Of a DNA stretch of 64,000 bases, positions 1 through 64,000 are shown piece after piece. The DNA is from an uncultured Chloroflexia bacterium (GTDB lineage: Bacteria > Chloroflexota > Chloroflexia > QHBQ01 > JADMIH01): positions 11,314-75,313 of the forward strand of contig CAWEQU010000005.1 in assembly GCA_963811305.1 (NCBI GenBank). Reading direction: 5' to 3'. The first letter of the stretch is position 1. Every line of letters begins with the position of its first letter. The notes beneath the pieces are model-generated. The model had not been told where the DNA came from. It did no database searches and saw only the letters and a list, made by a program, of their open reading frames with translations. The translations under genes were made by a program, and so were the position numbers.

Positions 1-1299
1 GTGGTTTCATGCTCTGCGTATATCGAGAATGTGGCCCCTATCGATGATCCCCACAGCCTAGAAATAGAAGGTTGTAAATCCGCTGCTCTTTGTGGACACG
101 CACCCCATAAGCCTAGTGGATCGAGAGCATTATTACGCTTGTATGTGCGAGCATAGTTTTCTTCGATGGTGAACGTCTCTTTGTGTCTGTAGTTATAGTT
201 GAGAGAACGATCCAACTTCGCTGCTCCACGATGTAACAACGAAGCATTGACAAATATGCTTATGCCTGATACGGTCACGTAACGCGACAAAATAGCGTTA
301 TTCGTATCCTGACCATCTTGTTCTAGAATTACCTGGCTACCGAACCCACCAATGAGTTGTTGATTGTTTTTTAATGCGTCGTTACCATAACATGCGCCCA
401 ACTCAGGAAGCCTGAATGCCTAGATAGTCTATTCGTCGCGTAGAATTGTCCAGGATGACTTCAATAGAGTCGCCATCTATTACCTTTGTCACCTTCGCAA
501 TAACTGGCCTCGGAGGTGGGGGGGCAATAACATATTTTGCGTTGAAGCGGATGGTTCCGAGTTGAGATAGCAGCACTTCATAGGGCGTGCCGGCGTACTC
601 CGGGTGGTACTCAAATACAGCTCGCTCGAAATATTGCACGAGATATGGTCTATTGTTCAAAGGAGATACCTCTGTAAACTCATTAGTAATCGGATACCCG
701 TATTGTGAGACGCTGGTATTCTGTAAGAGGCCGCCAGGCAAAGGATCAACCACCTGTGGCTGAAGGCCAGTCTGTGGGACGACGCTAGCATTCTCCCAGT
801 ATCGACGAAACACACCACCTAATGTCTTACCTGTTTCCGAGAATATCCTCGGTTTGTCGGAACTGGGTCTCTGGTTTGGAGGGTTGCCACCGTAATCCTC
901 CCGAAGTTGAGCTACACCTAACAACTGTAAGAGCACATCATAAGGGGCTTTATTCTCTGGGTGCTCTTCGAATACCGACCTTTCAAAATACTGCACAAAA
1001 TACACATGCCCGTCTGTATCGCTCTGCTCCGCGAACCTCTCGGTAATAGGGTAGCCCTGTTGATACACTCCACCCCTGCTTTCCCAGACTTGCAGGAACC
1101 GCCCACTGACTGTTTTGCCCGTTTCTGGAAAGGTCCGGCTACTCGCTTGAGCGAGAACTCCGCCATTACGCGGAGCTATGCTAAGCAATAACAAGAGCAA
1201 TAATGAACCTGATACAATTGACCTCTTTTTGGTTACACGATTTGATTGGTACGACAAATGGTATCTCTTCATTTTACACCTCTCAGAGGGTACAGTCAT
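1..1299 (-). pseudogene. Secreted protein: two ~75-aa tandem repeats fused to a staphylococcal-nuclease-like (SNase/thermonuclease) domain. Frameshifted near 405-410 (or sequencing error); 3' end runs off the window
   Basis: ORF 403..1299 has a signal-like N-terminus (SLLLLLLLSIAP) and two repeats (FPETGK..GYPIT..VQYFER.VFE.HPE..VLL..LG). It stops at TGA 403-405 right after VIDGDSIEV..YLGIQA, the opening of an SNase motif (cf. GIDAPE). Hand translation of the +1 frame from 407 down to 1 is stop-free: PELGACYGNDALKNNQQL..VILEQDGQDTNNAILSRYVTV..VNASLLHRGAAKL..ENYARTYKRNNALDPLGLWGACP, i.e. the rest of an SNase fold. Confidence 0.6.
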
Positions 1300-1546
1300 C
1301 GTAAAGGGACAATAATGCGATGCGTGTTGGTTGGCGGCATTTTAACACATCTCAGCCAAAACGACAATATGTTGCATTATCAAATGTAGCGACAAACTGT
1401 AAGTGCCCGGATTAGGAGTAAATATCCTTATAAAAAGAAAATCGCTCAATGTACGTGCGGAAACTAATATGGCACGAAGCAGGACTGGCACGCATTTTGC
1501 ACCTCACTTATTTAGGCTGCTAACCAGCAGTAAAAGGAGGCCCAAA

Positions 1547-1726
1547 ATGCCAAGAGGTGTCAAAGAAGGGAGCAAGCGAGACCGCCAGTACGAGCACATC
1601 AAGGACTCCTACGAGGAGCGAGGCGTCTCCGAGAGCGAAGCTGAAGAGCGCGCCGCCCGCACCGTCAACAAGCAGCGTAGCGAGGCTGGCGAGACGAAGG
1701 AAAGCAAGGGCGACAAGAGAAGCTGA
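1547..1726 (+). CDS. Small hydrophilic protein (59 aa) resembling the small 'plasmid stabilization protein'-annotated family of Actinobacteria/Deinococci
   Basis: ATG at 1547 is preceded by AAAGGAGG 7 nt upstream. Sequence MPRGVKEGSKRDRQYEHIKDSYEERGVSESEAEERAARTVNKQR. The longer ORF start at 1403 lacks an RBS. Confidence 0.55.
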   Translation: MPRGVKEGSKRDRQYEHIKDSYEERGVSESEAEERAARTVNKQRSEAGETKESKGDKRS

Positions 1727-1782
1727 TTGCGGGGGTATGGCGCGCCATGCCCCTGCGGACTCGCCCGACAGGAGATACGACG

Positions 1783-1947
1783 ATGGACCAGCAAGATAGC
1801 AACACAACGCAGGCAGAGCAGACTTGCGCGAACTGCGGTATGTCAAAAGATGAATGGAGAGGCAACAACGGCGAAGGCTTCCAGATGGGAGACAAGACCT
1901 ATTGCTGCCAGGGATGTGCTACAGGCACGGGGTGTACGTGCGCATAA
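1783..1947 (+). CDS. Small Cys-rich putative metal-binding protein (TRASH/YHS- or metallothionein-like)
   Basis: MDQQD start with AGGAG 9 nt upstream. Pattern C-A-N-C-G-M..(18)..Y-C-C-Q-G-C-A-T-G-T-G-C-T-C gives 7 Cys in 54 aa. Function is inferred from the Cys spacing only. Confidence 0.4.
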   Translation: MDQQDSNTTQAEQTCANCGMSKDEWRGNNGEGFQMGDKTYCCQGCATGTGCTCA

Positions 1948-1963
1948 CCTCCCTATTCATCAC

Positions 1964-2229
1964 AAACATGCGCCATCCCGAATTTTGAGCAAGCTTCATT
2001 AGAATCGACAAATCGACGGAACCGCCAAGACGCCAAGACGCCAAGAGCACCAAGAACCCGCCAAGATAATAAAGGATGGAGAGCTTCCTAATTCTTTACC
2101 CCTTCGTCTCAGCTAAATCTCCGCGTCTCTGCGCCTCTGCGGTAAAACCAATAAATAATCTTGGCGGGTTCTTGGCGCTCTTGGCGTCTTGGCGGTTCCG
2201 TACTCTATAGTTCGGGATCTCTCATGTTT
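1964..2229. mobile_element. MITE-like non-autonomous element, copy E1: ~20-bp terminal inverted repeat AAACAT-N5-CATCCCGAA, interior built of CCAAGAC/GTCTTGG and CTCTGCG heptamer arms
   Basis: Left end aaacatgcgccatcccgaatttt; right end agttcgggatctctcatgttt. Internal inverted arms lie at 2016-2067 and 2158-2201. Both ends match copy E2 (29039-29240) in the opposite orientation. No target-site duplication seen. Confidence 0.5.
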
Positions 2230-2245
2230 CTAGGCGATTGTGCTT

Positions 2246-3517
2246 TTATTTCTCATAAGGCTTGCCCACAGCGGCAGGGGGGCGCGCCCGGCCTATGACC
2301 CCGGCCAGCACCACTATGGTGATTATGTACGGCATCATCGTGAGGAACTGCGAGGGGAGATCGAAGTTGTAGCCCTGGATTTTTATCTGGAGCGCATCGG
2401 CGGAGCTGAAGGTCACTGCACCGCCCACCGCGCCAAAGGGTGTCCACTTACCGAATATCATTGCCGCGAGCGCGATGAAGCCCTTACCGTTGGTCATCTT
2501 ATCATCGAAGCTGAAGGTGGCTTCAAGGGAGAACCAGGCCCCCGCCAGTCCCGCCACAAGACCTGAGATGAAGACGTTCAGGTAGCGCAGGCGATTCACG
2601 TTGATGCCCATCGTGTCCGCGGCGCGAGGGTGCTCGCCAACGGCGCGGGTGCGCAGCCCCCACGCGGTGCGGAAGAGGAGGAGGCTCAGCAGGGGCACGA
2701 GTATGAGCATAGCATAGGCAATTGGCTTGTGGTCGAATAGCATAGGCCCTATTATCGGGATGCCTGACAGCACGGGGATAGGCATCTGGGGAAGCGCGCC
2801 ACCGACATGGCCGGACGATTGCAAGCCCAATACGACGTCGTTGCGCAACACCCCCGTCACACCCACCGCCAGGATGTTGATTACGGTGCCCGCGATGATC
2901 TGGTCGGTCTTGAAGCGGATAGCCAGCGCCGCGAGCAGCATCACCGTCACACCCCCCGCAGCCATGGCCGCGGTCAGCCCTATCCAGGAGTTGCTCGTCA
3001 GTAACGCGACTATATAACCCAGGCACGCTCCCGTGAGCATGACCCCCTCTATCGCTATGTTGATGACTCCCGAACGCTCACATAAGATGCCCGCCAGCGC
3101 GCCCAGGGCTATCGGTGTAGCGAGGCGCACGGTACGCGCAAGCATGTCAACCACATCAATACGGCTCCCAGCGACAGCCCAAATGAGCACGATCAAAAGG
3201 ATCGAGAAGATGAGCGCGCCCATGTAAGCCGTAAAGCCACGCGGCGAGCGCCGCAGCATCAGGAAAAGCGCGCCCGCGATCAACAGTGCGCTTATTACCC
3301 CTACGGTGATGACGGTAGGCAAAGGGATGTCAAGCAACGGCGGGTCGAGCGGCTTCGCACCAGGCCACGTGATGCGCAAGGTGGAGATTTTATCAGCCGC
3401 CACCTTGCCGCTGACCACCCAAAAGAGAAGCACCGCTGTGATGATGCCCACAACCCCCAGGATATGCTGCTTCCCTATCTGAAATTTAGCAGGCAACGCC
3501 CCTACATTAGCCGCCAA
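2246..3517 (-). CDS. ABC transporter permease (BMP/nucleoside-type uptake system, YufQ/NupQ-like)
   Basis: 423-aa polytopic hydrophobic ORF with the family-typical block RTRAVGEHPRAADTMGINV. It is last in a four-gene same-strand transporter set. TTG start. Confidence 0.85.
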   Translation of the reverse strand: MAANVGALPAKFQIGKQHILGVVGIITAVLLFWVVSGKVAADKISTLRITWPGAKPLDPPLLDIPLPTVITVGVISALLIAGALFLMLRRSPRGFTAYMGALIFSILLIVLIWAVAGSRIDVVDMLARTVRLATPIALGALAGILCERSGVINIAIEGVMLTGACLGYIVALLTSNSWIGLTAAMAAGGVTVMLLAALAIRFKTDQIIAGTVINILAVGVTGVLRNDVVLGLQSSGHVGGALPQMPIPVLSGIPIIGPMLFDHKPIAYAMLILVPLLSLLLFRTAWGLRTRAVGEHPRAADTMGINVNRLRYLNVFISGLVAGLAGAWFSLEATFSFDDKMTNGKGFIALAAMIFGKWTPFGAVGGAVTFSSADALQIKIQGYNFDLPSQFLTMMPYIITIVVLAGVIGRARPPAAVGKPYEK

Positions 3518-3541
3518 CTCTCACACCCCCAACTACACACT

Positions 3542-3606
3542 CTCACGTTTCACGTTTCACTCTATCGTCTATCGTCTATCGTCTATCGTCCATCGTCCAT
3601 CGTCCG
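3542..3606. repeat. Tandem heptamer array (CACGTTT x2, CTATCGT x4, CCATCGT x2)
   Basis: Read directly: tcacgtttcacgtttcactctatcgtctatcgtctatcgtctatcgtccatcgtccatcgtcc, filling the gap between the two permease genes. Confidence 0.85.
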
Positions 3607-3609
3607 CCC

Positions 3610-4857
3610 TCACCCTCCCCAGCCCCGTGTAAAGACTGCCTGCGCAGACCCCCCGCGGCGGACGCGGTAGACCCAGCGTATGATCTGGTCGGCGGCTATG
3701 AAGACGATTACCAGTGCCTGGATGATGTTGATGAGGTCTTTTGAAATGCCGCTCTCGGTCTGCATGAGGCCCGCACCCTGGCGTAGCGCGCCCCAGAATA
3801 TGGCCGCAGGAATAATGGCTATAGGGTTGCTTCGCGCCAGCAGCGCGACTGCTATGCTGTCGAACCCGTACCCCGCTGAGAAGGACGCCTGGAGCTTATG
3901 CTGTAAACCCAGCACCTGCCCCACCCCGGCCAGACCCGCAAGCGCGCCGCTTATAGCCATCGCCAGCACAAAGTTGCGCGTGATGCTCATGCCCGCGTAC
4001 TGTGCGGCGTCAGGGTTGGAGCCAACGGTACGTATCTCGAAGCCGATGGTGGTCTTGTTGAGCAGCCACCATATGGCGAACGCCATCACGATTGCCAAGA
4101 TAAAACCTGCATGCAGGCGATAGTCCGCGCCGAAGAGGAAGGGTAGCTCGGCGGATGGTTGGATCGCGGGCGTTTGTGGAGCGCTCGCCGCCTTGTCCAG
4201 AAACGGCCCCTTGATCAGGTAGTCGGTGAGGCTAATGGCTATGTAGTTAAGCATGATGGTGGTGATAACCTCATGCGCACCCGTCTTCGCACGCAGATAG
4301 CCTGGGATCGCACCCCATATCGCGCCACCCATCGCGCCTATTACCACCGCCAGAGGGAGGTGGATGAATGCAGGCAGGCCGGTGATGCTGTACCCCGCGA
4401 CCGCAGCCGCCATCGCGCCCATCGCAAGCTGCCCTTCCGCGCCGATGTTGAAGAGGCCGCACTTGAAACCGAGCGCGACCGCCAGACCCGCGAACATGAA
4501 GGGTGTCGCTTCTACCAGGGTATTCGCCAGGGCCTCAGGAGAGCCGAGCGCGCCGACAAAGAGGCCCCTGTACGCCTTGATGACGTCGGTCCCCGTCAGC
4601 AGGATAATGAGCGCGCCTATTACCAGGGCAGTGAAGATAGCGAGCAGAGGCACCAGCACTTCACCCAGCAAGGCCCCCCAGTTTAGGCCCTTGCGAGGCT
4701 CACCCGGCGGCTCAGCATGAGTGCGGCCAGGCTCTACCAGGGGCGCGGGTGGGTAATCGGCACTACCCGTAGGGCTGGTGCCACCCTCGGAAGGGACAGC
4801 CTGCACGGGCGCGTCGCCAGATACCTCATTAGCTGATTTGTCGTCTCCGTCCGGCAT
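3610..4857 (-). CDS. ABC transporter permease (BMP/nucleoside-type, YufP/NupP-like) with a ~60-aa Pro/Gly-rich N-terminal extension
   Basis: 415-aa hydrophobic ORF with the motif IRTVGSNPDAAQYAGMSI. Its ATG overlaps the ATPase stop (TGATG at 4857), suggesting translational coupling. Confidence 0.85.
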   Translation of the reverse strand: MPDGDDKSANEVSGDAPVQAVPSEGGTSPTGSADYPPAPLVEPGRTHAEPPGEPRKGLNWGALLGEVLVPLLAIFTALVIGALIILLTGTDVIKAYRGLFVGALGSPEALANTLVEATPFMFAGLAVALGFKCGLFNIGAEGQLAMGAMAAAVAGYSITGLPAFIHLPLAVVIGAMGGAIWGAIPGYLRAKTGAHEVITTIMLNYIAISLTDYLIKGPFLDKAASAPQTPAIQPSAELPFLFGADYRLHAGFILAIVMAFAIWWLLNKTTIGFEIRTVGSNPDAAQYAGMSITRNFVLAMAISGALAGLAGVGQVLGLQHKLQASFSAGYGFDSIAVALLARSNPIAIIPAAIFWGALRQGAGLMQTESGISKDLINIIQALVIVFIAADQIIRWVYRVRRGGSAQAVFTRGWGG

Positions 4858-6413
4858 CAGGCGTTGGCCCCTTCGAGCGCGGACTGCGACTCCTGTGGCT
4901 GCCCATCAGTTATGCCCGCCATCAGCAATCCTAACCCCTCCCTGGTAGCGCTCGCGGCGGGGAGGATAGCAAGCACCTTACCCTTGAACATAACCGCGAT
5001 ACGGTCGGAGAGGGCCATTATCTCGTCAAGCTCGGCGGAGACGAGCAGCACCCCAATCCCCTCATCGCGCTTTTGGATTATGCCCTTATGTATAAACTCT
5101 ATCGAGCCGACGTCGAGTCCGCGTGTCGGCTGTGCGGCTATCAATAGCTTGATGGGGCGGGAGAACTCACGCGCCACCACCACCTTCTGTTGGTTGCCGC
5201 CGGAGAGGGTAGCAGCGGCAGTCAATATGCCGGGAGTGCGCACGTCGAATGCTTTGACGAGGCGGCGGGCCTGGTCCTCTATCTCTCCCTCGTCAATTAC
5301 TATACCATGAGCGAAGGGGCTGAGGTAATAGGTGGAGAGGACCATGTTGTCGGAGCAGGGGTAGCTAAGGACCAGGCCGTGGCGGTGGCGGTCCTCCGGT
5401 ATGTGGGCTACGCCATCCTCAATGATTGTGCGAGGGACGGCGTGAGTGGTATCGTGCCCCATGAGGCGCACCGCACCCGACTGCACGGGACGAAGCCCCG
5501 TCAGCGCCTCCACAAGCTCGGTCTGGCCGTTGCCTTGCACGCCCGCGATGCCCAGCACCTCCCCAGCGCGCACTTCTAGGGAGAGCTTGTCTACCGCTAT
5601 GGTGCGCCGGTCATCCAGAACGACCAGGTCATGCACATCCAGCACGACAGGCCCCGGCTCTTTAGGCTCCTTGTCAACTGTCAGGTTGACCTCGCGCCCT
5701 ACCATCATGGCGGCAAGTCCCGCACTGTCGGTTTGGGCAGGTGTAGTAGTGCCGACCACGCGCCCACGCCGCAGAATGGTGATCCGGTCGGCGATCTCAA
5801 GCACCTCGCGCAGCTTGTGGCTTATGAAGATGAGCGATTTCCCCTGGCCGACTAGAGAGTGGAGGGTGACGAAGAGATCGTCCGCTTCCTGCGGGGTAAG
5901 AACGGCGGTCGGCTCGTCGAGGATGAGAATGTCGGCCCCCCGGTAGAGGGTCTTGATAATCTCCACGCGCTGCTGCACGCCTACAGGCAGGTCCTGCACG
6001 AGCGCATCGGGCGGCACAGCCAGGCCATAACGCTCGGAGATTTCGCCGATGCGCCTGTTGGCCTCTCGCTCATCGAGGAGAGGACCTTTTGTGATTTCCG
6101 TCCCCAGCATCACGTTCTCGGCCACTGTGAGAGTGGGCACGAGCATAAAGTGCTGGTGCACCATGCCGAGGCCCTGACGAATAGCATCGTTCGGGCCTCG
6201 TATGGTAACTTTCTTGCCGTTGATGAAAATCTCACCCTCGTCCGGGTCGTACAACCCGTAGAGGATGTTCATCAGGGTCGATTTCCCCGCGCCGTTCTCA
6301 CCGAGAAAAGCGTGTATCTCGCCCGCCTCCAGCGTAAAGCTGATGTGGTCGTTGGCGAGCACACCGGGGAATCGCTTTGTGATGTCCCGTACTTCTAGAA
6401 CAGGCGGCATCAC
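4857..6413 (-). CDS. ABC transporter ATP-binding protein, tandem ABC domains (sugar/nucleoside importer type)
   Basis: Walker A GENGAGKST, ILILDEPT, second P-loop GVQGNGQTE, signature LSGGNQQKV. 518 aa. Confidence 0.9.
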   Translation of the reverse strand: MMPPVLEVRDITKRFPGVLANDHISFTLEAGEIHAFLGENGAGKSTLMNILYGLYDPDEGEIFINGKKVTIRGPNDAIRQGLGMVHQHFMLVPTLTVAENVMLGTEITKGPLLDEREANRRIGEISERYGLAVPPDALVQDLPVGVQQRVEIIKTLYRGADILILDEPTAVLTPQEADDLFVTLHSLVGQGKSLIFISHKLREVLEIADRITILRRGRVVGTTTPAQTDSAGLAAMMVGREVNLTVDKEPKEPGPVVLDVHDLVVLDDRRTIAVDKLSLEVRAGEVLGIAGVQGNGQTELVEALTGLRPVQSGAVRLMGHDTTHAVPRTIIEDGVAHIPEDRHRHGLVLSYPCSDNMVLSTYYLSPFAHGIVIDEGEIEDQARRLVKAFDVRTPGILTAAATLSGGNQQKVVVAREFSRPIKLLIAAQPTRGLDVGSIEFIHKGIIQKRDEGIGVLLVSAELDEIMALSDRIAVMFKGKVLAILPAASATREGLGLLMAGITDGQPQESQSALEGANA

Positions 6414-6426
6414 TCTCCCCTTCGGG

Positions 6427-6509
6427 GAATTACGAATTACGAATTACGAGTTACGAATTGGTAAGCATAACCCGTAATTCGTAATTCGTAATTCGTAATT
6501 CGTAATTAC
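6427..6509. repeat. Heptamer hairpin: GAATTAC-type units, loop, then GTAATTC x5
   Basis: gaattacgaattacgaattacgagttacgaatt / ggtaagcataacc / cgtaattcgtaattcgtaattcgtaattcgtaattac. It occupies almost the whole ATPase-SBP intergenic gap. Confidence 0.85.
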
Positions 6510-8069
6510 TTACGGAACGGTTACGCCCGTCTTGATCGAGCCGTCGGCCAGGCCCTTGAGGATTGCGTCCAATTGGGTCTTGACCTCGGCGGGGATTGAA
6601 TCCTCGGCCTTGTGGAACGGGGTGAGGCCTACACCATTGCTCGCCGCATCGTAGAGCTGCGTGCCGCCCACGAAGGAACCGTCCTGCGCGGACTTGATAG
6701 CGGAGAAGACCGCGTTGTCCACGCGCTTCCCGGCGCTGGAGAGTATCTTCTCGGAGCCGAGAGCCGAGCCATTCTGGAACGTGGTTCCGTACTCGTCCTG
6801 GTCCACGCCGATAACCCACACGCCTGCCTGAGCCGCAGCCTGGATTGCGCCGGAGCCGGTCTGGCCGCCCGCGCCGAAGATGACGTCCGCACCCTCAGCG
6901 ATGAAGCTCTTGGCGGCTTCAGCGCCACGCGCGCGGTCTACGAAGGAGTCAATGTATACACTCCTCACCTGGATGTCAGGCTTGATGGACTTGGCGCCAT
7001 TCGTATAGCCCAGCACGAATTTCTTCACGGCAGGTACGCCCTCGATGCCACCGACCACGCCAATGATATTGGTCTGACTCATGGCAGCCGCGAGCGCTCC
7101 TGCCAGGTAGCCTGCCTGGTCCTCGGCGAAGACGAGTCCACGAACATTGGAGATTACAGGGTCATACGCGAAGTCGACGATGGCATACTTGATGTTAGGG
7201 TGCTTCGCGGCAGCGCCCTTTAGCGCGTCGCCCATCAGGAAGCCCACAGCTATGATCATGTCATAGTTCTGTGAGGCGAACTGCTCAAGGTTCTTGTCGT
7301 AGTCAGCGGATGCCGTAGTCTCGATGTAGTTGATCTCGACGCCAAGTTCCGTGCCTGCGCGCTTGAGACCCTCATAAGCGAACTGGTTGAACGTGCCGTC
7401 GTTGACCTTGCCCACGTCGGTAACGAGGCCGACTTTTAGTTTCGCGCCCGCGCCTGGGGTCGTCATAACACCAGGGGTCTCATTGCCCGTCATGCTGCTG
7501 TCGGTGATGTCGCCGCAGGAGACGTAGACAGAAGCTTCAGCCGCGCTCTTGTGTACGTTGATGGCGTAAGCCTGGCCTGCCGCCATCGTGAAGTCGGAGG
7601 TGGATATTGTGGTCTCGCTCTTGCCGTTGACCACACTGGTCAGGGCCACAGCAGGCGCGGGATCGAGATTGGCGCAGGTGCCTTTGTGGATGTGCGCCGG
7701 TTGAGGCTCGGTTGTGCCACCGCTTATGTCAATAGAGACGACCCAACCTGTGCTGCTCACCTTGATGGTGGCCGTGCCGTTCTGACCGGAGGCGTTCTGC
7801 TCCTTCATCGTTACGGTCATGTCCGTCATGGTTGGACCTGTGGTAGCCATTGCCGTTGCCATTGCTGTAGGCTCGGCTGTTGCTGCCATTGCCGTAGGCG
7901 CTGCTGTAGCCTCCATAGCGGCTGTGGGAGCCGATGTTGCTGGGACCGCCGTGCTTGGCACCGGGGTGTTATCCGCAGTGCCACCGCAGGCCGCCAGAAT
8001 AGGGAGTATCATTAGCAAAGCCGCCAACGATACCCCCGCCCGCCCGAAGATTTTCCTCTTGATAGACAT
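6510..8069 (-). CDS. BMP-family (PnrA/Med/TmpC-like) ABC substrate-binding lipoprotein with an extra N-terminal CHRD-like domain
   Basis: Lipobox ILAAC|GG and an Ala/Thr/Pro linker. A ~105-aa insert domain (nt 7506-7820) shows the AHIHKGTC..AINVHKS..SCGDI pattern. The BMP core follows (KLKVGLVTDVGKVNDGTFNQFAYEGLKRA, GVVGGIEGVPAVKKFVLGY). Confidence 0.85.
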   Translation of the reverse strand: MSIKRKIFGRAGVSLAALLMILPILAACGGTADNTPVPSTAVPATSAPTAAMEATAAPTAMAATAEPTAMATAMATTGPTMTDMTVTMKEQNASGQNGTATIKVSSTGWVVSIDISGGTTEPQPAHIHKGTCANLDPAPAVALTSVVNGKSETTISTSDFTMAAGQAYAINVHKSAAEASVYVSCGDITDSSMTGNETPGVMTTPGAGAKLKVGLVTDVGKVNDGTFNQFAYEGLKRAGTELGVEINYIETTASADYDKNLEQFASQNYDMIIAVGFLMGDALKGAAAKHPNIKYAIVDFAYDPVISNVRGLVFAEDQAGYLAGALAAAMSQTNIIGVVGGIEGVPAVKKFVLGYTNGAKSIKPDIQVRSVYIDSFVDRARGAEAAKSFIAEGADVIFGAGGQTGSGAIQAAAQAGVWVIGVDQDEYGTTFQNGSALGSEKILSSAGKRVDNAVFSAIKSAQDGSFVGGTQLYDAASNGVGLTPFHKAEDSIPAEVKTQLDAILKGLADGSIKTGVTVP

Positions 8070-8150
8070 ACTTTCCTCCTGTAGTCTTTTGTCCTACTAA
8101 ACGTATATCAACGCGCGTCCGGTGCCATGTCCGGGCGCTACTGTCGAGTT

Positions 8151-8179
8151 ATTATAGGCATCCTCTTGCCGGGCGTCAA
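8151..8179 (-). promoter_or_regulatory. Candidate sigma-70-type promoter of the ABC importer operon
   Basis: On the minus strand: TTGACG (8179-8174), a 17-nt spacer, then TATAAT (8156-8151). This lies ~80 nt upstream of the ATG at 8069, which has an AGGAGGA RBS. Confidence 0.5.
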
Positions 8180-8189
8180 GCCCTGTCAA

Positions 8190-8367
8190 GGACGATGGAC
8201 GATGGACGATAGATAAACACAGAGACACAAAGACGCAGAGGACGCACAGAGATTATTAACGGTAAAGGGGTGTTAAGTAACCCAAAATAATCTCTATGTT
8301 ACCTTTGTGCTCTCTGTGTCTCTGTGTTTATCTATCGTCCATCGTCCGTCGTCTGTCGTCTGTCGTC
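8190..8367. repeat. 178-nt composite imperfect palindrome built from GGACGAT/AGACGCA/CACAGAG-type heptamers and their complements
   Basis: Left arm ggacgatggacgatggacgatagataaacacagagacacaaagacgcagaggacgcacagagattatt. Right arm aataatctctatgttacctttgtgctctctgtgtctctgtgtttatctatcgtccatcgtccgtcgtctgtcgtctgtcgtc. It ends 3 nt from the stop of the 8371 gene. Confidence 0.8.
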
Positions 8368-8370
8368 TTC

Positions 8371-9468
8371 TCAGCGTGGCTCGAGGACGATGTTGAAGGT
8401 GCCTTCGGTCTGGGTACATTGGGGGAATACTTCGGTCTCAACGGTGCGGTAACCTGGCGCGGAGACGTTGACGTGAATGTGCGGGTGGATATTCTCATAC
8501 GGTCCGGGATAGTGACTTTCAAAGCTGTAAGACCCGGAAGGGCCAGTGATTATCATAGCTTCATACTCCTCCCTGTATACACCGTCAGGCCCGGCCATAC
8601 GGAACTTCAGCTTCGCGCCTTGTATTGGAGAGCAGTCGCGGCTTGACTTCACCACACCGTTGAGGATATGCCCTTTACCTACGGATGAGCGCAGGGGGGC
8701 GTCGGGAGGCTCAGGCCCGGTGGTGGGACCGGTCTGCGTGGGAACGCAGCCGGACGGTACTGCTGTCGGGGTAGCAAGGCCAGTAACCACCTCCGGGTGT
8801 ATGGCGCTGATGCGGGCGGTCCCCAGCTGCGCGATACGAATGTTCTCGTAAGTGCGCTTCTCAGGCACATAAAATGCCTCCTGGTAATACTCCAACACGG
8901 CGCGCTCAAAATATTGCACTCTATATGTCTGTTCGTTCAAGGGAGAGACTTCGGTGAACTCCCCGGAGATTGGATAGCCGAACTGCGCCAGCCCGCCAGT
9001 ATTGAGCCAGAAATCGAGGAACTCACAGCCCAGGTGCTTGCCCGTTTCGGGGAAAAGATGCGCGCCTTGTTGGGTGTTAGCCATCTCACCAGGCCCGCCG
9101 TTCGGGTACTTCTCTTTGTACTGGAAGACGCCCAGCAGAGATAGAAGCACGTCATAAGGTGGGTCGTTTTCGGGGTGTAGCTCGAACACGGCCTTCTCGA
9201 AGTACTGGACCGTATAAAGCTTGCCGTCTGTGTCAGACTTTTCTTGCATATCGTTCGAGATTGGGAGACCTTGCACCAAAGCACCCCCGTGCCTGGCGAA
9301 GTATTGCAGGAACTTACCCCTGACTACCTTACCCGTCTCAGGGAAGGTAAGAGATGTATCCTGGCCCTGGGCATGTAAAGGAGAGGCAGACTGGAACGAA
9401 AAGATTAAGATTGCCGAAAGGCTAGAAGCGAACAGGCGCAGCGCCATTTTCGATAGTGGTGAATTCAT
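8371..9468 (-). CDS. Secreted protein: the same two-repeat N-terminal module as gene 1..1299, fused to an intradiol-dioxygenase-like beta-sandwich domain
   Basis: Signal-like N-terminus. Repeats FPETGKVVRGKFLQYF..VQYFEKAVFELHPEN..VLLSLLG and FPETGKHLGCEFLDFW..VQYFERAVLEYY. C-terminal domain with NIHPHIHVNVSAPGY. Confidence 0.6.
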   Translation of the reverse strand: MNSPLSKMALRLFASSLSAILIFSFQSASPLHAQGQDTSLTFPETGKVVRGKFLQYFARHGGALVQGLPISNDMQEKSDTDGKLYTVQYFEKAVFELHPENDPPYDVLLSLLGVFQYKEKYPNGGPGEMANTQQGAHLFPETGKHLGCEFLDFWLNTGGLAQFGYPISGEFTEVSPLNEQTYRVQYFERAVLEYYQEAFYVPEKRTYENIRIAQLGTARISAIHPEVVTGLATPTAVPSGCVPTQTGPTTGPEPPDAPLRSSVGKGHILNGVVKSSRDCSPIQGAKLKFRMAGPDGVYREEYEAMIITGPSGSYSFESHYPGPYENIHPHIHVNVSAPGYRTVETEVFPQCTQTEGTFNIVLEPR

Positions 9469-9490
9469 TCCAGACCCTCCCTTATGCCGA

Positions 9491-10234
9491 TTATGGCGTA
9501 ACTGATGGCGTAGCTATGGCGCTGTCCGTCGCGGTAGCGATAAAGTTGAGGCGCAATACTATGTCGTCCTCCACACGCAGAATCTCAAGGCTTGGCGGGG
9601 TCACACCGAAGTCGCTCATTTTGAGCTTGACAGTCGCATTGCCCTGCAGCGTATCGCCCGTGAGAGTCACTTCAGCATCCCACGTTACGCGGCGTATGGC
9701 TTCGCGCACAGCCATATCACCCGTTAGAGTGAAAGAGTGCGCTTCCCCCTCAACCCACCGGGCAGGCAGCCCGTTGGCGGTGGCGTTCTTGAAGGTCGCC
9801 AGGGGATATTGGGCCGATTCCAGCCAGCTACGCCTGATGGCATTGTCTCTTGACCGCTCGTCCGTCCGCAACTGGCTGATGTCAACCACGATCTCGCCTA
9901 TTACGGATGCGGAGGGGTTGGCATGGTCCACCATGATGTCGCCCGCAACGCCACTCGTAGTGCCCGTGACGGTCACGAGGCCCCGCATGTCGAAGAAGGT
10001 CTCGTCCACCGTATACGATGCCTGAGATTGTGAAGGGTCAATCCTGTAGATTCGGGCGGCTGCGGTTGTAGTCGTCGTTGTCGCAGCGGAGGTGGGACCT
10101 GCTACCAGTGTCGGCGCGGCGGGGGGCTTGCTGGACACGGCAATGTCGGAGGTCAGCCAGAAATAATAGCCTCCTCCTGCGGCAACGGCTACACCCAACA
10201 ACACCAATACAACAAATAGAATCTTCCTGACCAC
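9491..10234 (-). CDS. YceI-like domain protein, membrane-anchored
   Basis: N-terminal TM helix, then YRIDPSQSQASYTV..VTGTTSGVAGDI..DISQLRTDERSRDNAIRRSWLESAQYPLATF, which matches the YceI family pattern. Confidence 0.7.
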   Translation of the reverse strand: MVRKILFVVLVLLGVAVAAGGGYYFWLTSDIAVSSKPPAAPTLVAGPTSAATTTTTTAAARIYRIDPSQSQASYTVDETFFDMRGLVTVTGTTSGVAGDIMVDHANPSASVIGEIVVDISQLRTDERSRDNAIRRSWLESAQYPLATFKNATANGLPARWVEGEAHSFTLTGDMAVREAIRRVTWDAEVTLTGDTLQGNATVKLKMSDFGVTPPSLEILRVEDDIVLRLNFIATATDSAIATPSVTP

Positions 10235-10305
10235 AAATGCACCCTCGCCCTTCAGGCAAGCTTACTTAATCACAATCTACACCGCACCACGCATGCAGGT
10301 TCCGA

Positions 10306-10426
<121 letters not shown>

Positions 10427-10427
<1 letters not shown>

Positions 10428-11736
10428 TAGCGCAACGACTCGGCAACTTGCAAAGCGTCGGATAGGAAAACAGGTATTTCTAGCCTGTATGCGACACCGT
10501 CTTCCTCCCACATGAGCGCATCACCGGGTATATGGTGTTGCGAAGTCAATGTTTCCTGCTTCTCCTTCATCGTAGAAGGTCAGGAGATGTGGAGCAGCCA
10601 TCCACCTTGCTGAATGCCCATGCACTGACGCCTCGGCAAGGAGACTGACCGCCCGCAAAGGTCTCCTTAGCGGCAGGGCCGGCAACCATCTGGTAGAGGA
10701 GCATACCCACTCGGTCGCGCTGTCCAGGGCTGTACCATGCAAGGACCACCATTGGACTTGCCCGCTCCTGGAAGAAGACCAGGTCCGGCTCGTCTATATA
10801 TCGCGGGTAAGCAGGCCACCTGATAGGGAAAGCTACTCGCTTACGCGCCTCCTCAAGGGTTGTAGCGCCCGCCAGGTTGCGCGTCCACTCCGGTGGCGTC
10901 TGGTCAATTTCCGAGATTGGAGTCTCGATGCCCTGGGAGATTTCAAGTGATTCCGCAATGCGCACTGCCTCTTCGAGCGGGAGGGTAGTTTCCAGCCTAT
11001 AGGTTACGTCATCTTCTTCCCAAACCAGGACGTCGCCGTCTACCAGCCGCCGGGCCTCCTCTCTGACGAAGCCCCAGATGTCGTAGAACTGCAACCAATG
11101 CGGCCCACGTACCCATGCAGCACGCTTCCCGTTGACTGTCGTTTCTTGAAGCTGCGTGCTTTCAGCTATTGATTTCTCGAGGAGCTGGGACAGCGAAGAT
11201 ATTTCATACAGTACCAGGCGTGCCTGGTCCTTGCGACCAGGTTCGTGCCATGCGAGGATGAGCGCCGGGCCGCCGAAGTCCTGCATAAAGACGCGGTCAG
11301 GTTTACCCAGGTCTGAGGGGTATTTCGGCAGCCTGATGGGAAGAGGGAATTGCTCTGCGGCAAAAGCAAGCGTAGTCTCACCCACCAGGTTAAGCGGGCG
11401 GGCGGGAGTAGGCGATGGACCCGGTGTGGTCGAGACCGATGTGGGCACGGGAGTAGCGACCACCACTTCGATAACTCCGATGCGGAATATAGAGCGGACG
11501 AACCCCTGAACTTCGGGCACGGTAAGGAGAGTTGCCAGGATGAGCAATACCGATAGCGCTGCTAGCGTCCACGCGAACCTGGGCCGAGGTCGCGCTGCGG
11601 CTGATTGTGGACTATTCGCGCTTGCCAATCTCTGACGCACGGAGCCGGCGATATCGGGCGTAGGGGGGTAGCGGAATGCCGGTGCGACATTACGCAGGCG
11701 CTCATCCATCGTGGCAAACTGGTGTTGATCGCTCAT
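10427..11736 (-). pseudogene. Anti-sigma factor (single TM, two DUF4367-like extracytoplasmic repeats), interrupted by two frameshifts (~10642 and ~10525) or sequencing errors
   Basis: ATGA overlap with the ECF sigma gene. Repeat 1 ends ..VNGKRAAWVRGPHWLQFYD..DGDVLVWEEDDVTYRLETTLPLEEAVRIAESLE. The repeat 2 equivalent is split over three frames: ..FAGGQS | SLLAEASVHGHSARWMAAPHLLTFYD.. | GDALMWEEDGVAYRLEIPVFLSDALQVAESLR*. Confidence 0.6.
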
Positions 11737-12305
11737 GCCTGGCGCTCCTCCCGTAAGGCTGGAAAGTCCCTGTCAACCAACCCGCGCAACCGGGCCAGGG
11801 CACGGTGCAGGCGAGATTTTACCGTACCTGGAGCAACTCGAAGCGCACTCGCCATCTCGGCTTCTGATAGATCAAGGAAATAGCGCATGTAGACCACCTC
11901 TTGCTCGTTACTCTTCAACCGGCGGACTGCCTGCCAGAGGGTATGAGCCTCCCATTGTTGCGCGCTTCGCTCGCTCAGCGAAACGGAAGAATCAAGCACC
12001 CCAGGCTCCAATTGGGCCGTGCGTCGCAGGGCTGCCAGGTAGCGTTTTACCGACCGCATCTTGTTGCGTGCAAGGTTGGAGGCTATGGTCAGCAGCCAGG
12101 GGCGCATGGAGCGTGTGGTGTCGAAGGTGTGAAGGGCATGGAACGCCCGCACGAACGTATCCTGTGCGACATCCTCGGCCTCATGCGCGTCGGCCAGCAG
12201 AAGATAGGCAAGACGAAATACCGGCTCCTGGTGCTCGCGGACAAGCATCTCCCAGGCCGCATCGTCGCCCGTGCGTGCGCGGCTTATCAGATCAGGTTCA
12301 CTCAA
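11733..12305 (-). CDS. ECF-type RNA polymerase sigma-70 family factor
   Basis: 190 aa. Region 2 DVAQDTFVRAF, region 4 EVVYMRYFLDLSEAEMASALRVAPGTVKSRLHRALARLR. Confidence 0.9.
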   Translation of the reverse strand: MSEPDLISRARTGDDAAWEMLVREHQEPVFRLAYLLLADAHEAEDVAQDTFVRAFHALHTFDTTRSMRPWLLTIASNLARNKMRSVKRYLAALRRTAQLEPGVLDSSVSLSERSAQQWEAHTLWQAVRRLKSNEQEVVYMRYFLDLSEAEMASALRVAPGTVKSRLHRALARLRGLVDRDFPALREERQA

Positions 12306-12373
12306 CTATTGCCCTCTCCGGAGAGGTCTAACACAGGGTATACACCGTAAGAGGGTGTGAGGTTCCAGGTAGA

Positions 12374-12420
12374 GGATGGACGATAGACGATAGACGATGG
12401 ACGATGGACGATGGACGATA
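12374..12420. repeat. Tandem heptamer array (GGACGAT/AGACGAT x7)
   Basis: ggatggacgatagacgatagacgatggacgatggacgatggacgata read directly. Confidence 0.8.
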
Positions 12421-12436
12421 AGGTATCTGCTTTGCA

Positions 12437-12623
12437 CTTAGCTCGACTTTGTACAATTCCACAATTGAAGTTGTGCGTGAGCCTGGATGTGCCTGTGCCC
12501 ACGCTTGGGAGTTTATAAACATCCGTCTTTTAACGTGATGTGTGATAAATGTTGGAAAACTCTTGTGCCTAGCTGTACGCGTATGCCACATTCAACCTAA
12601 AAATTGTACAAAGTCGAGCTAAG
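12437..12623. repeat. 187-bp element bounded by a perfect 21-bp inverted repeat
   Basis: cttagctcgactttgtacaat (12437-12457) and attgtacaaagtcgagctaag (12603-12623) are exact reverse complements enclosing 145 bp of AT-richer non-coding sequence. Confidence 0.6.
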
Positions 12624-12685
12624 AAGCTGTGTAAGAACAATGACGAAGGCTGATAAGCCTGCTATAACGAAGCACCCCTTTCCCT

Positions 12686-12765
12686 GTCATTCCGAACGCA
12701 GTGAGGAATCTCCGAGCTTAGACGTATGGATAGAGTTTTAAATTCCTCACTGCGTTCGGAATGAC
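12686..12765. repeat. 80-nt palindromic element, family P copy 1 (24-nt arms GTCATTCCGAACGNAGTGAGGAAT)
   Basis: gtcattccgaacgcagtgaggaat..(32 nt loop ctccgagcttagacgtatggatagagttttaa)..attcctcactgcgttcggaatgac. The right flank actctttatacattcgttgtta is shared with the copy at 44230. Confidence 0.75.
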
Positions 12766-12809
12766 ACTCTTTATACATTCGTTGTTACACACCCTCTCAG
12801 ATATGTCGT

Positions 12810-13622
12810 CTATCGTCCGCGCCGTGCGCGACGCACTGCGTCCTCAACTGTTGCTATGAGCCAGGCTTCTTCTTCACTTATCCCCTCTTCCAGGCGGGCG
12901 GCGGTGACGGGCAAGCGCCAGGTTTCAATTTGCGTTCGAGAGGTGCGAGTCGCTCTGAGATAGTGTGTCAGGTAGAGCTTGCGGAAAGCGGCGATTAGTA
13001 AGCTGATAGCTATTGAAGGGATACCGGAGGGGAGATGGAGGTGAGCAGTCGTGAGGAGGAGCGAGGTACGAGCCACATCAGCCAGAGGGTTACCGCACGT
13101 GGCGTCTATCCAATCTATTATGACCGGACCGCGCGGGGACATTATGACGTTCTCAGGGTGGAAGTCGCCGTGGCAGAGCGCATCGCCCTCCGGGAGCCGC
13201 GCGAGAGAAAGCAATGCAGCCTCTTTGAGGTCGGCTGGCAAGGGGTCTGCCGACTCTATCTTCCAGGTCAGGCGGTCGCGCTGGGAGGGGAGGTCGGGTG
13301 CGCTACGGCGGTGCATTGACGCATGTAGCAACGCGAAAGTGCGAGCTAAACGAGGCAGCCGCCAGGGTTCTGATCTGAGCACATCGGCAAGAGATGGGCC
13401 ATAGATGCGCTCATAGATGAGGCCTTGACGCTCTTCGACCTCGACGGCATCTATGAGCGTAGGAGAGGCCGCGCCGGATGCGTAAACTGCCCTCGCAATC
13501 TTCGCTTCATACTCTACGGTACTCGCCGGGCGGTCCGCATGGAAGAGCTTCAGCACACTCCTATCGCCCCATGCGTAGATGTCGGCTGTGCGGCCCCTGC
13601 CTATAAGCTCCCCTTTATTCAT
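12810..13622 (-). CDS. Aminoglycoside-phosphotransferase/choline-kinase-fold (APH family) kinase
   Basis: Catalytic block LCHGDFHPENVIMSPRGPVIIDWIDA. I prefer the ATG at 13622 (GGGGGAG 5 nt upstream) over the ORF-track start at 13781, which reads through a repeat element. Confidence 0.7.
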   Translation of the reverse strand: MNKGELIGRGRTADIYAWGDRSVLKLFHADRPASTVEYEAKIARAVYASGAASPTLIDAVEVEERQGLIYERIYGPSLADVLRSEPWRLPRLARTFALLHASMHRRSAPDLPSQRDRLTWKIESADPLPADLKEAALLSLARLPEGDALCHGDFHPENVIMSPRGPVIIDWIDATCGNPLADVARTSLLLTTAHLHLPSGIPSIAISLLIAAFRKLYLTHYLRATRTSRTQIETWRLPVTAARLEEGISEEEAWLIATVEDAVRRARRGR

Positions 13623-13695
13623 TCTCGCTCCCCCGGATGGATTATACTTTGACATGTCCAGCCGCAGCAAAGACCTGCCAGCAAGTAATTGGGTC

Positions 13696-13794
13696 GTAGG
13701 GGCGGTTCGTGAACCGCCCTGGTCAAGACCGTACTTGCTTACGCCCAAGTTCGCGCGAGTGTTCACATGAGGGCGGTTCACGAACCGCCCCTAC
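13696..13794. repeat. Pair of inverted GC-rich hairpin units (GTAGGGGCGGTTCGTGAACCGCCC / GGGCGGTTCACGAACCGCCCCTAC)
   Basis: Each unit is itself a hairpin and the two are reverse complements 51 nt apart, in the divergent region between the kinase and gamma-CA genes. Related GC-rich, partly self-complementary GTA(G/C)GGG..CCC(C/G)TAC-type segments occur near 50090, 51004 and 59081. Confidence 0.6.
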
Positions 13795-13851
13795 AGATAG
13801 CCTGCGGCCCGCGCAACGGCCAGGAATCGGACAGATGATTAGGAGAGGATC

Positions 13852-14376
13852 ATGCCACTCTATCCATACCGGGGGAAGTCCCCTAGAATCGGCAGGGGAT
13901 GTTACGTAGCTCCTACCGCGACGATCATTGGTGACGTTACGCTAGGCGATGAGGCCAGCGTGTGGTTCGGCGCGGTACTGAGGGGCGACGTGTCACCCAT
14001 TGTGATTGGTGCGCGCAGTAATATACAGGACGGGACAGTCATACATGGCGAGGAAGGCTGCCCAACCATTATAGGCGAGGACGTGACGGTGGGGCACAGC
14101 GCCATAATCCACGCGGCGACGGTAGGCGACCGGGTACTGGTAGGCATGGGCGCGACACTCCTGAGCAGGTCCAGTGTCAGGCCGGACACGATAATAGGGG
14201 GACGCGCCCTCGTAACCGAGGAAGTAGAGGTTCCTGGTGGGGTCCTGGCGCTGGGTATACCTGCACAGCCAAAACGCTCCCTGAGTGGAGTTGAAAAGGA
14301 ACACATACTTGCGTCCGCCCAGCATTACGTTGAGCATGCAAAGTGGTATGCAGGGCAAGATGAAGAAAACGATTAA
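13852..14376 (+). CDS. Gamma-class carbonic anhydrase / hexapeptide-repeat (LbH) family protein
   Basis: 174 aa; VAPTATIIGDVTLGDEASVWFGAVLRGD..IGARSNIQDGTVIH..VTVGHSAIIHA is typical of the YrdA/PaaY family. Confidence 0.8.
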   Translation: MPLYPYRGKSPRIGRGCYVAPTATIIGDVTLGDEASVWFGAVLRGDVSPIVIGARSNIQDGTVIHGEEGCPTIIGEDVTVGHSAIIHAATVGDRVLVGMGATLLSRSSVRPDTIIGGRALVTEEVEVPGGVLALGIPAQPKRSLSGVEKEHILASAQHYVEHAKWYAGQDEEND

Positions 14377-14381
14377 ACAAA

Positions 14382-14423
14382 AAACACCGCTAGAAGGTCG
14401 CATTTGACCTCTCAGCGGTGTTT
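14382..14423. terminator. Hairpin between convergent genes (candidate bidirectional terminator)
   Basis: aaacaccgctagaaggtcgcatttgacctctcagcggtgttt: outer stem aaacaccgc/gcggtgttt, inner stem aggtc/gacct, with an A-run on one side and a T-run on the other. Confidence 0.5.
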
Positions 14424-14449
14424 GCTTAATCTGTAAATTGGCTTATTAG

Positions 14450-14740
14450 TTAATTGCTATCAAGCGTTGGCTGTGATATTGGTATCTTTTGCCATGCTAA
14501 CGCACGCGTCGAAGGGCGCGTCACCAGGAGCAGGCTCCAGAGCGTCGCGGCTATGATACCTGCGGCTCCGCATACTATCAGCACGGGCACCATACCAGCA
14601 TCTATTCGCAGCACCGCGTGGCTGAGTAAAATCAGCATCAGCCCACCTATAGCACCAAATAACGCTCCTGATCCTGCCATCACGCCCACGAAAGCAGCCC
14701 CCAGGAATAGGCGTCGAGAGTTATTCTTAACGCGAGCCAT
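14450..14740 (-). CDS. Small membrane protein, unknown function
   Basis: MARVKNNSRRLFLGAAFVGVMAGSGALFGAIGGLMLILL.. contains three hydrophobic helices. Start choice (14740 vs 14794) is uncertain. Confidence 0.4.
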   Translation of the reverse strand: MARVKNNSRRLFLGAAFVGVMAGSGALFGAIGGLMLILLSHAVLRIDAGMVPVLIVCGAAGIIAATLWSLLLVTRPSTRALAWQKIPISQPTLDSN

Positions 14741-14962
14741 TACGTTCACCGCCTTGTTCAGGATAGTTAGCTTATACCGTACCCAAGCCCGCATCCGCGC
14801 CCACGCGGGCGATTGTTGCTTGAGCAGTTCAAGGTGCTATGGCGGTCAGGTCTCGGTGCGACGTAACTTTGCTGCTCTGCCTGGCTTAATAAGCAATGCG
14901 TATGCCACGCCTACCCGGTTGTCAGTTACCTGTTACCGTCCATTTGTGATATAGAATATAGC

Positions 14963-15430
14963 ATGAGCCGTGAGAATGTGGAAAAGGTGCGCAAAACTGC
15001 CGAGCTACGCAAGCAAGGCGGCCCGCAGGCTACGGGTGAGATGGACCCCTGGTCGTGCGACGAGGTCCCCCCAGACCTCTTCTACAAGGGGCTGGAGCAG
15101 TTCAACGGGGGAGAGTACTTCGAGCAGCATGAGTCGCTGGAGGAGATATGGATAGCAGACCAGAGGCCGCTACGACGGCTCTACCAGGGGATATTGAAAA
15201 TAGGGGTCGGCTTCTACAAGCTGCGCCTCGGCAACTACCGGGGCACGATAAACCACATCGCGGGAGGCATAGCCTACCTTGAGCGCTTTGACGACAACTG
15301 CCTGGGTGTAGACGTCGCCCGGCTGATACGCGAGGCCCGTGAGGTGCGCAACAGGGTGATTGAATTGGGGCCGGAGAGGATACGAGAGTTCAATTTGGAA
15401 ACGCTGCCAAAGGTGTGGTATCAAAGGTAA
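14963..15430 (+). CDS. DUF309 domain protein
   Basis: FYKGLEQFNGGEYFEQHESLEEIW..LYQGILKIGVGFYKLRLGNYRG matches the DUF309 helical pattern. Confidence 0.7.
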   Translation: MSRENVEKVRKTAELRKQGGPQATGEMDPWSCDEVPPDLFYKGLEQFNGGEYFEQHESLEEIWIADQRPLRRLYQGILKIGVGFYKLRLGNYRGTINHIAGGIAYLERFDDNCLGVDVARLIREAREVRNRVIELGPERIREFNLETLPKVWYQR

Positions 15431-15440
15431 CAAGCTGAGA

Positions 15441-16441
15441 ATGAGCAACTTTATCTTCCCCTATGAGCGCGGCAAGACCCTGGCAGCCGCCATACCAGAA
15501 CCAGGGCCGGTGCTTGGTATAGACATCGGCGGCACGAAGCTGGCGGCGGGTGTGGTTACTCCCGATGGCCAGGTTCTTTCGTATACCCGCCAGCCAACAC
15601 CGACGGACCTCGATGCGGAAGGATTACTGGGAGCCGTCCTTAGCGTATCCGAAACTGCGCGCCAGGAGAGCAGCCGTGAGCCTGTAGCGGTCGGGATCGG
15701 CTGTGGAGGACCGATATTCTTCGAAGAAGATACAGTTTCTCCCCTGCATATGCCTGCCTGGAGGGGGTTCCCTTTACGCCCACGCCTCGAATTATCATTA
15801 GGGCTGCCTGCGGTGCTCGACAACGACGCTAAAGCGTTCGCGCTAGGCGAAGCGCTCTTTGGGGCGGGACGGGGCGCTCGTTACATGCTCGGCATGGTAG
15901 TCTCGACCGGTATAGGTGGCGGCATCGTGGTGGACGGGCGGCTCCTCGATGGCGCACATGGCAACGGGGGCCACATAGGGCATACCATCGTCTCGGTGCG
16001 CGGACCTCGATGCTTTTGTGGAGCGGTAGGGTGTCTCACTGCCTACGCCGCGGGCAGAGGTCTATCGGCGCGTGCGGTGGCAGCGCTCAAGCGTGGCGCG
16101 ACAAGCACCCTAGCCTCACTGCCGCATGGCAGCCTGACGGGGCGAGACATCGTTGAGGCCGCGGCATCGGGGATGTACTGGCTGGGCGTCTGTTACGTGA
16201 GGCGGCAACGGCACTGGGTCGAGGTATAGCGAGCGCAGCAAATATCCTCGACCTGGATCGGGTGGTGCTAGGTGGCGGGTTGCTCAATGCAGGGGAGCTA
16301 TTGCTTGCACCCCTCCGCCGGGAGTTGCGCCGGAGAGCGCGCCTCGCGTTCTCCAGGCACGTAGACCTGCGGACTTCGGAGCTTGGGAAAGAGGCGGGGG
16401 TCGTAGGGGCGGCCTCTCTTATCCTGCAACATTGGCAGTGA
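15441..16441 (+). pseudogene. ROK-family sugar kinase (glucokinase-like), frameshifted in a G-run at 16169-16172 (or sequencing error)
   Basis: GIDIGGTKLAAGVV and the ROK zinc motif HTIVSVRGPRCFCGAVGCL. After ..EAAASG the ORF derails (MYWLGVCY..*). Adding one G restores DVLAGRLLREAATALGRGIASAANILDLDRVVLGGGLLNAGELLL..ILQHWQ* ending at 16441. Confidence 0.75.
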
Positions 16442-16467
16442 TAAAAGTGAGAGCGCAGTGTGTCCTA

Positions 16468-16959
16468 CTATTCGTAGGTCCGTTGCACGGCGCGCCTCAA
16501 GGTAAGCACGAAAGCATCCTCTATGAGAGCGAGAAGCTGGTCAGGTACGTGCAGTATCTTTGCCCCGTGCACCCTGATGCGATAGGTAATATGGGCCGAC
16601 ACAATCGCCACAAGCCCGGCTGTGACCGCCCCCGTGACTGGGGAGCGTTTTCCCTCGGTAAAGGCCGCGGCTCCAGAGAACGCACCCCAGAATGCGCGCC
16701 CTAGTAAAGGGAGGGGCGCGATCCGGTCGGGCAATATAGGCAGCTTATCCGCGACCATCTCGCCGAGCATCCCCAAAGCGCCCAGCTTTGAAAACCTCCT
16801 GGTAGTCAACAATTGGAAGAGCGTATGCCGGAATCGCTTGGGATGGCTCGCTGCACGGTCAGTCATTAGAGAGGGGGCCGAAGCCGCTCTCATGCCGGCT
16901 ATTACGCCTAACAACATAGTACGTGCCAACAGCTCTTTATCAATAGAAGATTTACTCAA
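16468..16959 (-). CDS. Small membrane protein, DUF4126-like
   Basis: 163 aa, hydrophobic, with the LGEMVADKLPILPDR motif I associate with DUF4126. The assignment is tentative. Confidence 0.45.
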   Translation of the reverse strand: MSKSSIDKELLARTMLLGVIAGMRAASAPSLMTDRAASHPKRFRHTLFQLLTTRRFSKLGALGMLGEMVADKLPILPDRIAPLPLLGRAFWGAFSGAAAFTEGKRSPVTGAVTAGLVAIVSAHITYRIRVHGAKILHVPDQLLALIEDAFVLTLRRAVQRTYE

Positions 16960-17073
16960 GTACTATCACCTCAATGTTGTAATGTTCACCTCAGGAACAT
17001 AGAGATAGCAATAGTTGCGCCAAAGAAGAATTTATGAGCGTATATAAGAACAAATAGACAATGCGCGAGGCCT

Positions 17074-17100
17074 GTCATTCCTCACTGCGTTCGGAATGAC
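17074..17100. repeat. Internally deleted copy of palindromic family P
   Basis: gtcattcctcactgcgttcggaatgac joins the start of the left arm to the right arm. The flank agggagacatgtgcttcgttat matches the inverted left flank of the 12686 copy. Confidence 0.6.
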
Positions 17101-17167
17101 AGGGAGACATGTGCTTCGTTATGTGAAGTTCTTGCCTCCCCATGATTGTTCTAATAAATCTTCCACC

Positions 17168-18550
17168 CTACAGCCTGATACCTTGCTCTTCCAAGAATTG
17201 CCGCGCGAATCGCTCGGCACTATCCTTGTCATCCTTGCCAAGTTCCCCGTCCAGCACCAGACCCAGCAGGTAATCTTTCACCTGACCGATCCAACGGCCC
17301 GGCGTGCCGCCGAATATCGCCATAATCTCGTCACCGTTCAGTGGGCTGGCGAGCTTCTCTACGTCTTCTTGCGCCTTGATTTCCTCGCAACGTTCGTAAA
17401 GGGCCTCCACGCGGGCGAGGGCAGCAGCTACGCGCTGCGGGCGTTGAGAGGTTATGTCGGCGCGGGATAGGGCAAATAATTTCTCTGTAATGGGTGCGGT
17501 CTCACGCAGGAAGCGACGTACCGCGCCGTCACTCCAGCTTCCGTCGTACACCCCTATCCGCAGGTGCTCGGCTACAAGCTGCACTACCATGTCAATCATC
17601 TCCTGGGGCCGCTTGAGGCGCGCCAGGATGTCGCGGGCCATGCGCGCACCCAGCCGCTCGTGCCCAAAGAAATGCACCTCTCCATCGCTCACACCATACG
17701 TGCGAGGCTTGGCTATGTCATGCAGAAGGGCGGCCCACCGGAGCGCAAGGTCAGGCCCGGTGCGGTCCACGACCTTGAGGGTGTGCGGGTAGACATCCTT
17801 ATAATGATGAGGCCCACGCTCCATCTCGTGCATCTCCAGGACTTCCGGCACTATGTAGGTGAGCAGCCCCAGGTTGTCGAGCATATCTATAGCTTCGCCG
17901 GGCCGTTCGGTGACCAACAGACGGTCCATCTCCTCCCCTACCCGCTCACGTGAGACGTTGTCCAGGAGGTATGCGAGTGAGCGAATAGCCTCTTTCGTCT
18001 CCCTCTCTATGAAGAAGCCAAGCTCCGCCGCCAACCGCACTGCTCTCAGAAGTCGCAATGGGTCCTCCCTGAACCTCTCTTCCGGCGAGCCTACGGCACG
18101 AATGAGTTTATGAGTTACGTCAAGCTGACCGTTGTGAGGGTCGTGCAGAGTGCCCGTATGCAGATCGCGGGCGATGGCGTTCACAGTAAAGTCGCGGTGG
18201 GATAAGTCGGTATATAAGGGCGAGAGAGGGTCGGTCGGATCAGATACCTCATCTTGTGAGCGGAATGTAGTGATCTCTAACTTGAAGTCCCCGACGATGG
18301 CGGCGATAGTGCCGAATTTCTCCCCAAGATTGTATATGGCGTCAGCTCCCGCAGCCTCAAGCATAGATTTGATTGCGGCTACGGGTGCGTCGGTAGTGAA
18401 GTCGAGGTCTCGTGTCGGGCGACCAAGGAGGCTATCGCGGACCGTGCCGCCGACCGTGTAGAGTTGGTAGCCCGCCGATGCAGCGCCCTGTGTGAGCCTA
18501 TCGAGGAAGTTGTCCACGTCTGTCAGCAATTCATTGAACAAGCAGAACAT
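17168..18550 (-). CDS. cca: CCA-adding tRNA nucleotidyltransferase / poly(A) polymerase family with HD domain
   Basis: GGTVRDSLLGRPTRDLDFTT head-domain motif, RDFTVNA, and the HD region LLHDIAKP..GHERLG. 460 aa. Confidence 0.85.
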   Translation of the reverse strand: MFCLFNELLTDVDNFLDRLTQGAASAGYQLYTVGGTVRDSLLGRPTRDLDFTTDAPVAAIKSMLEAAGADAIYNLGEKFGTIAAIVGDFKLEITTFRSQDEVSDPTDPLSPLYTDLSHRDFTVNAIARDLHTGTLHDPHNGQLDVTHKLIRAVGSPEERFREDPLRLLRAVRLAAELGFFIERETKEAIRSLAYLLDNVSRERVGEEMDRLLVTERPGEAIDMLDNLGLLTYIVPEVLEMHEMERGPHHYKDVYPHTLKVVDRTGPDLALRWAALLHDIAKPRTYGVSDGEVHFFGHERLGARMARDILARLKRPQEMIDMVVQLVAEHLRIGVYDGSWSDGAVRRFLRETAPITEKLFALSRADITSQRPQRVAAALARVEALYERCEEIKAQEDVEKLASPLNGDEIMAIFGGTPGRWIGQVKDYLLGLVLDGELGKDDKDSAERFARQFLEEQGIRL

Positions 18551-18557
18551 GAGGATT

Positions 18558-18583
18558 GAAACGTGATGCGTGATGCGTGATAT
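18558..18583. repeat. Short heptamer array (AACGTGA, TGCGTGA x2)
   Basis: gaaacgtgatgcgtgatgcgtgatat immediately upstream of cca. Confidence 0.6.
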
Positions 18584-18622
18584 ACGAGATCGGAAAATTT
18601 GCTTTCTATGAAGTCTTTGTGT

Positions 18623-19358
18623 TTAGATGTCTGCATTGCGGGGGCCGAAGATGGCCCGACCCAAGCGAATCATGGTCGCGCCTTCCCGGATGGCGTACTG
18701 GTAGTCGTCACTCATGCCCATACTTCAAGTGGGTCCAATCGCCCAGGTAACTGCCATGGAGATCTTCGAGCATGTTACGCAGCCGGGCGAAGGTGTGGCG
18801 CGCCTCAACCTCCGAGGCGTCCAGTCGAGCTATGGTCATCAGGCCCAAGCCGCGCAAATGCCTGCATCCTGCAACAGCCTCTGCCAGCCTCGGCAATTCG
18901 TTGGGTGATATGCCTGACTTGCTCGCCTCGCCAGTCACATTGACCTCAATCAGCACGGGCAGTGCCACCCCGGTTGCCGCTTTCTCAAGCGCCTCCGCAA
19001 GCTCGACGCGATCTACCGAGTGGATGACATCGAACAGGGAAGTCGCGTCACGCGCTTTGTTGCGCTGCAAGCTCCCAATCATGTGCAGGGTGATACCCTC
19101 TCGCGCCACTTTGTCTCCCGCACTATCCGCACCTGCCGGGGGTATACCTTCTCGTGAAGCAAACTTCGCCATCGCCTCCTGTACTCGGTTCTCCCCAAAA
19201 TGCTGTATACCAGCCGCAACAGCCTCTTGGATACTCCGAACCTGCACAGTCTTGGTCACGGCAATTAGAGTTACATCACCAGGTAAGCGTCCCGACTGCG
19301 CGGCGGCAAGAGCGACCTGCTCCCGAACGATTTCAAGGTTAGCCGAAATGTCATTCAT
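18623..19358 (-). pseudogene. yggS: YggS-family PLP-homeostasis protein, frameshifted at ~18724 (extra A) or sequencing error
   Basis: VTLIAVTKT and HFGENRVQE motifs. The ORF ends ..[11 protein letters not shown], but shifting one nt gives the canonical tail [35 protein letters not shown] (stop 18623-18625). Confidence 0.75.
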
Positions 19359-19440
19359 GCTACGCCAGGATTGGAGCGTCTTAGCTACCGGCCTCAATTG
19401 TCCACAAGAGCTTTGCGGCGCTGTGATAAACCACAAATAA

Positions 19441-19478
19441 CTTGGCGCTCTTTGTTATCTTGGCGTCTTGGCGTTTAA
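19441..19478. repeat. GTCTTGG-type heptamer segment (same unit family as E1/E2)
   Basis: cttggcgctctttgttatcttggcgtcttggcgttt overlaps the last codons of pgeF (..LNAKTPR*). Confidence 0.6.
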
Positions 19479-20319
19479 ATCGTAATCAGCACGCATTCCA
19501 AGCACTGCCCCGAAGAGGCCGCACCTGCCCGCCTCTCCCCTGTGAGAGTAGAAGGTATGCAGGTTATGGGCCGTGCACACCTCCTCTATGGTGATATTCT
19601 CAGCGCGGATTCCGGCTTCCAGGAGGGCGCAGCGTATCGTCGTGGGCAGGTTGAAGTAGGTGAAGTCCATCGCGCTCTTCCAGTAGAGGTGGGTATTCCG
19701 CATCATGGAGTTGGAATGCCTCTCGGACGGCCTCGATCACGTTGCGGCCAACGCTATAGCAGCAAGGGCCGATACCTGGGCCGATTGCGACTACAAGATC
19801 GGCTGGAGACGACCCGAAGTTGTCCACCATCGCTTCCACAACGTTGGCCGCGATACGACCCACTGTGCCTTTCCACCCCGAATGGGCCAGGCCAATCGCC
19901 CTCCTTACCGGGTCATAGAAGAAAATAGGTGGGCAATCGGCGGAGAGCGCCATCAGGTACAGGCCAGGTGTGCCCGTTATCAAGGCATCAACTCCCGGTA
20001 TCGGGGGTAAACTGGGAGGCATAGCGCGCCCCGCGTCACCCCAATCTACCAGCGCAACCTCCGTCCCATGCACCTGCTGGCAGCCGACGATGCTGTCTGG
20101 AGATATACTTAGAGCAGCCGCAAATTTTCGGCGGTTTGCCTGGGCGGTCTCGATGCTTGGGGGGTCCTGAGGAGTGCCCCGCTTCGTGCTGAGGTTCCAA
20201 TCTGCCCCATCCACGGAGCGACGCGTGGAAATGCCATGCAGCAGAGATGGGTATCGCTCCAGCGCGGCGATGCGGTACAGCCCATCGCGCACAGGCAGGT
20301 CCAATAAGCCTACTGCCAT
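19455..20319 (-). pseudogene. pgeF: YfiH/PgeF (DUF152) purine-nucleoside-phosphorylase/peptidoglycan-editing family, frameshifted near 19650-19680 (or sequencing error)
   Basis: DALITGTPGLYLMALSADCPPIFFYDPVRRAIGLAHSGWKGT is the family core. The C-terminal block FNLPTTIRCALLEAGIRAENITIEEVCTAHNLHTFYSHRGEAGRCG lies in the ORF 19455..19706 frame. Confidence 0.75.
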
Positions 20320-20359
20320 GCGGGTCTCAGGTCTGTTCGCAGGGTCCTCATTTTCACCA

Positions 20360-20830
20360 TTATGGGCGCTGCCTGAGCTTGTCGGCAAAATCATCCTCCT
20401 CCGGCTGCTCTTCACTCTCATATGGAGCTTCTTCGGCCATCTCCATATCTGCGCTGTCATCAGCAGGCACACCTGCGTCATTGTTCTCTTCGTCCGGGTA
20501 GTTGCTCACGAAACCCTGCCCCGCGTATGGAGGATAGTAAACTTCAACCGCGTAGGTGGCTGAGATACCTACAGGCTCGCTCACATCGGCGAGGATAGCA
20601 TCTATCAGGTCGTCCAGGGTCTCAGGCGAGCCGGGGCCGTGCGACTGGCGGTAGCCGGTGGCGAACTCCTGCCAGATGAGCAGAGTGCCCACCACCTGGT
20701 CGTCCAGGTAATGCACGTCTATCTTGCCTATGCTCACAGGCTCGTCGTTCTCGTCCCGCGTCTCTCCATCGTAGATAGAGATTTCCTCAGAATAGGGAGT
20801 GCGCGTGCTACGCTTCAGCTTCAGGTTCAT
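20360..20830 (-). CDS. Acidic hypothetical protein (156 aa)
   Basis: ATGA overlap with the upstream spermidine-synthase-fusion gene. Asp/Glu-rich C-terminus. No family recognised. Confidence 0.45.
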   Translation of the reverse strand: MNLKLKRSTRTPYSEEISIYDGETRDENDEPVSIGKIDVHYLDDQVVGTLLIWQEFATGYRQSHGPGSPETLDDLIDAILADVSEPVGISATYAVEVYYPPYAGQGFVSNYPDEENNDAGVPADDSADMEMAEEAPYESEEQPEEDDFADKLRQRP

Positions 20831-22428
20831 TTCGCCTCCTGTCCTACCACTTGCATGATCATCTGGTTGATTACTTCCTCTACCGGGGCCTTGTCGTCGG
20901 TGAAGACCACGCCGCCCGCCTGCGGCTTGACCTCGCGTATGTTGCCGCGCTGGATGCTGGCGTCGAATACTTCCTTCAGGAGCGGGTGCTCGGCGTAGGC
21001 GGCGTTCTGGGTGAAGTTATCCAGGCGGCTCGGCTTGTTGGTGCCGATTACCATGCTGTTAGCGAGGGTGGGCACGTCAATCACGTATACATTCGGGTAG
21101 ACTTGCAACATCGTATTCGCCAGCGCTTCGACCAGGCGTATGTCGTTGGCGGTGCGGCCCGCGTTGATCATCACCGCGCCATCGGGAGTGAGGTGACTCC
21201 TCACCTCCTCAAAGAACTCTTTAGTAGTTAGATGGAAGGGAATATAAGGCTGGCGGTAAGCGTCTATCCCTATGATGGTCCATTTTTTGTCGCGCCCGTC
21301 CGTTTGAAGGTAAGTGCGGCCGTCCTGCACGTGGGTGGTGTTGCTCTCAATACCGTCAAGGTCGAAGTAGCGCCGCCCCACGTCCACTATCTCCGGGTCT
21401 ATCTCCACGCCATCCACCGGAAGCGGGCCATACACCTCGGTGAAGATGTGCGCGGCAGTGCCTGCCGCTGAGCCGATCATCGCCATGCTCTTCATGTCTG
21501 ACGGCCTGAACCCCTCGTTGAAGTAGGGCGCGACCAGCCAGTAGTCCCACGGGCCGCCCGTCAGCACTCGCTGAGGGTCGTAGATAGAATGGACTGCGTG
21601 CCCTTCGTTGAGAGCCAGCTTGATGGCGGTGCCGTCACGTAGCACCTGGATGTAGTTATACGCCAACTCCTTCTCGTAGACGACTTCACCATAAGGCGCG
21701 GGCTTGATAAGGCTGCGTGGGGCTAAGAAGGCGAGTCCGAGGACGATTACCAACAGAACTGAGGAGACGACCACAGGGCGCATCGCCGACACCATCAGCA
21801 ACCCACCTATTGAGAAGACCAGCAATGCCACCGACGCGGTATAGAGGGTAGCCGCAGTGCCGATATAGGGTATGAGAAGAAAGACAGATACGAAGGTGCC
21901 GAGTATGCTCCCCAAAGTGGAGAGTGCCGACACTGCGCCTGCCGTGCCTCCCGCCGAGGATACGGCAGTCGAACGCAGGCGTATGGCGAAGGGCGAAACA
22001 AATCCTAGCAACAAGAGAGGCGCAGAGAAGAGTATTATCACCCCTATCAGAGAGCCATAGAATATGCCAACAGAGTAAGTCTCAAATCCGGTCAGGGACC
22101 ACTGGAGGATGGGCCTAGATATTATGGGGATGAGGCCCACTGAGAAGCCCGCGAGCGCCGTGACGCCGTAAAGGACCGAAGGTCGCGGGTAGCGGTCAGC
22201 CAGTTTCCCACCCAGCCAGTAGCCGAGCGTCAAATAGACCATCACAAGGCCGATGAGGTTCGCCCATATGAAGAGGGAGGTGCCGAAGTACGGCGCGAGG
22301 AGACGTGACGCCGACATCTCCACCGTCATGACCGATGCGCCCCCTATGAAGACGAGAGCGAGCAGCACCAGGCTGGAAGCACGGGCGCGAAGTTGCAGTC
22401 GTTGCCGCCGGGGAAGTAACAGTAGCAT
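20827..22428 (-). CDS. Fused MFS-like membrane domain / spermidine synthase-like aminopropyltransferase
   Basis: N-terminal ~230 aa are polytopic. The C-terminal methyltransferase fold has MIGSAAGTAAHIFTEVYGPLPVDGVEIDPEIVDVGRRYF and IIGIDAY. Confidence 0.8.
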   Translation of the reverse strand: MLLLLPRRQRLQLRARASSLVLLALVFIGGASVMTVEMSASRLLAPYFGTSLFIWANLIGLVMVYLTLGYWLGGKLADRYPRPSVLYGVTALAGFSVGLIPIISRPILQWSLTGFETYSVGIFYGSLIGVIILFSAPLLLLGFVSPFAIRLRSTAVSSAGGTAGAVSALSTLGSILGTFVSVFLLIPYIGTAATLYTASVALLVFSIGGLLMVSAMRPVVVSSVLLVIVLGLAFLAPRSLIKPAPYGEVVYEKELAYNYIQVLRDGTAIKLALNEGHAVHSIYDPQRVLTGGPWDYWLVAPYFNEGFRPSDMKSMAMIGSAAGTAAHIFTEVYGPLPVDGVEIDPEIVDVGRRYFDLDGIESNTTHVQDGRTYLQTDGRDKKWTIIGIDAYRQPYIPFHLTTKEFFEEVRSHLTPDGAVMINAGRTANDIRLVEALANTMLQVYPNVYVIDVPTLANSMVIGTNKPSRLDNFTQNAAYAEHPLLKEVFDASIQRGNIREVKPQAGGVVFTDDKAPVEEVINQMIMQVVGQEAK

Positions 22429-22632
22429 CGGTTTGCGCCGGGGACCGCTCTGTCACCTGGGAAGGGGTATCTACCGTAGTCGCCAAAATTTACTCCTTGT
22501 ACATGCTAAACAGGGCGCGGCCCGCACCCTGCCCAACATTATACCTTTTTCTTTCTTTTTCTTCATGAGTAGAAGGTGGCTTGCGTGAGCGCCCCTAAAC
22601 AAGCTACCCTATGATACTTACAGAAAACTTGC

Positions 22633-23331
22633 TTAGGCCCCACCGACGTTGATGTTCTCCTTATAGCCAACTGCCTCTATAAATGTCTGGAAATCCAAGT
22701 TCCATGGTTCCACAAAACCATCAAGAACGAACGAGATGAAAAGTGCAACGGAACGTGCCTGGCAGTTGAGAGACTTCTGAGGATTGAAGGCTATGTCGGT
22801 GAAGCCATCCCGCTCACGAAGTTGGTCACGGACAGAAGTATCAAGGAGGGAGAGGGCGCGAATATAAAGCCAGTCGTAAAAGGCAGTAGCGGGTTTGGTT
22901 GGAAAGTCTTGATCACCGAAGTGGAAACACACCAAGTGGCTGGCGTTTTGTCGAATACGAGGATCGCGCTTCGCCGTTTTGGGGTCCAGCGTAGCCAATT
23001 CAATGTAAGGGCCACCCTCTATAAATACCTTGGACGATTGGAAGGCACTTTCTAGGGGAATGGGGCCCAGGGTTGGATGCTCGACTTTCAGGTTGAATGC
23101 AGAGAGCCTACGGCCCAGATCCTCAAGGGAGCGAGATGAAATCTCAAGAGGCGCTCCGGCAACAGCCAGGCGCTTGGCAGTTTCATGAAGACTGGAGATA
23201 CTCCGCTGCTGCTGCTTGAGCGCAAAACCAGGGAACCAATCGAATTCTACATCAATGGTGCTTACACGTGGAGCATTAGGGAGAGGGATGAAGATTGGGC
23301 GTTTGGCGCGAGGAGTTTTCTTAATGGGCAT
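22633..23331 (-). CDS. Putative cognate partner (antitoxin candidate) of the DarT-like gene: no macrodomain motifs, core resembles NADAR/YbiA (DUF1768), plus an unassigned ~85-aa N-terminal region
   Basis: ATG 23331 lies 13 nt after the DarT-like stop (an alternative TTG at 23373 overlaps it by 29 nt). By-eye alignment to E. coli YbiA: RLSAFNLKVEHPTLGPIPLESAFQSSKVF vs DFSNFAAWPIKVDGKTWPTSEHYFQAQKF, and LDPKTAKRDPRI vs SSPMVAARMGRD. Coding confidence is high; the functional call is tentative. Confidence 0.5.
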   Translation of the reverse strand: MPIKKTPRAKRPIFIPLPNAPRVSTIDVEFDWFPGFALKQQQRSISSLHETAKRLAVAGAPLEISSRSLEDLGRRLSAFNLKVEHPTLGPIPLESAFQSSKVFIEGGPYIELATLDPKTAKRDPRIRQNASHLVCFHFGDQDFPTKPATAFYDWLYIRALSLLDTSVRDQLRERDGFTDIAFNPQKSLNCQARSVALFISFVLDGFVEPWNLDFQTFIEAVGYKENINVGGA

Positions 23332-23344
23332 GGCAGCTTTTGCC

Positions 23345-24076
23345 TTAGCGTGCTTGGTCAGGTCTAGCACCAAATATTTTAGGATACACCTCGCACTTGA
23401 TGTGGCGTGGCCATGGAAGTGTTCTGGCTATGTTGAACGCATCTTTGGAGTTGAAGTAGATATAATCAACATACTTAAGACTAATAGGGGTTTCGGAAAC
23501 CAGCACTTCGGCTTGGGGGTCCTCAGGAAAGCACTGCCATAAGGGCTTACGAGTATCAGGATCTGGGTAAAGTGACCTGAGGTGGTCCAGTCGCTGGAAT
23601 CGCTGGCCTCTGAGATAAGGAATATGGCCTCGCAGGTCGGCACGTGCGGCATTCCCCGGAAGGAAGATGCAATCGAGTTCCCAAAGTACCGCAGCGTCGA
23701 GGGCAATTACCGCAAAAGTAAGATCATAATAAAGCCCTTTCTTATAGAGCATCTTGTAATTTGTCCATTCGATGCTGCAGCAGATGGCCCACGTTGCACC
23801 GTCGGTTCGCCATACGTCCGTGGGGACGAAGTTACTGTCGCCTAGAGCCGCTACTTGGTCACGACTGAGAATACCGTGCCTGCATATACCTGGCAAATTC
23901 TGCACTGGTGTAAAGTGATAAACAGTGGAGATTGAACGTGACCTGGCGAACTCCTCCATCGCATCTTGCTGAGCTTCTAACTTCGGGGCCTCTACAGGCT
24001 TTCGAAATTCAGCGACCACTTGCTCCAAATACTGACGGAAACGATTTATTTGTTCGTACACAAGGGTCTCCTGCAA
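23345..24076 (-). CDS. darT: DarT-like DNA ADP-ribosyltransferase (DUF4433 family) toxin candidate
   Basis: VYHFTPVQNLPGICRHGILSR (cf. DarT YH-T-NL-SI--GL), FLPGNAA (cf. F-DGNA), and EDPQAEVLVSETPISLKYVDYIYF (the QAE-LV catalytic-Glu motif). The start is uncertain: TTG 24076 or internal ATG 23959 (MEEFARSRSISTVYHFT). Confidence 0.7.
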   Translation of the reverse strand: MQETLVYEQINRFRQYLEQVVAEFRKPVEAPKLEAQQDAMEEFARSRSISTVYHFTPVQNLPGICRHGILSRDQVAALGDSNFVPTDVWRTDGATWAICCSIEWTNYKMLYKKGLYYDLTFAVIALDAAVLWELDCIFLPGNAARADLRGHIPYLRGQRFQRLDHLRSLYPDPDTRKPLWQCFPEDPQAEVLVSETPISLKYVDYIYFNSKDAFNIARTLPWPRHIKCEVYPKIFGARPDQAR

Positions 24077-24283
24077 TAGGGACTGTCAACGCACGCAAGA
24101 AGGAATATGAGAAATGAATTGTACTAAGAAAAGCAGGCTTCTCAGGAATAGAAAAGTTGAACCTGATTGATGAACAATAGCGCGTACTCGAACCACTCAT
24201 ATTTATATACCACCTCGTCGGGAAGATGGCAAGGGCAGACCTCGATGCCAACCACGAGAAGTACTCATCGAGTGGATGGGCAT

Positions 24284-26083
24284 CTACTCTCCGGCAACGA
24301 GGTACGCCTCGAAGAGAGAAGGTCGCTCGATACGCCATTCACTCCAGTGGTTAAGGAGCGGCTCGATGTCAATCTGTGGCGCGCGCAGCACATCGGCAAC
24401 GGAGCGTGCGGCATCGTCCAGGCTCACCTTACCCTGTGAGGTTTCAAGCATAGACGCAAGTATGGAGTGCAAATCGTCCAGCATATGTCGAGAGAGCAGC
24501 CCCACGCCCGCCACATATAAGCACTTCTCGCTATCCAGGAGACGGGCAGAGGAGATAAGCTCAGTGCGCGTGTAGGCTTGCAGGCTTTCGGCGACCTCGC
24601 GCTCTGGTATGAAACCGCGCTCTATAACTGATGCTCGCAGGCTCTCGACCTGGGAGTGGGCGGCGTCCAGTCGTGCTTCACGCTGGCCGTAATGCGTGTC
24701 GAGCAGGGTCAGCATGTCGGTAGCGCGCACGGCATTCTTGTAAGGGGCAATGGGAAAGGGGAGATTGTTGAAGGTGGACATGGCATCGTGCGGCATCGCA
24801 AGTATGAGGGGCGTCGTCTCATCGCTCAAGGAGAGCGCCCTCAGCTTCGCAACCTTCTTCTCCCGATAGCCGGGAGACCAGAACCCTGCTATCTCCATGA
24901 AGACCCGCGTCTCACCTCGCAGGAAGGCGAAGTCGGGTATCAGCACCACTCCTGGCGCAAGCAACGGGTCAGGCTCGCGCTGCAATAGCCAGCCGTGCGT
25001 ATGCCCTTGCCTCTCCAGCGACTTGAACTCCTTGTAGAGACGGGCTTCCACGAGGCTGTCGAAGGTTGGCTCTTCCACTCCTGTTTTATCCTCCTGACCA
25101 TCCAGGGACGACCCGACAGAGTAGGCAGCAGAAGTCTCCGCTACTCTCCCAGGCATAGCACCCTTCTCCCCGTCGGGAGAGTATTCCAGCATGGTGAGTA
25201 TCTCCGAGGTGAGATGGAACTTGTACTCCCGGTCGTGCAGGACCAGGTAGGCGGTAGCAGCCACCCCTGGCGCTTCACCATCGCTCCCGGCCAGCAACGA
25301 GCGCAGCAAGCTCAGGGTGACTTCGGCCAGCCGCCTGCCATACTTGTCGGCGCTACCTGACGCCTGCTCAGGCCCATATAGCACCAGAGAATATCCGACG
25401 TCCTTTGCCTCGATATCCACGTAGACGCCCCGCCGCTTAGCAACAAAGTAAAGCCGCTTGAGAGCATGGCCCGGCAGCTGGCTCACGCGAAACTCGACAC
25501 GCGTTGAATGAGCGACGAGGGTTTGGACTGCACCCCGGTTGTAGAGGCGCATCAGGTCGCGTGGCGTGAATGCCTCACCTGTCCGGGCCAGCACAGTGGA
25601 GGCCTCCGCGTCACGAGCCAGAAGCGCATCTACCAGGTCAGGGTCCGGAGGCAGGCCGCACTCCTGGGCGAAATCTGACAGGAAACGATTTCGCTTACCC
25701 GGGGGAACCGCGCCACCATACTGGGCGTTTGCGGCATCCCAGAGCGCCAGCCGTAGCCCGGTCGGGCTATCAAGCCCCTTTTCGGCTAAAGCAGATGCCT
25801 GTTCTGGAGTAAGTAGAGTATCAAGCGGCAGTGACTCGAATTTATAGCGAGTCAGCAAGCAAGCTTCGACACAACGCCCCAGCCTGTAATCACCCATAAC
25901 CCCTTCGAGGGCGCGCACATCGTACTCACTATGTGGCTTACCTACGTACTCTTCAAATACCGCAATCGCCTGCTCCAACAGCTTCAGCGCAGCACGCCCA
26001 TGCAGCAGCTTAGGAACGACAAGAAGCTCATCGTCTGGGTCTCGCATGGTGCGCCGCTTGAGGTTAGTAAGGGAGAAGAGCAT
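24284..26083 (-). CDS. DUF790 / Bax1-like nuclease (XPB partner)
   Basis: 599 aa. C-terminal restriction-endonuclease-like block VVLIPDFAFLRGETRVFMEIAGFWSPGYREKKVAKL, as I recall for DUF790. It sits downstream of an XPB-type helicase, the conserved XPB-Bax1 arrangement. Confidence 0.65.
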   Translation of the reverse strand: MLFSLTNLKRRTMRDPDDELLVVPKLLHGRAALKLLEQAIAVFEEYVGKPHSEYDVRALEGVMGDYRLGRCVEACLLTRYKFESLPLDTLLTPEQASALAEKGLDSPTGLRLALWDAANAQYGGAVPPGKRNRFLSDFAQECGLPPDPDLVDALLARDAEASTVLARTGEAFTPRDLMRLYNRGAVQTLVAHSTRVEFRVSQLPGHALKRLYFVAKRRGVYVDIEAKDVGYSLVLYGPEQASGSADKYGRRLAEVTLSLLRSLLAGSDGEAPGVAATAYLVLHDREYKFHLTSEILTMLEYSPDGEKGAMPGRVAETSAAYSVGSSLDGQEDKTGVEEPTFDSLVEARLYKEFKSLERQGHTHGWLLQREPDPLLAPGVVLIPDFAFLRGETRVFMEIAGFWSPGYREKKVAKLRALSLSDETTPLILAMPHDAMSTFNNLPFPIAPYKNAVRATDMLTLLDTHYGQREARLDAAHSQVESLRASVIERGFIPEREVAESLQAYTRTELISSARLLDSEKCLYVAGVGLLSRHMLDDLHSILASMLETSQGKVSLDDAARSVADVLRAPQIDIEPLLNHWSEWRIERPSLFEAYLVAGE

Positions 26084-26114
26084 AAGTTATCAATAGACCT
26101 GCAATGTTGTGCCT

Positions 26115-26194
26115 GTCATTCCGAACGTAGTGAGGAATCTCCAAGCTTGGCTGTATGGATAGATCTCTAAATTCCTCACTACGTTCGGAATGAC
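26115..26194. repeat. 80-nt palindromic element, family P copy 3, inserted between the XPB and Bax1-like genes
   Basis: gtcattccgaacgtagtgaggaat..ctccaagcttggctgtatggatagatctctaa..attcctcactacgttcggaatgac. A CTCTGCG x3 heptamer block follows at 26257-26282. Confidence 0.75.
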
Positions 26195-26290
26195 ACGGAG
26201 AGACCCTTTCGTAATTCATCACAAGTATGCCGTATAACCCTAACCCCCAATAACCTCTGCGTCTCTGCGCCTCTGCGGTGAACTATAGGA

Positions 26291-27688
26291 TTACTGCCGC
26301 CTGCGCGATATGCTTTCCTCGGTCGTTTCTTCCGTCACGACCTCGTAAAGAACAGCTTCGGTGGCTTTGGGTCGCAATACCCGGCCCAGGCGCTGGATGA
26401 ACTCGCGCTTGGTGGCGCTGCCGCTCAGGATGATGGCGACGTTGGCATCCGGCAGGTCAACGCCCTCGTTCAGGACGCGGCCCGTCGCCAGCTTGCTGAA
26501 GCGACCTGAGCGGAAACCATCGAGGATGGCCTTGCGCTCAGCAGCAGGGGTCTTGTGTGTGACAGTCGGTAGACAAAAGCGGCTCCCTATCTTCTCCGCC
26601 AGGGCGTTGTACTCGGAGAAGACCAGCACGCGATCATCCTTATGGCGTGCCAGTAGCTCCGCTACTACCTCCATCTTGCCTGAAGCACTGAGAGCGAGCC
26701 TGCGAGCTGCCTGGTGAGCCAGGAGCGCCTCGCGGGCGGCGGGATCGTTGCCGCTCCGCCAGATGAGGAAGCGTTCGTAGTCATTGCCCGACTTCATGCT
26801 GATACGGTTCCTGCGAAGATAGGCGCGATACACCTCGGCGGCGCGGTCATATGAAGCACGCTCATCCGCCGTAAGCTCGACGCTGATACGCTCTGTGCGG
26901 TAGTCAGCTATGAACTGAGCTTCGCGTAGCTGGGCGGGCAGCCGTTCGTACACCACCGGACCTACCAGATAATCCAAATCGGAATGGCGCAAATCGCTCC
27001 GGTCGGGAGTGGCGCTCAGGCCGAGGCGAGCGGTGGCGATAGCCCCTTCCGCGATAGTGCGATACGTGTCGGCTGGGAGGTGATGCACCTCGTCAAAGAC
27101 CAGCAGGCCGAAGTGGGAGAGTATCCTGCTGTGTATGGCAGCGGAGTCGTAAGTTATCACCGTCACGGGCTTCAGATCTTTCTCACCACCGCCCCAGCTA
27201 CCTACATCCCCCTCGTCCAGGTTCGTATTCCCCAGGAGGGAAGCGCGCCACTGCCCCAGGAGGTCAAGCGTGGGCACGCAGATCAGTGTGTGCGTGTTGG
27301 AGGCAGCTATAGCCATAAGAGCGACCAGCGTCTTGCCCGCGCCCGTAGGCAGCACCACTACCCCTCGGCAGTCCGCGTCCCACCAAGCCCCTAGCGCCTC
27401 AGCCTGGTAAGGACGAGGTTGTAGCTTCACCTCTACCGGGTATGGCAGAGGTGGGCGCGCATCAAACCCCTCTTTGATAATGTAGAGGTGTGCAAGGGTA
27501 TTATGGATGGCCGGATAGTCTAGCGGGAGGACGCGCAGGCACTTGCGGCGATTGTCGTGGACTACGCGGCCTCGCCAACTGTTCGCGCCCAATTGACTAT
27601 GTAGCTCTTGAGTAGTAACACCCTCAGGGGGGAGGAGGAGCAGGTCGCTGCCTGCCAGGACGAGCGTGACCGTGGGCTTACTTTTCAC
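26291..27688 (-). CDS. XPB/ERCC3/Rad25-like superfamily-2 DNA helicase
   Basis: Walker A LPTGAGKT, motif II DEVHH, motif III LGLSATP, motif VI QRLGRVLR. The N-terminal ~90 aa resemble a damage-recognition-like domain. 465 aa. Confidence 0.85.
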   Translation of the reverse strand: MKSKPTVTLVLAGSDLLLLPPEGVTTQELHSQLGANSWRGRVVHDNRRKCLRVLPLDYPAIHNTLAHLYIIKEGFDARPPLPYPVEVKLQPRPYQAEALGAWWDADCRGVVVLPTGAGKTLVALMAIAASNTHTLICVPTLDLLGQWRASLLGNTNLDEGDVGSWGGGEKDLKPVTVITYDSAAIHSRILSHFGLLVFDEVHHLPADTYRTIAEGAIATARLGLSATPDRSDLRHSDLDYLVGPVVYERLPAQLREAQFIADYRTERISVELTADERASYDRAAEVYRAYLRRNRISMKSGNDYERFLIWRSGNDPAAREALLAHQAARRLALSASGKMEVVAELLARHKDDRVLVFSEYNALAEKIGSRFCLPTVTHKTPAAERKAILDGFRSGRFSKLATGRVLNEGVDLPDANVAIILSGSATKREFIQRLGRVLRPKATEAVLYEVVTEETTEESISRRRQ

Positions 27689-28955
27689 CGCGCTGCTTTT
27701 CTAGCTTCATCACCACCCGCTTCAACCGATGCTCAAGCTCGGAGCGCTCGACTACGTTGCTCGCCCGCTCCATCGCCATGAGGGTGTATTGGTGGGCTGC
27801 GGAGTACTCTTTGGCGCGGTGCTCGTAATGCTTGGCAAGCTCTAGGTATGGGAACATCAGGTGGGTGCCCTCGTTCGCCAGCTTCACCCAGATCGCCACC
27901 GCCTCGTCGCGCTGTTGCAGGTATTTGTAGAGGAAGCTCATCTGCCGGAGAGCCGCCGCCCGCAACTCAGGCGAGGGATCGAGCAGCAGGCCACGCTCAT
28001 ACGCCCGGAGGCTTTCGGGGTACTTACCTAAATCAGCGTACAGCTTGCCCAGCCCGAACAGCTCGGCGGCGTGGAGGTCCACCTCGTCAGGCTCGTCAAG
28101 GATGCGGCTCACGTGTCCGGTGAGGGCCACCAGCGAGAGAAGGTCGTGCTCGTTGTGGTCGAACACGGGAAGGACGTGGCCGATGTGGCCGACGCGTAGG
28201 TACTGGAAATAGAGTGAGGGGATGCGCCACCCCGGCACGTCGAACCCACGGCGAACGCCCAATATATGCGTCTCCAGCGTCTCTAGCGAACACGATTCGA
28301 GCCGGTCCTTCCAGAGGCGGCGAGAGGGGCCAAGCATGTCGAGGTGGGGCGGGTCCTTGAGCACGCAACGCAGACGGCTTGTTATGAAACGCGTCTCCAG
28401 CAGGGGCCAGTCGAAGCTCTTGCCGTTGAAAGTGACCACGGCGGCAAATTGCGAAAAGAGGTCATTGAGGGCGTGAAGCAAACAGCGCTCTGCCGATACA
28501 TCCGACAGGAAGTACTGCCTCACCACCACCTCATCCCCCGCCTCCGAGAAGAAGGCCACACCTACCAGGAAGACGTAAGTGCCCGTACCGCCGGAGAGGC
28601 CGGTGGTCTCGGTATCGAGGAAGAGGAGCCTGCGCGCGTCCAGGTCGTGCAGGGCGGAGGCGCGCCCGGCGTCCCAGAGCACCCTGGGGCGCGTGTGTAG
28701 CACCGAGCCGAGAGCTACCGGCCCGCGCGTCACGCTCACCGGATAGCGCCGCTCCACGGCGAAGCATGGCCCGTCAGGGGTATCGTGCCACGCGCCTGGG
28801 AGGGCCTGGTCAAGGCTCACCCGCTTGCGAGAGATAGCCGCGGGGCGTATCGCTTCAATCCCGGCTGGAGGCGAGGGCTGCGAACCAAGCGGAGGAGTAC
28901 CCCCCGATACCCGCGGGCGCACGCCCATTGCTTTCAGGCGATCACGTAAGTCCAT
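27678..28955 (-). CDS. RNase-H-fold (DnaQ/PolB-exo-like) exonuclease with C-terminal TPR repeats, YprB/MrfB-like
   Basis: ExoI LFLDTETTGL, ExoII VTFNGKSFDWPLL, ExoIII HNEHDLLSL. TPR-like helices follow (GKLYADLGKYPESLRAYERGLLLDP, AKHYEHRAKEYSAAHQY). 11-nt overlap with the helicase gene. Confidence 0.75.
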   Translation of the reverse strand: MDLRDRLKAMGVRPRVSGGTPPLGSQPSPPAGIEAIRPAAISRKRVSLDQALPGAWHDTPDGPCFAVERRYPVSVTRGPVALGSVLHTRPRVLWDAGRASALHDLDARRLLFLDTETTGLSGGTGTYVFLVGVAFFSEAGDEVVVRQYFLSDVSAERCLLHALNDLFSQFAAVVTFNGKSFDWPLLETRFITSRLRCVLKDPPHLDMLGPSRRLWKDRLESCSLETLETHILGVRRGFDVPGWRIPSLYFQYLRVGHIGHVLPVFDHNEHDLLSLVALTGHVSRILDEPDEVDLHAAELFGLGKLYADLGKYPESLRAYERGLLLDPSPELRAAALRQMSFLYKYLQQRDEAVAIWVKLANEGTHLMFPYLELAKHYEHRAKEYSAAHQYTLMAMERASNVVERSELEHRLKRVVMKLEKQRGEK

Positions 28956-29038
28956 TGCGGGAATTATAGCACAAATGAACTGATAGAAGCGAATATTTCC
29001 ACGTACTCACCCAAACCTATCACCTTCCTTTTTCTTCC

Positions 29039-29240
29039 AAACATGAGACATCTCGAACTATAGAGTACGGAACCGCCAAGACGCCAAGAACGCCAAGAAA
29101 CCGCCAAGGTAAAAGAGGGATTATGGGCAGTGAGAGCACTACTTCCTCTAATATCTTGGCGCTCTTGGCGGATTCTTGGCGTCTTGGCGGTTCCGTCTAT
29201 TCTAATGACGCTTGCTCAAAATTCGGGATGACTTATGTTT
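29039..29240. mobile_element. MITE-like element, copy E2 (same subfamily as E1, opposite orientation)
   Basis: Ends aaacatgagacatctcgaactatagagtacggaaccgccaagacgccaaga.. and ..tcttggcggttccgtctattctaatgacgcttgctcaaaattcgggatgacttatgttt. Both ends align with the E1 ends, while the central ~60 nt differ. Confidence 0.55.
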
Positions 29241-29346
29241 AGAAGAAAAATCATATTGCCGCTTTGCTTTTGCTCTCTTAAGTTTGGTACTATGGGAAAA
29301 GGCTCACCATTTGGGAAAGCTTGACTGAAGGAAGGAAGCAGATTCG

Positions 29347-32300
29347 ATGAAGATACGCAATGTGATTTTGACTTCGCTTGGTCTCGTCTTGCTCATTGCC
29401 CTGGCGTATAGCGCCACGCAACGTCAAGGCATAGCCACCGCCGCAAGCCCTCAGCAGGGGAGTGATTGGAAGCGGTGGCAGCTCACAGGCAGCGGGCTGA
29501 ACGGTGTTGACGCCATTGGTCCGAACGACGCATGGACGGTGGGCAGCGACGGCACATTAGCGCACTGGGACGGCGCGAGCTGGACCGCTTATGACAATAC
29601 CAAGCTGGGGACGATGGTCTTCAACTCTGTCGATATGGCCGCAAGCAACATGGCCTGGTCCGTCGCGAGTGGGGGCAAGATATTCCGCTACAACGGTACA
29701 AGCTGGGTCGAGGAGACCAGCAACAATGGCAGCACCACCCTGTACGACGTAAGCATGGCCTCCGCGACGGACGGTTGGGCGGTAGGTTCTAATGCCAGGT
29801 TTGCCCACTATAACGGCACCGACTGGCAGGTCGTCGCCCCAGGCGGCGTGCTGACCACGACGATGTACGGGGTAGACATGCTCAACTCTAGTCTCGGCTG
29901 GGCCGTCGGCGGCGCGTCCGACGCGAGCGGTATCCTGGGCAAGATCGCACGCTGGGATGGCACCTCCTGGCAAGTAGTCTACACCGGCAACCGTATCCTC
30001 TACGCGATAGATATGCTTGACAGCAACAATGGTTGGGCAACCGGGCAGGGAGGCACGCTGCTACATTGGGACGGGACCAATTGGAACCTGACATCTTCCC
30101 CTTCAGGCGCTGTAACGGTGGATGGCGTATCGGCCATCACCCCCACCGATGCATGGGCGGTCGGTGCGACGAACGGCTGGACCAACAACGTCTGGCACTG
30201 GGACGGCACGAGTTGGACACCAGTCTCTACACCGAACGGCGCGCCCCTGAACGATATAGTGATGCTCAGCGCGAGCGACGGCTGGATAGTTGGCGACAGG
30301 GGCACTATCTACAGGTACAACGGATCGGCATGGGTAATTTCGAATACGCACTTCACCACCAACGGCTTCTACGGCCTCGATTTCCTGACACCTAACGATG
30401 GGTGGGCAGTCGGCGTGCTAAATGCTACCACACCGCCCGCCTATGGGTTACAGCACTGGAACGGCAGCGATTGGGAGATATACCAGCCACCGTTCTTCCA
30501 GCCGACGATGTATGACGTCGGCATGGTTGCGACCGACGCAGTATGGGCTGTGGGCACATCGGGTTACGTCTTCAAGTGGAACGGCTCGAGCCTGGACACG
30601 CGATAACAGCCCCACAGACGCGCACCTCTACGCCATGTCCATGATCTCAGCTACCAACGGTTGGGCGGTCGGCAGCAGCGGGCGCATCGTGCACTACGAC
30701 GGCACAGCCTGGACTAACTACACCAGCAACACCACGACCAACCTGTGGTCCATCGATATGGCAAACGAGAACGAGGGGTGGGCCGGCGGCACTCTGGGTC
30801 TCATGCTTCATTACCAGAACGGCACCTGGACCCCCCTCTCGCCCAACCCCGCGAGCTTCACGATAGAGGGGATACATATGCTCAACGCCAACGAAGGGTG
30901 GGCGGTGGGCTACAGCGGCACCATCCTCCACTACTTCAACGGCACCTGGACACCCCAGACCAGCCCTACAAGCCAGAATCTGCTGAATGTTCACATGGTC
31001 AACTCGAACGAGGGGTGGGCCGTGGGAGCCGCGCCTTCGGGCGGAATGGGCACGCTTCTCCATTACCAGAACGGCACCTGGAGCCTCGTGCCAAATCCAA
31101 CCGGCAAGACCCTGCGCGACATCTACGTATTCGGTACGGGCGAGGGTTGGACAGTCAGCGAAGCGCCCGGCGCGAAGCTGTACCTTAGCACAGGTAATAT
31201 AACCCCCACACCTGGCCAGACCGCCACATCGACAAGCGTCCCGCCGACAAGCACAGCTACAAGAACGGCTACTTCGACTTCCCTCGCTTCTACCGCGACG
31301 AGGACTAATACGGTCTTGCCACCTGCCACCGGAACGGCAGTAACACCCAGTGCAACTCCCGCATGTGCTACAGGCTGGAGCGTGGTATCCAGTCCCAACG
31401 TTGGGACGCTCTCCAATGCCTTCGATGGAGTATCCGCAGTCAATGCGAGCGACGTGTGGGCGGTAGGATATAGCTACGATAATAGCAGCGGGGAACTTGC
31501 CCTCGTCCAGCGGTGGAACGGCAGCTCATGGAGCGTGGTCCCTGCCCCTCAGCCTGGGCAAAGCAGCAGGCTCAAGGCTGTGAGTGCTATCTCCGCCAAC
31601 GACGTATGGGCTGTCGGTTACTATGTAGGGGGCTCGACGCAAACCCTCATCGAGCACTGGAATGGCACGCAGTGGGATGTGATACCCAGCCTCAACACGG
31701 GGGCCTGCGCCAGCTACCTGCAAGCCGTCGCCGCCATAGCACCGAACGACGTGTGGGCGGTGGGATATTATCTCTTATGCGATAGCACGCCGCAGACGCT
31801 GACGATGCACTGGAATGGCAGCCAGTGGACTATGGTTAATAGCCCTAACATCGGCAGCCTGACCAATCGCCTTAATGGAGTAGCGGCTATTTCGTCAGGC
31901 GACGTGTGGGCGGTGGGCGAGTACGTCGTTGGGGCAGACGGCGTCGTGCCTATGGCCCTCCACTGGAATGGCGCGAGCTGGACCAGTATCTCTATGCCCC
32001 AACCAACAGGATTTGCTAACAACCTCTTTGCGGTGAGCGCAGTGTCGGCGAGCGACGTATGGGCGGTAGGCTATTCTTACAACGATCAAGGGTCCACCAG
32101 GACGCTTATAGAGCGTTGGAACGGCACAGCGTGGAGCATTGTTACCAGCCCCAACCCTGGGTTGAGCCGCCTGCGCGGCGTCTCTGCTCTCACCGCTAAT
32201 GACGTCTGGGCGGTAGGCGACTCTAACAATCAACCTCTGACGGTGCATTGGGATGGTGCGCAATGGAGCGTCGTGCCCAGCCCGAGCGTCGGCCCAAGCT

Positions 32301-33148
32301 ACCTCACTGCGGTAGACATGGTATCGGCTAATGACGTATGGGCTGTCGGGAACTATTACATCGGAGGTAGTATCTCGCAAACACTCGTGGAGCGCTATAG
32401 CGGTTCGTGCTCCACCCCCACCGCCACAGCTACGCCGACGGCAACAAACATCTCCACGGCTACAGCTACCAACACAGTAACGCAGACTGCGTTGGCTACG
32501 ACCACCCCAACTGCGTGCGCTCTCACCTTCATAGACGTGCCTGCCGACAGCACCTTCTACACCTGGATCAGATGCTTAGCGTGCAGAAGTATCATCTCCG
32601 GCTACACAGATGGTACGTTCCGCCCAGGCAACGACATCACTCGTGGGCAGATAGCCAAGATGGTCTCGAATTCAGCGGGCTTTTCCGAGGACCCCGGCCC
32701 ACAGATATACGAGGATGTGCCTGTAGGTAGCCCATTCTACGACTGGATAAACAGGTTATCCATGAGAGGACACATGGGAGGCTACCTGTGTGGCCTCGTA
32801 CCGGAGGAGCCATGCATCTTCCCTGACAACCGACCGTACTTCCGACCCAACGCCAGTGCCACTCGTGGACAGCTAGCCAAGATTGTATCGAACGCGGCAG
32901 GACTGGTAGGAGACCCCATCGGCTTGTTCTACACAGACGTACCCAATGACCACCCATTCTACGTATGGATAATGCGTCTTACCAGCCTCGGAGTGATGAG
33001 CGGATACCCGTGCGGCGGCGAGAACGAGCCATGTGACGATGCGAACCGTCCATACTTCCGACCATTCGCCAACGTGACGAGAGGACAGGCATCCAAGATT
33101 GTGGCTAATACCTTCTTCCCTGGCTGCGAAACACCCACACATCGATGA
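29347..33148 (+). pseudogene. Giant surface protein (~1,267 aa): beta-propeller-type repeats + Thr/Pro linkers + 3 C-terminal SLH domains. One frameshift at ~30591 (or sequencing error)
   Basis: ORF 29347..30606 ends ..FKWNGSSLDTR*. Removing one C gives FKWNGSSW-TRDNSPTDAHLYAMSMISATNGWAVG, which continues the repeat pattern (W.VG..G.i.HW.G..W) into ORF 30422..33148. SLH units follow: FIDVPADSTFYTWI.., YEDVPVGSPFYDWI.., YTDVPNDHPFYVWI... Confidence 0.75.
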
Positions 33149-33173
33149 TACCTGGAGCGCGACAAACGATCTA

Positions 33174-33217
33174 AAAGAGAGGGGAGTCATCAGGTCTGAT
33201 TGACTCCCCTCTCTTTT
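33174..33217 (+). terminator. Rho-independent terminator candidate
   Basis: 17-bp stem aaaagagaggggagtca / tgactcccctctctttt with a 10-nt loop. The 3' arm ends in a T-run. It lies 26 nt after the stop. Confidence 0.65.
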
Positions 33218-33480
33218 AGAGATCTACCTATTGGCGTGTCTGGAAGTCCGACAAGCTTAGTTTCGGAGGCTCAGCCACGGGTATGGTGCTCACCCACACT
33301 TGGAGCACGGTATGACATACTGCATAATCACCGTATACTCTAAATATGGTAAGTAGTATAGGGGTGTTACAATATTTAGGGAAGCAGAAAGCACAAACGA
33401 CAATAACGAGTTGACGGTGTATCGCTCAACCGCGTGACAGATGAGATATCAAGCTACGAGACGCCAACTTCTAAGAAGAC

Positions 33481-35394
33481 ATGAGCTACAGAGAAGATAA
33501 GCATATATTCGTGACCCTGACCATCACCGGCCTGGCACTTGCTTTGGCAACATGGTCATGGCTTGGAGACCGGGCAGTTCCTGTTATAGCGATTGGAAGC
33601 ACACCTACACCTGTAGCCATCTGCGAGCCTATCTGGAGCGTAGTAGAGAGCCCCAACCCGGGAACCTCTAATGACCTTGCCGGGGTAGATGCCAGAGCAG
33701 CCAATGACGTTTGGGCTGTGGGGGGTTATAGCGATGGAAATCGAACCTGGACATTAGTGGAGCATTGGGATGGTTACCAATGGAGTGTAGTTTTCAGCCC
33801 CGCTCCCACCTCTTCCATCCACGTTGCCCTGTCTGGAGTAGCCGCGCTCGCACCTGATGATGTGTGGGCTGTAGGTCAGTACGATCCAGGCAGCTCAGGT
33901 AGCGGGTATCACACACTTGCGGAGCATTGGGACGGTTACCAATGGAGCATTGTGGCTACCCCTGATCTTGGTCCGGGGAGCGCGGCCCTGTTAGATATAG
34001 ATGGCGTCTCCATCGACGACGTATGGGCCGTTGGACACGATAACAACGGCAGGCTATTGGCCGAGCATTGGGACGGCGACCAGTGGAGTAGAATGCCCAC
34101 CCCCGATCCTGGCGTATATCAGGCAGTCAACGAACTCAGGAGCGTAGAGGCAATTTCCTCTAACGACGTATGGGCGGTGGGTTACTACCTCACTGCTGCC
34201 GGTGCTTGGCTACCGATAGCCCTGCATTGGGACGGTCTTCAATGGACCCAGGTGTCCGTTCCCATCTCTGGAGGCGACACCAACTTGCTTTATGGAGTAT
34301 CGGCTGTCTCTTCTACAGACGTATGGGCAGTGGGACACTTCTCCGATCCATCAACTGGCACCTACACGCTGACCCTGCATTGGGACGGTACTAAGTGGAG
34401 CATTACGCCCAGCCCCAATCTCAGTCCCAACGGAAATTTTCTCTTTAGTGTAGAGGCGGTTTCTGCTAACGATGTGTGGGCCGTGGGGCAATATACGGTG
34501 CCTAACCCGCCTGGGCCAACGCTTGTAATGCACTGGGACGGCATAGAGTGGGGTGCCGTATCCAACCCCAATCCCGGCACGATACATAATATCTTCTGGG
34601 GGGTATCGGCGGTCTCAACTCATGATGTGTGGGCGGTGGGCAATCAATGGGATGGCTCAGGCTCACCCTTCAGCACACTCATAGAGCACTACGCCGATCC
34701 ATGCGTAACTCCAACCCCATCAAGCACCCCAACTTCTACAGTTACCGCTACACCCACAATTTGTACCATCACCTTCTCTGATGTTGACGAAACTAACCCT
34801 TTCTCTACATGGATAAGGTGTCTGGCATGTAGGAACATAATTTCCGGCTACAGTGATGGTACGTTCCGTCCAGGCAATGACATAACAAGGGGGCAGATAG
34901 CCAAAATAGTCTCTAACTCTGCTGGCTTCTCTGAAGACGCAGGTCCACAGATATACGAGGATGTGCCTGTGAGCAGTCCATTCTATGACTGGATCAATCG
35001 CCTCTCAATGAGAGGACACATGGGAGGATACCTCTGTGGATTAGTGCCTGAAGAACCTTGCATCTCTCCAGACAACCGCCCATATTTCCGACCTAATGCC
35101 AGCGCTACTAGAGGACAGCTAGCCAAGATAGTCTCCAATGCAGCAGGACTGGGAGGAGACCCCACAGGTCTGTTCTACACGGACGTGCCGGAAGAGCACC
35201 CGTTCTATGTATGGATAATGCGCCTTACCCAACTGGGTGCGATGTCAGGCTACCCATGCGGAGGGGAGGGAGAACCTTGTGACGACGCTAACCGCCCTTA
35301 CTTCAGACCGTTCGCCAATGTGACTAGAGGACAGGCATCCAAGATAGTTGCTAATACTTTCTTCCCCAACTGTCAGACGCCCCAACGTCCATAG
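33481..35394 (+). CDS. Surface protein: N-terminal anchor, ~8 NDVWAVG..HWDG.QWS propeller-type repeats, 3 SLH domains
   Basis: 637 aa. TM-like segment FVTLTITGLALALATWSWL. The repeats are as in the second half of the 29347 gene. The C-terminal ~215 aa are near-identical to the other two SLH proteins. Confidence 0.8.
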   Translation: MSYREDKHIFVTLTITGLALALATWSWLGDRAVPVIAIGSTPTPVAICEPIWSVVESPNPGTSNDLAGVDARAANDVWAVGGYSDGNRTWTLVEHWDGYQWSVVFSPAPTSSIHVALSGVAALAPDDVWAVGQYDPGSSGSGYHTLAEHWDGYQWSIVATPDLGPGSAALLDIDGVSIDDVWAVGHDNNGRLLAEHWDGDQWSRMPTPDPGVYQAVNELRSVEAISSNDVWAVGYYLTAAGAWLPIALHWDGLQWTQVSVPISGGDTNLLYGVSAVSSTDVWAVGHFSDPSTGTYTLTLHWDGTKWSITPSPNLSPNGNFLFSVEAVSANDVWAVGQYTVPNPPGPTLVMHWDGIEWGAVSNPNPGTIHNIFWGVSAVSTHDVWAVGNQWDGSGSPFSTLIEHYADPCVTPTPSSTPTSTVTATPTICTITFSDVDETNPFSTWIRCLACRNIISGYSDGTFRPGNDITRGQIAKIVSNSAGFSEDAGPQIYEDVPVSSPFYDWINRLSMRGHMGGYLCGLVPEEPCISPDNRPYFRPNASATRGQLAKIVSNAAGLGGDPTGLFYTDVPEEHPFYVWIMRLTQLGAMSGYPCGGEGEPCDDANRPYFRPFANVTRGQASKIVANTFFPNCQTPQRP

Positions 35395-35410
35395 GCCGGA
35401 CGCGAGACCA

Positions 35411-35447
35411 AAATCCCTCGACCCTCACACGGTCGAGGGATTTGCTT
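35411..35447 (+). terminator. Rho-independent terminator candidate
   Basis: aaatccctcgacc / ctcacac / ggtcgagggattt followed by gctt, 17 nt after the stop. Confidence 0.65.
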
Positions 35448-35537
35448 ATGCAGGAATAGGGCAGGCAAATACAGTGGTCTATATCTTGCATTCTACGAAT
35501 GGTCACACGTGTGGGCAGCTACCAGGAGGGAAGAATC

Positions 35538-38500
35538 ATGCCAGGTTCGAAGAATAAATCTAGCCGCTCCAGATTAATATTGAGCGCAATCCTGCTCTTG
35601 CTTGTCGCTACAGTAGCAGGGCTGGTGTCGCGGCTGAATACGGCTCCTACTGCCTTCGGGCAGGGTAGCTCGATCATCCCTATAACCGACAAGCGAGGTC
35701 CCAACTACCCTCCCGGACCGCCACGCGATCCAGGCGGCCTCGTCTTCAATGTAAGCACAGTGGTCGACGCGCAACGTCAGGTAGGCGAGCCGGACGTCGT
35801 GGTTTCACCCATCTTCACACCCGGCAACCCAACCTCGGCAGATATTTACGCCAGCGGCCCCTGGGGTGCTTCCACAGAGCAATCGTATGCCTGGAAGTCC
35901 ACCGATAACGGTGACACCTACCACGCCATCGGCAGGATACGGCCCGACATAGGTCCAGGTGGGGGTGATACCTCCACCGAGGTAGACGACCAGAATTTCC
36001 TCTTCATGACCGACCTCGAAGCGCTGACCCAGGTTGCCTCCGCCCGTAGCACCGATGGGGGAGACACCTTCACCCGCAACTCAGCCGTCTCAGACTTCGT
36101 GGGCATAGACCGCCAGTGGATGGCGTTAGACAACGGTCTATCCCCCCTCCCTACCGACAACACCGAGTTCCTCACCTACAGGCAGGCAGCCGCAGGCTCC
36201 TTTATGAAGTCTGCACTGACCACAGATCCAACTCAGACTTTTATAAACGCTCAGGCGAATTTCCCTGCGGCCATGAATTCAGGCGCACCCTGTGGCGACC
36301 TTATATTCGACCCGCACGACCGCTACCTCTATCTCCCCTGCGGTAGCGGGCAGCAAGTTGAAGTCGCAAGGGCGCACGTTGACCCCGGCCAGCGCACAGG
36401 GCTGGTCTTTACCAGCACCCTCACCCCGGCAGGCGTGGGCGACGTCTCCAACCTCTTCCCGGTGCTTGCCACCGATACCGCAGGCAACGTTTACGTCACA
36501 TACGTGGACGACGCCGATTTCAACGTCTACCTCACATATTCAACAAACCATGGGCAGACGTGGAGCAACAGGCTGCGCGTCAACGGCGACCAGGCAAATA
36601 CCGCCCTCTTCCCCTGGGTTACAGCCGGGAGCGATGGCCGGGTAGCTATCGCCTACCTGGCTACCGACCGGATAGGGGACCCCAACAGCTTCCCCAGCTT
36701 CTTCAACGATAGGGCGGGCGCGAGCACGGTGAAGTGGCATCTCTACATGAACTACGTGATGGGGGCCAATACTTCTAACCCCACCGTCTACCAGGTGCAA
36801 GCCAGCGACCACCCGACACACTACGGCCAGGTCTGCACGGCGGGCACCCTTTGTGTAGCCACCGGGGGCGACCGCACGATGGCCGACTTCCTCACTATAC
36901 AAAAAGACAACACTGGCGCGGCCCGCATCATTTACAACGACACTACGAACCAGCATCACGGCGCGTCGGTCTTCGAGGTGCGGCAGATAGGGGGGCCATC
37001 TCTCTATGGCACCACCCTGAGCGGCACGCGCCCCACCAATCCCGTTACGGACCCCGCGAACGACGCGCACTACCCACATTTCTGCATTACCGTGCCGGGT
37101 TGCCCCAAGCCTAACTATGACGCCCTGGATATCGAGGGGGTGGGCATTATCGAGGATTTCGCCAATATCACGGTCACGATGACCATCTCCGACCTGAACG
37201 CCACGCGCATCCTTCCAGGAGCATCTTCGGTGATATGGCTGACGCGCTGGCAGGCGTTGGCTCAGGGTGACGGCAATCCTCCCGACGAGGCTTACCGCAT
37301 ATTCTATGCAGGAGCCAAGTCTACAGGAGGAGGCGCGCCCACATTCTTCTACGGGACCACCACCGCAGACGATACTTCAGCAGTCGGCTGCACGCCCAAC
37401 AGTTTCCCGCAGAATTGCAAGCTCCTCTTTTATCCCCAACCCGTGGGCGGTAACACCACCGGCACATTCGACCCGGCCACCGGTGTGATAAAGATCACGG
37501 TGCCGCGCAACGCATTCCAGGGCCTCACGAACGGCTCTACTCTTTACTCGGTGACGGGCCTCACCCTGGGCACACGCGATACCGCCACCGACTTCTACGA
37601 CGACGTGGACGCAGCGAAGGCATTCAATATCACTCTCGCGAGTGGTCCAAGCCCCACACCCACCAGCAGCCCAACCATCACGACCACTCCCACCCACACC
37701 GCGACTGCCGTGCCCACACCTTGCTCCCCCTCTACCCTCCTCTCCGAAGGATTTGAGAGCGGCACGTACGGCGTATTTACCGCAACTACCACACTCGGCA
37801 CACTGCCCTGGGTCATCACTAACACCCTCTCCAGCTCAGGTACGTATTCAGCCCACGTCGACAACCCAAATGAAACTTCCGACCAGATGATGGAGATGGT
37901 GTCTACCGTCACCGTACCCGCGGGGGCAACGCAAGCGCAGCTACGCTTCAAGCACACGTTCAGCTTCGAAAGCCCCGACTTTGACGGCGGCGTGCTGGAG
38001 TACACGACCAATGGCACCCTATGGCTGAACGCCGATGCGCTCATCATAGAGGGCGGGTACAACGGCACCATTACGGGCGCGCCTTCGTTGGCCGGGCAAC
38101 CTGGCTGGGTCAACCAGAGCGCAGGTTACCCTGCCTTCAGACAGGTTACGGTGGACCTCATGTCGCTGCTAGGGCAGAATGTAAGGTTCCGATTCAGAGA
38201 GGCGAGCGACGTAAACGGCCCTGCGCCAGGCTGGTGGGTAGACGACGTATCCATCCTTGTCAGCCAGGGCGCGTGCCCGACAACAACTGCGGTTAGCGCC
38301 AGCCCGACCCCGGCAAATACAGCTACCAGGGTGCCCACGGTGACGCTCCCCACGCAGACCCCAGGTGGGCCTACCGCCACTCCAGAGCCACCCTCACCGA
38401 CGGCTACCGTCTGCCCGCTCACATTCTCCGACGTACAACCTGACAACATCTTCTACCCCTTCATACGCTGCCTGGCGTGCCGGGGCATCATGAGTGGATA

Positions 38501-39080
38501 CCCGTGTGGTGGGCCGGGCGAGCCATGCGATGGCAATGCTAACCCCTACTTCCGCCCATACAACGACATAACCAGGGGGCAGATAGCCAAGATTGTCTCT
38601 AACTCGGCGGGCTTCGATGAAGACCCAGGGCCGCAGCTATATGAAGATGTGCCCCCGGGCAGCCCATTCTATGCCTGGATAAACCGCCTATCGATGAGGG
38701 GACACATGGGAGGCTATCCTTGCGGGCTAGTGCCGCAAGAGCCATGCATAGAGCCAGATAACAGGCCATACTTCCGGCCCACCAGCAGTGCCACACGTGG
38801 GCAGCTAGCCAAGATTGTATCGAACGCGGCAGGCATAGAGAGCGAGCCGCAAGGGCAGTTCTACACAGATGTGCCGGAAGACAATCCCTTCTACCTGTGG
38901 ATTATGCGCCTGACTGACCAGGGCGTGATGTCCGGCTACGAATGTGGCGGTCCAGGCGAGCCGTGCGACGATCAGAACAGGCCATACTTCCGACCCTTCG
39001 CCAACGTTACCAGGGCGCAAGCAAGTAAGATAGTAGCTAACACCTTCTATCCAGGCTGCCAGACGCCAAGTGTACGATAA
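35538..39080 (+). CDS. Surface protein: BNR/Asp-box (sialidase-like propeller) region + beta-sandwich region + 3 SLH domains
   Basis: ATG 35538 with AGGAGGG 8 nt upstream and a signal/anchor LILSAILLLLVATVAGLV. Asp-boxes STDNGDTY, STDGGDTF, STNHGQTW. Thr/Pro linkers. The C-terminal triple SLH is as in the two genes upstream. Confidence 0.8.
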   Translation: MPGSKNKSSRSRLILSAILLLLVATVAGLVSRLNTAPTAFGQGSSIIPITDKRGPNYPPGPPRDPGGLVFNVSTVVDAQRQVGEPDVVVSPIFTPGNPTSADIYASGPWGASTEQSYAWKSTDNGDTYHAIGRIRPDIGPGGGDTSTEVDDQNFLFMTDLEALTQVASARSTDGGDTFTRNSAVSDFVGIDRQWMALDNGLSPLPTDNTEFLTYRQAAAGSFMKSALTTDPTQTFINAQANFPAAMNSGAPCGDLIFDPHDRYLYLPCGSGQQVEVARAHVDPGQRTGLVFTSTLTPAGVGDVSNLFPVLATDTAGNVYVTYVDDADFNVYLTYSTNHGQTWSNRLRVNGDQANTALFPWVTAGSDGRVAIAYLATDRIGDPNSFPSFFNDRAGASTVKWHLYMNYVMGANTSNPTVYQVQASDHPTHYGQVCTAGTLCVATGGDRTMADFLTIQKDNTGAARIIYNDTTNQHHGASVFEVRQIGGPSLYGTTLSGTRPTNPVTDPANDAHYPHFCITVPGCPKPNYDALDIEGVGIIEDFANITVTMTISDLNATRILPGASSVIWLTRWQALAQGDGNPPDEAYRIFYAGAKSTGGGAPTFFYGTTTADDTSAVGCTPNSFPQNCKLLFYPQPVGGNTTGTFDPATGVIKITVPRNAFQGLTNGSTLYSVTGLTLGTRDTATDFYDDVDAAKAFNITLASGPSPTPTSSPTITTTPTHTATAVPTPCSPSTLLSEGFESGTYGVFTATTTLGTLPWVITNTLSSSGTYSAHVDNPNETSDQMMEMVSTVTVPAGATQAQLRFKHTFSFESPDFDGGVLEYTTNGTLWLNADALIIEGGYNGTITGAPSLAGQPGWVNQSAGYPAFRQVTVDLMSLLGQNVRFRFREASDVNGPAPGWWVDDVSILVSQGACPTTTAVSASPTPANTATRVPTVTLPTQTPGGPTATPEPPSPTATVCPLTFSDVQPDNIFYPFIRCLACRGIMSGYPCGGPGEPCDGNANPYFRPYNDITRGQIAKIVSNSAGFDEDPGPQLYEDVPPGSPFYAWINRLSMRGHMGGYPCGLVPQEPCIEPDNRPYFRPTSSATRGQLAKIVSNAAGIESEPQGQFYTDVPEDNPFYLWIMRLTDQGVMSGYECGGPGEPCDDQNRPYFRPFANVTRAQASKIVANTFYPGCQTPSVR

Positions 39081-39099
39081 GTTCGCCTATCTAACCCAT

Positions 39100-39255
39100 A
39101 GCGAGCATACTGACGCACTAACGACTCTTTGAAAATATATAAAATGAAGGTTCGGCTACGCCGAACCTTCATTTTATATATTTTCAAGCTCCCCTCCCCG
39201 TTGGAGTGAGTTTATGCATGGGCAAACGTGCATTTATAGTTCGGCCCGAACTAGG
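39100..39255. mobile_element. Degenerate copy (E4) of the element at 55584-55796, containing a perfect 26-bp-stem hairpin (39131-39185)
   Basis: agcgagcatactgacgcactaacgactctttgaaaa..hairpin..ttcaagctcccctccccgttggag..tgagtttatgcatggg aligns with the reverse complement of 55600-55780. The termini are degraded. Confidence 0.45.
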
Positions 39256-39393
39256 GCGAATAAGTGCGCCTAACAAAACCGCGGCGCAAGTAGGCGAGAA
39301 AGCAGGATGGTTGCGAGCCATGGGATCGAGTCGAAGGAGCGCCTAGCGCCTAGGGCGCCACCGGTTTCTCCGAAGGCGGTGACGGTGGACGCT

Positions 39394-39834
39394 TCAGAAG
39401 AGTTCCTCGGCCAGCGCGACGATGATGCCCGCAGGGCCTCGCATGTAGCAGAGTCTGTACATGTCCTCGTACTGGGCCACCTCGCCGACGAGTTCGGCGC
39501 CGCCCGCGCGCAGGCGAGCGACAGTGTCGTCGACGCTTTCGACTGTAAACATGACGCTCCGCAGGCCCAGCGTGTTCGGCGGTGCGATCGCCGGTTCGAT
39601 CTCGACCAGTTTTGGATTGCGAAACTTCGTCAGCTCAAGCCGCCCGTGCCCATCCGGGGTCCGCATCATAACGATGTCGACTTGGACACTTTCGAGCCCG
39701 TTGACGCGGTCCACCCACGGGCCCTCGACCGCCGCCTCGCCTTCGAGCGTCATGCCGAGCGCGGTGAAAAAAGCGATAGCGGCTGCAAGGTCGTCGACGA
39801 CGACGCTGACGTGGTCCAATCTCTTGATCGTCAT
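39394..39834 (-). CDS. VOC-family (glyoxalase/bleomycin-resistance/dioxygenase fold) protein
   Basis: MTIKRLDHVSVVVDDLAAAIAFFTALGMTLEGE.. 146 aa, in a locally GC-rich stretch. Confidence 0.8.
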   Translation of the reverse strand: MTIKRLDHVSVVVDDLAAAIAFFTALGMTLEGEAAVEGPWVDRVNGLESVQVDIVMMRTPDGHGRLELTKFRNPKLVEIEPAIAPPNTLGLRSVMFTVESVDDTVARLRAGGAELVGEVAQYEDMYRLCYMRGPAGIIVALAEELF

Positions 39835-40077
39835 GTCCCTAGTATAGCAGATATAGCAGAGGCCGTGCGCGGCGGTCCAGGGTCCAGGCCGACCGTTCTC
39901 GCGAGTTGGACGCGGTTAGCCGTCTTCAGCACGAACAGGATCCCCATCAGCGCCGCCCGGTCCCGACACCCGGGGCCGTCCGCCCTTGGGCTCCGGCGGC
40001 TCCGGCGGGAGCAGCGGCGCGATCCGCGCCCACAACGCATCAGGCAACAGTTCCTTCGCCATGGCACCCTCCTCCAT
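39835..40077 (-). pseudogene. Remnant of an IS5/IS4-group transposase N-terminus (DUF4096-like), frameshifted and truncated
   Basis: Hand translation gives MEEGAMAKELLPDALWARIAPLLPPEPPEPKGGRPRV in one frame, continuing as DRAALMGILFVLKTA.. in the ORF 39831..40067 frame. This resembles the LSD..W..I.PLLP...GRPR..DR..L.GIL.VL+TG pattern. No DDE domain follows. Confidence 0.5.
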
Positions 40078-40140
40078 GGCTCCTATTCTGCTTCCTCGGC
40101 TGCTTACGCGACGGTTTTGTTAGGCGTACTAAGTGCTGCA

Positions 40141-40149
40141 TGATATAAT
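40141..40149 (+). promoter_or_regulatory. Candidate extended -10 promoter element (TGATATAAT) for the 40174 gene
   Basis: tgatataat lies 25 nt upstream of the ATG, and an AGGAGGA RBS sits at 40161-40167. No good -35 was seen. Confidence 0.4.
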
Positions 40150-40173
40150 GCCACAAAAATAGGAGGAGAGACG

Positions 40174-40899
40174 ATGGGCAGCATCGGCAAAGATGTCAAA
40201 ATAACGTGGTACGGCCACGCTACCTTTCTAATCGAGACGCCGGGCGGCAAGCGCATTCTCATAGACCCCTGGGTGCAGAACAACCCTGCGTGCCCGGAGC
40301 GCCTCAAGAAGGTCGAGAAGCTTGACGCTATGCTCATAACGCACGGCCACTTCGACCACATCATGGACGCTATTCAAGTCGCAAAGGACGCATCACCAGA
40401 TACGGTCGTGGGCATATTCGAGATTTACACCTGGCTCGAAAAGAAGGGCGTGAAGGGTGGCATGGGGATGAACAAAGGGGGAACCGCGGACGTGGCGGGC
40501 ATACGCGTAACGATGCTCCACGCGGACCATTCCTGCGGCATCCAGGATGACGATGGCTCTATTATTTACGGCGGCGAGGCAGTAGGGTATTTGATGGAGA
40601 TGGAGAACGGCTTCAAAGTCTACCACTCAGGCGACACCGCCATCTTTGGCGACATGGGCCTCTACGGGGAGTTCTTCAAGCCGGACCTCGCTATATTACC
40701 CATAGGCGACCACTTCACGATGGACCCACGCCAGGCTGCCTATGCCTGCGAGATGTTGGGCGTAAAATGGGTCATCCCCAGCCACCACAGCACCTTCCCC
40801 CTCCTCACCGGCACCCCCGCCGGGCTGCGCGAAGAGCTAAAGAAGCGTGGCTGCGAGTGCGAAGTGCTAGAGCTGAAGCCGGGAGAAACGGCTGAGTAG
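40174..40899 (+). CDS. Metallo-beta-lactamase-fold hydrolase, UPF0173-like
   Basis: VKITWYGHATFLIETPGGKRILIDPW and LITHGHFDH (HxHxDH). Confidence 0.8.
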   Translation: MGSIGKDVKITWYGHATFLIETPGGKRILIDPWVQNNPACPERLKKVEKLDAMLITHGHFDHIMDAIQVAKDASPDTVVGIFEIYTWLEKKGVKGGMGMNKGGTADVAGIRVTMLHADHSCGIQDDDGSIIYGGEAVGYLMEMENGFKVYHSGDTAIFGDMGLYGEFFKPDLAILPIGDHFTMDPRQAAYACEMLGVKWVIPSHHSTFPLLTGTPAGLREELKKRGCECEVLELKPGETAE

Positions 40900-40978
40900 T
40901 TACGAGTTACGAGTTACGAGTTACGAGTTGATAGGGAAAACTCGTAACTCGTAACTCGTAACTCGTAACTCGTAACTA
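40897..40978. repeat. Heptamer hairpin (GTTACGA x4 / loop / TCGTAAC x5) spanning exactly stop codon to stop codon of convergent genes
   Basis: TAGttacgagttacgagttacgagttacgagtt gatagggaaa actcgtaactcgtaactcgtaactcgtaactcgtaaCTA. TAG 40897-99 ends the MBL gene and CTA 40976-78 is the stop of the DUF305 gene. Confidence 0.9.
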
Positions 40979-41614
40979 CTTCCACTCCTTCAGCCAGCCA
41001 TTCATCCTATCGATCTCTATCTGTTGAGTGGTGATAATATCGGTTGCCAGGTCGTGCAGGGGGGTGTGCTTGAGGTTGGGCATGGCGGCCTTCGACATGT
41101 CGATGGCGCTCTGGTGGTGAGGGATCATCGCGGTGATGAAGTCGCGGTCGAAGCTGGACGAAGCCTTCAGCTTCTCCAGGTCAACGTCCATACCCCCCAT
41201 CTGCATCCCGCCCATCCCTCCCGACTTATTAGGGTCGGGGGTGGCGGAGCCTGCAAGCTCCGTACGCCACATACCCATGCGCTTGATCTCATCCGCCTGG
41301 GCACGAATGATGTCATTTGCCAGGCCCTTTAGCTCCCCATGAGTGGCTTTCTCCTGGGCTATCTTCGCCATGTCCACAGCAAGCTGGTGGTGAGGCACCA
41401 TCATGTCAATATAGGTCACGTCATCGGGCACGTTATAGGCGACGGGCGTGGCCATACCTCCCATATGGTCCATGTCCGCTGTTGGCGCACCCGTAGGCTG
41501 GACGGCGACGGAGGTCGGGTGGGACACGGGATGGTCGGTGCTACCACCAAAATCGCACGCAGCCAGCGTGAAGGCAACCAGGACTAATGAGATAATACGC
41601 AACTTCTTCAACAA
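40976..41614 (-). CDS. DUF305 (ferritin-like, copper-resistance-associated) lipoprotein
   Basis: Lipobox FTLAAC. Two HH-containing repeats: MMVPHHQLAVDMAKIA and AMIPHHQSAIDMSKAA. Confidence 0.8.
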   Translation of the reverse strand: MLKKLRIISLVLVAFTLAACDFGGSTDHPVSHPTSVAVQPTGAPTADMDHMGGMATPVAYNVPDDVTYIDMMVPHHQLAVDMAKIAQEKATHGELKGLANDIIRAQADEIKRMGMWRTELAGSATPDPNKSGGMGGMQMGGMDVDLEKLKASSSFDRDFITAMIPHHQSAIDMSKAAMPNLKHTPLHDLATDIITTQQIEIDRMNGWLKEWK

Positions 41615-41641
41615 TACTTACTCCAATCTGAAAACTAGGTG

Positions 41642-41684
41642 TTCTCTGGTGAAAGATGTGCTAAGCACATCTTTCACCAGAGAA
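41642..41684 (-). terminator. 21-bp-stem hairpin after copA (terminator candidate), of the TTCTCTG(G)TGAAAG family
   Basis: ttctctggtgaaagatgtgct a agcacatctttcaccagagaa, 13 nt downstream of the copA stop, followed on the minus strand by ..agttttc. Confidence 0.55.
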
Positions 41685-41696
41685 CTAAAAAGAAAG

Positions 41697-44157
41697 CTAT
41701 GCCTTGCGGAGACGTAGCGAGTTCGTCACTACGAAGACTGAAGAGAGGCCCATCGCGCCTGCGGCGATCATCGGGTTCAGGAGGCCCACCGCCGCAAGAG
41801 GTATCCCCAGGCTATTGTAGATAAAGGCCCAGAAGAGGTTCCACCTGATAGTGCGGACCGTCTTGCGGCTCAGCTTTATCGCCTCCACGACCCCTTGCAG
41901 GTTGCCGCTCATCAGAGTGATGTCCGATGCGGCGATTGCCACGTCGGTACCGGTGCCTATAGCTATCCCCAGGTCGGCCTGAGCGAGCGCGGGAGCATCG
42001 TTGATGCCGTCCCCCACCATAGCCACGACCTTGCCCTCAGCCTGTAGCGTCTTCACCACGTTAGCCTTCTCCTGGGGCAAGACCTCGGCGTACACCTTGT
42101 CTATCCCTACCTGCGCGGCTATCGCCTGCCCCGTCCGCTTGTTATCACCCGTGACCATCGCCACCTCGACGCCCAGCGACTTGAGCGCGGCCACCGCCTG
42201 CGCCAACTCCGGCTTGAGGGTATCGGCCAAGGCCAGCACACCCACCAGGCTCTCCCCGGCGGATACCAGCATAGCAGTCTTTCCCGACTTCTCTAACTCC
42301 TCCATCGGGCCGAGACCCGCCTCGAAGCTGATACCTTCGGAGCCAAGCAAGGAAGGCTTTCCTACCAACACCCGCTGCCCATCTATCGTCGCGGATACGC
42401 CCTGGCCGGTGATGCTTTTGAAGCTTGTTACTTTCGGAGGTATGGCACCATTGGCAGCCTGTGCGATAGCGCGTCCCAGGGGGTGCTCGGACCCACTTTC
42501 GGCTGCGGCGGCGAGGCGTAAGGTCTCTTCCTTCGGGATGCCATTCAGAGGTATCACGTCGGTCAATGATGGCTTGCCCCGCGTGAGGGTGCCGGTCTTA
42601 TCGAGCAGCACAGTCATGACCTTGTTGGCCTGCTCTAGAGCAGAGCCACCCTTGATGAGCACGCCTTTCTCCGCACCGCGCCCCGTCCCGACCATGATAG
42701 CTGTCGGTGTAGCGAGGCCCATCGCGCAGGGGCAGGCTATCACCAGCACCGCGACGGCGTTGAGCATAGCCTGCTCGATATGCCCCGTGAATACCCACCA
42801 CAAGCCAAAGGTCACGAGGGCTATGCCGATTACCACGGGCACGAATACTCCTGCCACGCGGTCAACGAGCGCCTGGATGGGAGCCTTCGACCCCTGCGCG
42901 TCCTCCACCATCTTCACGATCTGGGCGAGCACTGTCTGCCGCCCGACGCGAGTAGCGCGGAAGCGTAAGAGACCCTGTCCGTTGATTGTCGCGCCGATAA
43001 CCTGGAGGCCAGGGCGCTTCTCCACAGGGAGGCTCTCGCCCGTCAGCATCGACTCGTCCACCGACAAGTCCCCTTCGACCACCATGCCATCTACAGGTAT
43101 CTTCTCGCCGGGGCGCACTAAGAGCAGATCGCCAGGCAAGACCAAGTCGGCGGGTATCTGCGCCTCTATCCCATTTCGCAAGACTGTAGCGGTGCGCGGC
43201 TGGAGCTTCACAAGCTCGCGTATCGCCTCGGAGGTACGGCCCCTTGCGCGAGCCTCTAGGAACCGCCCCAGAACCACCAGGGTGATGATAACCGCCACCA
43301 CCTCGAAGTAGGTTTCGGCCATCTCGCCGTGCGCAATGAGCGAGTAGATTGAGTAGACTACGGCAGCAGTAGTGCCAGAGACTCACCAGCGTGTTCATGT
43401 CGGCGGTAAAGTGGAGCAGGTTTTTGAGAGCCACGCGATGGAACTGCCACCCCACGATAACCCATACCGGCAGCGACAGCGCCATCACGATATACTGCGC
43501 GTTGGGCACGACGCTCATAAAGAACATGCCTATAACGGCTACGGGTATCGATAGGGCTGCACTCAGCATCAGCAGATTGCGCTGGCGGTTGAACTCTGCG
43601 CGGCGAGTGGCACGCTCCCGGTCCTCTCGGTCGTCCATGCCCGCCGCAAGCCCCTCATCGGCACGCGGCGAGGCACCGTAGCCTGCCTTATCGACCGCAG
43701 CCAGCATCTCTGCGATACCTGCCTGCATGGGGTCATACTGCACGGTGGCGCGCTCAGTCGCCAGGTTTACCGAGGCATCCTTGACGCCCGGAACCTTCTT
43801 GAGAGCGCGCTCGACCCTTGCCACACACGATGCACAGGTCATGCCGGTCACGTCCAGGCTCACATCAGCATCGTCGTATAGAGGCGCGGCCTGAGTCTGC
43901 TCAGGCGTGGCACTGTATCCCAGGTCGGACACCTTCCGTACCATGTCGTCCACCGACACCTGCCCAGGAGCGTATTGCACGATAGCCCGCTCAGTTGCCA
44001 GGTTGACGGAAGCGTCAGCGACACCGGGCAACTTCTTCAGCCCCCGCTCAATCCGCGCCACGCACGATGCGCAGGTCATCCCCTGCACCGCCAGGACTGC
44101 CTCGGCGGGATCAGACGCTTGCGCGTTTGCTTCTTCACTTTTCAAATCAATAACCAT
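41697..44157 (-). pseudogene. copA: Copper-translocating P1B-type ATPase with two N-terminal HMA domains, frameshifted at ~43377 (or sequencing error)
   Basis: Two GMTCASCV HMA motifs. After ..ADMNTLVSL the 431-aa ORF derails into Arg/Gly junk. A one-nt shift gives [25 protein letters not shown].., joining ORF 41697..43322 (CPC motif [29 protein letters not shown]). Confidence 0.85.
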
Positions 44158-44229
44158 TTTCTTGCCTCAGTTCTAAATCAAGAGTGATAGGGAGATGCAA
44201 GGCTCGCATACCGAAGCACATCTCGCCAT

Positions 44230-44308
44230 GTCATTCCGAACGAAGTGAGGAATCTCCATGCTCACCAGGTGGATAGATTTCTAAATTCCTCACTCCGTTC
44301 GGAATGAC
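44230..44308. repeat. Palindromic element, family P copy 4, between the DUF4396 gene and copA
   Basis: gtcattccgaacgaagtgaggaat..ctccatgctcaccaggtggatagatttctaa..attcctcactccgttcggaatgac. One arm mismatch. The right flank is shared with copy 1. Confidence 0.75.
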
Positions 44309-44362
44309 ACTCTTTTTACATTCGTTGTTAAATACGCTCTTAGTGTTTCTACTTCTACCATC

Positions 44363-44848
44363 TCAATGATGGGCAGTACCGTGATGGCTGTGCATGACGG
44401 CGTGCCCTCGCCCGCGCCGGATAAGCCACAGGTTGAGTGGAAAAGTCGCCGCGAACGCGACAACAAGTGCGAAGGCGAGGCTACCCCAGAACAGGGGATC
44501 CGCCAGGCCTGCATCCATCGCGCCTGGGATGGCCAGGATGATGGCGTTATCAACAATCTCCATTACCACAATAGAAAGCGTATCTGCCGCTAATGCCAAC
44601 CTTACCGCTTGCGCTATCCCCATACCACCCGCCAACAAGGGACGAAGTGTAAGGCCATATCCGAATACGAAAGCTAACACAATAGCAAGCAATATTGCCG
44701 GTACGTCCGACCAGCCCAGGGCAGTAGCGATCACCAGCCCCAGGACCTCGCCTATTCCACAGCCGGTAAGGCAGTGTAGCGTCGCGCTGAAGGCAAGCCT
44801 GGCGAAAGATGGCTGACTGGCGTGCTCTGTATGCATATCACCCTTCAT
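44363..44848 (-). CDS. DUF4396 membrane protein (Cys-rich TM motif)
   Basis: FSATLHCLTGCGIGEVLGLVIA and four TM helices. 11-nt overlap with csoR. Confidence 0.7.
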   Translation of the reverse strand: MKGDMHTEHASQPSFARLAFSATLHCLTGCGIGEVLGLVIATALGWSDVPAILLAIVLAFVFGYGLTLRPLLAGGMGIAQAVRLALAADTLSIVVMEIVDNAIILAIPGAMDAGLADPLFWGSLAFALVVAFAATFPLNLWLIRRGRGHAVMHSHHGTAHH

Positions 44849-45125
44849 CGATTGCCGATGACGCGGGCTTCAACTCGTACAGCGACATTAGCTCCGCCAC
44901 GATGCGGTCCGTAGCACCCTCAGCGATACCCTGCGGCACGCAGTTACGTAGATGCCCTTCGAGCAGTCTCGCTTCGAGCTTCTCTATCGCCCTGCGTATC
45001 GCGTAGGTCTGCCGGAGTATATCCACGCAGTACTGCCCCTCCGACACCATGCGCTTCACGCCGCTCACATGCCCCTCTATGTAATTGAGGCGCTTTAAAG
45101 CGTCCACTTTCGTTGTATCTTCCAT
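44838..45125 (-). CDS. csoR: CsoR/RcnR-family metal-sensing transcriptional repressor
   Basis: LKRLNYIEGHVSGVKRMVSEGQYCVDILRQTYAIRRAIEKLEARLLEGHLRNCV carries the C-H-C ligand pattern. 95 aa. Confidence 0.85.
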   Translation of the reverse strand: MEDTTKVDALKRLNYIEGHVSGVKRMVSEGQYCVDILRQTYAIRRAIEKLEARLLEGHLRNCVPQGIAEGATDRIVAELMSLYELKPASSAIDEG

Positions 45126-45141
45126 ATATTATCTCCTACTT

Positions 45142-45204
45142 ATACCCCTACCGGGGGGGTATGGGTTCTACCCTTATTATACGCCTCTCAACAAGCTCTG
45201 TCAA
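45142..45204 (-). promoter_or_regulatory. csoR-operon promoter (consensus -35/-10) with a CsoR-type operator
   Basis: On the minus strand: TTGACA (45204-45199), 17 nt, TATAAT (45181-45176). Then the GC-rich inverted repeat ATACCCCCCCGGTAGGGGTAT (45162-45142) lies between the -10 and the RBS, resembling known CsoR boxes (TACCC..GGGTA). Confidence 0.6.
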
Positions 45205-45237
45205 GCATAGGCTGTGTGTACTTTGTGAGAGAAAAGC

Positions 45238-45290
45238 TTTCTCTGTGAAAAGTCGTGGGCGCGAAGCGCCCACGACTTTTCACAGAGAAA
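45238..45290. repeat. Perfect 25-bp-stem hairpin (TTCTCTGTGAAAAG family) in a divergent promoter region
   Basis: tttctctgtgaaaagtcgtgggcgc gaa gcgcccacgacttttcacagagaaa. The outer 14 nt resemble the 41642 hairpin while the inner stem is different but still paired. Confidence 0.75.
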
Positions 45291-45376
45291 TAATACTTCA
45301 GACTACTCTGGAGTGTTTGACAAACAAGAGAAGGTTGGGTTACAGTCTGTGCGTGAGGACACGTATAGCGGGAGGT

Positions 45377-46279
45377 ATGGCACTGCTGAAATCGAGGCGG
45401 CTTGGGCGGATGCTCCAGGTAGTGGTCGCGCTCGTGATACTTGCTTTCTTCGGCGTCGCGCTCTACGGCTTGCTGCCGCAGATACTCTCCTACAGTTGGG
45501 AGTTCGACCTTGTGTACCTTGCCCTCGCACTCCTGCTCATAGTGGTCAGAGGGCCTCTCGGCTCGCACGGGTGGTGGGCCATCATGCGCCAGTTAGGTTA
45601 CACCCTCCCCTGGTGGCGCAGCCTGCGCATTGTCTACTACTCCACGCTCGCCGGCTACCTACCTGGGGGGATGTGGCACGCGGTCAGCCGCGTATACCTG
45701 GCTGAGAAAGAGAGGGTACCACGCGTCATCACAGCCTTGAGCGTGGTGATAGAGTCGGCACTGGTGGCTATGGGCGCGGCACTCATTGCGCCGATGGCAG
45801 CGCTGGCCTGGGGCGATTTTCCGGCGTGGCTCGTGGTGGGCACTCTCGCGGTGCTCGTAGGCTTCATGCTACAGCCAAACGTCCTCTTCCGTATGCTCGA
45901 TTGGGTGCTCATCAGGTTCAAGCGCGAGCCTGTCAACGTGAAGATGACCCCTCTCGATATGCTGCGCCTCCTGTGGCCTTACGCTCTCAACTGGCTCCTA
46001 TTCGGCATCATGTCCTTCGCGCTGGTAGCGGCAATCTACCCGCGCATACCCATCTGGCAAGCGCCCGCCATAGCCGGGGTCTTCACGTCGGCCTGGCTCA
46101 TCGGCTACCTGGCGGTGTTCGTGCCGCAGGGCCTGGTAGTGCGCGAGGCCGTTATAGTTGGTTTCCTGACCGGCGCGCTTGGTCTGCCCGTGCCGGTAGC
46201 AGCGGCGTCAGCACTTCTCTCCCGCCTCTGGTCAATGCTCGGCGTAGCTATATGGGGCGCGGTCTCCACACGACTCTGA
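45377..46279 (+). CDS. UPF0104 / lysyl-PG-synthase-TM-domain-like (flippase-like) membrane protein
   Basis: The start at ATG 45377 gives 300 aa with ~8 TM helices; the longer ORF-track start reads through the hairpin repeat. The family call is tentative. Confidence 0.55.
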   Translation: MALLKSRRLGRMLQVVVALVILAFFGVALYGLLPQILSYSWEFDLVYLALALLLIVVRGPLGSHGWWAIMRQLGYTLPWWRSLRIVYYSTLAGYLPGGMWHAVSRVYLAEKERVPRVITALSVVIESALVAMGAALIAPMAALAWGDFPAWLVVGTLAVLVGFMLQPNVLFRMLDWVLIRFKREPVNVKMTPLDMLRLLWPYALNWLLFGIMSFALVAAIYPRIPIWQAPAIAGVFTSAWLIGYLAVFVPQGLVVREAVIVGFLTGALGLPVPVAAASALLSRLWSMLGVAIWGAVSTRL

Positions 46280-46362
46280 CCAATTACGAATTACGAATTA
46301 CGGGGTGAACTTCACAATTCGTAATTCGTAATTCGTAATTCGTAATTCGTAATTCGTAATTA
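46280..46362. repeat. Heptamer hairpin (GAATTAC x3 / loop / GTAATTC x7) filling the stop-to-ATG gap
   Basis: TGA(46277-79) ccaattacgaattacgaattacgg ggtgaacttcac aattcgtaattcgtaattcgtaattcgtaattcgtaattcgtaattac cATG(46365). Confidence 0.9.
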
Positions 46363-46364
46363 CC

Positions 46365-47543
46365 ATGCGTATCCTCCACATCATATACGACGACATAGAG
46401 AACCTCTGGGTTGGTGGAGGGGGAGCTACGCGCACGCTGGAGATATACAGCCGCATTGCGCGAATGGGACACAGGGTGGTGGTCGTTTGCGGCAACTACC
46501 CGGGCGCTCCACGCAGGCATACCCGCATGGGCATCACCTACCGTCACGTGGGCGCGGCAAGCCCCTACGCATGGAGCAGGCTCACCTTTATGCCAGGTGC
46601 TGCACGCTTGATAAAGCGTGGGGGCTATGATATAGTCATCGAGGATGTTTCGCCTTTCTCACCGGTCGGAGCGCCCCTATGGTGCGGGCACGCCCCTGCC
46701 GTAGCCAGCGTGCAAAACCTCTCAGGGAGCCACGCTATCGCCAAGTATGGCTTGCTGGGTTGGGGGCCACGCCTCATAGAAAGACCGCTGCTATCGCTCT
46801 TCAGAAACTTCGTCGCGGTATCGCCCGGCATAGCTGATCAACTCAAGGAACGCTTCGGCTCGAAGAATGTCAGGGTAATCCCGAACAGCGTAGGCCAGGG
46901 CTTTCTGGAAGCTGCCGCAACACAAGAGGAACCTGTTGCCGAGGGAAGATACATACTCTCTCTTGGCAGGATTGACGTGTATCAAAAGGGGCTGGATAGA
47001 CTTATCGCAGCATTTGACCAGGTCGCTGACCAGTTGCCCGATACCAGGCTTATCATCGCCGGGGATGGTACATCCGGCCAGGCAGACGCACTGCGCTCGC
47101 TTGTCGCACGTGCGCGACACGCTGCAAGGATCAAACTGGCAGGCAAGGTGGACCAGGCAGAAGCTGCGACACTGATGAAGGGGGCCGCTCTGCTGGCAAT
47201 GCCCTCCCGGTACGAGGCATGGCCTCTAGCGGCGATTGAGGCAGGAGCCGTGGGCACACCAGCCGTAGGGTCGGACATAATCGGAGTGAGAGACGCTGCC
47301 CCGCAATTCCCAAAGGCGCATGGTGAACTCGTTCCGGAGGGTGACATCGAAGCCCTTACGAGGACCATGTTGAAAGTGCTCACCAACCAGAACCTGCGGC
47401 ATGATATGGGCGAGCAAGGCAAAGCCTGGGCATCCCGCTTCACCTGGGATGCCCTCGCCGAGGAGCAAAGCGCGTTCTATGAAGAATTACTTCGCGCGAA
47501 ACGTGAAAATTCGACCATCAAAACACCAAAAGCACAATCATAG
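46365..47543 (+). CDS. Glycosyltransferase family 4 (GT-B)
   Basis: MRILHIIYD..GGGATRTLEIY N-terminal domain and the C-terminal EAWPLAAIEAGAVGTPAVGSD motif. Confidence 0.85.
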   Translation: MRILHIIYDDIENLWVGGGGATRTLEIYSRIARMGHRVVVVCGNYPGAPRRHTRMGITYRHVGAASPYAWSRLTFMPGAARLIKRGGYDIVIEDVSPFSPVGAPLWCGHAPAVASVQNLSGSHAIAKYGLLGWGPRLIERPLLSLFRNFVAVSPGIADQLKERFGSKNVRVIPNSVGQGFLEAAATQEEPVAEGRYILSLGRIDVYQKGLDRLIAAFDQVADQLPDTRLIIAGDGTSGQADALRSLVARARHAARIKLAGKVDQAEAATLMKGAALLAMPSRYEAWPLAAIEAGAVGTPAVGSDIIGVRDAAPQFPKAHGELVPEGDIEALTRTMLKVLTNQNLRHDMGEQGKAWASRFTWDALAEEQSAFYEELLRAKRENSTIKTPKAQS

Positions 47544-47615
47544 CGTCACACATATTTACCAAACCGCAGAGGCGCAGAGACGCTGAGGTTCGATAGAGAG
47601 TAAAATTAAGGACCA

Positions 47616-47667
47616 ACGCATCACGTTTCATCGTCCATCGTCCATCGTCCATCGTCCGGCATCACGC
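47616..47667. repeat. Heptamer array (CACGTTT, CATCGTC x4, CACGCAT) abutting the ATG at 47668
   Basis: cgcatcacgtttcatcgtccatcgtccatcgtccatcgtccggcatcacgcATG. Confidence 0.8.
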
Positions 47668-48807
47668 ATGATACTATTCATCACCCGCAAACACCCTCCA
47701 TCGGTCGGGGGGATGCAGAAGTTGAGCCAGAGCCTCACCAAGGAGGTGGGCAGGCTCACCCCCACAAGCACCATCTACTGGGGAGGCTCGACCCTGTTCG
47801 TCCCCTTCTTCATCGTCTACGCTTTTCTGAAGGCTATATTCACCGTGCCGCGCTCCAACCACGTCAAGCTAATCCACCTGTCGGACGCTCTCCTGACCCC
47901 GCTGGGGCTAGCGCTGAGAACGCTTCTGCGCGTGCCTGTGGTCGTCACGGTACACGGCCTGGACGTGACCTACTCCAATCGCCTCTACCAGTGGCTAATC
48001 CCGCGCTGTCTGAAGCGCATGGACAAGATAATCTGCGTGAGCAGCTACACGCGCCACCAGTGCATCAAGCGGGGCGTGCCTGCCAACCTGTGCGTGGTCA
48101 TACCAAACGGGGTGAACATGCTGGAGTTTGGGGACCAGTATACCCAGCAGGGGATGCGCAACATCCAGCACCTGGCCGGGCGGGCGCTTCGAGGGCGTAA
48201 GGTGCTGCTCACGGTAGGTCGCCTTATCGAGCGCAAAGGAGTAGTACACTTCCTCACCGAGGTCATGCCTCGTATGCTGGCGCAACGGCAGGACTTCTGC
48301 TACATGATTGTGGGGGAAGGTCCGCAACGCGAGCTTATAGAGACGCGTATAACATCCCTGCATCTTGAAGACCACGTAGTCCTGCTCGGGCGCGTAGACG
48401 ACGACACCTTGCGGGCGGCATACTACCTGACCGACCTCTTTATCATGCCTAACATACCCGTGCAAAACGATATAGAGGGCTTCGGCCTAGTCGCGCTTGA
48501 GGCGGCGGCGGCAGGACGCTACGTGGTGGCCTCTCGCCTCGACGGCATACCGGAGGCGATAGTCCCCGGCCAGAATGGAATGCTACTCGACCCCCTCGAT
48601 AGCGAGGCCTTCGCCACCACCATACTCGACTTGCTGGCAGATGATGAAAAGAGGCAGATTCTGGGCCATCAGGCACGCGAGTTCGTGAGGGACCGCTACT
48701 CGTGGGATATAGTCGCCCGCCGCTACCAGCAGGTGTTCATGCAGGTCACGCAATCGCAGCGCCCGGCGATGGACGACGGGCGACGGACGACAGACGACGG
48801 ACGATGA
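47668..48807 (+). CDS. Glycosyltransferase family 4 (GT-B)
   Basis: ITRKHPPSVGGMQK and EGFGLVALEAAAAGRYVVASRLDGIPE. The last 12 codons ([12 protein letters not shown]) are encoded by heptamer repeats. Confidence 0.85.
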   Translation: MILFITRKHPPSVGGMQKLSQSLTKEVGRLTPTSTIYWGGSTLFVPFFIVYAFLKAIFTVPRSNHVKLIHLSDALLTPLGLALRTLLRVPVVVTVHGLDVTYSNRLYQWLIPRCLKRMDKIICVSSYTRHQCIKRGVPANLCVVIPNGVNMLEFGDQYTQQGMRNIQHLAGRALRGRKVLLTVGRLIERKGVVHFLTEVMPRMLAQRQDFCYMIVGEGPQRELIETRITSLHLEDHVVLLGRVDDDTLRAAYYLTDLFIMPNIPVQNDIEGFGLVALEAAAAGRYVVASRLDGIPEAIVPGQNGMLLDPLDSEAFATTILDLLADDEKRQILGHQAREFVRDRYSWDIVARRYQQVFMQVTQSQRPAMDDGRRTTDDGR

Positions 48808-48923
48808 ACGCGTGATGCGTGAATTAATCCGTCTTTCGTCCTTCATCCTTCATCCTTCGTCCCTAACATATCCTCCGGAGGCTCAGGACCCATCTGTCGT
48901 CCGTCGTCCGCCGTCCGTCGTCC
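48768..48923. repeat. Nested heptamer palindrome overlapping the 3' end of one gene and the 5' end of the next
   Basis: The arm ggacgacgggcgacggacgacagacgacggacgatgaa (48771-48808) pairs with ctgtcgtccgtcgtccgccgtccgtcgtcc (48894-48923). An inner segment ttcgtccttcatccttcatccttcgtcc lies between. Confidence 0.7.
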
Positions 48924-50086
48924 TCCTGGGCTGGTACGGGAGTGACAACATTGGGGACGAGGCGGTGCTTGAGGCCACCATGACCGCGCTCCGCAAGCGT
49001 GGATTCACCGACCTGCACGTACTCTCCACTGACCCGGCAAGGACCGCAAAGCAATTAGACGTGACAAGCTCTCGTAGGAACCTGAGCCTGGAGACGTTAC
49101 GTGCCTTGCGCGGTGCGAGGGCACTCGTGCTGGGTGGGGGAGGGCTGATCCAGGACGGTACGAGCGTGTATAACCTCCCGATTTATGCATTCTTCGTTGC
49201 TGTGGCGCGACTGATGGGCCTCAAGGTGATAGGCTGGGGGTTGGGCGTCGAACCTATCTGGACGAACCTGGGGAAGCTTCTGGCGCGGTTCATCTGCCGC
49301 AATGCCGCCCATTTCAGCGTGCGCGACCGAGTGTCATTACGGCTGCTTCTCCAGGCTGGAGTACCCGAAAGCCAAGTCGAAGTGACCGCAGACCCTGCGT
49401 TCCTGATCAACCCTGCACGCCCTACCAGGAGCATATCCAGTAATCCTCCCAAAGTAGTCTTCTGCTTGCGAAGCCTATCGGATAATCATCCAGGTATAAA
49501 TCCCCACTATCTCCTGCCCGTCAGCGTGCGCCAACGCCTCGGCGTGGGTTGGAGGCCGCCTCCTGAGCGCAAAGAGCGGCTCGTACATGCGCTGGCCCGC
49601 GGCGTGGCCGTATGCGTGTCTGAGTTTGGTGTAACGGTCGAGATGCTACCCCTATGGCCGGGGCGCGACGATGCGATGCTGGATGCGGTAGAGCATGAGG
49701 CGCAGAAGCTGGGTGTGCCTCCCGGAAAAATCAGGCGGGCAGAGGTCGAGCAGACACCGCAAGCTATCGCTTCATACCTGGCTTCCGCCGACTTGCTGGT
49801 AAGCATGAGGCTGCACGCCCTTATCTTCGCGGCGAGCGCAGGCGTGCCCTCACTGTCACTGGCCTATGCTCGCAAAATGCGTGGGCTGATGGCGTCACTC
49901 GGTATGGCTCGGTGGGTAGTCGAGGTAGATAGACGATCACCACCGCCCGAGGAAGTAGAGATGAAGCTACGTCAGTTATGGGCGTTACGTACCCAGGAAG
50001 GATTGAAGATAAAAGGTGCGGCAGAGCACGCCCATCAGCGAGCAGAGAATGATGCGGATGCCATCGCAGACGTGCTCATAAGATAA
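48812..50086 (+). CDS. Polysaccharide pyruvyl transferase family protein (CsaB-like)
   Basis: LLGWYGSDNIGDEAVLEA and LVLGGGGLIQDGTS motifs. The first ~37 codons are repeat-encoded and the true start is uncertain. Confidence 0.7.
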   Translation: MMRELIRLSSFILHPSSLTYPPEAQDPSVVRRPPSVVLLGWYGSDNIGDEAVLEATMTALRKRGFTDLHVLSTDPARTAKQLDVTSSRRNLSLETLRALRGARALVLGGGGLIQDGTSVYNLPIYAFFVAVARLMGLKVIGWGLGVEPIWTNLGKLLARFICRNAAHFSVRDRVSLRLLLQAGVPESQVEVTADPAFLINPARPTRSISSNPPKVVFCLRSLSDNHPGINPHYLLPVSVRQRLGVGWRPPPERKERLVHALARGVAVCVSEFGVTVEMLPLWPGRDDAMLDAVEHEAQKLGVPPGKIRRAEVEQTPQAIASYLASADLLVSMRLHALIFAASAGVPSLSLAYARKMRGLMASLGMARWVVEVDRRSPPPEEVEMKLRQLWALRTQEGLKIKGAAEHAHQRAENDADAIADVLIR

Positions 50087-50089
50087 CCT

Positions 50090-50117
50090 GTACGGGCGGC
50101 TCGCGAGCCGCCCGTAC
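50090..50117. repeat. GC-rich hairpin unit (GTACGGGCGGCTCG/CGAGCCGCCCGTAC) just after the stop
   Basis: The 28-nt stretch gtacgggcggctcgcgagccgcccgtac is a perfect palindrome. No T-run follows. Confidence 0.55.
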
Positions 50118-50134
50118 GGATTACATCTGACGGC

Positions 50135-50260
50135 TTGAATTACGCTCTTAGGGTCGCCCAGGGTAAAGGCCATGTTAGCGCATTCGCCTACAATAAGGAG
50201 GAGTACCTGAAGCGCGTGATAGAGTTCTTCGACAAGTGGCTGGCAACTGGTATCCGGTAA
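50135..50260 (+). pseudogene. Relic C-terminal fragment (41 codons) of an alpha/beta-hydrolase-like protein
   Basis: Hand translation: LNYALRVAQGKGHVSAFAYNKEEYLKRVIEFFDKWLATGIR*. This is the ..G.GH.F....e...+.i.eFf.k.L tail typical of S9/DLH-type hydrolases. There is no upstream coding continuation. Confidence 0.35.
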
Positions 50261-50293
50261 GCAACGCGCAGGTACGCCAACAAGGAGGCTATA

Positions 50294-50989
50294 GTGGACG
50301 AAGCCGATAACGCCCTACCAACCTGGCTTGACCTGTACGATTACCGCTTATGTGTGGCCGACATGTACCGCGAGCGAACAGCGGCACTCAGGGCGGGCGA
50401 GGAAGACAGCGCGGTTTGCGCGCGCTTCCGTGCGAAGAAGGACGCTCTATTCGCCGCGCACCCACAGTCCGTCTTCACGCCGGAAGACCGCCTCACGTTC
50501 GACGGACTGCGTTATTTCCCCTATGACCCCGATTTCCGAGTAGAAGCTTTGTTGGAGAGTGCCGAGGATGATGAAGAATTCCGATACACTACCGGAGGCA
50601 CGCAGATAACACCGTTACGTCGTGCAGCGAAGGTAATATTCACGCTTGCCAACAGTGCTATCGAGTTAACAGTCTACTGGATAGATGTATATGGCGGTGG
50701 ATTATTCCTCCCCTTTCGAGACCTGACATGCCCCGACCAGAGTTACGGGGGCGGGCGTTACCTCTTCGACACGATCAAGGGGAGCGATTTTCTTTACACC
50801 CCAGGCGAGTCGCTCACATCAAAAGGCGTGGGTGTACGGGGCTACGCTGGCGGGACTATTATCCTGGACTTCAACTACGCTTACAATCCGTCATGCGCCT
50901 ATGACTCAAGATGGGTCTGCCCCCTGGCGCCGAGGGAGAACTGGCTGCCTGTACCAGTTCGCGCAGGCGAGCGAAAATATCATGAATAG
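50294..50989 (+). CDS. DUF1684 domain protein
   Basis: GTG start with AAGGAGG 5 nt upstream. GGGRYLFD..ILDFNYAYNPSCAYDSRWVCPLAPRENWLPVPVRAGERKY is the DUF1684 signature as I recall it. Confidence 0.8.
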   Translation: MDEADNALPTWLDLYDYRLCVADMYRERTAALRAGEEDSAVCARFRAKKDALFAAHPQSVFTPEDRLTFDGLRYFPYDPDFRVEALLESAEDDEEFRYTTGGTQITPLRRAAKVIFTLANSAIELTVYWIDVYGGGLFLPFRDLTCPDQSYGGGRYLFDTIKGSDFLYTPGESLTSKGVGVRGYAGGTIILDFNYAYNPSCAYDSRWVCPLAPRENWLPVPVRAGERKYHE

Positions 50990-51176
50990 TCATTCTCCCG
51001 TAGGGGCGCGGCACGCCGCGCCCGCCCTGTTCACCACAAGTCTAGCCATCCCAGGGCAGGCACGGGGACCTGTCCCTACCTAACATATGGCGAGCTAGCT
51101 TGACACCGCATAGTCAGTGTGCTATCTTGCCCAGAGCCGCATAGCGTGCCTGAATTATGGGAGGCATCTAACCAGC

Positions 51177-51998
51177 GTGACCAACGCAGAGCCACACGGG
51201 ACAGACAGCCCGCATATCGAAAACAACACTCTCGCTCAGGGAGAAACAAAAGATAAGAAGTCCGGGGACGACCAGGAATTGCGCCTCTCGGTCGTAATCC
51301 CCATGTACAACGAAACGAGCCGTATAAGCGATACTATACCCCCCCTCCTGGCATATTTCTCCGGCCAGCCTTACAAGTATGAATTCGTGATAGTGGACGA
51401 CGGCTCCACCGACGGCACTGCGGAGTTAGCACGCAAGCTATTTGCTCCGGCAGAGAACATGCGAGTGCTAGAGAAACACCCCAACAAAGGTAAGGGGAGC
51501 GCGATAAGGGCGGGTATGCTGGCCGCGAAGGGCAAGGTGGTGCTATTCTGCGACGCAGACCTCGCCACGCCGCCGGGGGAGCTTGACAAGTTCTGGCGTT
51601 GGCTCGATGCAGGGTATGATGTGGTCATCGGCTCGCGCAAGATGGAAGGGGCTAACATCACCCGCCACCAGCCGAAGTGGCGCGAGAGCCTGGGCAAAGT
51701 TTTCACCTGGCTCACCAACAGGCTCGCCACGCGTGGCATCTCCGACGTGACGTGCGGCTTCAAATGCTTCAGCCGCGACGCCGCCCGTGAGTTGTTCTCC
51801 CGCGCCAGACTGAACGACTGGAGCTTCGACGCGGAAGTGCTCTTTATCGCCCAGCACCGAGGCTACCGGATAAAAGAAGTACCCGTCACTTGGCACGATA
51901 AACCGGGCACGAAGGTGCGCCTCCTCCAGGATGCGACACGCTCCCTGGCAGGCTTGATGAAGATACGCCTCAACGGGCTGAGGGGGAAGTACAAGTAG
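51177..51998 (+). CDS. Glycosyltransferase family 2 (dolichyl/polyprenyl-phosphate glycosyltransferase-like)
   Basis: LSVVIPMYNE and FVIVDDGSTDGT..DADL motifs. The start could be GTG 51177 or further upstream at 51117. Confidence 0.8.
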   Translation: MTNAEPHGTDSPHIENNTLAQGETKDKKSGDDQELRLSVVIPMYNETSRISDTIPPLLAYFSGQPYKYEFVIVDDGSTDGTAELARKLFAPAENMRVLEKHPNKGKGSAIRAGMLAAKGKVVLFCDADLATPPGELDKFWRWLDAGYDVVIGSRKMEGANITRHQPKWRESLGKVFTWLTNRLATRGISDVTCGFKCFSRDAARELFSRARLNDWSFDAEVLFIAQHRGYRIKEVPVTWHDKPGTKVRLLQDATRSLAGLMKIRLNGLRGKYK

Positions 51999-52183
51999 AC
52001 GTGATGCGTGATGAAACGTGAAACGTGAAACGTGAGAGCAGTGCTTATTCGAAACTCCAATACTCAACAAATCTCTGCGTCTCTGCGCCTCTGCGGTAAA
52101 CCTTAAAAAACTTGGCGTTCTTGGTCCCCTTGGCATCTTGGCGTTTAATAATCACGCATCACGCATCACGTTTCACGTTTCAG
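51999..52183. repeat. Composite heptamer element filling the stop-to-ATG gap (ACGTGAA/ATGCGTG arm, CTCTGCG x3, CTTGGCG units, CACGCAT/CACGTTT arm)
   Basis: acgtgatgcgtgatgaaacgtgaaacgtgaaacgtgag..ctctgcgtctctgcgcctctgcgg..cttggcgttcttggtccccttggcatcttggcg..atcacgcatcacgcatcacgtttcacgtttcag. The outer arms are complementary. Confidence 0.8.
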
Positions 52184-52185
52184 AA

Positions 52186-54270
52186 ATGGCCCTTAGCTCC
52201 CCCCAAACCTACTTACATCTTCTCATAGCGCTTTTGATGCTCGCGCTGCCTGGCATGGCGGTCATAATGGCGCTACGGCGCTGGCTGGACAGACAGCCAA
52301 TGGGCTTCGTGAGTGCCCTCCTTCCGGGCTTTGGGCTGAGTATAGCTCTGTGGCCTCTCCTCTTGCTGTATATCTCCCTGGTCGGACTGAGCTTCACGCC
52401 CTGGCTGGTGTGGGCGGTGCTGGTTCTGTCAGGCGGGTATGTCCTGTACGAAGCTGTACGTCAAAAGGCAGAAGGCAGCGGGCAGAAGGCAGAAACTGAC
52501 CTTACACAAAACTCTCACGCCTCACGTTTCACGTCTCACGTTTCACGTTTCACCCTCCTCTCGTTACTCGCCCTCACCCTCCTCTACCAGGCATTTAGAC
52601 TGGGCGACGTCGCCGGGCTATCTGTACCCATGTTTGGCGACTCCATGCACCATACCATGATCACTACCCTGATCGTGGACGGCGGCAAAGTCCCAACAGG
52701 CTATCTCCCCTACGTACCCGTAGATACGTTCACTTACCACTTCGGCTTCCACACCATGGCGGCGGTCTTCGCCATGCTGACAGGCTCCACGCCTGAGTAT
52801 GCAGTGCTGTTGCTTGGGCAGGTGCTTATCACCCTCTCAGTGCCCCTTGCTTACCTGCTCAACCGCGTGCTATTTGGATCAAGGCTGGCGGGGCTGGGGT
52901 CTGCGTTCCTTACAGCGGTGGTCTCCCTCATGCCCGCGTTTTACGTCAACTGGGGCAGATACACGCAGCTATCCGGGCATCTGCTCTTGATAGTTGCGCT
53001 CGTTGCGCTTGTGCGTGTGATGCGGCCCGGACCATTAACGAGGCGTACCGACTTCGTCTTGCTGATACTGTCGGTGGGTGGACTGGTGGTGGTGCATTAC
53101 CGCATCCTTTTATTCTTCGGCCTCTTCGCTATCGCGCTCGGCACATGGCAATTAGCCGCACAGTGGGGCAGGTGGCGCGACCTGCTCTCCGCCTGGGGAC
53201 GCTCCATCGCCGCGATGGCATTGGGTCTCCTACTGGCGCTGCCCTGGATAATCAACCTCATCACGAACTACATACGCGGTCTGGTAGAGCGGCTGGGCAC
53301 TGTCACCGCCGACTATCTATCGTTGTACAACGACCCAAACACGCTCCTCATACATCTCGGTAGAGTGCTGCCATTGGTCGCGCTCCTGGGGCTTGTCGCG
53401 GGCGTGGTAAACCTGTGGCAATCCCGCGCCAAAGGCCCCGCGCGGCGAGACAATGGCAAGATGGAGAGCGTGAGTGCTCCGCCCCTTCCACCATACGCTG
53501 CCTGCCTGGTCCTCACGTTGTGGGCCGAGCTACTGGTTGCCAGCCTGTGGGTCGTGCCGGGGGCGATTGGCAGCTACACGGTGGCAATCACGCTTTATAT
53601 ACCCTTGAGCGCGCTGGGTGGTTACGGCATCAGATCGCTCTGCACCCTGGTGCAGCGATTCTTGAGGGTGCCGAGGTGGGTATTTACTCCACTGCTCGTG
53701 TTGGTCGCGCCTATATTCGCATTTCTACTGGGCACGGCCCACGTCGCGGCACCTGCGACTTTCAACTACCTCCAGGGAGCGGACGAGCGAGCGTTCCAGT
53801 GGGTGAAATCGAACGTCCCCGGTAGTGCTAAGTTCCTCATTTCCTCGGAGTTCTCATACTCCGGGAGGGCCGTCACCGCCAGTGATGCGGGTATGTGGCT
53901 ACCCCTACTTACAGGTAGAAATGTAAGCGTGCCCGCCCTTAACTCATGGATGGAGCGCCCGATTGAGACCGATTTCTTCACTCGCACACGCCAGCTCGCG
54001 GCTTACACCCAGCCTGTCACGCCTCTATCAGTAGGAGGCACGACACAGGCCGAGCTTGTCAGGCGCAAGATCATCCAGGAGGAGCACTCCCTCAGCGACC
54101 CGGCGGCGCTCGATCTCATGCGCGGGCTAGGCGTTACACATGTGTACGTAGGGGCGCAAGCTGGCGCATCCAAACCTCGCCTGGACGTACTCGCTTTGCG
54201 TAGGGACACAGACCACTACAAGCTACTCTACTTCGAGGAAGGGGTGTACATATTCGAGGTGGTATACTGA
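52186..54270 (+). CDS. Large polytopic membrane protein with an extracytoplasmic C-terminal domain (possible GT-C-type glycosyltransferase), containing an in-frame heptamer-repeat insert
   Basis: Start MALSSPQTYLHLL. More than 12 hydrophobic helices. The loop QKAEGSGQKAETDLTQNSHASRFTSHVSRFT is encoded by GGCAGAA and CACGTTT repeats (52462-52554). Function is not established. Confidence 0.6.
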   Translation: MALSSPQTYLHLLIALLMLALPGMAVIMALRRWLDRQPMGFVSALLPGFGLSIALWPLLLLYISLVGLSFTPWLVWAVLVLSGGYVLYEAVRQKAEGSGQKAETDLTQNSHASRFTSHVSRFTLLSLLALTLLYQAFRLGDVAGLSVPMFGDSMHHTMITTLIVDGGKVPTGYLPYVPVDTFTYHFGFHTMAAVFAMLTGSTPEYAVLLLGQVLITLSVPLAYLLNRVLFGSRLAGLGSAFLTAVVSLMPAFYVNWGRYTQLSGHLLLIVALVALVRVMRPGPLTRRTDFVLLILSVGGLVVVHYRILLFFGLFAIALGTWQLAAQWGRWRDLLSAWGRSIAAMALGLLLALPWIINLITNYIRGLVERLGTVTADYLSLYNDPNTLLIHLGRVLPLVALLGLVAGVVNLWQSRAKGPARRDNGKMESVSAPPLPPYAACLVLTLWAELLVASLWVVPGAIGSYTVAITLYIPLSALGGYGIRSLCTLVQRFLRVPRWVFTPLLVLVAPIFAFLLGTAHVAAPATFNYLQGADERAFQWVKSNVPGSAKFLISSEFSYSGRAVTASDAGMWLPLLTGRNVSVPALNSWMERPIETDFFTRTRQLAAYTQPVTPLSVGGTTQAELVRRKIIQEEHSLSDPAALDLMRGLGVTHVYVGAQAGASKPRLDVLALRRDTDHYKLLYFEEGVYIFEVVY

Positions 54271-54274
54271 GCGC

Positions 54275-55585
54275 GTGACCCACTTCCACAGTCACCCCCA
54301 TCAAGACCCTTTGGACGCAGCGCAGGATGGCGGTGCGATTCCGCCTCTCCACGCCTCGCAGCTTATGCTGTATGGCCTCGGCGGGCTGGCAGGCGGCCTC
54401 GTCTTCACATTGATGAACAACGCTCTGCCCCTCTTTTTGAAGGCGTATACGATGCCTTTCGGCTTCTCCCCTTTCTTCGAGGCAGGCGCGGCGGTCCCAG
54501 CGACTGTCGTGGCGCTGCTCGCTAACGAGCGCTCCCTGTTCGGCGGGCTGATACAGCCGCTCATAGGCTCCCTGAGCGACCGCACGCGCTCCCCTCTAGG
54601 GAAGCGCAGCCCGTATATACTCGCCGGGGGTGCGGGCACGGCCCTGTGCATCGCCGCACTCGCCCTCCAACCCCCATTCTGGCTGATGATAGCGGCTGTT
54701 ACCCTCGCGGGAATATTCCTCTTCGTGGCGCTTGGGCCGTATATAGCACTGCTGGCCGACATCATGCCTTACAGCCAGCGTGGGCGCGCCGGGGGGCTGA
54801 CTGCCCTCGCAGGAGTAGTGGGCGCACTTGCCGTCGGGGTCCTGGCTAACCAGATGTGGGACCGGCAGCGCTGGCTGGTATTCCTGCTGACCGCCGCGGG
54901 GGTGGCGATTTCGCTGGCGATAGTGGCCTTCAGCGTTAGAGAACCCCAGACGTCATTAGCAACGGAGAAGGTGGATACTAAGAAGGACCACCTGGCAGAT
55001 ACGGTGCGTGCAATTGTGAGCTTTCGCCCGCTCGCCTGGTACGTGGCGGCGATGGGGGTGTACTGGCTGGGAGCAGGGGCCGCTACCCCGTTTATCACAC
55101 GCTTTGGAACGGACGAGTTGGGCGCCTCGCAGGAGATGTCCTTCGCACTCCTGCTGCCATTGATCATAGCGACGGCCGTGGGGGCGGTGGCGTCAGGCTT
55201 CCTTGCCGACAAAGTTGGACACCGGAGGCTGCTGCGTCCAGGGCTGGCCTTATTCGCGGTCGGGGCTACGCTGAGCGTACTGGTGCGCGACATGGGCCAG
55301 GCGGTGCCGGTGATGGTGATGGTGGGCCTGGCGAACGGCGTGCTAACCGCGCTGCACATCCCCTTCCTCGCCGACCTGGTCCCCAAGAGGCACGCGGGGG
55401 AGTTCATGGGCTTCGCCAGCATGATATGGTCGGTAGCTCAGCCTGTGGGTGCGGTTCTGGCGGGCTTCCTTGCGGACTTTACCGGATCTTTTAGAGGCGT
55501 CTTCTTCCTCTCAGGAATATGTATGCTGGCCGCCACTCTCTTGCTCGGCAAAGTCCCCGAAAAGCCCAAAGTACTCGAAGAGTAA
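54275..55585 (+). CDS. MFS transporter
   Basis: 436 aa with a 12-TM profile and the loop motif GSLSDRTRSPLGKRSP (MFS D-R-x-G-R-K/R-like). Confidence 0.8.
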   Translation: MTHFHSHPHQDPLDAAQDGGAIPPLHASQLMLYGLGGLAGGLVFTLMNNALPLFLKAYTMPFGFSPFFEAGAAVPATVVALLANERSLFGGLIQPLIGSLSDRTRSPLGKRSPYILAGGAGTALCIAALALQPPFWLMIAAVTLAGIFLFVALGPYIALLADIMPYSQRGRAGGLTALAGVVGALAVGVLANQMWDRQRWLVFLLTAAGVAISLAIVAFSVREPQTSLATEKVDTKKDHLADTVRAIVSFRPLAWYVAAMGVYWLGAGAATPFITRFGTDELGASQEMSFALLLPLIIATAVGAVASGFLADKVGHRRLLRPGLALFAVGATLSVLVRDMGQAVPVMVMVGLANGVLTALHIPFLADLVPKRHAGEFMGFASMIWSVAQPVGAVLAGFLADFTGSFRGVFFLSGICMLAATLLLGKVPEKPKVLEE

Positions 55586-55796
55586 ACATTACTCATCCCG
55601 AATTTAAGATTTGCACCTACCTCATTCATAAACTCACTTCGAAACCCCCACCCCCGACCCCCTCCCCAATGGGGAGGAGAGTTTGAAAAAAGTACAAAAA
55701 TGGAGGTTTGGCTCAGCCAAACCTCCATTTTTGTACTTTTCAAGGAGTTGTTAGTGCGTCAGCACGCTCGCTGAAAATTCGGGATGACTGATGTTC
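55584..55796. mobile_element. MITE-like element, copy E3, filling the gap between convergent genes, with a perfect 26-bp-stem hairpin (55688-55740)
   Basis: Ends aaacattactcatcccgaattt and aaaattcgggatgactgatgttc are inverted repeats of each other and match the E1/E2 termini. The left end overlaps the MFS stop codon. Confidence 0.6.
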
Positions 55797-55803
55797 CTCA
55801 CCC

Positions 55804-56811
55804 TTAGTCTTCGTCGGACTCGGTATCTTCCTCGTCTGCCGCATCCTCTTCGGAGCCGTCATCTTCGCCTGGGATGATATAGCCATGCGCCTCTAGGACT
55901 TCTCTTAGCTCGACAAGCGACTTCTGGCCGAAGTTGCGGAGGTGGAGAAGGTCGTTGTCGCTCATCGCCAGCACCTGGGCAATCGTGGTGATGTTGGCGC
56001 GGCGCAGGGCGTTGGTCGTCCTCATGCTGAGGTTCAGCACCTCGATGGGGCGATTAGTGCCGTCGTCCTCAGGTGGTGCGGCTTCTTCCAGGGCAAGCTC
56101 GTCCACGTCGCGCCCGTAACGGGCGACGGCGGTCGCGTACTGGGTGAGTATCTGGGCCGCCTGGCTGAGAGCATCTTCCGGCTCGATAGTGCCGTCCGTC
56201 CAAATCTCCACCATCAGGCGGTCATAGTCGGTCATCATCCCGACGCGGGTATGCTCGACAACGTAATTGACCCTCGGCACAGGGGTATACATCGCATCAA
56301 CGGGTATCACGTCGGCGGGGAGGTCGGTGCGCGCTTCCGCAGCCCCGTAGCCGCGTCCCGTCTCGATAATCAGCTCCATCTCGAACGGAGTGCCGCCACC
56401 CGTCGCGTTGGCTATGTACGTATCAGGGTTCACGATCTCGACCCCTTCAGGTAGCTCAAGGTCGGCGGCTGTTATCTCCCCCGCATGCTTACCGTCCACT
56501 CTCAGAGTGGCGCGTAAATCGCCATTCGCAGCCGTTTCCTCGGACACGCGGCAGCGTATCTGCTTTACGTTCAGAACGAGGTCAATAAGACCCTCCTCGA
56601 TTCCGGGTATCTCCGTCGGGTCGTCCGGCATCTCGGCCAGCCTTATACCCGTAACGGCAGCGCCCACAATTGAAGATAGCAATATGCGCCTCAAGCTCGC
56701 GCCTATGGTCGTGCCCCAACCCTGCTGTAGAGGCTCGATCCGGTAGCGCCCATAATTGTCTTCCGCTATATCAGCAGTTATTTCCGGCAACCGTACATCA
56801 AACAAAACCAC
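55804..56811 (-). CDS. rpoA: DNA-directed RNA polymerase alpha subunit, with an acidic C-terminal tail
   Basis: YGRYRIEPLQQGWGTTIGASLRRILLSSIVGAAVTGIRL (NTD) and LNLSMRTTNALRRANITTIAQVL..LRNFGQKSLVELREVL (CTD HhH). The tail is GEDDGSEEDAADEEDTESDED. Confidence 0.9.
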   Translation of the reverse strand: MVLFDVRLPEITADIAEDNYGRYRIEPLQQGWGTTIGASLRRILLSSIVGAAVTGIRLAEMPDDPTEIPGIEEGLIDLVLNVKQIRCRVSEETAANGDLRATLRVDGKHAGEITAADLELPEGVEIVNPDTYIANATGGGTPFEMELIIETGRGYGAAEARTDLPADVIPVDAMYTPVPRVNYVVEHTRVGMMTDYDRLMVEIWTDGTIEPEDALSQAAQILTQYATAVARYGRDVDELALEEAAPPEDDGTNRPIEVLNLSMRTTNALRRANITTIAQVLAMSDNDLLHLRNFGQKSLVELREVLEAHGYIIPGEDDGSEEDAADEEDTESDED

Positions 56812-57036
56812 ACCCCCAAAGTGCTTAGAGAAAAATCGACTTTATACTATATCACAACGAAGGGCTAACCTGCAACTTCGGTTTGGCGTGGGGAGACAAA
56901 AAAGGCCCGCCTGATACTTCAAACGGATTTTTCACAACGCCACTTCTGGAGATTAGGCTCAAGCATATGCTACAATGTGACAGATTTGATCTCAGCGATC
57001 TCTTCTCGTTGCGATCAGAAGGAAATGAGACATCCT

Positions 57037-57987
57037 ATGAAGATCATCATCGCGGGAGGCACCGGTCAGGTAGGCACTATACTCAGCCGTGCCTTGCTGG
57101 AACGCGGGGACGATGTCGTGGTCCTTAGCCGAAGTGGCACCAGCACGGCGCGGGTCGTTCCTTGGGATGGCCAGACCCTTGGCGACTGGGTCCACGAGAT
57201 TGACGGAGCCGACGTCGTCATCAACCTGGCTGGGCGGAGTGTGAATTGCAGGTATACGGCGGCCAATCTGAAGGAGATGATGAACTCGCGCCGAGACTCG
57301 ACCCGCGCCGTGGGGCGCGCTATTGCCGCCGTTGACCGCCCGCCGATGGTGTGGCTTCAAATGAGTACGGCAACGATCTATGCCCACCGCTTCGATGCGC
57401 CCAATGACGAAGCAACCGGCACGATTGGTGGAAGCGAAGCAGATGTCCCGGCATATTGGCGGTACAGTGTCGAGATCGCTAAAGAGTGGGAGCGCGCTCA
57501 ACAAGATGCCCCCACTCCAAAGACGCGGCAGGTAGCATTGCGTAGCGCGATTATCCTGAGTCCCGACCGAGATGGAATTTTTGATGTGCTGCTAGGTCTA
57601 ACCCGCTTGCGCCTCGGAGGCACCATCGCAGGTGGCCGCCAGTATGTGTCCTGGATCCACGACCGGGACTTCGTGCGCGCCGTGGAATTCCTGATAGCAA
57701 GAGACGACCTTACCGGTGCGGTCAATCTCTGCGCACCGTGCCCCTTGCCCCAGCGCGATTTTATGGCGGCGTTACGGGCGGCCTGGGGCACCAGGGTGGG
57801 CCTGCCGGCAACGGCCTGGATGGCCGGGATCGGCGCGTTCGTGCGGGGCACTGATAGGGAGCTCGTGCTCAAGAGCCGCCGCGTGGTCCCTGCGCGCCTC
57901 CTGGAGGCAGGATTCTCCTTTGACTACCCGGAGTGGCCCGAGGCAGCGCGGGACCTAGTGACCCGCTGGCGAGCGGCGCGCAGTTAG
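57037..57987 (+). CDS. NAD-dependent epimerase-fold protein of the YfcH/TIGR01777 type (C-terminal DUF1731)
   Basis: MKIIIAGGTGQVGTIL Rossmann start and the C-terminal LKSRRVVPARLLEAGFSFDYPEWPEA. Confidence 0.8.
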   Translation: MKIIIAGGTGQVGTILSRALLERGDDVVVLSRSGTSTARVVPWDGQTLGDWVHEIDGADVVINLAGRSVNCRYTAANLKEMMNSRRDSTRAVGRAIAAVDRPPMVWLQMSTATIYAHRFDAPNDEATGTIGGSEADVPAYWRYSVEIAKEWERAQQDAPTPKTRQVALRSAIILSPDRDGIFDVLLGLTRLRLGGTIAGGRQYVSWIHDRDFVRAVEFLIARDDLTGAVNLCAPCPLPQRDFMAALRAAWGTRVGLPATAWMAGIGAFVRGTDRELVLKSRRVVPARLLEAGFSFDYPEWPEAARDLVTRWRAARS

Positions 57988-58045
57988 GGCTGATGCATAA
58001 TTGGTTTCGTAGAAGTCACCTCATAAATAGAGAAGAATAGCGCCT

Positions 58046-58942
58046 CTATGAATCCCCAGGCGCGAACGTACCATTGAACTCTACCTTCTCTATAAACCAT
58101 TTCCCGCCTTGCTTGACCAATTGATAGGTCTCGGCGTAAGTAACCCCCTTTTTTTGGTCTACTATAGACTTATCAGCCTTCCTGTAGGTGGTCACGGACC
58201 AGACCTCGGATGTTTGCACTGAGGCGGTAGTCTCATCAGACTTAACCGCCACAATGGTGAGCTTGTGGAGTATGGGGTCCTTGGCCTCATTACCGGTCCG
58301 CATCTGTTCAACCTCAAGAATGTTAAGCTCAAGATCACGTCCGGTGCGGGAACCCTTCAGCACCTCGGTATCGAGGTCGCGCCAGGCTTTGATCTGCTCC
58401 TCGCTGCTGTGGCAAACGGTGAATACGATCTCTTCCTCAGCGGTAGCGCCATTGGGAAGCTTACAGGGCAAGGCTACTTGATGGGGAAATACGAGGGCGG
58501 CGCGCCCGGAGGGGCGATTGGCAAGCAATAGATAGACGGTCGCGCCCACCAGCAGCACCAGTATCGCAGCCGCTATGCCAATAGTAGGTGTGAGCCAGGA
58601 GTTACCCGGTTTCTGCTTTTCCAGTTGGACGGTTGCATCGCTCGTGTAGGGGACATATGTTGCCTGCCCTGCGCGCTCTCCAGCGTTGGGCGGAAGCTCA
58701 GCACGTACGGAGGTAGTCATAGGGCGACCTGGCGCGCTTACCGGACCGGGGCGAGGCGCGTCCACACCTGCACCCTCAGGCATCACAGCAGGTGCGCTGC
58801 CCGTAGCATGGGGAGTGGGAGCTGGCTGCGTGGCTTCTGAGGCAGTAGGCTTTACGCTCTCAATGACCTGCGCTCCACAATTCGAGCAGTAACGATGGCC
58901 CGCAGCATTAGGAGTGCCGCAACGCGGACAGTTCTGAACCAT
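58046..58942 (-). CDS. Zinc-ribbon membrane protein, unknown function
   Basis: N-terminal CPRCGTPNAAGHRYCSNCG, a Pro-rich linker, one TM (TPTIGIAAAILVLLVGATVYLLL), and an extracytoplasmic ~140-aa domain. Confidence 0.5.
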   Translation of the reverse strand: MVQNCPRCGTPNAAGHRYCSNCGAQVIESVKPTASEATQPAPTPHATGSAPAVMPEGAGVDAPRPGPVSAPGRPMTTSVRAELPPNAGERAGQATYVPYTSDATVQLEKQKPGNSWLTPTIGIAAAILVLLVGATVYLLLANRPSGRAALVFPHQVALPCKLPNGATAEEEIVFTVCHSSEEQIKAWRDLDTEVLKGSRTGRDLELNILEVEQMRTGNEAKDPILHKLTIVAVKSDETTASVQTSEVWSVTTYRKADKSIVDQKKGVTYAETYQLVKQGGKWFIEKVEFNGTFAPGDS

Positions 58943-59117
58943 AGAGTAATCCCGTCGCCGGTAGCTGGTGGTTTGTTATCGATAATAGGTAAAGGCCCAA
59001 TATTCACCGTAGGCCCGCACCTTAAGGAGTATACGGCAGGCACCAAGACCAGTCAAGGAAAGGGCTTCTGTATAGGTAGGGGCGTGCCGACGGCACGCCC
59101 CTAAGAGCAGGCCGCTT

Positions 59118-59915
59118 CTAATAGTGCCCGAAGAGCATCATACTGAGCGACGGGAGTTTGAGGGCTTCGGCAAAGGGGCCTGGATAGACGAGGAAGAGTA
59201 TAGCCGCCGCGCACAGAGCGACCCCATATGGCATGAAGTCCCCTATCTTGCTGCGGCGTGAGAGGAGCATGATGAGCGCGGCAGCCCCCGCCAGTAAGGG
59301 CCCAATGAGTAGCGCGCCGACGACGTTAGGGAAGCCGAGCATCAGACCCATCATCAACGCCAGGAAGACGTCGCCCGCGCCAAGAGGCTCTTCTATGCGC
59401 GGGAAGATCAGCTTCGCAAGTAGATACGCGAGCAGGAAGAATCCCCCTGCAACTGCCGCCCCAATCAACGCGCTCACGATACCCACTTCGGGCAATAGCG
59501 CACTCCCGGCGAGAGCCACGACCACGCCTAGAGCGATGATGGAGAGGTAGATGTCACGGTGCTTCCAGTCGATCACCAGCACCAGCACGAGCACGGCCAC
59601 ATACAGTGCATGGAAGAGGAGACGCACTCCCCAACCCTCCAGCAAGAAGAGAGCAGCAAATAAAAACCCCATCAGTAATTCCACGAGTGGATATGATATG
59701 GAGAGCCTCTTGTCGCAAGTAGAGCAGCGCCCACCCTGGAGAGCATACCCCACGATGGGAAGCGCCTGTGCCAAACTAAGGGAGTGATCCGAGCGCGTGC
59801 AACCCAACGCGGCAAGCAACGGCTTGTTAGCCGAAAGGCGCGTGGAGACTACGTTTATCGCAAACCCTACGATGAAACCGATGAGTAAGGCAACTAGCGC
59901 GCCTATGACCTCCAA
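59118..59915 (-). CDS. pilD: A24-family prepilin peptidase
   Basis: GRCSTCDKRLSISYPLVELLMG, IDWKHRDI (first catalytic Asp region), and LGAGDVFLALMMGLMLG (second Asp). Confidence 0.8.
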   Translation of the reverse strand: MEVIGALVALLIGFIVGFAINVVSTRLSANKPLLAALGCTRSDHSLSLAQALPIVGYALQGGRCSTCDKRLSISYPLVELLMGFLFAALFLLEGWGVRLLFHALYVAVLVLVLVIDWKHRDIYLSIIALGVVVALAGSALLPEVGIVSALIGAAVAGGFFLLAYLLAKLIFPRIEEPLGAGDVFLALMMGLMLGFPNVVGALLIGPLLAGAAALIMLLSRRSKIGDFMPYGVALCAAAILFLVYPGPFAEALKLPSLSMMLFGHY

Positions 59916-59940
59916 ATAGCTCCCTCCTGTGGAATTGCGG

Positions 59941-59973
59941 ACTTCTAATTTCTAACTTCTAACTTCTAATTTC
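59941..59973. repeat. Heptamer array (CTTCTAA x4)
   Basis: acttctaatttctaacttctaacttctaatttc just upstream of pilD. Confidence 0.7.
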
Positions 59974-60070
59974 GGGTGATTATCGCCCATTAGAACTATA
60001 AGTCATAGACTGGTGCAGGGCAATGGGACGATTATCGCGGTTCCGGGTGGACGAAAGTCACCCTGTAGCT

Positions 60071-61732
60071 TCATTGCTCCTCATACAAGTCCCAGCGCAA
60101 CTCGTAGATGGCGATCACGGAGTCGCCAACTATCTTGTTGTCCGGGATGACGAAGCGCACCCTCTCGACGGCCCATCGAGGTATACCTTCGCGGCCAAAC
60201 CACTGGGGATAGAAGAGTAAATAGTCTGCGTCCGCATCCTTCAGCGCACGCCACGCCAGGGACCAGTTGCCATATGTGCCGAGGGTTGCGGAGGTTGTGA
60301 GTCCCACCAGGTCAATTGTGCGGCGATCCGAGAAGAGCTTGACCGCGCCTATTGGCTCAGACGCCACGAGGCTGTCAGGTGTTGTATAGTTTGCCAGCCA
60401 AAGAGCAGGACGCACGTGCCCATCAGCGATGTTGCGCACCTGCACGGCATAATTGCGGGTAGCCCACCAATAGTTCGCACCAACGCTTGCGAGCAGCACT
60501 ATGACAGCAAAGCCAGGCAGAACCCATTTCCTGGAGAGCAGCACATCAAAGCTGAGGCGCTGTAGGAAGAACCATAAAAGTAAGCCAATCAGCACAATTA
60601 CAACAGGGTGAACGGGAAGCAAGTAGCGGTCTTCCTGCCCGAACCAGGGGAGGCTTGCCATTATCGCTACAATAAAGAGTACAGAGGTCAGAAGCAGGAG
60701 CAAGGCAGACCAGCGTGCTATATGCCTTTCATTTTTAAAATGGCTTTCTCGCGCAGGAGCACCTATCCAGGCAGACACGCTTCCCAAAAGAGCGAGCGTG
60801 GCGGCGACAAACGGCAGGTAACGCCCCGCAATAACCAGCTCCTCCGCAGCCGATAAGAAGCGACTTCCAAGCCGCAGCCCTCCCACCTTCGCATAGAATG
60901 AGCTTGGCAGCGGCTTGCCCCACCCTATAAAGTAGACGGCGAACAAGGCCAGCACACCAGCTAACATCGCGCCTAAGTATATGCCTGCGTTGGCGAGTGC
61001 TTGCCGCCTATCTTCCCGTGACGTAAAAAATAGCGCCCTCAGAAGCAGCCACACCAGCCCCGCCACTCCCACGACGAGCAATTCAGGTCGCGCCCAGGGT
61101 AGGAGAGCCACCAACAGCAAACTCCACCGCAAACGCCCTTCATGCGCTTCGGCAAGCAGCAAGCAAAGAGACCACGCCACAAATGCTGAAGATAACGCGA
61201 CCTCAAGCCCTGACATCGCGCCCCATACCAGGCCCAGGTCTGCGCCAGCAATGGCACCGAGCAGCCAGCAGAAGGCGTCTCGCGTGCGCGGGTTGGTATC
61301 CGAACGTGGTAGTGCCAGGGCAGCAAGGCGGCGCACGCCCATGGCTGTCACGGCCAGGCACAGCACGCCTGGGATGTAGGCGGCAAGATAGAGATGCCCT
61401 GCTTGCATTGCCAGGGACGAACCAGACTGCAAATTAAGGGGCGCTAACCCTCCCATCCACGCATGGAATGGAGCGATTAGGGTGTAAGAGATAATGCAAA
61501 GGAGATACCAGGCGAGTCCGGTTATGCCCCCACTCGTCTCCCCCAGGTTGTAGGTAAAAACGTGCCCCTGCGACGCTGCCAGCACGTAATTGCTGTAGAT
61601 ATAGCCGTCGTCAATGGGGAAAGCAAGGGAGCCGCTATGCCGCAAAGATGCGGCTCCCACTCCGAGGGAACATAGCACTGCCAGCGCGACCAGGAGCCAT
61701 CCTGGACGGTCCAAGATACGGGCGCGACTCAT
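60071..61732 (-). CDS. Polytopic membrane protein with a C-terminal soluble domain (possible GT-C-like), unknown function
   Basis: 553 aa with more than 12 hydrophobic helices. No family motif recognised. Confidence 0.55.
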   Translation of the reverse strand: MSRARILDRPGWLLVALAVLCSLGVGAASLRHSGSLAFPIDDGYIYSNYVLAASQGHVFTYNLGETSGGITGLAWYLLCIISYTLIAPFHAWMGGLAPLNLQSGSSLAMQAGHLYLAAYIPGVLCLAVTAMGVRRLAALALPRSDTNPRTRDAFCWLLGAIAGADLGLVWGAMSGLEVALSSAFVAWSLCLLLAEAHEGRLRWSLLLVALLPWARPELLVVGVAGLVWLLLRALFFTSREDRRQALANAGIYLGAMLAGVLALFAVYFIGWGKPLPSSFYAKVGGLRLGSRFLSAAEELVIAGRYLPFVAATLALLGSVSAWIGAPARESHFKNERHIARWSALLLLLTSVLFIVAIMASLPWFGQEDRYLLPVHPVVIVLIGLLLWFFLQRLSFDVLLSRKWVLPGFAVIVLLASVGANYWWATRNYAVQVRNIADGHVRPALWLANYTTPDSLVASEPIGAVKLFSDRRTIDLVGLTTSATLGTYGNWSLAWRALKDADADYLLFYPQWFGREGIPRWAVERVRFVIPDNKIVGDSVIAIYELRWDLYEEQ

Positions 61733-61750
61733 AGTAAGCTGCCCGTAACT

Positions 61751-61899
61751 CCGCCCGGCAGATAAATCTGCGGGCTACATATACGAAGCCCGCCTGCGCG
61801 GGCTGACGCGCTAAAACGTGATAGGCCGCAACGATAAGTACGGGCTAGCCCGCGCAGGCGGGCTTTGTAACTTGTAGCCCGCAGATTTATCTGCCGGGC
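61751..61899. repeat. 149-nt nested palindrome (28-bp perfect outer arms, 19-bp inner arms)
   Basis: Outer arms cgcccggcagataaatctgcgggctaca (61751-78) / tgtagcccgcagatttatctgccgggcg (61872-99). Inner arms aagcccgcctgcgcgggct (61785-803) / agcccgcgcaggcgggctt (61846-64). Confidence 0.8.
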
Positions 61900-61997
61900 G
61901 AGGCTAAGACGCAGCACTAGAGCGAAACCACATACTGCATTTGCAGGGCATGGCGACGCCATGCCCCTACAATCTACACATCTTACTGTTCAGCACG

Positions 61998-63202
61998 CTA
62001 CTTGACCCCAATCTCAGCAGCTATGGCGGGGAGCTTGAGGTTGGCTTTCTCGATACGCTCCATTGCCTTGCGCAGGTTCTCCTCGGAGTTTGCGAAGGAG
62101 ATGCGAATGTAGCCCTCGCCGTACTCTCCGAAGGATGTGCCTGGGAGCACCGCCACGTCTGCATCGTTGAGCAGGTAATCGGCGTATTCGCGTGAAGTCA
62201 TCCCCGTGTCGGTTATGTTGGGGAAGGCGTAGAACGCTCCCTCCGGCCTGTTGCAGCGCAACCCGTCAATCTTGTTCAGCCCCTCGTACACAAGGTCGCG
62301 GCGGCTGGCGAACGCCTCCAGCATCTTGTCCACCTCACCACGCGGCCCTTCCAGCGCCTCAATCGCAGCCCTCTGGCTGAAGGTGGATGTGCAGGATACG
62401 CTATTGATGATCAGGCGGCTGACATGCGGTATCATCTCTCCTGGGAAGATACCATAGCCCATTCGCCAGCCCGTCATGGCGAAGGTCTTGGAGAAACCGT
62501 CGAGGAGGATAGTGCGCTCCATCATGCCTGGGAAGCTCATAATGGTGTGGTGCTCCACCCCGTCATAGAGGATTTCGCTGTATATCTCGTCCGCCAGCAC
62601 CATGATGTTATGCTCGACCGCGATGTCGAGCCACTGCTTCCAGGTCGCTCCTGGAAAGGGCGCTGCCGGTCGGGTTATTAGGCGAGTTGATAATGATGAG
62701 GCGGGTCTTGGAGGAAATCTTGCTCTCCAACTCCTTGATGTTGACGTGGAAGTTGCGTATCTCGCTCAGTTGTAATGGAACCGCCACGCCCCCCAGGAAG
62801 TTGATCATCGACTTGTAAATGGGGAAGCCAGGATTGGGGTAAATTACCTCGTCCCCAGGCTCGATCAGCGCCATGATAGTGTAGAACATGATCGGCTTGG
62901 CGCCCGGCGTGACCACCACGTTGGCGGGGTCGAAGTGCAGCCCACGATTCTTGCCCGCATAGCGGGCGATGGCCTCTCTCAACTCTGGTATGCCGGTCGA
63001 GCCGCTGTAATGGGTATAGCCCTGCTCAAGCGCCTCGGCAGCCGCCTGCCGGACGTGCTTGGGTGTATCAAAGTCCGGCTCCCCTATCTCCAGATGGATG
63101 ATCAGGCTTACCCTGGGCCTCCAACGCCCTGGCGCGCGCCGCGACCTCAAATGCAGTCTCCGTACCGAGCCGGTACATCCTTTCAGCGAGCCTCAACTTC
63201 AT
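61998..63202 (-). pseudogene. Class I/II PLP-dependent (aspartate-type) aminotransferase, split by two frameshifts (~63105, ~62630) or sequencing errors
   Basis: Three consecutive ORFs read MKLRLAERMYRLGTETAFEVAARARALEAQGK | IIHLEIGEPDFDTPKHV..INSPNNPTGSALSRSDLEAVA | DIAVEHNIMVLADEIYSEILYDG..LDGFSKTFAMTGWRMGY. The PLP-Lys motif SKTF is intact. Confidence 0.8.
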
Positions 63203-63217
63203 CGTTGACCCCCTTTT

Positions 63218-63292
63218 GGAATTTTGAGTTTTGAATTCTAAATTTTGAATTATGGGGATCAATTCAAAATTTAGAATTCATAATTTAGAATT
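63218..63292. repeat. AT-rich heptamer hairpin (GAATTTT/GAGTTTT/GAATTCT units and their complements)
   Basis: ggaattttgagttttgaattctaaattttgaatt atggggatc aattcaaaatttagaattcataatttagaatt. The right arm overlaps the TAA of the M42 peptidase gene. Confidence 0.8.
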
Positions 63293-64000
63293 AGGGCTTC
63301 AGCCCTGCCACCGTCTCTGCATCTAGCCTCTTGATGACGGCTACCAGCAGGCGGGCGGCGTTGTTGAAGTCGTCCAGGTTGACCATCGAAGCGGCGGAGT
63401 GGATATAGCGAGCGGGGATGCCTATATTGATTGTGGGCACGCCGTCGCTCGCTAACTGGAACCTGCCCCCGTCCGTGCCGCCCGCAGCCACGCTATCGTA
63501 CTGGAAGGGGATGCCCTCCTGCTCGGCGATTTCTACGAAGAGGTTGCGGAGCTTGAGATTGGGGATGAGAGAGCCGTCATAAATCAGGAGCACCGGACCC
63601 TTGCCAAGCTTACCCTGCGCCTCGTGAGCCTTGACGCCGGGAGTGTCCCCAGCGATGCCAACGTCGATGGAGATTGCAACATCGGGGTCTACCATGTGTC
63701 CCAGTGTTGCCGCGCCTCGCAGACCTACCTCTTCCTGGACGGTCGCTCCCGCGTAAATAGTATTGGGGTGGTCATCACCCGCACTCTTGAGGGCGGCCAC
63801 CGCCAGCGCGCACCCGAAGCGGTTATCCCACGCTTTGGCGAGCAGCATCTTGCTATTCGCCATGACGGTGAAGGGGCAGATTGGGATTATCGGGTCGCCA
63901 GGACGCACTCCCGCGTCAATTGCCTCCTGCTTGCTCATCACACCTATATCTACAAACATATTCTTCTTTTCAACCATCTTCTTGCGCTCGTCGGCGGTAA
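63291..64000 (-). CDS. M42-family glutamyl aminopeptidase (FrvX/endoglucanase-like), 5' end beyond the window
   Basis: FVDIGVMSKQEA..GVRPGD, AKAWDNRFGCA, VQEEVGLRGA, AAGGTDGG, RYIHSAASM. The frame stays open upstream of the track's Met to nt 64000 (..TADERKKMVEKK). Confidence 0.8.
   Translation of the reverse strand, partial: TADERKKMVEKKNMFVDIGVMSKQEAIDAGVRPGDPIIPICPFTVMANSKMLLAKAWDNRFGCALAVAALKSAGDDHPNTIYAGATVQEEVGLRGAATLGHMVDPDVAISIDVGIAGDTPGVKAHEAQGKLGKGPVLLIYDGSLIPNLKLRNLFVEIAEQEGIPFQYDSVAAGGTDGGRFQLASDGVPTINIGIPARYIHSAASMVNLDDFNNAARLLVAVIKRLDAETVAGLKP

Follow-up and report, generated by a model that had tools for sequence, protein, structure and literature searches.

A clade-specific cluster of MrfB-type exonuclease, XPB helicase and Bax1 nuclease genes in Chloroflexia, with a possible role in DNA excision

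Introduction

Two described prokaryotic systems stand closest to the locus presented here. In XPB-Bax1, the nuclease Bax1 has been described as XPG-like; in complex with XPB, it incises DNA 3' of the lesion. The acidic triad of the A. fulgidus nuclease is formed by E275, D305 and E318 (PMC7293015). What XPB-Bax1 does in prokaryotic cells is still unsettled; according to a 2012 paper on the XPB of M. tuberculosis, bacteria had so far yielded no complex of the XPB-Bax1 type. [quoted passage not shown] An AlphaFold-Multimer model docks the N-terminal helix of MrfB on the helicase MrfA (PMC11194089), and the MrfAB model names no enzyme for making the entry point.

Here, we describe a locus at which genes for an MrfB-type exonuclease, an XPB helicase and Bax1 stand together. 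It lies in a 64-kb stretch of Chloroflexia DNA, which we call the window. The literature that we searched gave no description of such a trio.

Results

Layout of the cluster

The three genes are intact and co-directional open reading frames on the minus strand, at the coordinates originally claimed (Table 1), and the catalytic motifs are intact in all three proteins. The 5' end of the XPB gene overlaps the exonuclease gene by exactly 11 nt. The same 11-nt overlap is found at the related locus L107, here between XPB and an additional gene that occupies the slot behind the exonuclease. In the window the cluster is flanked by housekeeping and envelope genes. An extended -10-like element, TGCTATAAT, ends 7 nt ahead of the exonuclease ATG at 28955 and could be a candidate promoter of a leaderless operon transcript; a consensus promoter scan missed it because it has no good -35 hexamer. 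Cheo-box-type (SOS) sites of the form GAAC-N4-GTTC occur nowhere in the window, and SOS regulation via such a site was rejected.

Table 1. Features of the cluster and of the neighbouring cassette in the window
Feature	Position	Strand	Basis or remark
DarT1-NADAR cassette, outside the module	22568..24299	-	between bax1 and a spermidine-synthase-like gene
NADAR-DarT1 antitoxin	22633-23373	-	PF22397, E=2e-73, 246.7 bits
DarT1	23345-24076	-	PF14487, 41.4 bits (cut-off 22.5)
Bax1/DUF790 structure-specific endonuclease (predicted), 599 aa	24284..26083	-	Pfam, NCBIfam, fold
XPB-Bax1 spacer, 207 nt	26084..26290	-	holds repeat-element hairpin
Archaeal-type XPB (Rad25) SF2 helicase, 465 aa, GTG start	26291..27688	-	Pfam, AfXPB match
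MrfB/YprB-type DEDDh 3'-5' exonuclease, 425 aa	27678..28955	-	Pfam, structure match, motifs
Exonuclease layout	residues: N-terminal helix 3-9; disordered linker 14-42; core ~54-287; TPR domain 296-424		
Candidate extended -10-like element TGCTATAAT	28963..28971	-	direct reading of sequence

The three proteins

The DnaQ/RNase-H-type exonuclease with a TPR tail that had been predicted, together with its MrfB architecture, is borne out. The protein matches Pfam RNase_H_2 (PF13482, E=4e-36), with TPR matches in Pfam at residues 296-328, and among solved structures it matches the core of B. subtilis MrfB (8un9, E=5e-35) best by sequence. The same core is the top fold match of the AF2 model (pLDDT 88, pTM 0.81) with a TM of 0.71, and the TPR fold matches too. 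The DEDDh residues D114, E116, D182, H267 and D271 are invariant among the 30 homologues compared. An N-terminal helix of the form DLRxRLxxLG is common to MrfA-linked, unlinked and XPB-linked exonucleases. In a neighbour-joining tree the XPB-linked exonucleases form one branch nested within the MrfB family; members of the sister clade have no linked helicase, their gene standing beside epmB-epmA-efp or a hybrid histidine kinase.

The translation contains all of the helicase motifs listed at the outset (GAGKT, DEVHH, SAT and QRLGRVLR), and the claimed overlap with the exonuclease gene holds. Pfam returns ResIII, Helicase_C and ERCC3_RAD25_C, and residues 76-464, with both RecA-like domains and the thumb region, match A. 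fulgidus XPB (2fwr/6p66) with E=5e-99 and near-equal numbering; the N-terminal ~75 residues, where a damage-recognition domain would lie, are equal in length to those of AfXPB and were left unaligned by HMMER. The GTG start is supported since relatives align from residue 1. The top NCBIfam match is the XPB equivalog NF045503, at 252 bits under a cut-off of 610; the helicase matches only a part of the 548 positions of this model and is not an equivalog. In its RED motif, the central E is exchanged while R and D stay, giving R-S-D here and R-A-D in some members of the clade. Six Deinococcus helicases and those of the metagenomic loci L090 and L091 share the R-S-D variant, whereas archaeal-type loci carry R-E-D.

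The 599-aa protein is indeed a DUF790 protein (residues 22-460; E=1e-42, 146.5 bits against a cut-off of 28.8). The Bax1 models of NCBIfam are its top matches, a profile match to St/Af Bax1 gives E=6e-23, and the only fold matches of its AF2 model at E<=1e-3 are eight archaeal Bax1 chains (E 1e-17 to 6e-21). The nuclease domain, however, had been placed at the C-terminus; it spans residues ~335-453, and behind it lies an additional domain of ~140 aa (460-599) that forms the C-terminus. The triad E346 (FDSxVE), D384 (IPDF) and E397 (MEIAGFW) is invariant in 28 clade sequences, aligns to StBax1 and maps onto E275/D305/E318 of AfBax1.

Between the XPB and Bax1 genes, which in relatives overlap or stand 20-130 nt apart, the window has a spacer with a perfect 24-bp inverted repeat (26115-26138 and 26171-26194; fold z-score -4.2). 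This hairpin belongs to a dispersed palindromic element and is a secondary insertion. An Rfam scan of the window matched no family; a structured RNA was thus rejected as an explanation of the intergenic hairpins.

Conservation and limits of the linkage

The order exonuclease, none or one variable gene, XPB and Bax1, all on one strand, is kept in the window and in all eight other complete loci of the cluster (L001, L086, L087, L105, L106, L107, a JGI 80-kb contig and L108). A further 13 contigs, paired by equal size, are common to the exonuclease and Bax1 match lists. Since the cluster stands in at least three different flanking contexts, namely SLH-protein genes, an acetyl-CoA synthetase gene and a sigma-70/ABC-transporter region, it is conserved: gene order and strand are kept despite these rearrangements, with Bax1 identity within the clade falling to 55-57%. 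In 5 of the 9 loci an unrelated and variable gene, encoding a luciferase-like monooxygenase, a DUF1801-like protein or one of two unknown proteins, is found between exonuclease and XPB, which loosens the case for tight co-translation.

Is an MrfB-type exonuclease beside XPB-Bax1 a bacteria-wide association? Among 80 exonuclease loci outside the clade, 33 lay beside MrfA (DUF1998), directly upstream, and 39 were without a nearby helicase; XPB and Bax1 were absent from all 80. Put differently, no helicase was found within at least 3 kb at 39 of the 72 informative loci, so unlinked MrfB genes are common. Conversely, the exonuclease was missing from all 18 XPB-Bax1 pairs examined elsewhere, six of them on Deinococcus megaplasmids. 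We therefore rejected the bacteria-wide association: the exonuclease-XPB-Bax1 cluster is conserved in, and specific to, one mostly uncultured clade of Chloroflexia. Synteny of the exonuclease with XPB and DUF790, on which the original prediction depended, was present in every clade member examined. A word-based search for Bax1 homologues gave 81 matches, all of them clade members, and a profile search of representatives gave the wider Bax1 family, 1402 clusters of sequences that come without genomic context. An MrfA (DUF1998) gene was found neither in the window nor within 8-10 kb of any clade locus.

The DarT1-NADAR neighbour

Directly downstream of bax1, the DarT and NADAR genes overlap by 29 nt; DarT is closely preceded by a weak promoter-like site. 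In L105, the closest relative, the sequence runs collinear with the window (87-89% nucleotide identity) but has 52 nt in place of the 1.73-kb DarT-NADAR segment; no other clade locus carries a DarT. As the cassette is an indel without counterpart in L105, its adjacency to the cluster is coincidental. On this comparison, the cassette is evidently a recent, strain-specific and unrelated insertion, and the functional tie to DarT that had been considered at first falls away.

Discussion

Based on the gene content, the intact catalytic motifs and the conserved linkage, all of which were observed directly, we propose that the cluster is a conserved lineage-specific operon in which exonuclease, XPB and Bax1 probably process damaged or aberrant DNA by a form of excision. 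In such a process, XPB, a 3'-5' translocase, would open and extend a bubble, and XPB-bound Bax1, acting like XPG, would nick the damaged strand on the 3' side, where single- and double-stranded DNA meet. The MrfB-like exonuclease could then take the new 3'-OH and degrade the lesion-bearing strand 3'-5', which would make a second incision unnecessary, before a polymerase and a ligase would fill and seal the gap. The publications on MrfB, Bax1 and MrfAB fit these steps; we infer the order of the steps, a physical association of XPB-Bax1 with the exonuclease and the nature of the lesion. We further speculate, as a tentative extension that is possible but doubtful, that the trio forms a self-contained single-incision pathway independent of UvrABC and MrfA, in which Bax1 would provide the entry nick, the exonuclease would substitute for the 5' incision and its N-terminal helix would be retargeted from MrfA to XPB.

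The original prediction had supposed that XPB-Bax1 was swapped in as the partner of the exonuclease; the linkage on which it was built is real in one clade, while a true swap of partners is unproven, and the sister clade already lacks a linked helicase. As the exonuclease has retained the helix placed on MrfA in the AlphaFold-Multimer model, its true partner may be an MrfA encoded elsewhere. The locus would then hold two independent repair activities, the exonuclease still serving a distant MrfA (DUF1998) without coupling to its neighbours, and its position upstream of XPB-Bax1 would reflect chance inheritance or the convenience of shared regulation. The frequency of unlinked MrfB genes outside the clade, the solitary exonuclease of the sister clade, the retention of the helix in MrfA-linked, unlinked and XPB-linked forms alike and the variable genes tolerated between exonuclease and XPB are all compatible with this arrangement, but the order and strand of the trio outlast flank rearrangements and Bax1 divergence, the coding regions overlap and no MrfA is encoded in the window or near the clade loci. 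We consider two uncoupled activities rather unlikely.

A role against phages or plasmids, in which the helicase and two nucleases would degrade invading DNA from a defence islet shared with DarTG1, can be read from the known defence function of this toxin-antitoxin system, from the variability among relatives of the stretch just downstream of bax1 and from the C-terminal half of the helicase, which is common to PbeA and Dnd-type restriction helicases in PADLOC and NCBIfam. In PADLOC-DB 2.0, however, the PbeA match runs via this shared half only, Bax1 has no match, the exonuclease has a marginal DEDDh match (E=3e-4) and no system is matched, and XPB proteins match the helicase far better than anything else. 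A search of 2.9 million viral contigs yielded no relative of Bax1, inheritance of the cluster within the clade appears vertical, and the DarTG cassette, a recent indel, is absent from every other clade locus. With no matching system, no relatives in viral contigs and a housekeeping and envelope context, defence was rejected as very improbable. A dedication of the trio to the ADP-ribosyl-DNA adducts made by DarT may seem suggested by the immediate neighbourhood of the two units and by E. coli, where DarT-made ADP-ribosylated DNA is processed by nucleotide excision repair and RecF (PMC7003065). Yet the cassette brings its own reversal enzyme, NADAR (PMC11543638), DarT is preceded by a weak promoter-like site, and the segment is missing at the same site of L105 and from all other clade loci. 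Judged on these genomes, repair of DarT adducts appears close to refuted, with hardly any likelihood left to it, and the link was rejected.

We thus favour excision by the three enzymes together. The significance is limited, as the arrangement is restricted to one mostly uncultured clade of Chloroflexia and the functional reading is one that we infer throughout. By genomic association, the proposed operon ties the gap in the role of XPB-Bax1 to the gap in the entry end of MrfAB; it suggests a part for XPB-Bax1 in strand excision, and that an MrfB-type exonuclease may receive its DNA ends from a junction nuclease. The three proteins also offer a system that could be reconstituted in vitro. If the single-incision pathway were true, it would be the first functional handle on the role of prokaryotic XPB-Bax1.

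How does the locus compare with known systems? With DarTG1 it shares neighbours that match the Pfam models of DarT and of its NADAR antitoxin, but these form a separate cassette of this strain only, outside the repair module. The bacterial pairs of XPB-like helicase and DUF790 protein, on Deinococcus megaplasmids and in the metagenomic loci L090 and L091, have a helicase with the same R-S-D motif, and their two genes overlap or abut; in contrast to the window locus, they consist of two genes only, the 7-8 kb around them hold no exonuclease, and the Deinococcus Bax1 is shorter, with ~405-410 aa instead of 599 aa. The window locus resembles archaeal XPB-Bax1 (A. fulgidus, S. tokodaii; 6p66, 6p4f, 6p4o) in its two adjacent, co-directional genes, its AfXPB-like helicase, a nuclease matched by Bax1 folds only and the retained E-D-E triad. 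The differences are the bacterial (Chloroflexia) host, the R-S-D motif as in other bacterial XPB-like helicases, the longer Bax1 with its extra C-terminal domain and the MrfB-type exonuclease linked upstream. This exonuclease has the full MrfB architecture known from B. subtilis MrfAB (YprAB), which acts in mitomycin C repair; it stands, however, without an adjacent MrfA and next to a helicase of another SF2 family, XPB, and its locus adds a dedicated endonuclease, Bax1, that is absent from the MrfAB model.

Results

The three enzymes and their genes

The original prediction of three co-directional genes for an MrfB-type exonuclease, an XPB helicase and a Bax1 (DUF790) nuclease was borne out by intact minus-strand ORFs and by Pfam, fold and motif matches. 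For the exonuclease, Pfam gave RNase_H_2 (PF13482, E=4e-36) together with several TPR models. The structure 8un9, the catalytic core of B. subtilis MrfB, was both its best solved relative by sequence (E=5e-35) and the top fold match (TM 0.71) of its AlphaFold2 model (pLDDT 88, pTM 0.81). In this model, a short N-terminal helix (residues 3-9) and a disordered linker (14-42) precede the exonuclease core, and a TPR solenoid (296-424) follows it, which is the published architecture of MrfB (PMC11194089). The DEDDh residues D114, E116, D182, H267 and D271 were invariant among 30 homologues of 40-100% identity. By sequence, fold and architecture, the exonuclease is thus a member of the MrfB family; its gene is not paired with that of MrfA, the DUF1998 helicase that partners MrfB in B. 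subtilis mitomycin repair, and the rest of the 64-kb window, with its genes for envelope, transport and housekeeping proteins, encoded neither an MrfA-type helicase nor any further repair or defence protein.

The helicase translation contains GAGKT, DEVHH, SAT and QRLGRVLR and aligned with A. fulgidus XPB over residues 76-464 (E=5e-99). Its GTG start is supported by relatives that align from residue 1, and its gene overlaps the exonuclease gene by 11 nt, as originally described. The nuclease scored 146.5 bits against DUF790 (cut-off 28.8) and also matched the NCBIfam Bax1 models; DUF790 is a small family, with 1402 clusters (50% identity) in a set of 1.84 billion representatives. A profile of the clade nucleases matched Bax1 of S. 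tokodaii and A. fulgidus (E=6e-23), and the only significant fold matches of the AlphaFold2 model (pLDDT 80) were archaeal Bax1 chains (E 1e-17 to 6e-21). The helicase belongs to the XPB family and the nuclease to the Bax1 family. E346, D384 and E397 of the nuclease correspond to the acidic triad E275/D305/E318 of the AfBax1 nuclease site (PMC7293015) and were invariant in 28 of 28 clade sequences. Contrary to what had been proposed, the nuclease domain does not form the C-terminus but is followed by an extra domain of ~140 aa (460-599). All three enzymes look catalytically competent, as predicted from these residues and motifs.

Coordinates of the three genes in the window and of the gene between exonuclease and XPB genes in complete clusters of the same Chloroflexia clade
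Feature	Locus	Position	Strand	Description
Exonuclease	window	27678-28955	minus	425 aa, intact ORF; first of three head-to-tail ORFs
XPB helicase	window	26291-27688	minus	465 aa, GTG start, intact ORF
Bax1/DUF790 nuclease	window	24284-26083	minus	599 aa, intact ORF
Intervening gene	window, L086, L087, L105			none
Intervening gene	L001	9395-10279		luciferase-like monooxygenase
Intervening gene	L106	6919-7353		144-aa DUF1801-like protein
Intervening gene	L108			144-aa DUF1801-like protein
Intervening gene	L107	9382-10530		382-aa protein, no Pfam match
Intervening gene	JGI 80-kb contig	9021-9632		203-aa protein, no Pfam match

Directly upstream of the exonuclease ATG, TGCTATAAT (28971-28963, minus strand) ends 7 nt before the start codon; it looks like a candidate extended -10 box and would make the operon transcript leaderless. 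A ~130-nt palindrome of tandem GCCAAGA/TCTTGGC units (29067-29196) lies in the spacer that separates the exonuclease gene from the divergently oriented plus-strand gene at 29347; the closest relative, L105, has a self-complementary match at the corresponding site. The plus-strand ORFs 29347-30606 and 30422-33148 encode large, repeat-rich products and overlap by 185 nt in different frames; by eye, the latter ends in S-layer-homology (SLH)-type repeats and its N-terminal part looks non-protein-like, so that its true start may be internal or both could be one frameshifted gene. No Rfam family matched anywhere in the window.

Conservation of the cluster within the clade

Judged by the names of its homologues, the window belongs to Chloroflexia. 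The synteny of the exonuclease with XPB and DUF790, on which the original prediction hinged, was found in eight other complete clade loci, each of which, like the window, has the exonuclease gene, at most one variable gene, the XPB gene and the Bax1 gene in this order on one strand. Identity to the window proteins was at least 67% for the exonuclease, about 73-93% for XPB and 55-91% for Bax1, and 13 further contigs, paired by identical length, were common to the exonuclease and Bax1 match lists. Where a 382-aa protein gene intervenes (L107), it shares 11 nt with the start of the XPB gene, as the exonuclease gene does in the window. The flanks vary between SLH-protein genes, an acetyl-CoA synthetase gene and a sigma-70/ABC-transporter region, and the trio has therefore been kept together through rearrangements.

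Within the 207-nt XPB-Bax1 spacer of the window, a perfect inverted repeat of 24 bp (26115-26138 and 26171-26194) folds strongly (z-score -4.2). It is one copy of a dispersed palindromic element (26115-26194), with arms GTCATTCCGAACGNAGTGAGGAAT ~32 nt apart and seven arm matches in the window versus 0 expected, that occupies intergenic spacers; further copies lie at 12686-12765, 17077-17100 and 44230-44308, and in L105 at 8899-8969 and 16321-16344. The element looks like a REP- or MITE-type repeat and is shared only by the window and L105. More distant relatives, in which the XPB and Bax1 genes either overlap or are spaced by 20-130 nt, lack it; it follows that the spacer was inserted secondarily into a once tight pair.

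Reach of the linkage

Does the linkage extend beyond this clade? A genome-collection scan with the exonuclease alignment yielded 80 loci outside the clade (33-51% identity; Anaerolineae, Bacillota, Acidobacteriota, Aminicenantes and Atribacterota), none of them with XPB or Bax1. An MrfA-type helicase (DEAD, Helicase_C, WHD_HRQ1 and MZB/DUF1998) lies immediately upstream in 33 of these loci, and 39 are helicase-free for at least 3 kb around. Conversely, by tblastn and profile search the exonuclease was found at none of 12 metagenomic XPB-Bax1 pairs outside the clade, and it was likewise missing from the six annotated pairs carried by Deinococcus megaplasmids; in 10 of these 18 loci, the upstream sequence spans at least 2 kb. 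The linkage does not extend beyond the Chloroflexia clade.

A neighbour-joining tree placed the XPB-linked exonucleases on a single branch within the MrfB family. The sister group of this branch (47-54% identity) is unlinked and stands beside epmB-epmA-efp or a hybrid histidine kinase gene, and the nearest MrfA-linked exonucleases belong to Symbiobacteriaceae and Bacillota. The picture is that one lineage recruited, in a single event, an exonuclease gene whose MrfA neighbour had already been lost.

The sister Chloroflexia clade (L002, L109, L110) has a different conserved neighbourhood, without a helicase: a hybrid HisKA_3/response-regulator gene precedes the exonuclease in all three loci, and epmB-epmA-efp follows directly in L002 and L109 and ~6 kb downstream in L110. 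On the six Deinococcus megaplasmids (e.g. NC_019789.1 132339-135001), the XPB-like helicase and DUF790 genes overlap. Their annotation goes no further than 'DEAD/DEAH box helicase family protein' for the former, shortened once to 'helicase', and 'DUF790 family protein' for the latter, given once as 'hypothetical protein'; the D. peraridilitoris pair adjoins topA and a split NucS gene.

Discussion

Here, we observed three enzyme families with intact active sites, joined by a conserved co-directional linkage and a coding-region overlap, and we consider it probable that they form one functional excision-type unit. XPB-Bax1 is a helicase-nuclease machine in which the XPG-like Bax1 incises the junction on the 3' side of the lesion. 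The Mg-dependent 3'-5' exonuclease MrfB has a preference for free ends and hardly any activity on nicked plasmid alone. The MrfAB model, in which the helicase peels off the damaged strand and the exonuclease degrades it, does not name a nicking enzyme. We speculate that in the clade XPB-Bax1 would supply both the opening and the 3' nick, that the exonuclease would then resect 3'-5' through the lesion as XPB feeds the strand, and that gap filling would come last; this particular order is tentative, and about half as probable as the unit itself.

The main rival reading, in which MrfA remains the partner of the exonuclease and XPB-Bax1 is no more than its neighbour at the locus, is unlikely, yet it can draw on the N-terminal DLRxRLxxLG helix, which XPB-linked, MrfA-linked and unlinked exonucleases all have and which docks on MrfA in a published AlphaFold-Multimer model of MrfAB. 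As many exonuclease genes are unlinked, it is plausible that the exonuclease pairs with a protein encoded elsewhere. The 'swap' of XPB-Bax1 for MrfA, as the arrangement was originally read, is not proven.

Could the trio instead be tied to the genes downstream of it? These encode DarT (PF14487) and a NADAR-DarT1 antitoxin (PF22397, E=2e-73), a DarTG1-type cassette (PMC11543638), and in E. coli DarT adducts do undergo excision repair (PMC7003065); nothing found here links such repair to the trio. Between the SLH gene and the CCA-adding enzyme gene, L105 and the window align collinearly at 87-89% nucleotide identity, except for 22568-24299: in place of this clean 1.73-kb indel, which carries DarT1-NADAR, L105 has a 52-nt spacer (L105 10785-10836) that contains a terminator-like hairpin, CATGGATTGAGCG...CGCTCAATCCATG. 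Neither a target-site duplication nor a transposase was obvious at this indel. As DarT is found in none of the other clade loci either, its adjacency is a strain-specific insertion, against the functional tie once considered. A defence role of the trio is poorly supported and very improbable, and a DarT-specific one, as poorly supported, more improbable still.

In summary, judged by gene neighbourhood alone, the putative excision-type trio recombines two known repair modules within a single clade; our literature search found no paper on linkage of an MrfB-type exonuclease with XPB-Bax1. For two open questions the trio provides a hypothesis that can be tested, though it concerns one mostly uncultured lineage. 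The one standout signature difference is the RED motif, which reads R-S-D in the window XPB (residues about 221-223, ATPDRSDLRH) and R-S/A-D in all bacterial XPB-like helicases examined (the Chloroflexia clade, the metagenomic loci L090 and L091 and the six Deinococcus loci), whereas AfXPB and the archaeal-type loci have R-E-D.

Follow-up and report, generated by a model that had tools for sequence, protein, structure and literature searches.

How can the two arms of a long hairpin change in sequence and still pair at every position? That stems stay paired while their sequence changes is an old puzzle, and the textbook answer is that paired point mutations accumulate under selection. The question is raised here by two hairpins in a stretch of 64,000 nucleotides (referred to as the window). 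The original prediction described them as homologous, with arms that differ at 7 positions over 26 nt and are perfectly paired in both cases, and an ungapped comparison likewise gives 7 differences, all of them mirrored. Folded as RNA, both have z-scores of -7.4 to -8.9 on either strand, and none of 200 shuffles folds equally well. The stem extents required some adjustment: the first hairpin (copy A) is paired as described and is 2 bp longer (28 bp), while the leading 'g' assigned to the second (copy B) falls outside its perfect stem. The flanks are homologous, as had been proposed, with the upstream sequence AGCGAGC.T.CTGACGCACTAAC.ACTC and the downstream sequence CTC.CCTCCCC.TTGG ... GTGAGTTTATG.ATG both aligning between the two loci, and the view of the loci as diverged copies of one element holds in that both belong to a single repeat family.

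The source genome (G000) is that of a soil Chloroflexia (4.6 Mb in 21 contigs, 57% GC, 71% complete). Its RpoA is 94% identical to that of 'Chloroflexia bacterium SMAG_U8985', which serves here as the sister genome (G004), and nucleotide identity between the two genomes is approximately 85-89% across syntenic genes. Both are metagenome-type assemblies, gene positions are crude ORF calls, and the sister-genome sample used for the hairpin census and for mapping orthologues comprised 1.53 Mb. Assembly artefact was considered as a source of the hairpins and rejected, as they lie inside long contigs, are shorter than a read, and are the same in two independent assemblies.

Copy A lies between two genes that converge on it, and its features in the window are as follows:

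39129-39187, plus strand: copy A hairpin, perfect 28-bp stem with loop tac, terminator-shaped
39100-39128, plus strand: remnant of the MITE 5' module, AGCGAGCATACTGACGCACTAACGACTCT, aligned to copy B and the family
39188-39222, plus strand: remnant of the MITE 3' module, GCTCCCCTCCCCGTTGG..AGTGAGTTTATGCATGGG
35499-39080, plus strand: gene for an SLH-domain protein of 1193 aa, its 3' end facing copy A
39394-39834, minus strand: glyoxalase/VOC-family gene, convergent on copy A

The hairpin reads TTGAAAATATATAAAATGAAGGTTCGGC-tac-GCCGAACCTTCATTTTATATATTTTCAA (39129-39187, plus strand), with an upper stem GAAGGTTCGGC/GCCGAACCTTC followed by a T-rich arm; as RNA it would present a GC-rich GAAGGUUCGGC-uac-GCCGAACCUUC and then the U-rich AUUUUAUAUAUUUUCAA. 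The terminal inverted repeat of this copy is lost or decayed, and a deletion has removed approximately 26 nt of its 3' module, the G-rich part, by comparison with both the sister-genome orthologue and the family consensus. At the orthologous site in the sister genome the hairpin is 100% identical, while the flanks differ by approximately 12%. Copy A is an old, end-decayed MITE copy that is common to the sister species. One contig break in the sister genome falls exactly within the copy A palindrome.

Copy B is complete and lies on the minus strand, where the order is left repeat, 5' module, hairpin, 3' module and right repeat:

55594-55786, minus strand: copy B, complete 193-bp MITE (G000 C5:66907-67099)
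55787-55795: left extended repeat AACATCAGT, just outside the left repeat
55775-55786, minus strand: left terminal inverted repeat CATCCCGAATTT
55688-55740, minus strand: copy B hairpin, perfect 26-bp stem with loop g (or 25 bp with a tga triloop)
55645-55680, minus strand: 3'-module hairpin CCTCCCC-att-GGGGAGG, overlapping a run of four G-tracts, GGGGAGGGGGTCGGGGGTGGGGG
55594-55605, minus strand: right terminal inverted repeat AAATTCGGGATG
55585-55593: right extended repeat AGTAATGTT, abutting the stop codon of the MFS gene
55804-56811, minus strand: rpoA (RNA polymerase alpha subunit), its 3' end facing copy B
54275-55585, plus strand: MFS transporter gene, convergent on copy B

The copy B hairpin, AAAAGTACAAAAATGGAGGTTTGGCT-g-AGCCAAACCTCCATTTTTGTACTTTT (55688-55740, minus strand), is flagged as terminator-like on the minus strand by a simple consensus scan. 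At the base of its stem A4 stands opposite T6, leaving a 2-nt bulge beyond which TTG and CAA pair again. The second, smaller hairpin in its 3' module is conserved in most full-length family members. The orthologous site of the sister genome has no MITE but an unrelated hairpin with a perfect 25-bp stem, and copy B represents an intact insertion, specific to its lineage, between rpoA and the MFS gene, which converge on it. A mechanical 101-aa frame (55438-55743, minus strand) runs through it, to which no gene was assigned.

The hairpins of copies A and B are the central palindromes of an apparently undescribed MITE family with a length of approximately 193 bp. A profile built from the two copies and run on the source genome found 89 non-overlapping loci at nhmmer E-values up to 1, of which 60 had E-values below 1e-3. 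The layout consists of a conserved 5' module (..TTCAGCAAGCGTGCTGACGCACTAACAACTC), a variable perfect hairpin, and a conserved 3' module (ACTCCCCTCCCCATTGGGGAGGGGTCGGGGGTGGGG..GTGAGTTTATGCATGAG), and complete copies are bounded by CATCCCGAATTT and AAATTCGGGATG. The 12-nt repeat core has 97 matches in the genome, including 28 pairs 180-210 bp apart that represent full copies, and the inverted repeat extends outward by a median of 10 nt, giving a 22-nt terminal inverted repeat composed of AAACATGAGW and CATCCCGAATTT. The family shows several of the features by which MITEs are recognized, namely a length below approximately 500 bp, no coding capacity, terminal inverted repeats and many dispersed copies. 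Among 40 relatives searched, it is abundant only in the source genome and the sister genome. Filled and empty orthologous sites distinguish these two genomes in both directions, with many sister-genome copies absent from the source genome, as copy B is from the sister genome, and MITEs also nest inside one another. Outside the 22-nt repeat no direct repeat was found that could represent a target-site duplication; the duplication may be very short, or it may have been erased by outward extension of the palindrome, and the inverted repeat does continue into copy-specific flanks in 5-8 of 31 copies. The whole window gave no match to Rfam at gathering thresholds, and copy B searched at E-values up to 1 gave only sub-threshold generic hairpins; a distant-mode search of the PLSDB plasmids also gave no match.

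The same ends enclose three different, unrelated interiors. They also bound a 1626-bp element (C6:430025-431650 in the source genome, the single copy found) whose 477-aa open frame, of which 466 aa were recovered by tblastn, matches DDE_Tnp_1 marginally (23.8 bits against a cut-off of 23) and contains YARRWQIEMSFRYGK, an IS4-type Y-2-R-3-E-6-K motif. As judged from these sequence features, the MITE may be mobilized by the putative IS4-type transposase of this element. Several other ideas about its partner, its target and its spread were considered and rejected. The IS481-like element at C5:180006-181706 of the source genome is not the autonomous partner, as it is itself inserted into a family copy. 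Neither a palindromic CATG target-site duplication nor a AAACATGTTT target palindrome found support (none of 24 AACATGTT sites was centered in a palindrome of at least 8 bp), and spread mainly with the paralogous 3' ends of SLH genes is contradicted by the presence of a family hairpin after only 10 of 59 such ends.

With the family in hand, the pairing of the arms can be followed across many copies. Among 46 copies with stems of at least 22 bp, 24 of the 28 well-occupied arm columns are variable and two arms are on average 66% identical. When 40 copies are aligned without gaps (22 bp + 3 nt + 22 bp), Watson-Crick pairs occupy 880 of 880 stem cells, a figure that is partly a matter of construction since copies were chosen for stems of at least 22 bp, and whose unbiased counterpart is the genome-wide census described below (281 of 290 hairpins). 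In this covariation analysis, of the kind that the original prediction called for, 21 of the 22 pairs change on both sides (209 cells); no change is one-sided, and hence there is no G-U pair. None of 500 shuffles matched this result, and sliding the partner by 1-3 columns reduces pairing to 40-50%. The mirroring extends to length changes: a sister MITE with the same ends occurs in six copies that are 94-99% identical, three with A6/T6 and three with A5/T5 stems, so that the indel is mirrored, and their loops, gca or the flipped form tgc, are distributed independently of this split. In the main family, the orientation of the loop is likewise decoupled from that of the MITE flanks (GCA in 7 copies, TGC in 6).

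The most familiar reading of such covariation is classical compensatory evolution. An RNA structure, such as a terminator, an RNase III site or a stabilizer of the mRNA 3' end, would be under selection that removes single-arm mutants and fixes rare double mutants, and no copying in DNA would take part. The terminator shape of the hairpins and their location at gene 3' ends speak for this reading. The near absence of wobble pairs speaks against it: the 290 hairpins of the census contain five G·T mismatches and equally five A·C mismatches, and one-sided changes number 0 in the 880 cells.

The source genome as a whole contains 362 perfect hairpins (stem of at least 14 bp, loop of at most 8 nt) compared to 0 in a block-shuffled genome, which places them far beyond chance. 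The distribution of stem lengths peaks broadly at 25-27 bp and extends to 36 bp. When mismatches were allowed, 281 of 290 long hairpins (97%) were still perfect, in a census based on a 7-bp seed with X-drop extension that misses bulged stems; the mismatches (n=13) comprised the ten already mentioned and 3 others, without an excess of wobble. The larger sample thus did not bring frequent unpaired substitutions to light, either in this census or in the family itself, where 47 of the 60 loci with E-values below 1e-3 have perfect stems of at least 22 bp. Several hairpin families, in addition to unique hairpins, occur in the genome. In the sister genome (1.53 Mb), 131 of 134 hairpins were perfect, and such hairpins are also present in two further species of the genus that lack the family MITE, while two other families in the order and class showed none in 100-kb samples (GC 66-71%). 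Perfection is therefore genome-wide and genus-wide rather than particular to the MITE family, a point that was missed in the original prediction, as was the identity of the element as a MITE at gene 3' ends.

Comparison with the sister genome shows how individual hairpins have changed. Coding flanks allowed 53 hairpin sites of the source genome to be mapped onto it; a hairpin is present there at 45 of these, and is recognizably homologous at 27. Over the 575 aligned arm columns of the 27 orthologous pairs there are 67 substitutions and 12 indel columns, and all 79 of these changes are mirrored in both species. Arm identity is 86% compared to 76% for the 40 nt on each side, although homology was defined by at least 70% arm identity, which underestimates arm divergence. 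The rates of change in arms and flanks are therefore of the same order, yet the arms acquire no mismatches: approximately 13% broken pairs per lineage would be expected without correction, and the actual value is approximately 0.2%. The loops of 4 of the 27 orthologous pairs are exact inversions, each the reverse complement of its orthologue (tac/gta, cgcaac/gttgcg, tgc/gca and tcc/gga); those of 5 pairs are unchanged, and those of 18 have changed otherwise.

These comparisons bear on compensatory evolution from both sides. The retention of a hairpin in both genomes at 45 of 53 sites is what selection on structure would produce, as is the complete conservation of some orthologous arms with diverging flanks. 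Under Kimura-type theory of compensatory substitution, stem evolution should be far slower if the intermediates are deleterious. An arm divergence of 14% next to a flank divergence of 24%, reached without mismatches, is difficult to reconcile with that expectation, and the mirrored indels and exactly flipped loops are also not what paired point mutations would leave behind. We therefore disfavor compensatory evolution and consider it improbable as the main explanation.

We consider it probable that the hairpins have been perfected at the DNA level by template switching from arm to arm, with selection keeping the hairpins in place. The steps that we infer would be as follows. A mutation makes the palindrome imperfect, and a short template switch of the replicating strand then re-copies one arm, the template being the nascent strand itself after folding back or else the strand on the other side of the fork. 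In a single step this would give either reversion or an apparently 'compensated' change, and a switch that runs through the tip would invert the loop. Copying of arms in DNA is favored by the lack of wobble pairs, the mirrored indels, the exact loop inversions, the near-flank divergence of the arms without mismatches, and the perfection of hairpins that are not terminator-shaped. The original prediction had offered two possibilities, selection on the structure or regeneration of one arm from the other, and it is the second that this evidence favors. The 18 orthologous loops that changed other than by inversion count against this reading. Compared to point mutation, template switching appears to be very frequent here.

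Correction of quasipalindromes by template switching during replication is known from the Ripley model and from E. coli hotspots studied in the Lovett laboratory. Template switching at quasipalindromes is a published mechanism, with switches within or between strands (PMC7202029, PMC5941160, PMC8604942, PMC8794818, PMC13100816), and one that predicts all of the hairpin features. At inverted repeats, template switching homogenizes the arms and inverts the spacer (PMC8604942). A single event can give rise to perfect hairpins and preserve them (PMC8794818), and the process has been put forward as what keeps inverted repeats of bacteria perfect (PMC5941160). Outward growth of repeat arms is another possible outcome (PMC13100816), and may be the reason why some MITE ends continue into copy-specific sequence. 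The hairpins described here resemble the products of quasipalindrome correction in their one-step perfection, mirrored multi-base and indel changes, loop inversion and outward arm extension. They differ from the earlier studies in that the process is deduced by comparison, at approximately 290 loci that are 97% perfect, with stems of 25-36 bp and across a genus. Most likely, this is a known mutational process that is very clearly displayed in the source genome.

A different possibility is that the hairpins are born perfect and replaced before they decay, being renewed by insertion of MITEs or palindromes or by ectopic gene conversion of whole hairpins from a perfect paralogue. Turnover of this kind does occur: at 18 of the 45 sites the hairpins of the two species are unrelated, and different hairpin families may occupy one site, which indicates that replacement of whole hairpins also contributes. 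The presence/absence differences and nesting of the MITEs point in the same direction, as does the mosaic appearance of the family arms, which seem to draw on a limited set of variants. As a general explanation it meets several difficulties. Unique hairpins with no paralogue from which they could be renewed (sites 248, 216, 270 and 56) have changed in situ between the species by mirrored substitutions and indels. Two orthologous hairpins, copy A and the one at C9:263255 of the source genome, have arms that are 100% identical between the species (the flanks of the second are approximately 96% identical), and both have remained perfect ever since the two species separated. Inversion of a loop between unchanged arms is left unexplained, as is the origin of the differences among the paralogues themselves. 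Birth and replacement is for these reasons an unlikely main cause, and arm-to-arm template switching is retained as the preferred explanation. The identity of the arms at these two conserved loci also indicates purifying selection on the arms at some loci, in addition to the process that perfects them.

The tips of the hairpins have a character of their own. Of 113 triloops, 86 (76%) are GNA or its complement TNC, compared to 12.5% expected (p ~5e-54), and most of these are C-GCA-G or C-TGC-G. In DNA, a GNA triloop with a closing C·G pair is exceptionally stable. Relative to the sense of the upstream gene, GNA (27) and TNC (21) loops show no transcript-strand bias, and this argues for a role of the hairpin as DNA, whichever the strand; that loop orientation is not tied to transcript sense is a further point against selection on an RNA. 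The strong excess of C-GNA-G type triloops could instead reflect a DNA signal read by a protein (a dimeric site, a transposition or replication signal, or a GNA-triloop hairpin) whose reader demands symmetry. Such a reader would account for the symmetry on both strands and for the conservation of the apex within each hairpin family, as in GGTTCGGC and ATGAGCGCC. The stems, on the other hand, are too variable for a reader of specific stem sequence (66% mean pairwise identity, 24 of 28 columns variable), the same perfection is seen in unique hairpins and in many hairpin families that are unrelated to one another, and no candidate protein was identified. A protein-read signal consequently seems very unlikely to be what maintains the pairing.

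The position of the hairpins suggests what they do for the genome. The flanks fix the orientation of 31 family copies; all but one of these (30) face the 3' end of at least one gene, and 15 are situated between convergent genes. More generally, 83 of 225 inter-ORF hairpins with perfect stems of at least 18 bp (37%) lie between convergent genes; for intergenic regions overall the share is 17%. A triloop caps the GC-rich upper stem of the palindrome, whose A-rich 5' arm pairs with a T-rich 3' arm, and because of this pairing the palindrome reads as an intrinsic terminator on either strand. Two features of intrinsic terminators were found, namely a GC-rich stem-loop followed directly by a U-rich tract, and a position downstream of a gene in the orientation of that gene. 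To judge from sequence and position, the most likely function of the palindrome would be that of an intrinsic terminator, and the presence of hairpins at gene ends, together with their sequence at some loci, is most probably kept by selection. Terminator polarity is found in 156 of the 290 hairpins, while 44 have the opposite arrangement with a T-rich 5' arm, which is the mark of one of the hairpin families. These 44 have the wrong polarity and cannot be canonical terminators, yet 42 of them are perfect; the equal perfection of hairpins that are not terminator-shaped weighs against compensatory evolution of a terminator stem.

Compared to bidirectional intrinsic terminators, which they resemble in the GC-rich stem, the U-rich tract, the upstream A-tract and the enrichment between convergent genes, the hairpins have far longer stems (25-36 bp) that lack the usual mismatches and bulges and mostly end in triloops, and those with a T-rich 5' arm, a class of some size, are oriented the wrong way for termination. 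As mobile elements, the MITEs are similar to bacterial MITEs and small repeats whose hairpins are terminator-like or cleaved by RNase III, such as SPRITE of Streptococcus pneumoniae (PMC3049150) and the Correia elements of Neisseria (PMC10969869), which are also short, non-coding and multi-copy with terminal inverted repeats, intergenic and often at gene 3' ends, contain a stable hairpin, are nested in other repeats, and have ends in common with an insertion sequence. Unlike these, the present family shows no target-site duplication and has no sequence relationship to them (the Rfam and plasmid searches being negative), and its interior palindrome is hypervariable yet perfect, with the flanking modules forming the conserved part.

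A bolder reading joins these observations. The genus may possess an unusually active, possibly dedicated process that perfects palindromes on single-stranded DNA hairpins nucleated by C-GNA-G triloops, re-copying arms and flipping tips far faster than point mutation, while MITEs and insertion sequences ended by AAACATGAGW-CATCCCGAATTT preferentially enter hairpin tips. This is offered tentatively, as a proposal that we think has some chance of being correct though a rather small one. If a palindrome-perfecting process of this kind operates, stems would drift freely while remaining perfect; if insertion is into tips, entry into a terminator would be harmless because the element brings a replacement terminator hairpin with it.

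The genus provides hundreds of natural loci with orthologues in a sister species, at which one-step re-copying and loop inversion are visible without ancestral reconstruction, and the data offer a quantitative handle on the rate of template switching compared to point mutation. They also carry a caveat for R-scape-style analyses, namely that covariation in long perfect palindromes does not by itself constitute evidence for a selected RNA structure. In addition, the new MITE family brings terminator-like hairpins to gene ends in an uncultured soil lineage.

Two other classes of palindrome were considered for the family and rejected. Integron attC sites were set aside on inspection, as the stems here are perfect with ends TTGAAAA/TTTTCAA, rather than imperfect with RYYYAAC/GTTRRRY ends and extrahelical bases. 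REP/REPIN sequences, which are mobilized by RAYT (Y1) transposases, are likewise dispersed extragenic palindromes, but the family lacks a GTAG head, has DDE-type inverted-repeat ends and shows no association with RAYT. Two Y1_Tnp genes are present in the genome and were not linked to the MITE family, and a separate GTAGGGGCGTGCCG palindrome family in the source genome looks more REP-like.

The 22-nt terminal inverted repeats of the ~193-bp MITE family are also found on a second MITE type of ~182 bp, whose ends are identical to those of the family and whose interior is different: there, units of the CCAAGA type (GGAACCGCCAAGACGCCAAGAGCGCCAAG...) make up a long inverted repeat with imperfect pairing. 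Members of this second type occur at several sites in G000, the genome containing the window, and have also been found nested inside other members of the family, at the place of the hairpin (e.g., C8:411675-411913 and C8:284742-285021). Outside the window, the 3' module of another family copy is interrupted by an IS481-like insertion sequence, which carries a 343-aa ORF for an rve-type integrase and displays an apparent GGGAGGG duplication.

Second MITE type and interrupting insertion sequence in G000
C10:17685-17865, second MITE type
C16:62773-62954, second MITE type
C8:62259-62440, second MITE type (further copies elsewhere)
C5:180006-181706, IS481-like insertion sequence inside a family copy

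In the 3' module of the family, four G-tracts follow one another at short distances, GGGGAGGGG(G)TCGGGGGTGGGG(G), a run that is found in most full family copies and that is a canonical G-quadruplex motif with loops of 1-2 nt. This motif is immediately preceded by the terminator-like palindrome of the element and overlaps an alternative CCTCCCC/GGGGAGG hairpin.

G-tract run in the window
55645-55667, minus strand, MITE 3' module

Across the whole of G000, TGC triloops outnumber their reverse complement GCA by 43 to 22 on the deposited strand, and no relation of this excess to local GC skew or gene direction was found. A separate hairpin family in the same genome has perfect but variable stems of the form TTCTTTTTCTnTCAATTTCCGCCCT between the conserved flanks CCAAACTTTC and GGAATTCCTTCCC; because its 5' arm is T-rich, this hairpin is not terminator-shaped. 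There are also recurrent palindromes, GC-rich and headed by GTAG (GTAGGGGCGTGCCG.CGGCACGCCCCTAC), which look REP-like, and G000 encodes two homologues of Y1 (IS200/RAYT-type) transposases.

Other hairpin families and Y1_Tnp genes in G000
C11:122991, C17:46074, C8:99143, C3:180515 and others, TTCTTTTTCTnTCAATTTCCGCCCT-type hairpin
C5:138862, C5:314521, C9:147710, C21:5315 and others, GTAG-head palindrome
C8:381825-382166, Y1_Tnp gene
C9:309330-309572, Y1_Tnp gene

Within the window itself, three more perfect hairpins were identified, all of them outside the MITE family. In the sister genome G004, the arms of the first are identical and its loop differs; the counterpart site of the second is occupied by an unrelated 30-bp hairpin.

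Non-family perfect hairpins in the window
41641-41685, 22-bp stem
45238-45290, 25-bp stem
50090-50117, 14-bp stem

Copy A, the end-decayed family copy, lies beside the gene of a 1193-aa protein whose C-terminal SLH-domain region (window 38560-39080) is a member of a very large paralogous family: G000 has 59 such similar gene ends, and G004 has dozens. The adjoining segment at window 39258-40130, which includes the glyoxalase gene, is missing at the orthologous site in G004 but has 84-91% identity to loci elsewhere in G004 and in two further genomes (G006 and G011), suggesting that it was recently inserted or exchanged. The G004 assembly breaks exactly within the copy A palindrome, between the end of its contig C8 and the start of C9, which overlap by ~41 nt; de Bruijn assemblies evidently break apart at palindromes this large.

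What the first reader, a model, noticed from the sequence alone, without database searches (positions are those of the whole stretch)
40897..40978. Heptamer hairpins sit flush against stop and start codons
At 40897-40978 the hairpin begins with the TAG of the plus-strand gene and ends with the CTA (TAG) of the convergent minus-strand gene, leaving zero spare intergenic nucleotides. The same flush placement recurs elsewhere: 46280-46362 (TGA..hairpin..cATG), 47616-47667 (array ends at the ATG), 51999-52183 (TAG..element..aaATG), 63218-63292 (the arm covers a TAA), and 8367/8371. If these were random insertions, ragged spacing would be expected. Exact abutment suggests either insertion targeted at translation boundaries or growth by unit addition until selection at the coding boundary stops it. 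Within operons (46280, 51999) such a structure between cistrons would occlude the downstream RBS region, which implies regulation of translational coupling.
Basis: seen in the sequence. Interest (0 to 1): 0.6.

Follow-up and report, generated by a model that had tools for sequence, protein, structure and literature searches.

The report
Heptamer hairpins anchored at stop codons
In this uncultured Chloroflexia genome, tandem 7-base repeats and the hairpins built from them begin at or within about 5 bases of stop codons far more often than chance, but they stop short of start codons; this layout is already published for similar repeats in Xanthomonas and Nostoc, so it is a clear new example and not a new kind of element.

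Summary
All six cited sites are as described. Genome-wide (about 1,400 period-7 arrays) only the stop-codon half of the claim holds. 44% of stop-side array edges lie on the stop codon or within 5 nt after it. This holds even where hundreds of spare bases exist (36/150 observed against 3.7 expected). Flush starts are not enriched (63 observed, about 115 expected). Arrays usually end 6-30 nt before the start, just upstream of a Shine-Dalgarno core.

The arrays are polar. The G-rich arm comes first in 120 of 121 hairpins and in 503 of 510 intergenic regions, whatever the gene orientation. About a quarter of junctions carry arrays, whether the spare spacer is 5 or 500 nt.

Congeners carry different 7-base words at the same stop codons. 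Array-free congeners have only 2-25 nt between the same genes, so part of the flushness is inherited tight spacing.

The hairpins are not canonical terminators, not REP/RAYT elements, and show no G-U bias. A role in translational coupling is possible for about 52 junctions but untested.

Rehm et al. 2015 (PMC4692102) published the same stop proximity and polarity. This scan has also noted the layout in several other phyla. Verdict: real, non-random, a new member of a known kind, with cause unknown.

The parts
40895..40980 (.). Focal hairpin. The 5' arm is (GTTACGA)n at 40895-40929, the loop is 40930-40938 and the 3' arm is (TCGTAAC)n at 40939-40980. The stem contains the stop TAG 40897-40899 of the MBL-fold gene 40174-40899 (+) and the stop (CTA) 40976-40978 of the DUF305 gene 40976-41614 (-).
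46277..46367 (+). Intercistronic hairpin: TGA(46277-46279), cc, (AATTACG)x3, loop, (AATTCGT)x6.6, acc, ATG(46365). It lies between an LPG-synthase-TM-like gene and a GT4 glycosyltransferase.
   Evidence: The empty site in congeners is 2-25 nt.
47565..47670 (+). C-rich (R-type) arrays upstream of the second GT4 gene: the 8-mer array CGCAGAGG at 47565-47588, (CATCGTC)x4 at 47629-47657, and the partial unit CATCACGC running up to the ATG at 47668.
   Evidence: CGTCATCACGC-ATG is conserved in G004, and the N-terminus MI(L/F)FI is conserved.
51996..52188 (+). Composite element. TAG(51996-51998) is followed directly by (GTGATGC)/(GTGAAAC) units, then inner 8-mer arrays (TCTCTGCG at 52072-52095, CTTGGCG-type), then (ATCACGC)/(TCACGTT) units ending at 52182, then gaa and ATG 52186.
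63215..63293 (-). Hairpin of (TTTTGAA)/(AATTCTA)-type units. Its outer arm overlaps by 2 nt the TAA (63291-63293, - strand) of gene 63291-64352. It lies 64 nt from the start of gene 62608-63150.
8331..8373 (-). An array that reads GACGAYR in gene sense, ending 2 nt from the TGA (8371-8373, - strand) of gene 8371-9468.
6427..6512 (-). (AATTACG)n hairpin between the stop (6510-6512) of the PnrA-like substrate-binding protein gene and the ABC ATPase gene (start 6413). The 13 nt left before the start hold the SD GGGGAG.
3541..3612 (-). Arrays (GTGAAAC / GACGATA / GACGATG in gene sense) lying 1 nt from the stop of permease gene 3610-4857 and 23 nt from the start of gene 2246-3517.
18557..18581 (-). 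A single R-type array 6 nt upstream of the start (18550) of gene 17168-18550. It is conserved in G004 with a different copy number.
41641..41685 (-). For contrast, an ordinary 20-bp stem-loop with a T-rich tail, 12 nt after the stop of gene 41697-43322. It is conserved in G004 and is not a heptamer array.

Best explanation
These are polar heptanucleotide repeat arrays of the STRR / long-SSR class. Each is tied to a gene junction and is not scattered through non-coding DNA. On either strand the G-rich array comes first, with its 5' end at the neighbouring gene, and the C-rich array comes second. Where both are present they fold into a long hairpin.

Next to a stop codon nothing else is required, so the first unit starts on the stop or within about 5 nt of it. 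The stop codon is often a one-base variant of that unit. Next to a start codon the array ends where the ribosome-binding region begins.

The zero-spacer look has two sources. First, the arrays arise in or enter junctions that were already tight. Second, they are anchored to the gene end whatever space lies beyond it.

Words and copy numbers turn over quickly while the site stays occupied. The element probably acts as a 3' stem-loop of the upstream cistron, which a terminating ribosome must partly melt. That functional step is inferred, not shown. The cause of the polarity and anchoring is unknown.
For: Shown:
- Period 7 dominates the genome: 1184 exact runs against 34 for period 8, and 1424 soft arrays.
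- Stop anchoring is 6- to 26-fold over uniform placement. In tandem regions the stop is the closer boundary in 383 cases and the start in 209, p = 8e-13.
- Periodicity ends within one degenerate unit of the stop.
- On the start side arrays leave a gap. 57% of genes with an array 13-30 nt upstream have an SD core, against 36% genome-wide and 12% at random positions.
- Arm order is fixed in 120 of 121 inverted pairs. Arrays after stops are L-type 144:9 and arrays before starts are R-type 127:29. L precedes R in 503 of 510 regions in all four gene orientations.
- Occupancy is 15-31% per junction whatever the spare length, so density per spare nt falls about 150-fold.
- Orthologous sites: 8 of 12 congeners have an array 0-3 nt after the MBL-gene stop, with five different words. 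Most congeners have a heptamer hairpin 0-5 nt after the SBP stop. Sister genera have ordinary GC hairpins 9-19 nt after it.
- Own genome and G004 have identical flanks at the SBP junction but different words, with mirrored unit variants.
- Empty junctions in congeners measure 2-25 nt.

Published: the same polarity and stop proximity are reported in Xanthomonas and Nostoc (PMC4692102).
Against:
- Stem mismatches show no excess of G-U over A-C on the sense strand (55 against 43, p = 0.27). This gives no support for selection on RNA pairing.
- Only about half of the stop-flush arrays have a complementary partner within 300 nt, so a hairpin role cannot cover them all.
- Only 7 of 126 hairpins have a T-rich tail.
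- No mechanism is known that would anchor the 5' end of the G-rich strand at a gene boundary.
- Gene starts come from my own crude caller and are only partly checked against orthologues.
- Replication in a second congener failed for lack of arrays.
Confidence: 0.5

Rival explanations
1. Neutral or selfish repeat DNA with no function. Arrays arise anywhere, and purifying selection leaves them only where nothing is needed. Deletion bias then removes the few spare bases, so they end at functional boundaries: the stop codon on one side and the RBS or promoter on the other.
For: - Words and copy number turn over quickly at orthologous sites.
- Stem mismatches are mostly transitions, with no G-U bias.
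- Arrays survive in frame inside MutS2, LeuRS and other genes.
- There are no terminator tails.
- Both-flush junctions occur exactly as often as independent placement predicts.
Against: - It does not explain why edges lie within 5 nt of the stop when 160 to more than 400 spare nt are available.
- It does not explain why occupancy per junction is independent of spacer length.
- It does not explain the strict G-rich-first polarity.
- Ordinary hairpins in this genome and in sister genera sit 9-19 nt from stops, not flush.
Confidence: 0.2
2. The hairpin between cistrons pairs the bases after the upstream stop with those before the downstream start. Translation of the downstream gene then depends on a ribosome terminating upstream and melting the foot of the stem. 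This would be regulated translational coupling.
For: - 52 tandem junctions are filled from stop (within 5 nt) to start (within 12 nt). Many are perfect stems of -35 to -59 kcal/mol.
- None of the 63 genes with an array within 5 nt of the start has an SD core, against 12% at random positions.
- The starts at 46365 and 47668 are confirmed by conserved N-termini.
- Junction 46279/46365 is a 2-7 nt coupled junction in six congeners.
Against: - Flush starts are under-represented genome-wide (63 against about 115 expected).
- The both-flush count equals the independent expectation (52 against 55.3).
- Most arrays leave the SD outside the stem.
- The same elements sit between convergent genes, where no coupling exists (20 of 65 flush on both sides).
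- At 46277-46367 the unequal arms (3 against 6.6 units) leave the units nearest the ATG outside the main stem in the predicted fold.
Confidence: 0.1
3. Site-specific insertion. The hairpins are small mobile elements (REP- or MITE-like) whose machinery targets stop codons or a TA-rich target next to them.
For: - The same words occur at dozens of loci.
- Junctions as short as 2-7 nt have been filled more than once in the genus.
- (TTACGAR)n arrays are often preceded by TAA or TAG.
- A Y1 transposase gene exists in the genome.
Against: - The only full Y1 transposase is flanked by its own inverted repeat, which occurs nowhere else, and not by heptamer arrays.
- Comparison of filled and empty sites shows no target-site duplication and no fixed element ends.
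- Arm lengths differ within one element (3 against 6.6 units).
- Offsets from the stop range from -3 to +8 and are not one value.
- Stop-codon usage at flush sites equals the genome average.
- Polarity also holds next to start codons.
Confidence: 0.08
4. Chance or lack of room. Gene spacing is so tight that any 80-nt element must touch both neighbours.
For: Array-free congeners have 2-25 nt at junction 46279/46365. 82 of 775 array-bearing regions have less than 10 spare nt.
Against: Anchoring to the stop persists with 80 to more than 400 spare nt, at 6- to 26-fold over uniform placement. Stop and start sides behave differently in the same regions (p = 8e-13).
Confidence: 0.05

Closest known systems
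G-rich heptameric repeats GGGAATC (Xanthomonas) and GGGGA(C/T)T (Nostoc PCC 7120), Rehm et al. 2015, PLoS One (PMC4692102)
   Same: - Tandem 7-nt units that are mostly intergenic.
- The G-rich strand lies on the sense strand within 50 bp of the stop codon or overlapping it, and on the antisense strand upstream of starts.
- Frequent inverted pairs able to form stem-loops.
- The cause and function were left open.
   Different: - Here there is not one G-tract word but about 90 word families, most unable to form G-quadruplexes.
- The proximity is resolved to -3..+8 nt and not a 0-50 bp bin.
- Arm order is fixed for every family.
- Occupancy per junction and word turnover at orthologous sites are measured here.
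Cyanobacterial STRR (short tandemly repeated repetitive heptamers; Mazel et al. 1990, cited from my own knowledge)
   Same: Families of tandem heptamers dispersed in intergenic DNA. Some form hairpins between cistrons. My recollection is that the hupS-hupL spacer is an example.
   Different: Different phylum (Chloroflexia) and different words.
E. coli REP sequences within 15 nt of a stop codon (Liang, Rudd and Deutscher 2015, PMC4427526, as summarised in PMC12306157)
   Same: Extragenic palindromes, many of which lie within 15 nt after a stop (260 of 496 in that study). There they stall terminating ribosomes and lower expression. Stem-loops after substrate-binding-protein genes of ABC operons are a classical site of REP action.
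   Different: REPs are 20-40 bp imperfect palindromes of one conserved family with a GTAG or CGTC tag, mobilised by RAYT transposases. Here the arms are tandem heptamers of many families, and the one Y1 transposase is unrelated to them.
TAACTGA direct repeats of marine Beggiatoaceae, some Cyanobacteria and Bacteroidetes (PMC4679880)
   Same: Intergenic heptamer direct repeats with a fixed orientation relative to genes. They change in 7-nt steps between strains. Some overlap upstream stop codons, and downstream genes often lack an SD.
   Different: Those repeats sit mostly a few nt upstream of start codons, use one word, and rarely form inverted pairs. Here the anchor is the stop codon and flush starts are depleted.

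Membership tests
Polar heptameric long SSRs (Rehm-type / STRR-type) | Tandem repeats with a 7-nt unit in large excess over other periods | tested here: met
   1184 exact period-7 runs against 150 (period 6) and 34 (period 8). TRF finds 1843 period-7 rows.
Polar heptameric long SSRs (Rehm-type / STRR-type) | G-rich strand on the sense strand close to or overlapping the stop, and on the antisense strand upstream of starts | tested here: met
   144:9 after stops and 127:29 before starts. L precedes R in 503 of 510 regions. 44% of stop-side edges lie within 5 nt of the stop.
Polar heptameric long SSRs (Rehm-type / STRR-type) | Inverted pairs that can form stem-loops | tested here: met
   121 strict inverted pairs. 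134 junction hairpins with a median 27-bp stem. Folds of -35 to -65 kcal/mol.
Polar heptameric long SSRs (Rehm-type / STRR-type) | G-tracts able to form G-quadruplexes (specific to the Xanthomonas and Nostoc words) | tested here: not met
   The top words (ACGATAG, ACGCATC, AAAATCC, ACGATGG, AATTACG and others) have no GGG tracts.
REP / REPIN elements mobilised by RAYT | One conserved imperfect palindrome family with a GTAG or CGTC tag at one end | tested here: not met
   About 90 unit families with variable ends. The GTAG...CTAC of the focal hairpin is the two stop codons.
REP / REPIN elements mobilised by RAYT | A Y1 (RAYT) transposase gene flanked by copies of the repeat | tested here: not met
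   The Y1_Tnp hit at G000:C8:381825-382166 is flanked by a different inverted repeat that occurs only there.
Intrinsic (factor-independent) terminators | A stem-loop followed directly by a T-rich tract | tested here: not met
   7 of 126 hairpins have 6 or more T in the 10 nt after the stem. No heptamer hairpin is listed by the terminator scan of 40000-53000.
MITE-like mobile elements | Defined terminal inverted repeats and a target-site duplication at filled versus empty sites | tested here: not met
   Filled and empty junctions in 16 congeners show no duplication and no fixed ends. Arm copy numbers differ.
Translational-coupling hairpins | Downstream initiation depends on upstream termination melting a structure that hides the RBS | not testable with these tools
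   Only the geometry can be seen: 52 junctions are filled from stop to start. No expression data were available.

The most novel reading that the evidence does not exclude
The arrays are made or extended by a directional DNA-level process that works from the 5' end of the G-rich strand toward the nearest gene. Intergenic DNA would then be continually rewritten into polar heptamer arrays up to the first base that selection protects: the stop codon, or the RBS. This would explain the fixed arm order, the anchoring and the word turnover together. It would also mean that the stop-to-start hairpins let tightly coupled cistrons stay coupled across 70-100 inserted bases.
Probability: 0.12. Interest if true: 0.7.

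Novelty: new member of a known kind. Interest (0 to 1): 0.35.

Why it matters
Polar heptamer arrays now appear in many phyla with the same unexplained geometry: G-rich strand first, starting at the stop codon. This genome is an unusually rich case, with about 1,400 arrays, about 90 words and more than 20 sequenced congeners. In it the rule can be measured at single-base resolution, and filled and empty orthologous junctions can be compared.

That makes two open questions testable. The first is what anchors and orients these repeats. The second is whether a very stable hairpin starting on a stop codon alters termination, mRNA stability or coupling.

For annotation there are three practical lessons. 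In such genomes ORF ends may be supplied by repeat units. Longest-ORF starts that run into arrays are usually wrong. Array-filled spacers are not evidence of separate operons.

Tried and rejected
- G-U against A-C mismatch asymmetry, as a test of RNA-level selection: 55 against 43, not significant and heterogeneous between strands.
- tRNA genes, as a translation-free test of 3'-end anchoring: 0 of 49 tRNAs have an array within 5 nt, and two have G-first hairpins 11-16 nt downstream. This is too few to decide.
- Replication in congener G012 (400 kb): only 44 arrays with a different vocabulary, 5 of them near stops. Inconclusive.
- REP/RAYT link: rejected.
- Terminator tails: absent.
- Stop-codon choice at flush sites: no different from the genome, so there is no sign that elements carry their own stop type.
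- Target-site duplications at filled versus empty junctions: none seen.
- Unit-supplied stops as the whole explanation: rejected. Half of the overlapping cases have the stop in the first 3 nt of the array and not spread over three units, and many stop-flush arms are stop-free in the reading direction (for example TTACGAG).
- The conditional uniform-placement simulation is uninformative for regions with almost no spare DNA. I therefore stratified by spare length and measured occupancy per junction.

Full report
**Check of the observation**

The 82-nt element at 40897-40978 is a near-perfect palindrome. It consists of (GTTACGA)x4.6, a 10-nt loop and (TCGTAAC)x5.6. The plus-strand MBL-fold gene (40174-40899) ends with TAG at 40897-40899. 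The minus-strand DUF305 gene (40976-41614) ends with its TAG at 40976-40978. Both stop codons, and one further base on each side, lie inside the stem. The stem folds at -65 kcal/mol as RNA, with z = -12.8 against shuffles.

The other cited sites are also as described:
- TGA-cc-[hairpin]-acc-ATG at 46277-46367.
- C-rich arrays running up to the ATG at 47668.
- TAG-[composite element]-gaa-ATG at 51996-52188.
- An arm overlapping the TAA at 63291-63293.
- An array ending 2 nt from the stop at 8371.

Across the whole window, 8 of 13 stop-side distances are within 3 nt. Only 3 of 11 start-side distances are within 7 nt.

**Genome-wide test**

The window lies in a 4.6-Mb, 21-contig assembly with 57% G+C. 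Its nearest named relatives are Roseiflexaceae and uncultured Chloroflexia MAGs. Period 7 dominates: there are 1184 exact runs of 17 nt or more, against 34 for period 8. A tolerant detector finds 1424 arrays, with about one false hit per 1.4 Mb of shuffled sequence.

No gene finder was available, so I called genes with a codon log-odds score. This gave 4004 genes and 80% coding. Stop positions of high-scoring ORFs are exact. Starts are not.

Of 727 array edges facing a stop codon, 219 overlap the stop or the gene end, and 103 lie 0-5 nt after it. This is not only lack of room. The table shows how many stop-side edges lie within 5 nt of the stop, compared with uniform placement.

| Spare nt in the region | Edges within 5 nt of the stop | Expected if uniform |
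|---|---|---|
| 80-160 | 38 of 115 | 6.3 |
| 160-400 | 36 of 150 | 3.7 |
| more than 400 | 29 of 131 | 1.1 |

The offset is a band from about -3 to +8 nt, not a single value. Periodicity fades within one degenerate unit upstream of the array, so the stop codon is often a one-base variant of the terminal unit.

Start codons behave differently:
- Edges within 5 nt of a start number 63 of 823, against about 115 expected.
- In-frame ATGs after an array edge form a broad hump at +6 to +26 nt, with no peak at 0-3 nt.
- 57% of genes with an array 13-30 nt upstream have an SD core in the gap, against 36% genome-wide and 12% at random positions.
- In tandem regions the stop is the nearer boundary 383 times and the start 209 times (p = 8e-13).

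**Polarity**

In 121 strict inverted pairs the 5' arm has the same orientation in every word family (120:1). That orientation is the one with G>C, or A>T when G equals C. Arrays within 8 nt after a stop are G-rich in gene sense 144:9. Arrays 3-30 nt before a start are C-rich 127:29. This includes arrays with no partner.

Read on the plus strand, G-rich arrays precede C-rich arrays in 503 of 510 intergenic regions. This holds for tandem, convergent and divergent neighbours alike. The rule is therefore strand-symmetric: the 5' end of the G-rich strand abuts the neighbouring gene.

**One site per junction**

The fraction of junctions carrying arrays is 15-31% whether the spare spacer is 0-5 nt or 400-1000 nt. 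Arrays per spare nucleotide therefore fall about 150-fold. Random insertion per base would predict the opposite.

**Orthologous junctions**

The MBL gene keeps its C-terminus in 11 congeners. Eight of the 12 genomes, counting this one, carry an array 0-3 nt after its stop, with five different words: TTACGAG, TACCGAG, GTTTTGA, TGAAACG and GAGTACC. In one species the ORF now ends on the first TGA of the array.

After the PnrA-like substrate-binding-protein gene, most congeners have a heptamer hairpin 0-5 nt from the stop, again with different words. This genome and its closest relative G004 have identical flanks at this junction, including the SD. Their words differ (AATTACG against AATTTTG/AATTCTA), and the unit variants are mirrored between arms. 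Sister genera have ordinary GC-rich stem-loops 9-19 nt after the stop.

At junction 46279/46365, six congeners have only 2-7 nt between stop and ATG, and five have 18-25 nt. Four lineages carry arrays there. The N-termini MRILH(I/V)IYDD and MI(L/F)FI are conserved, which confirms the starts at 46365 and 47668. Here the flushness is simply the old tight spacing with about 80 nt placed inside it.

At the focal site, G004 has 5 kb more DNA, holding a 1537-codon ORF, between the two genes. It has only two TCGTAAC-type units next to the DUF305 stop. Its MBL gene ends GAA TAA, where this genome has GAG TAG. Both changes lengthen the palindrome without changing the protein.

**What the elements are not**

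- They are not canonical terminators. Only 7 of 126 have a T-rich tail, and none is listed by the terminator scan.
- They are not REP/RAYT elements. The single Y1 transposase is flanked by its own inverted repeat, which occurs nowhere else.
- They are not MITE-like. There are no target duplications, and arm lengths are unequal.
- Stop-codon usage at flush sites equals the genome average.
- Stem mismatches show no G-U excess on the sense strand (55 against 43), so selection on RNA pairing is not demonstrated.
- tRNA 3' ends are too few to inform.
- A second congener had too few arrays for replication.

**How it most likely works**

Shown: the arrays are polar, anchored to gene ends and limited to one site per junction. 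They turn over in word and copy number while the site persists. They leave the RBS free.

Inferred: the folded element serves as the 3' stem-loop of the upstream cistron. A ribosome reaching a flush stop must melt the foot of the stem, as in E. coli REPs within 15 nt of a stop (PMC12306157 citing Liang et al. 2015). Two findings speak for this at some sites: ordinary hairpins sit at the same SBP junction in sister genera, and occupancy at orthologous sites is high.

Unknown: what orients and anchors the arrays.

That number is what independent placement gives, and the same elements lie between convergent genes.

**Comparison with what is known**

Rehm et al. 2015 (PMC4692102) reported the same layout for GGGAATC repeats in Xanthomonas and GGGGAYT repeats in Nostoc. 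The G-rich strand lies on the sense strand within 50 bp of the stop or overlapping it, and on the antisense strand upstream of ORFs, with many inverted pairs. TAACTGA repeats (PMC4679880) share the heptamer unit, the fixed orientation and the 7-nt indels, but they sit before starts.

Earlier notes of this scan describe the same layout in other phyla and the same repeat class elsewhere in this genome. I checked the polarity and the stop anchoring independently here. The finding is therefore a well-documented new member of a known, still unexplained class.

Noticed in passing
window 12686-12765, 17076-17100, 26115-26194, 44230-44308: A separate dispersed 25-nt repeat, GTCATTCCGAACGCAGTGAGGAATC, is present seven times in the window. 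Most copies form inverted pairs about 30 nt apart. Related copies (GTCATCCTGAGCGTAGCGAAGGATC) lie downstream of the MBL gene in several congeners.
   Followed up: partly
window 48771-48923: Three heptamer arrays straddle the junction 48807/48812. They lie in the last codons of the GT4 gene and in about 35 N-terminal codons of ORF 48812-50086. The conserved N-terminal motif of that ORF (LLGWYGSDNIGDEAVL) starts only after the arrays, so the arrays are either translated as an N-terminal extension or hide an unusual start.
   Followed up: no
G000:C8:381825-382166 (locus L057): A Y1 (IS200/RAYT-like) transposase ORF is bracketed by a roughly 50-nt inverted repeat (core GTAGCCCAGGGCGTAAGCCCTG). The repeat occurs only at these two positions in the assembly, so it has not expanded into a REP family.
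   Followed up: partly
window 40899-40976 versus G004:C9:886-5939 (locus L054): The closest congener has 5 kb with a 1537-codon ORF between the MBL and DUF305 genes. In this genome the two genes are joined directly by the hairpin, so the hairpin sits at an indel or rearrangement breakpoint. The gene downstream of the MBL gene differs in most congeners.
   Followed up: partly
G000:C3:35564-37819, C2:14577-17036, C3:200077-201030: Heptamer arrays lie in frame inside MutS2, leucyl-tRNA synthetase and a CO-dehydrogenase-type FAD subunit. They encode peptides such as IQNPKSK and RRTDDG. About 170 arrays lie deep inside confident ORFs, in both orientations (93:79).
   Followed up: partly
genome-wide; for example window 52183-52188 and examples: Genes with a C-rich array within 12 nt of the ATG often have an A-rich spacer of the form (t)caaaag(cc) before the ATG and no SD core. 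This hints at SD-independent initiation at these genes.
   Followed up: no
window 2023-2194, 29074-29189, 47565-47588, 52072-52130: 8-nt arrays (CGCCAAGA / TCTTGGCG and CGCAGAGG / CTCTGCG) form the inner layers of composite palindromes whose outer arms are heptamer arrays.
   Followed up: no
G012:C5:1-260000 and G012:C2:1-140000 (loci L139-L158): This congener has about 110 exact heptamer arrays per Mb, against about 255 per Mb here. Its vocabulary is almost entirely different (ACTCGCC, ACGAGTG, ACCGACT).
   Followed up: partly
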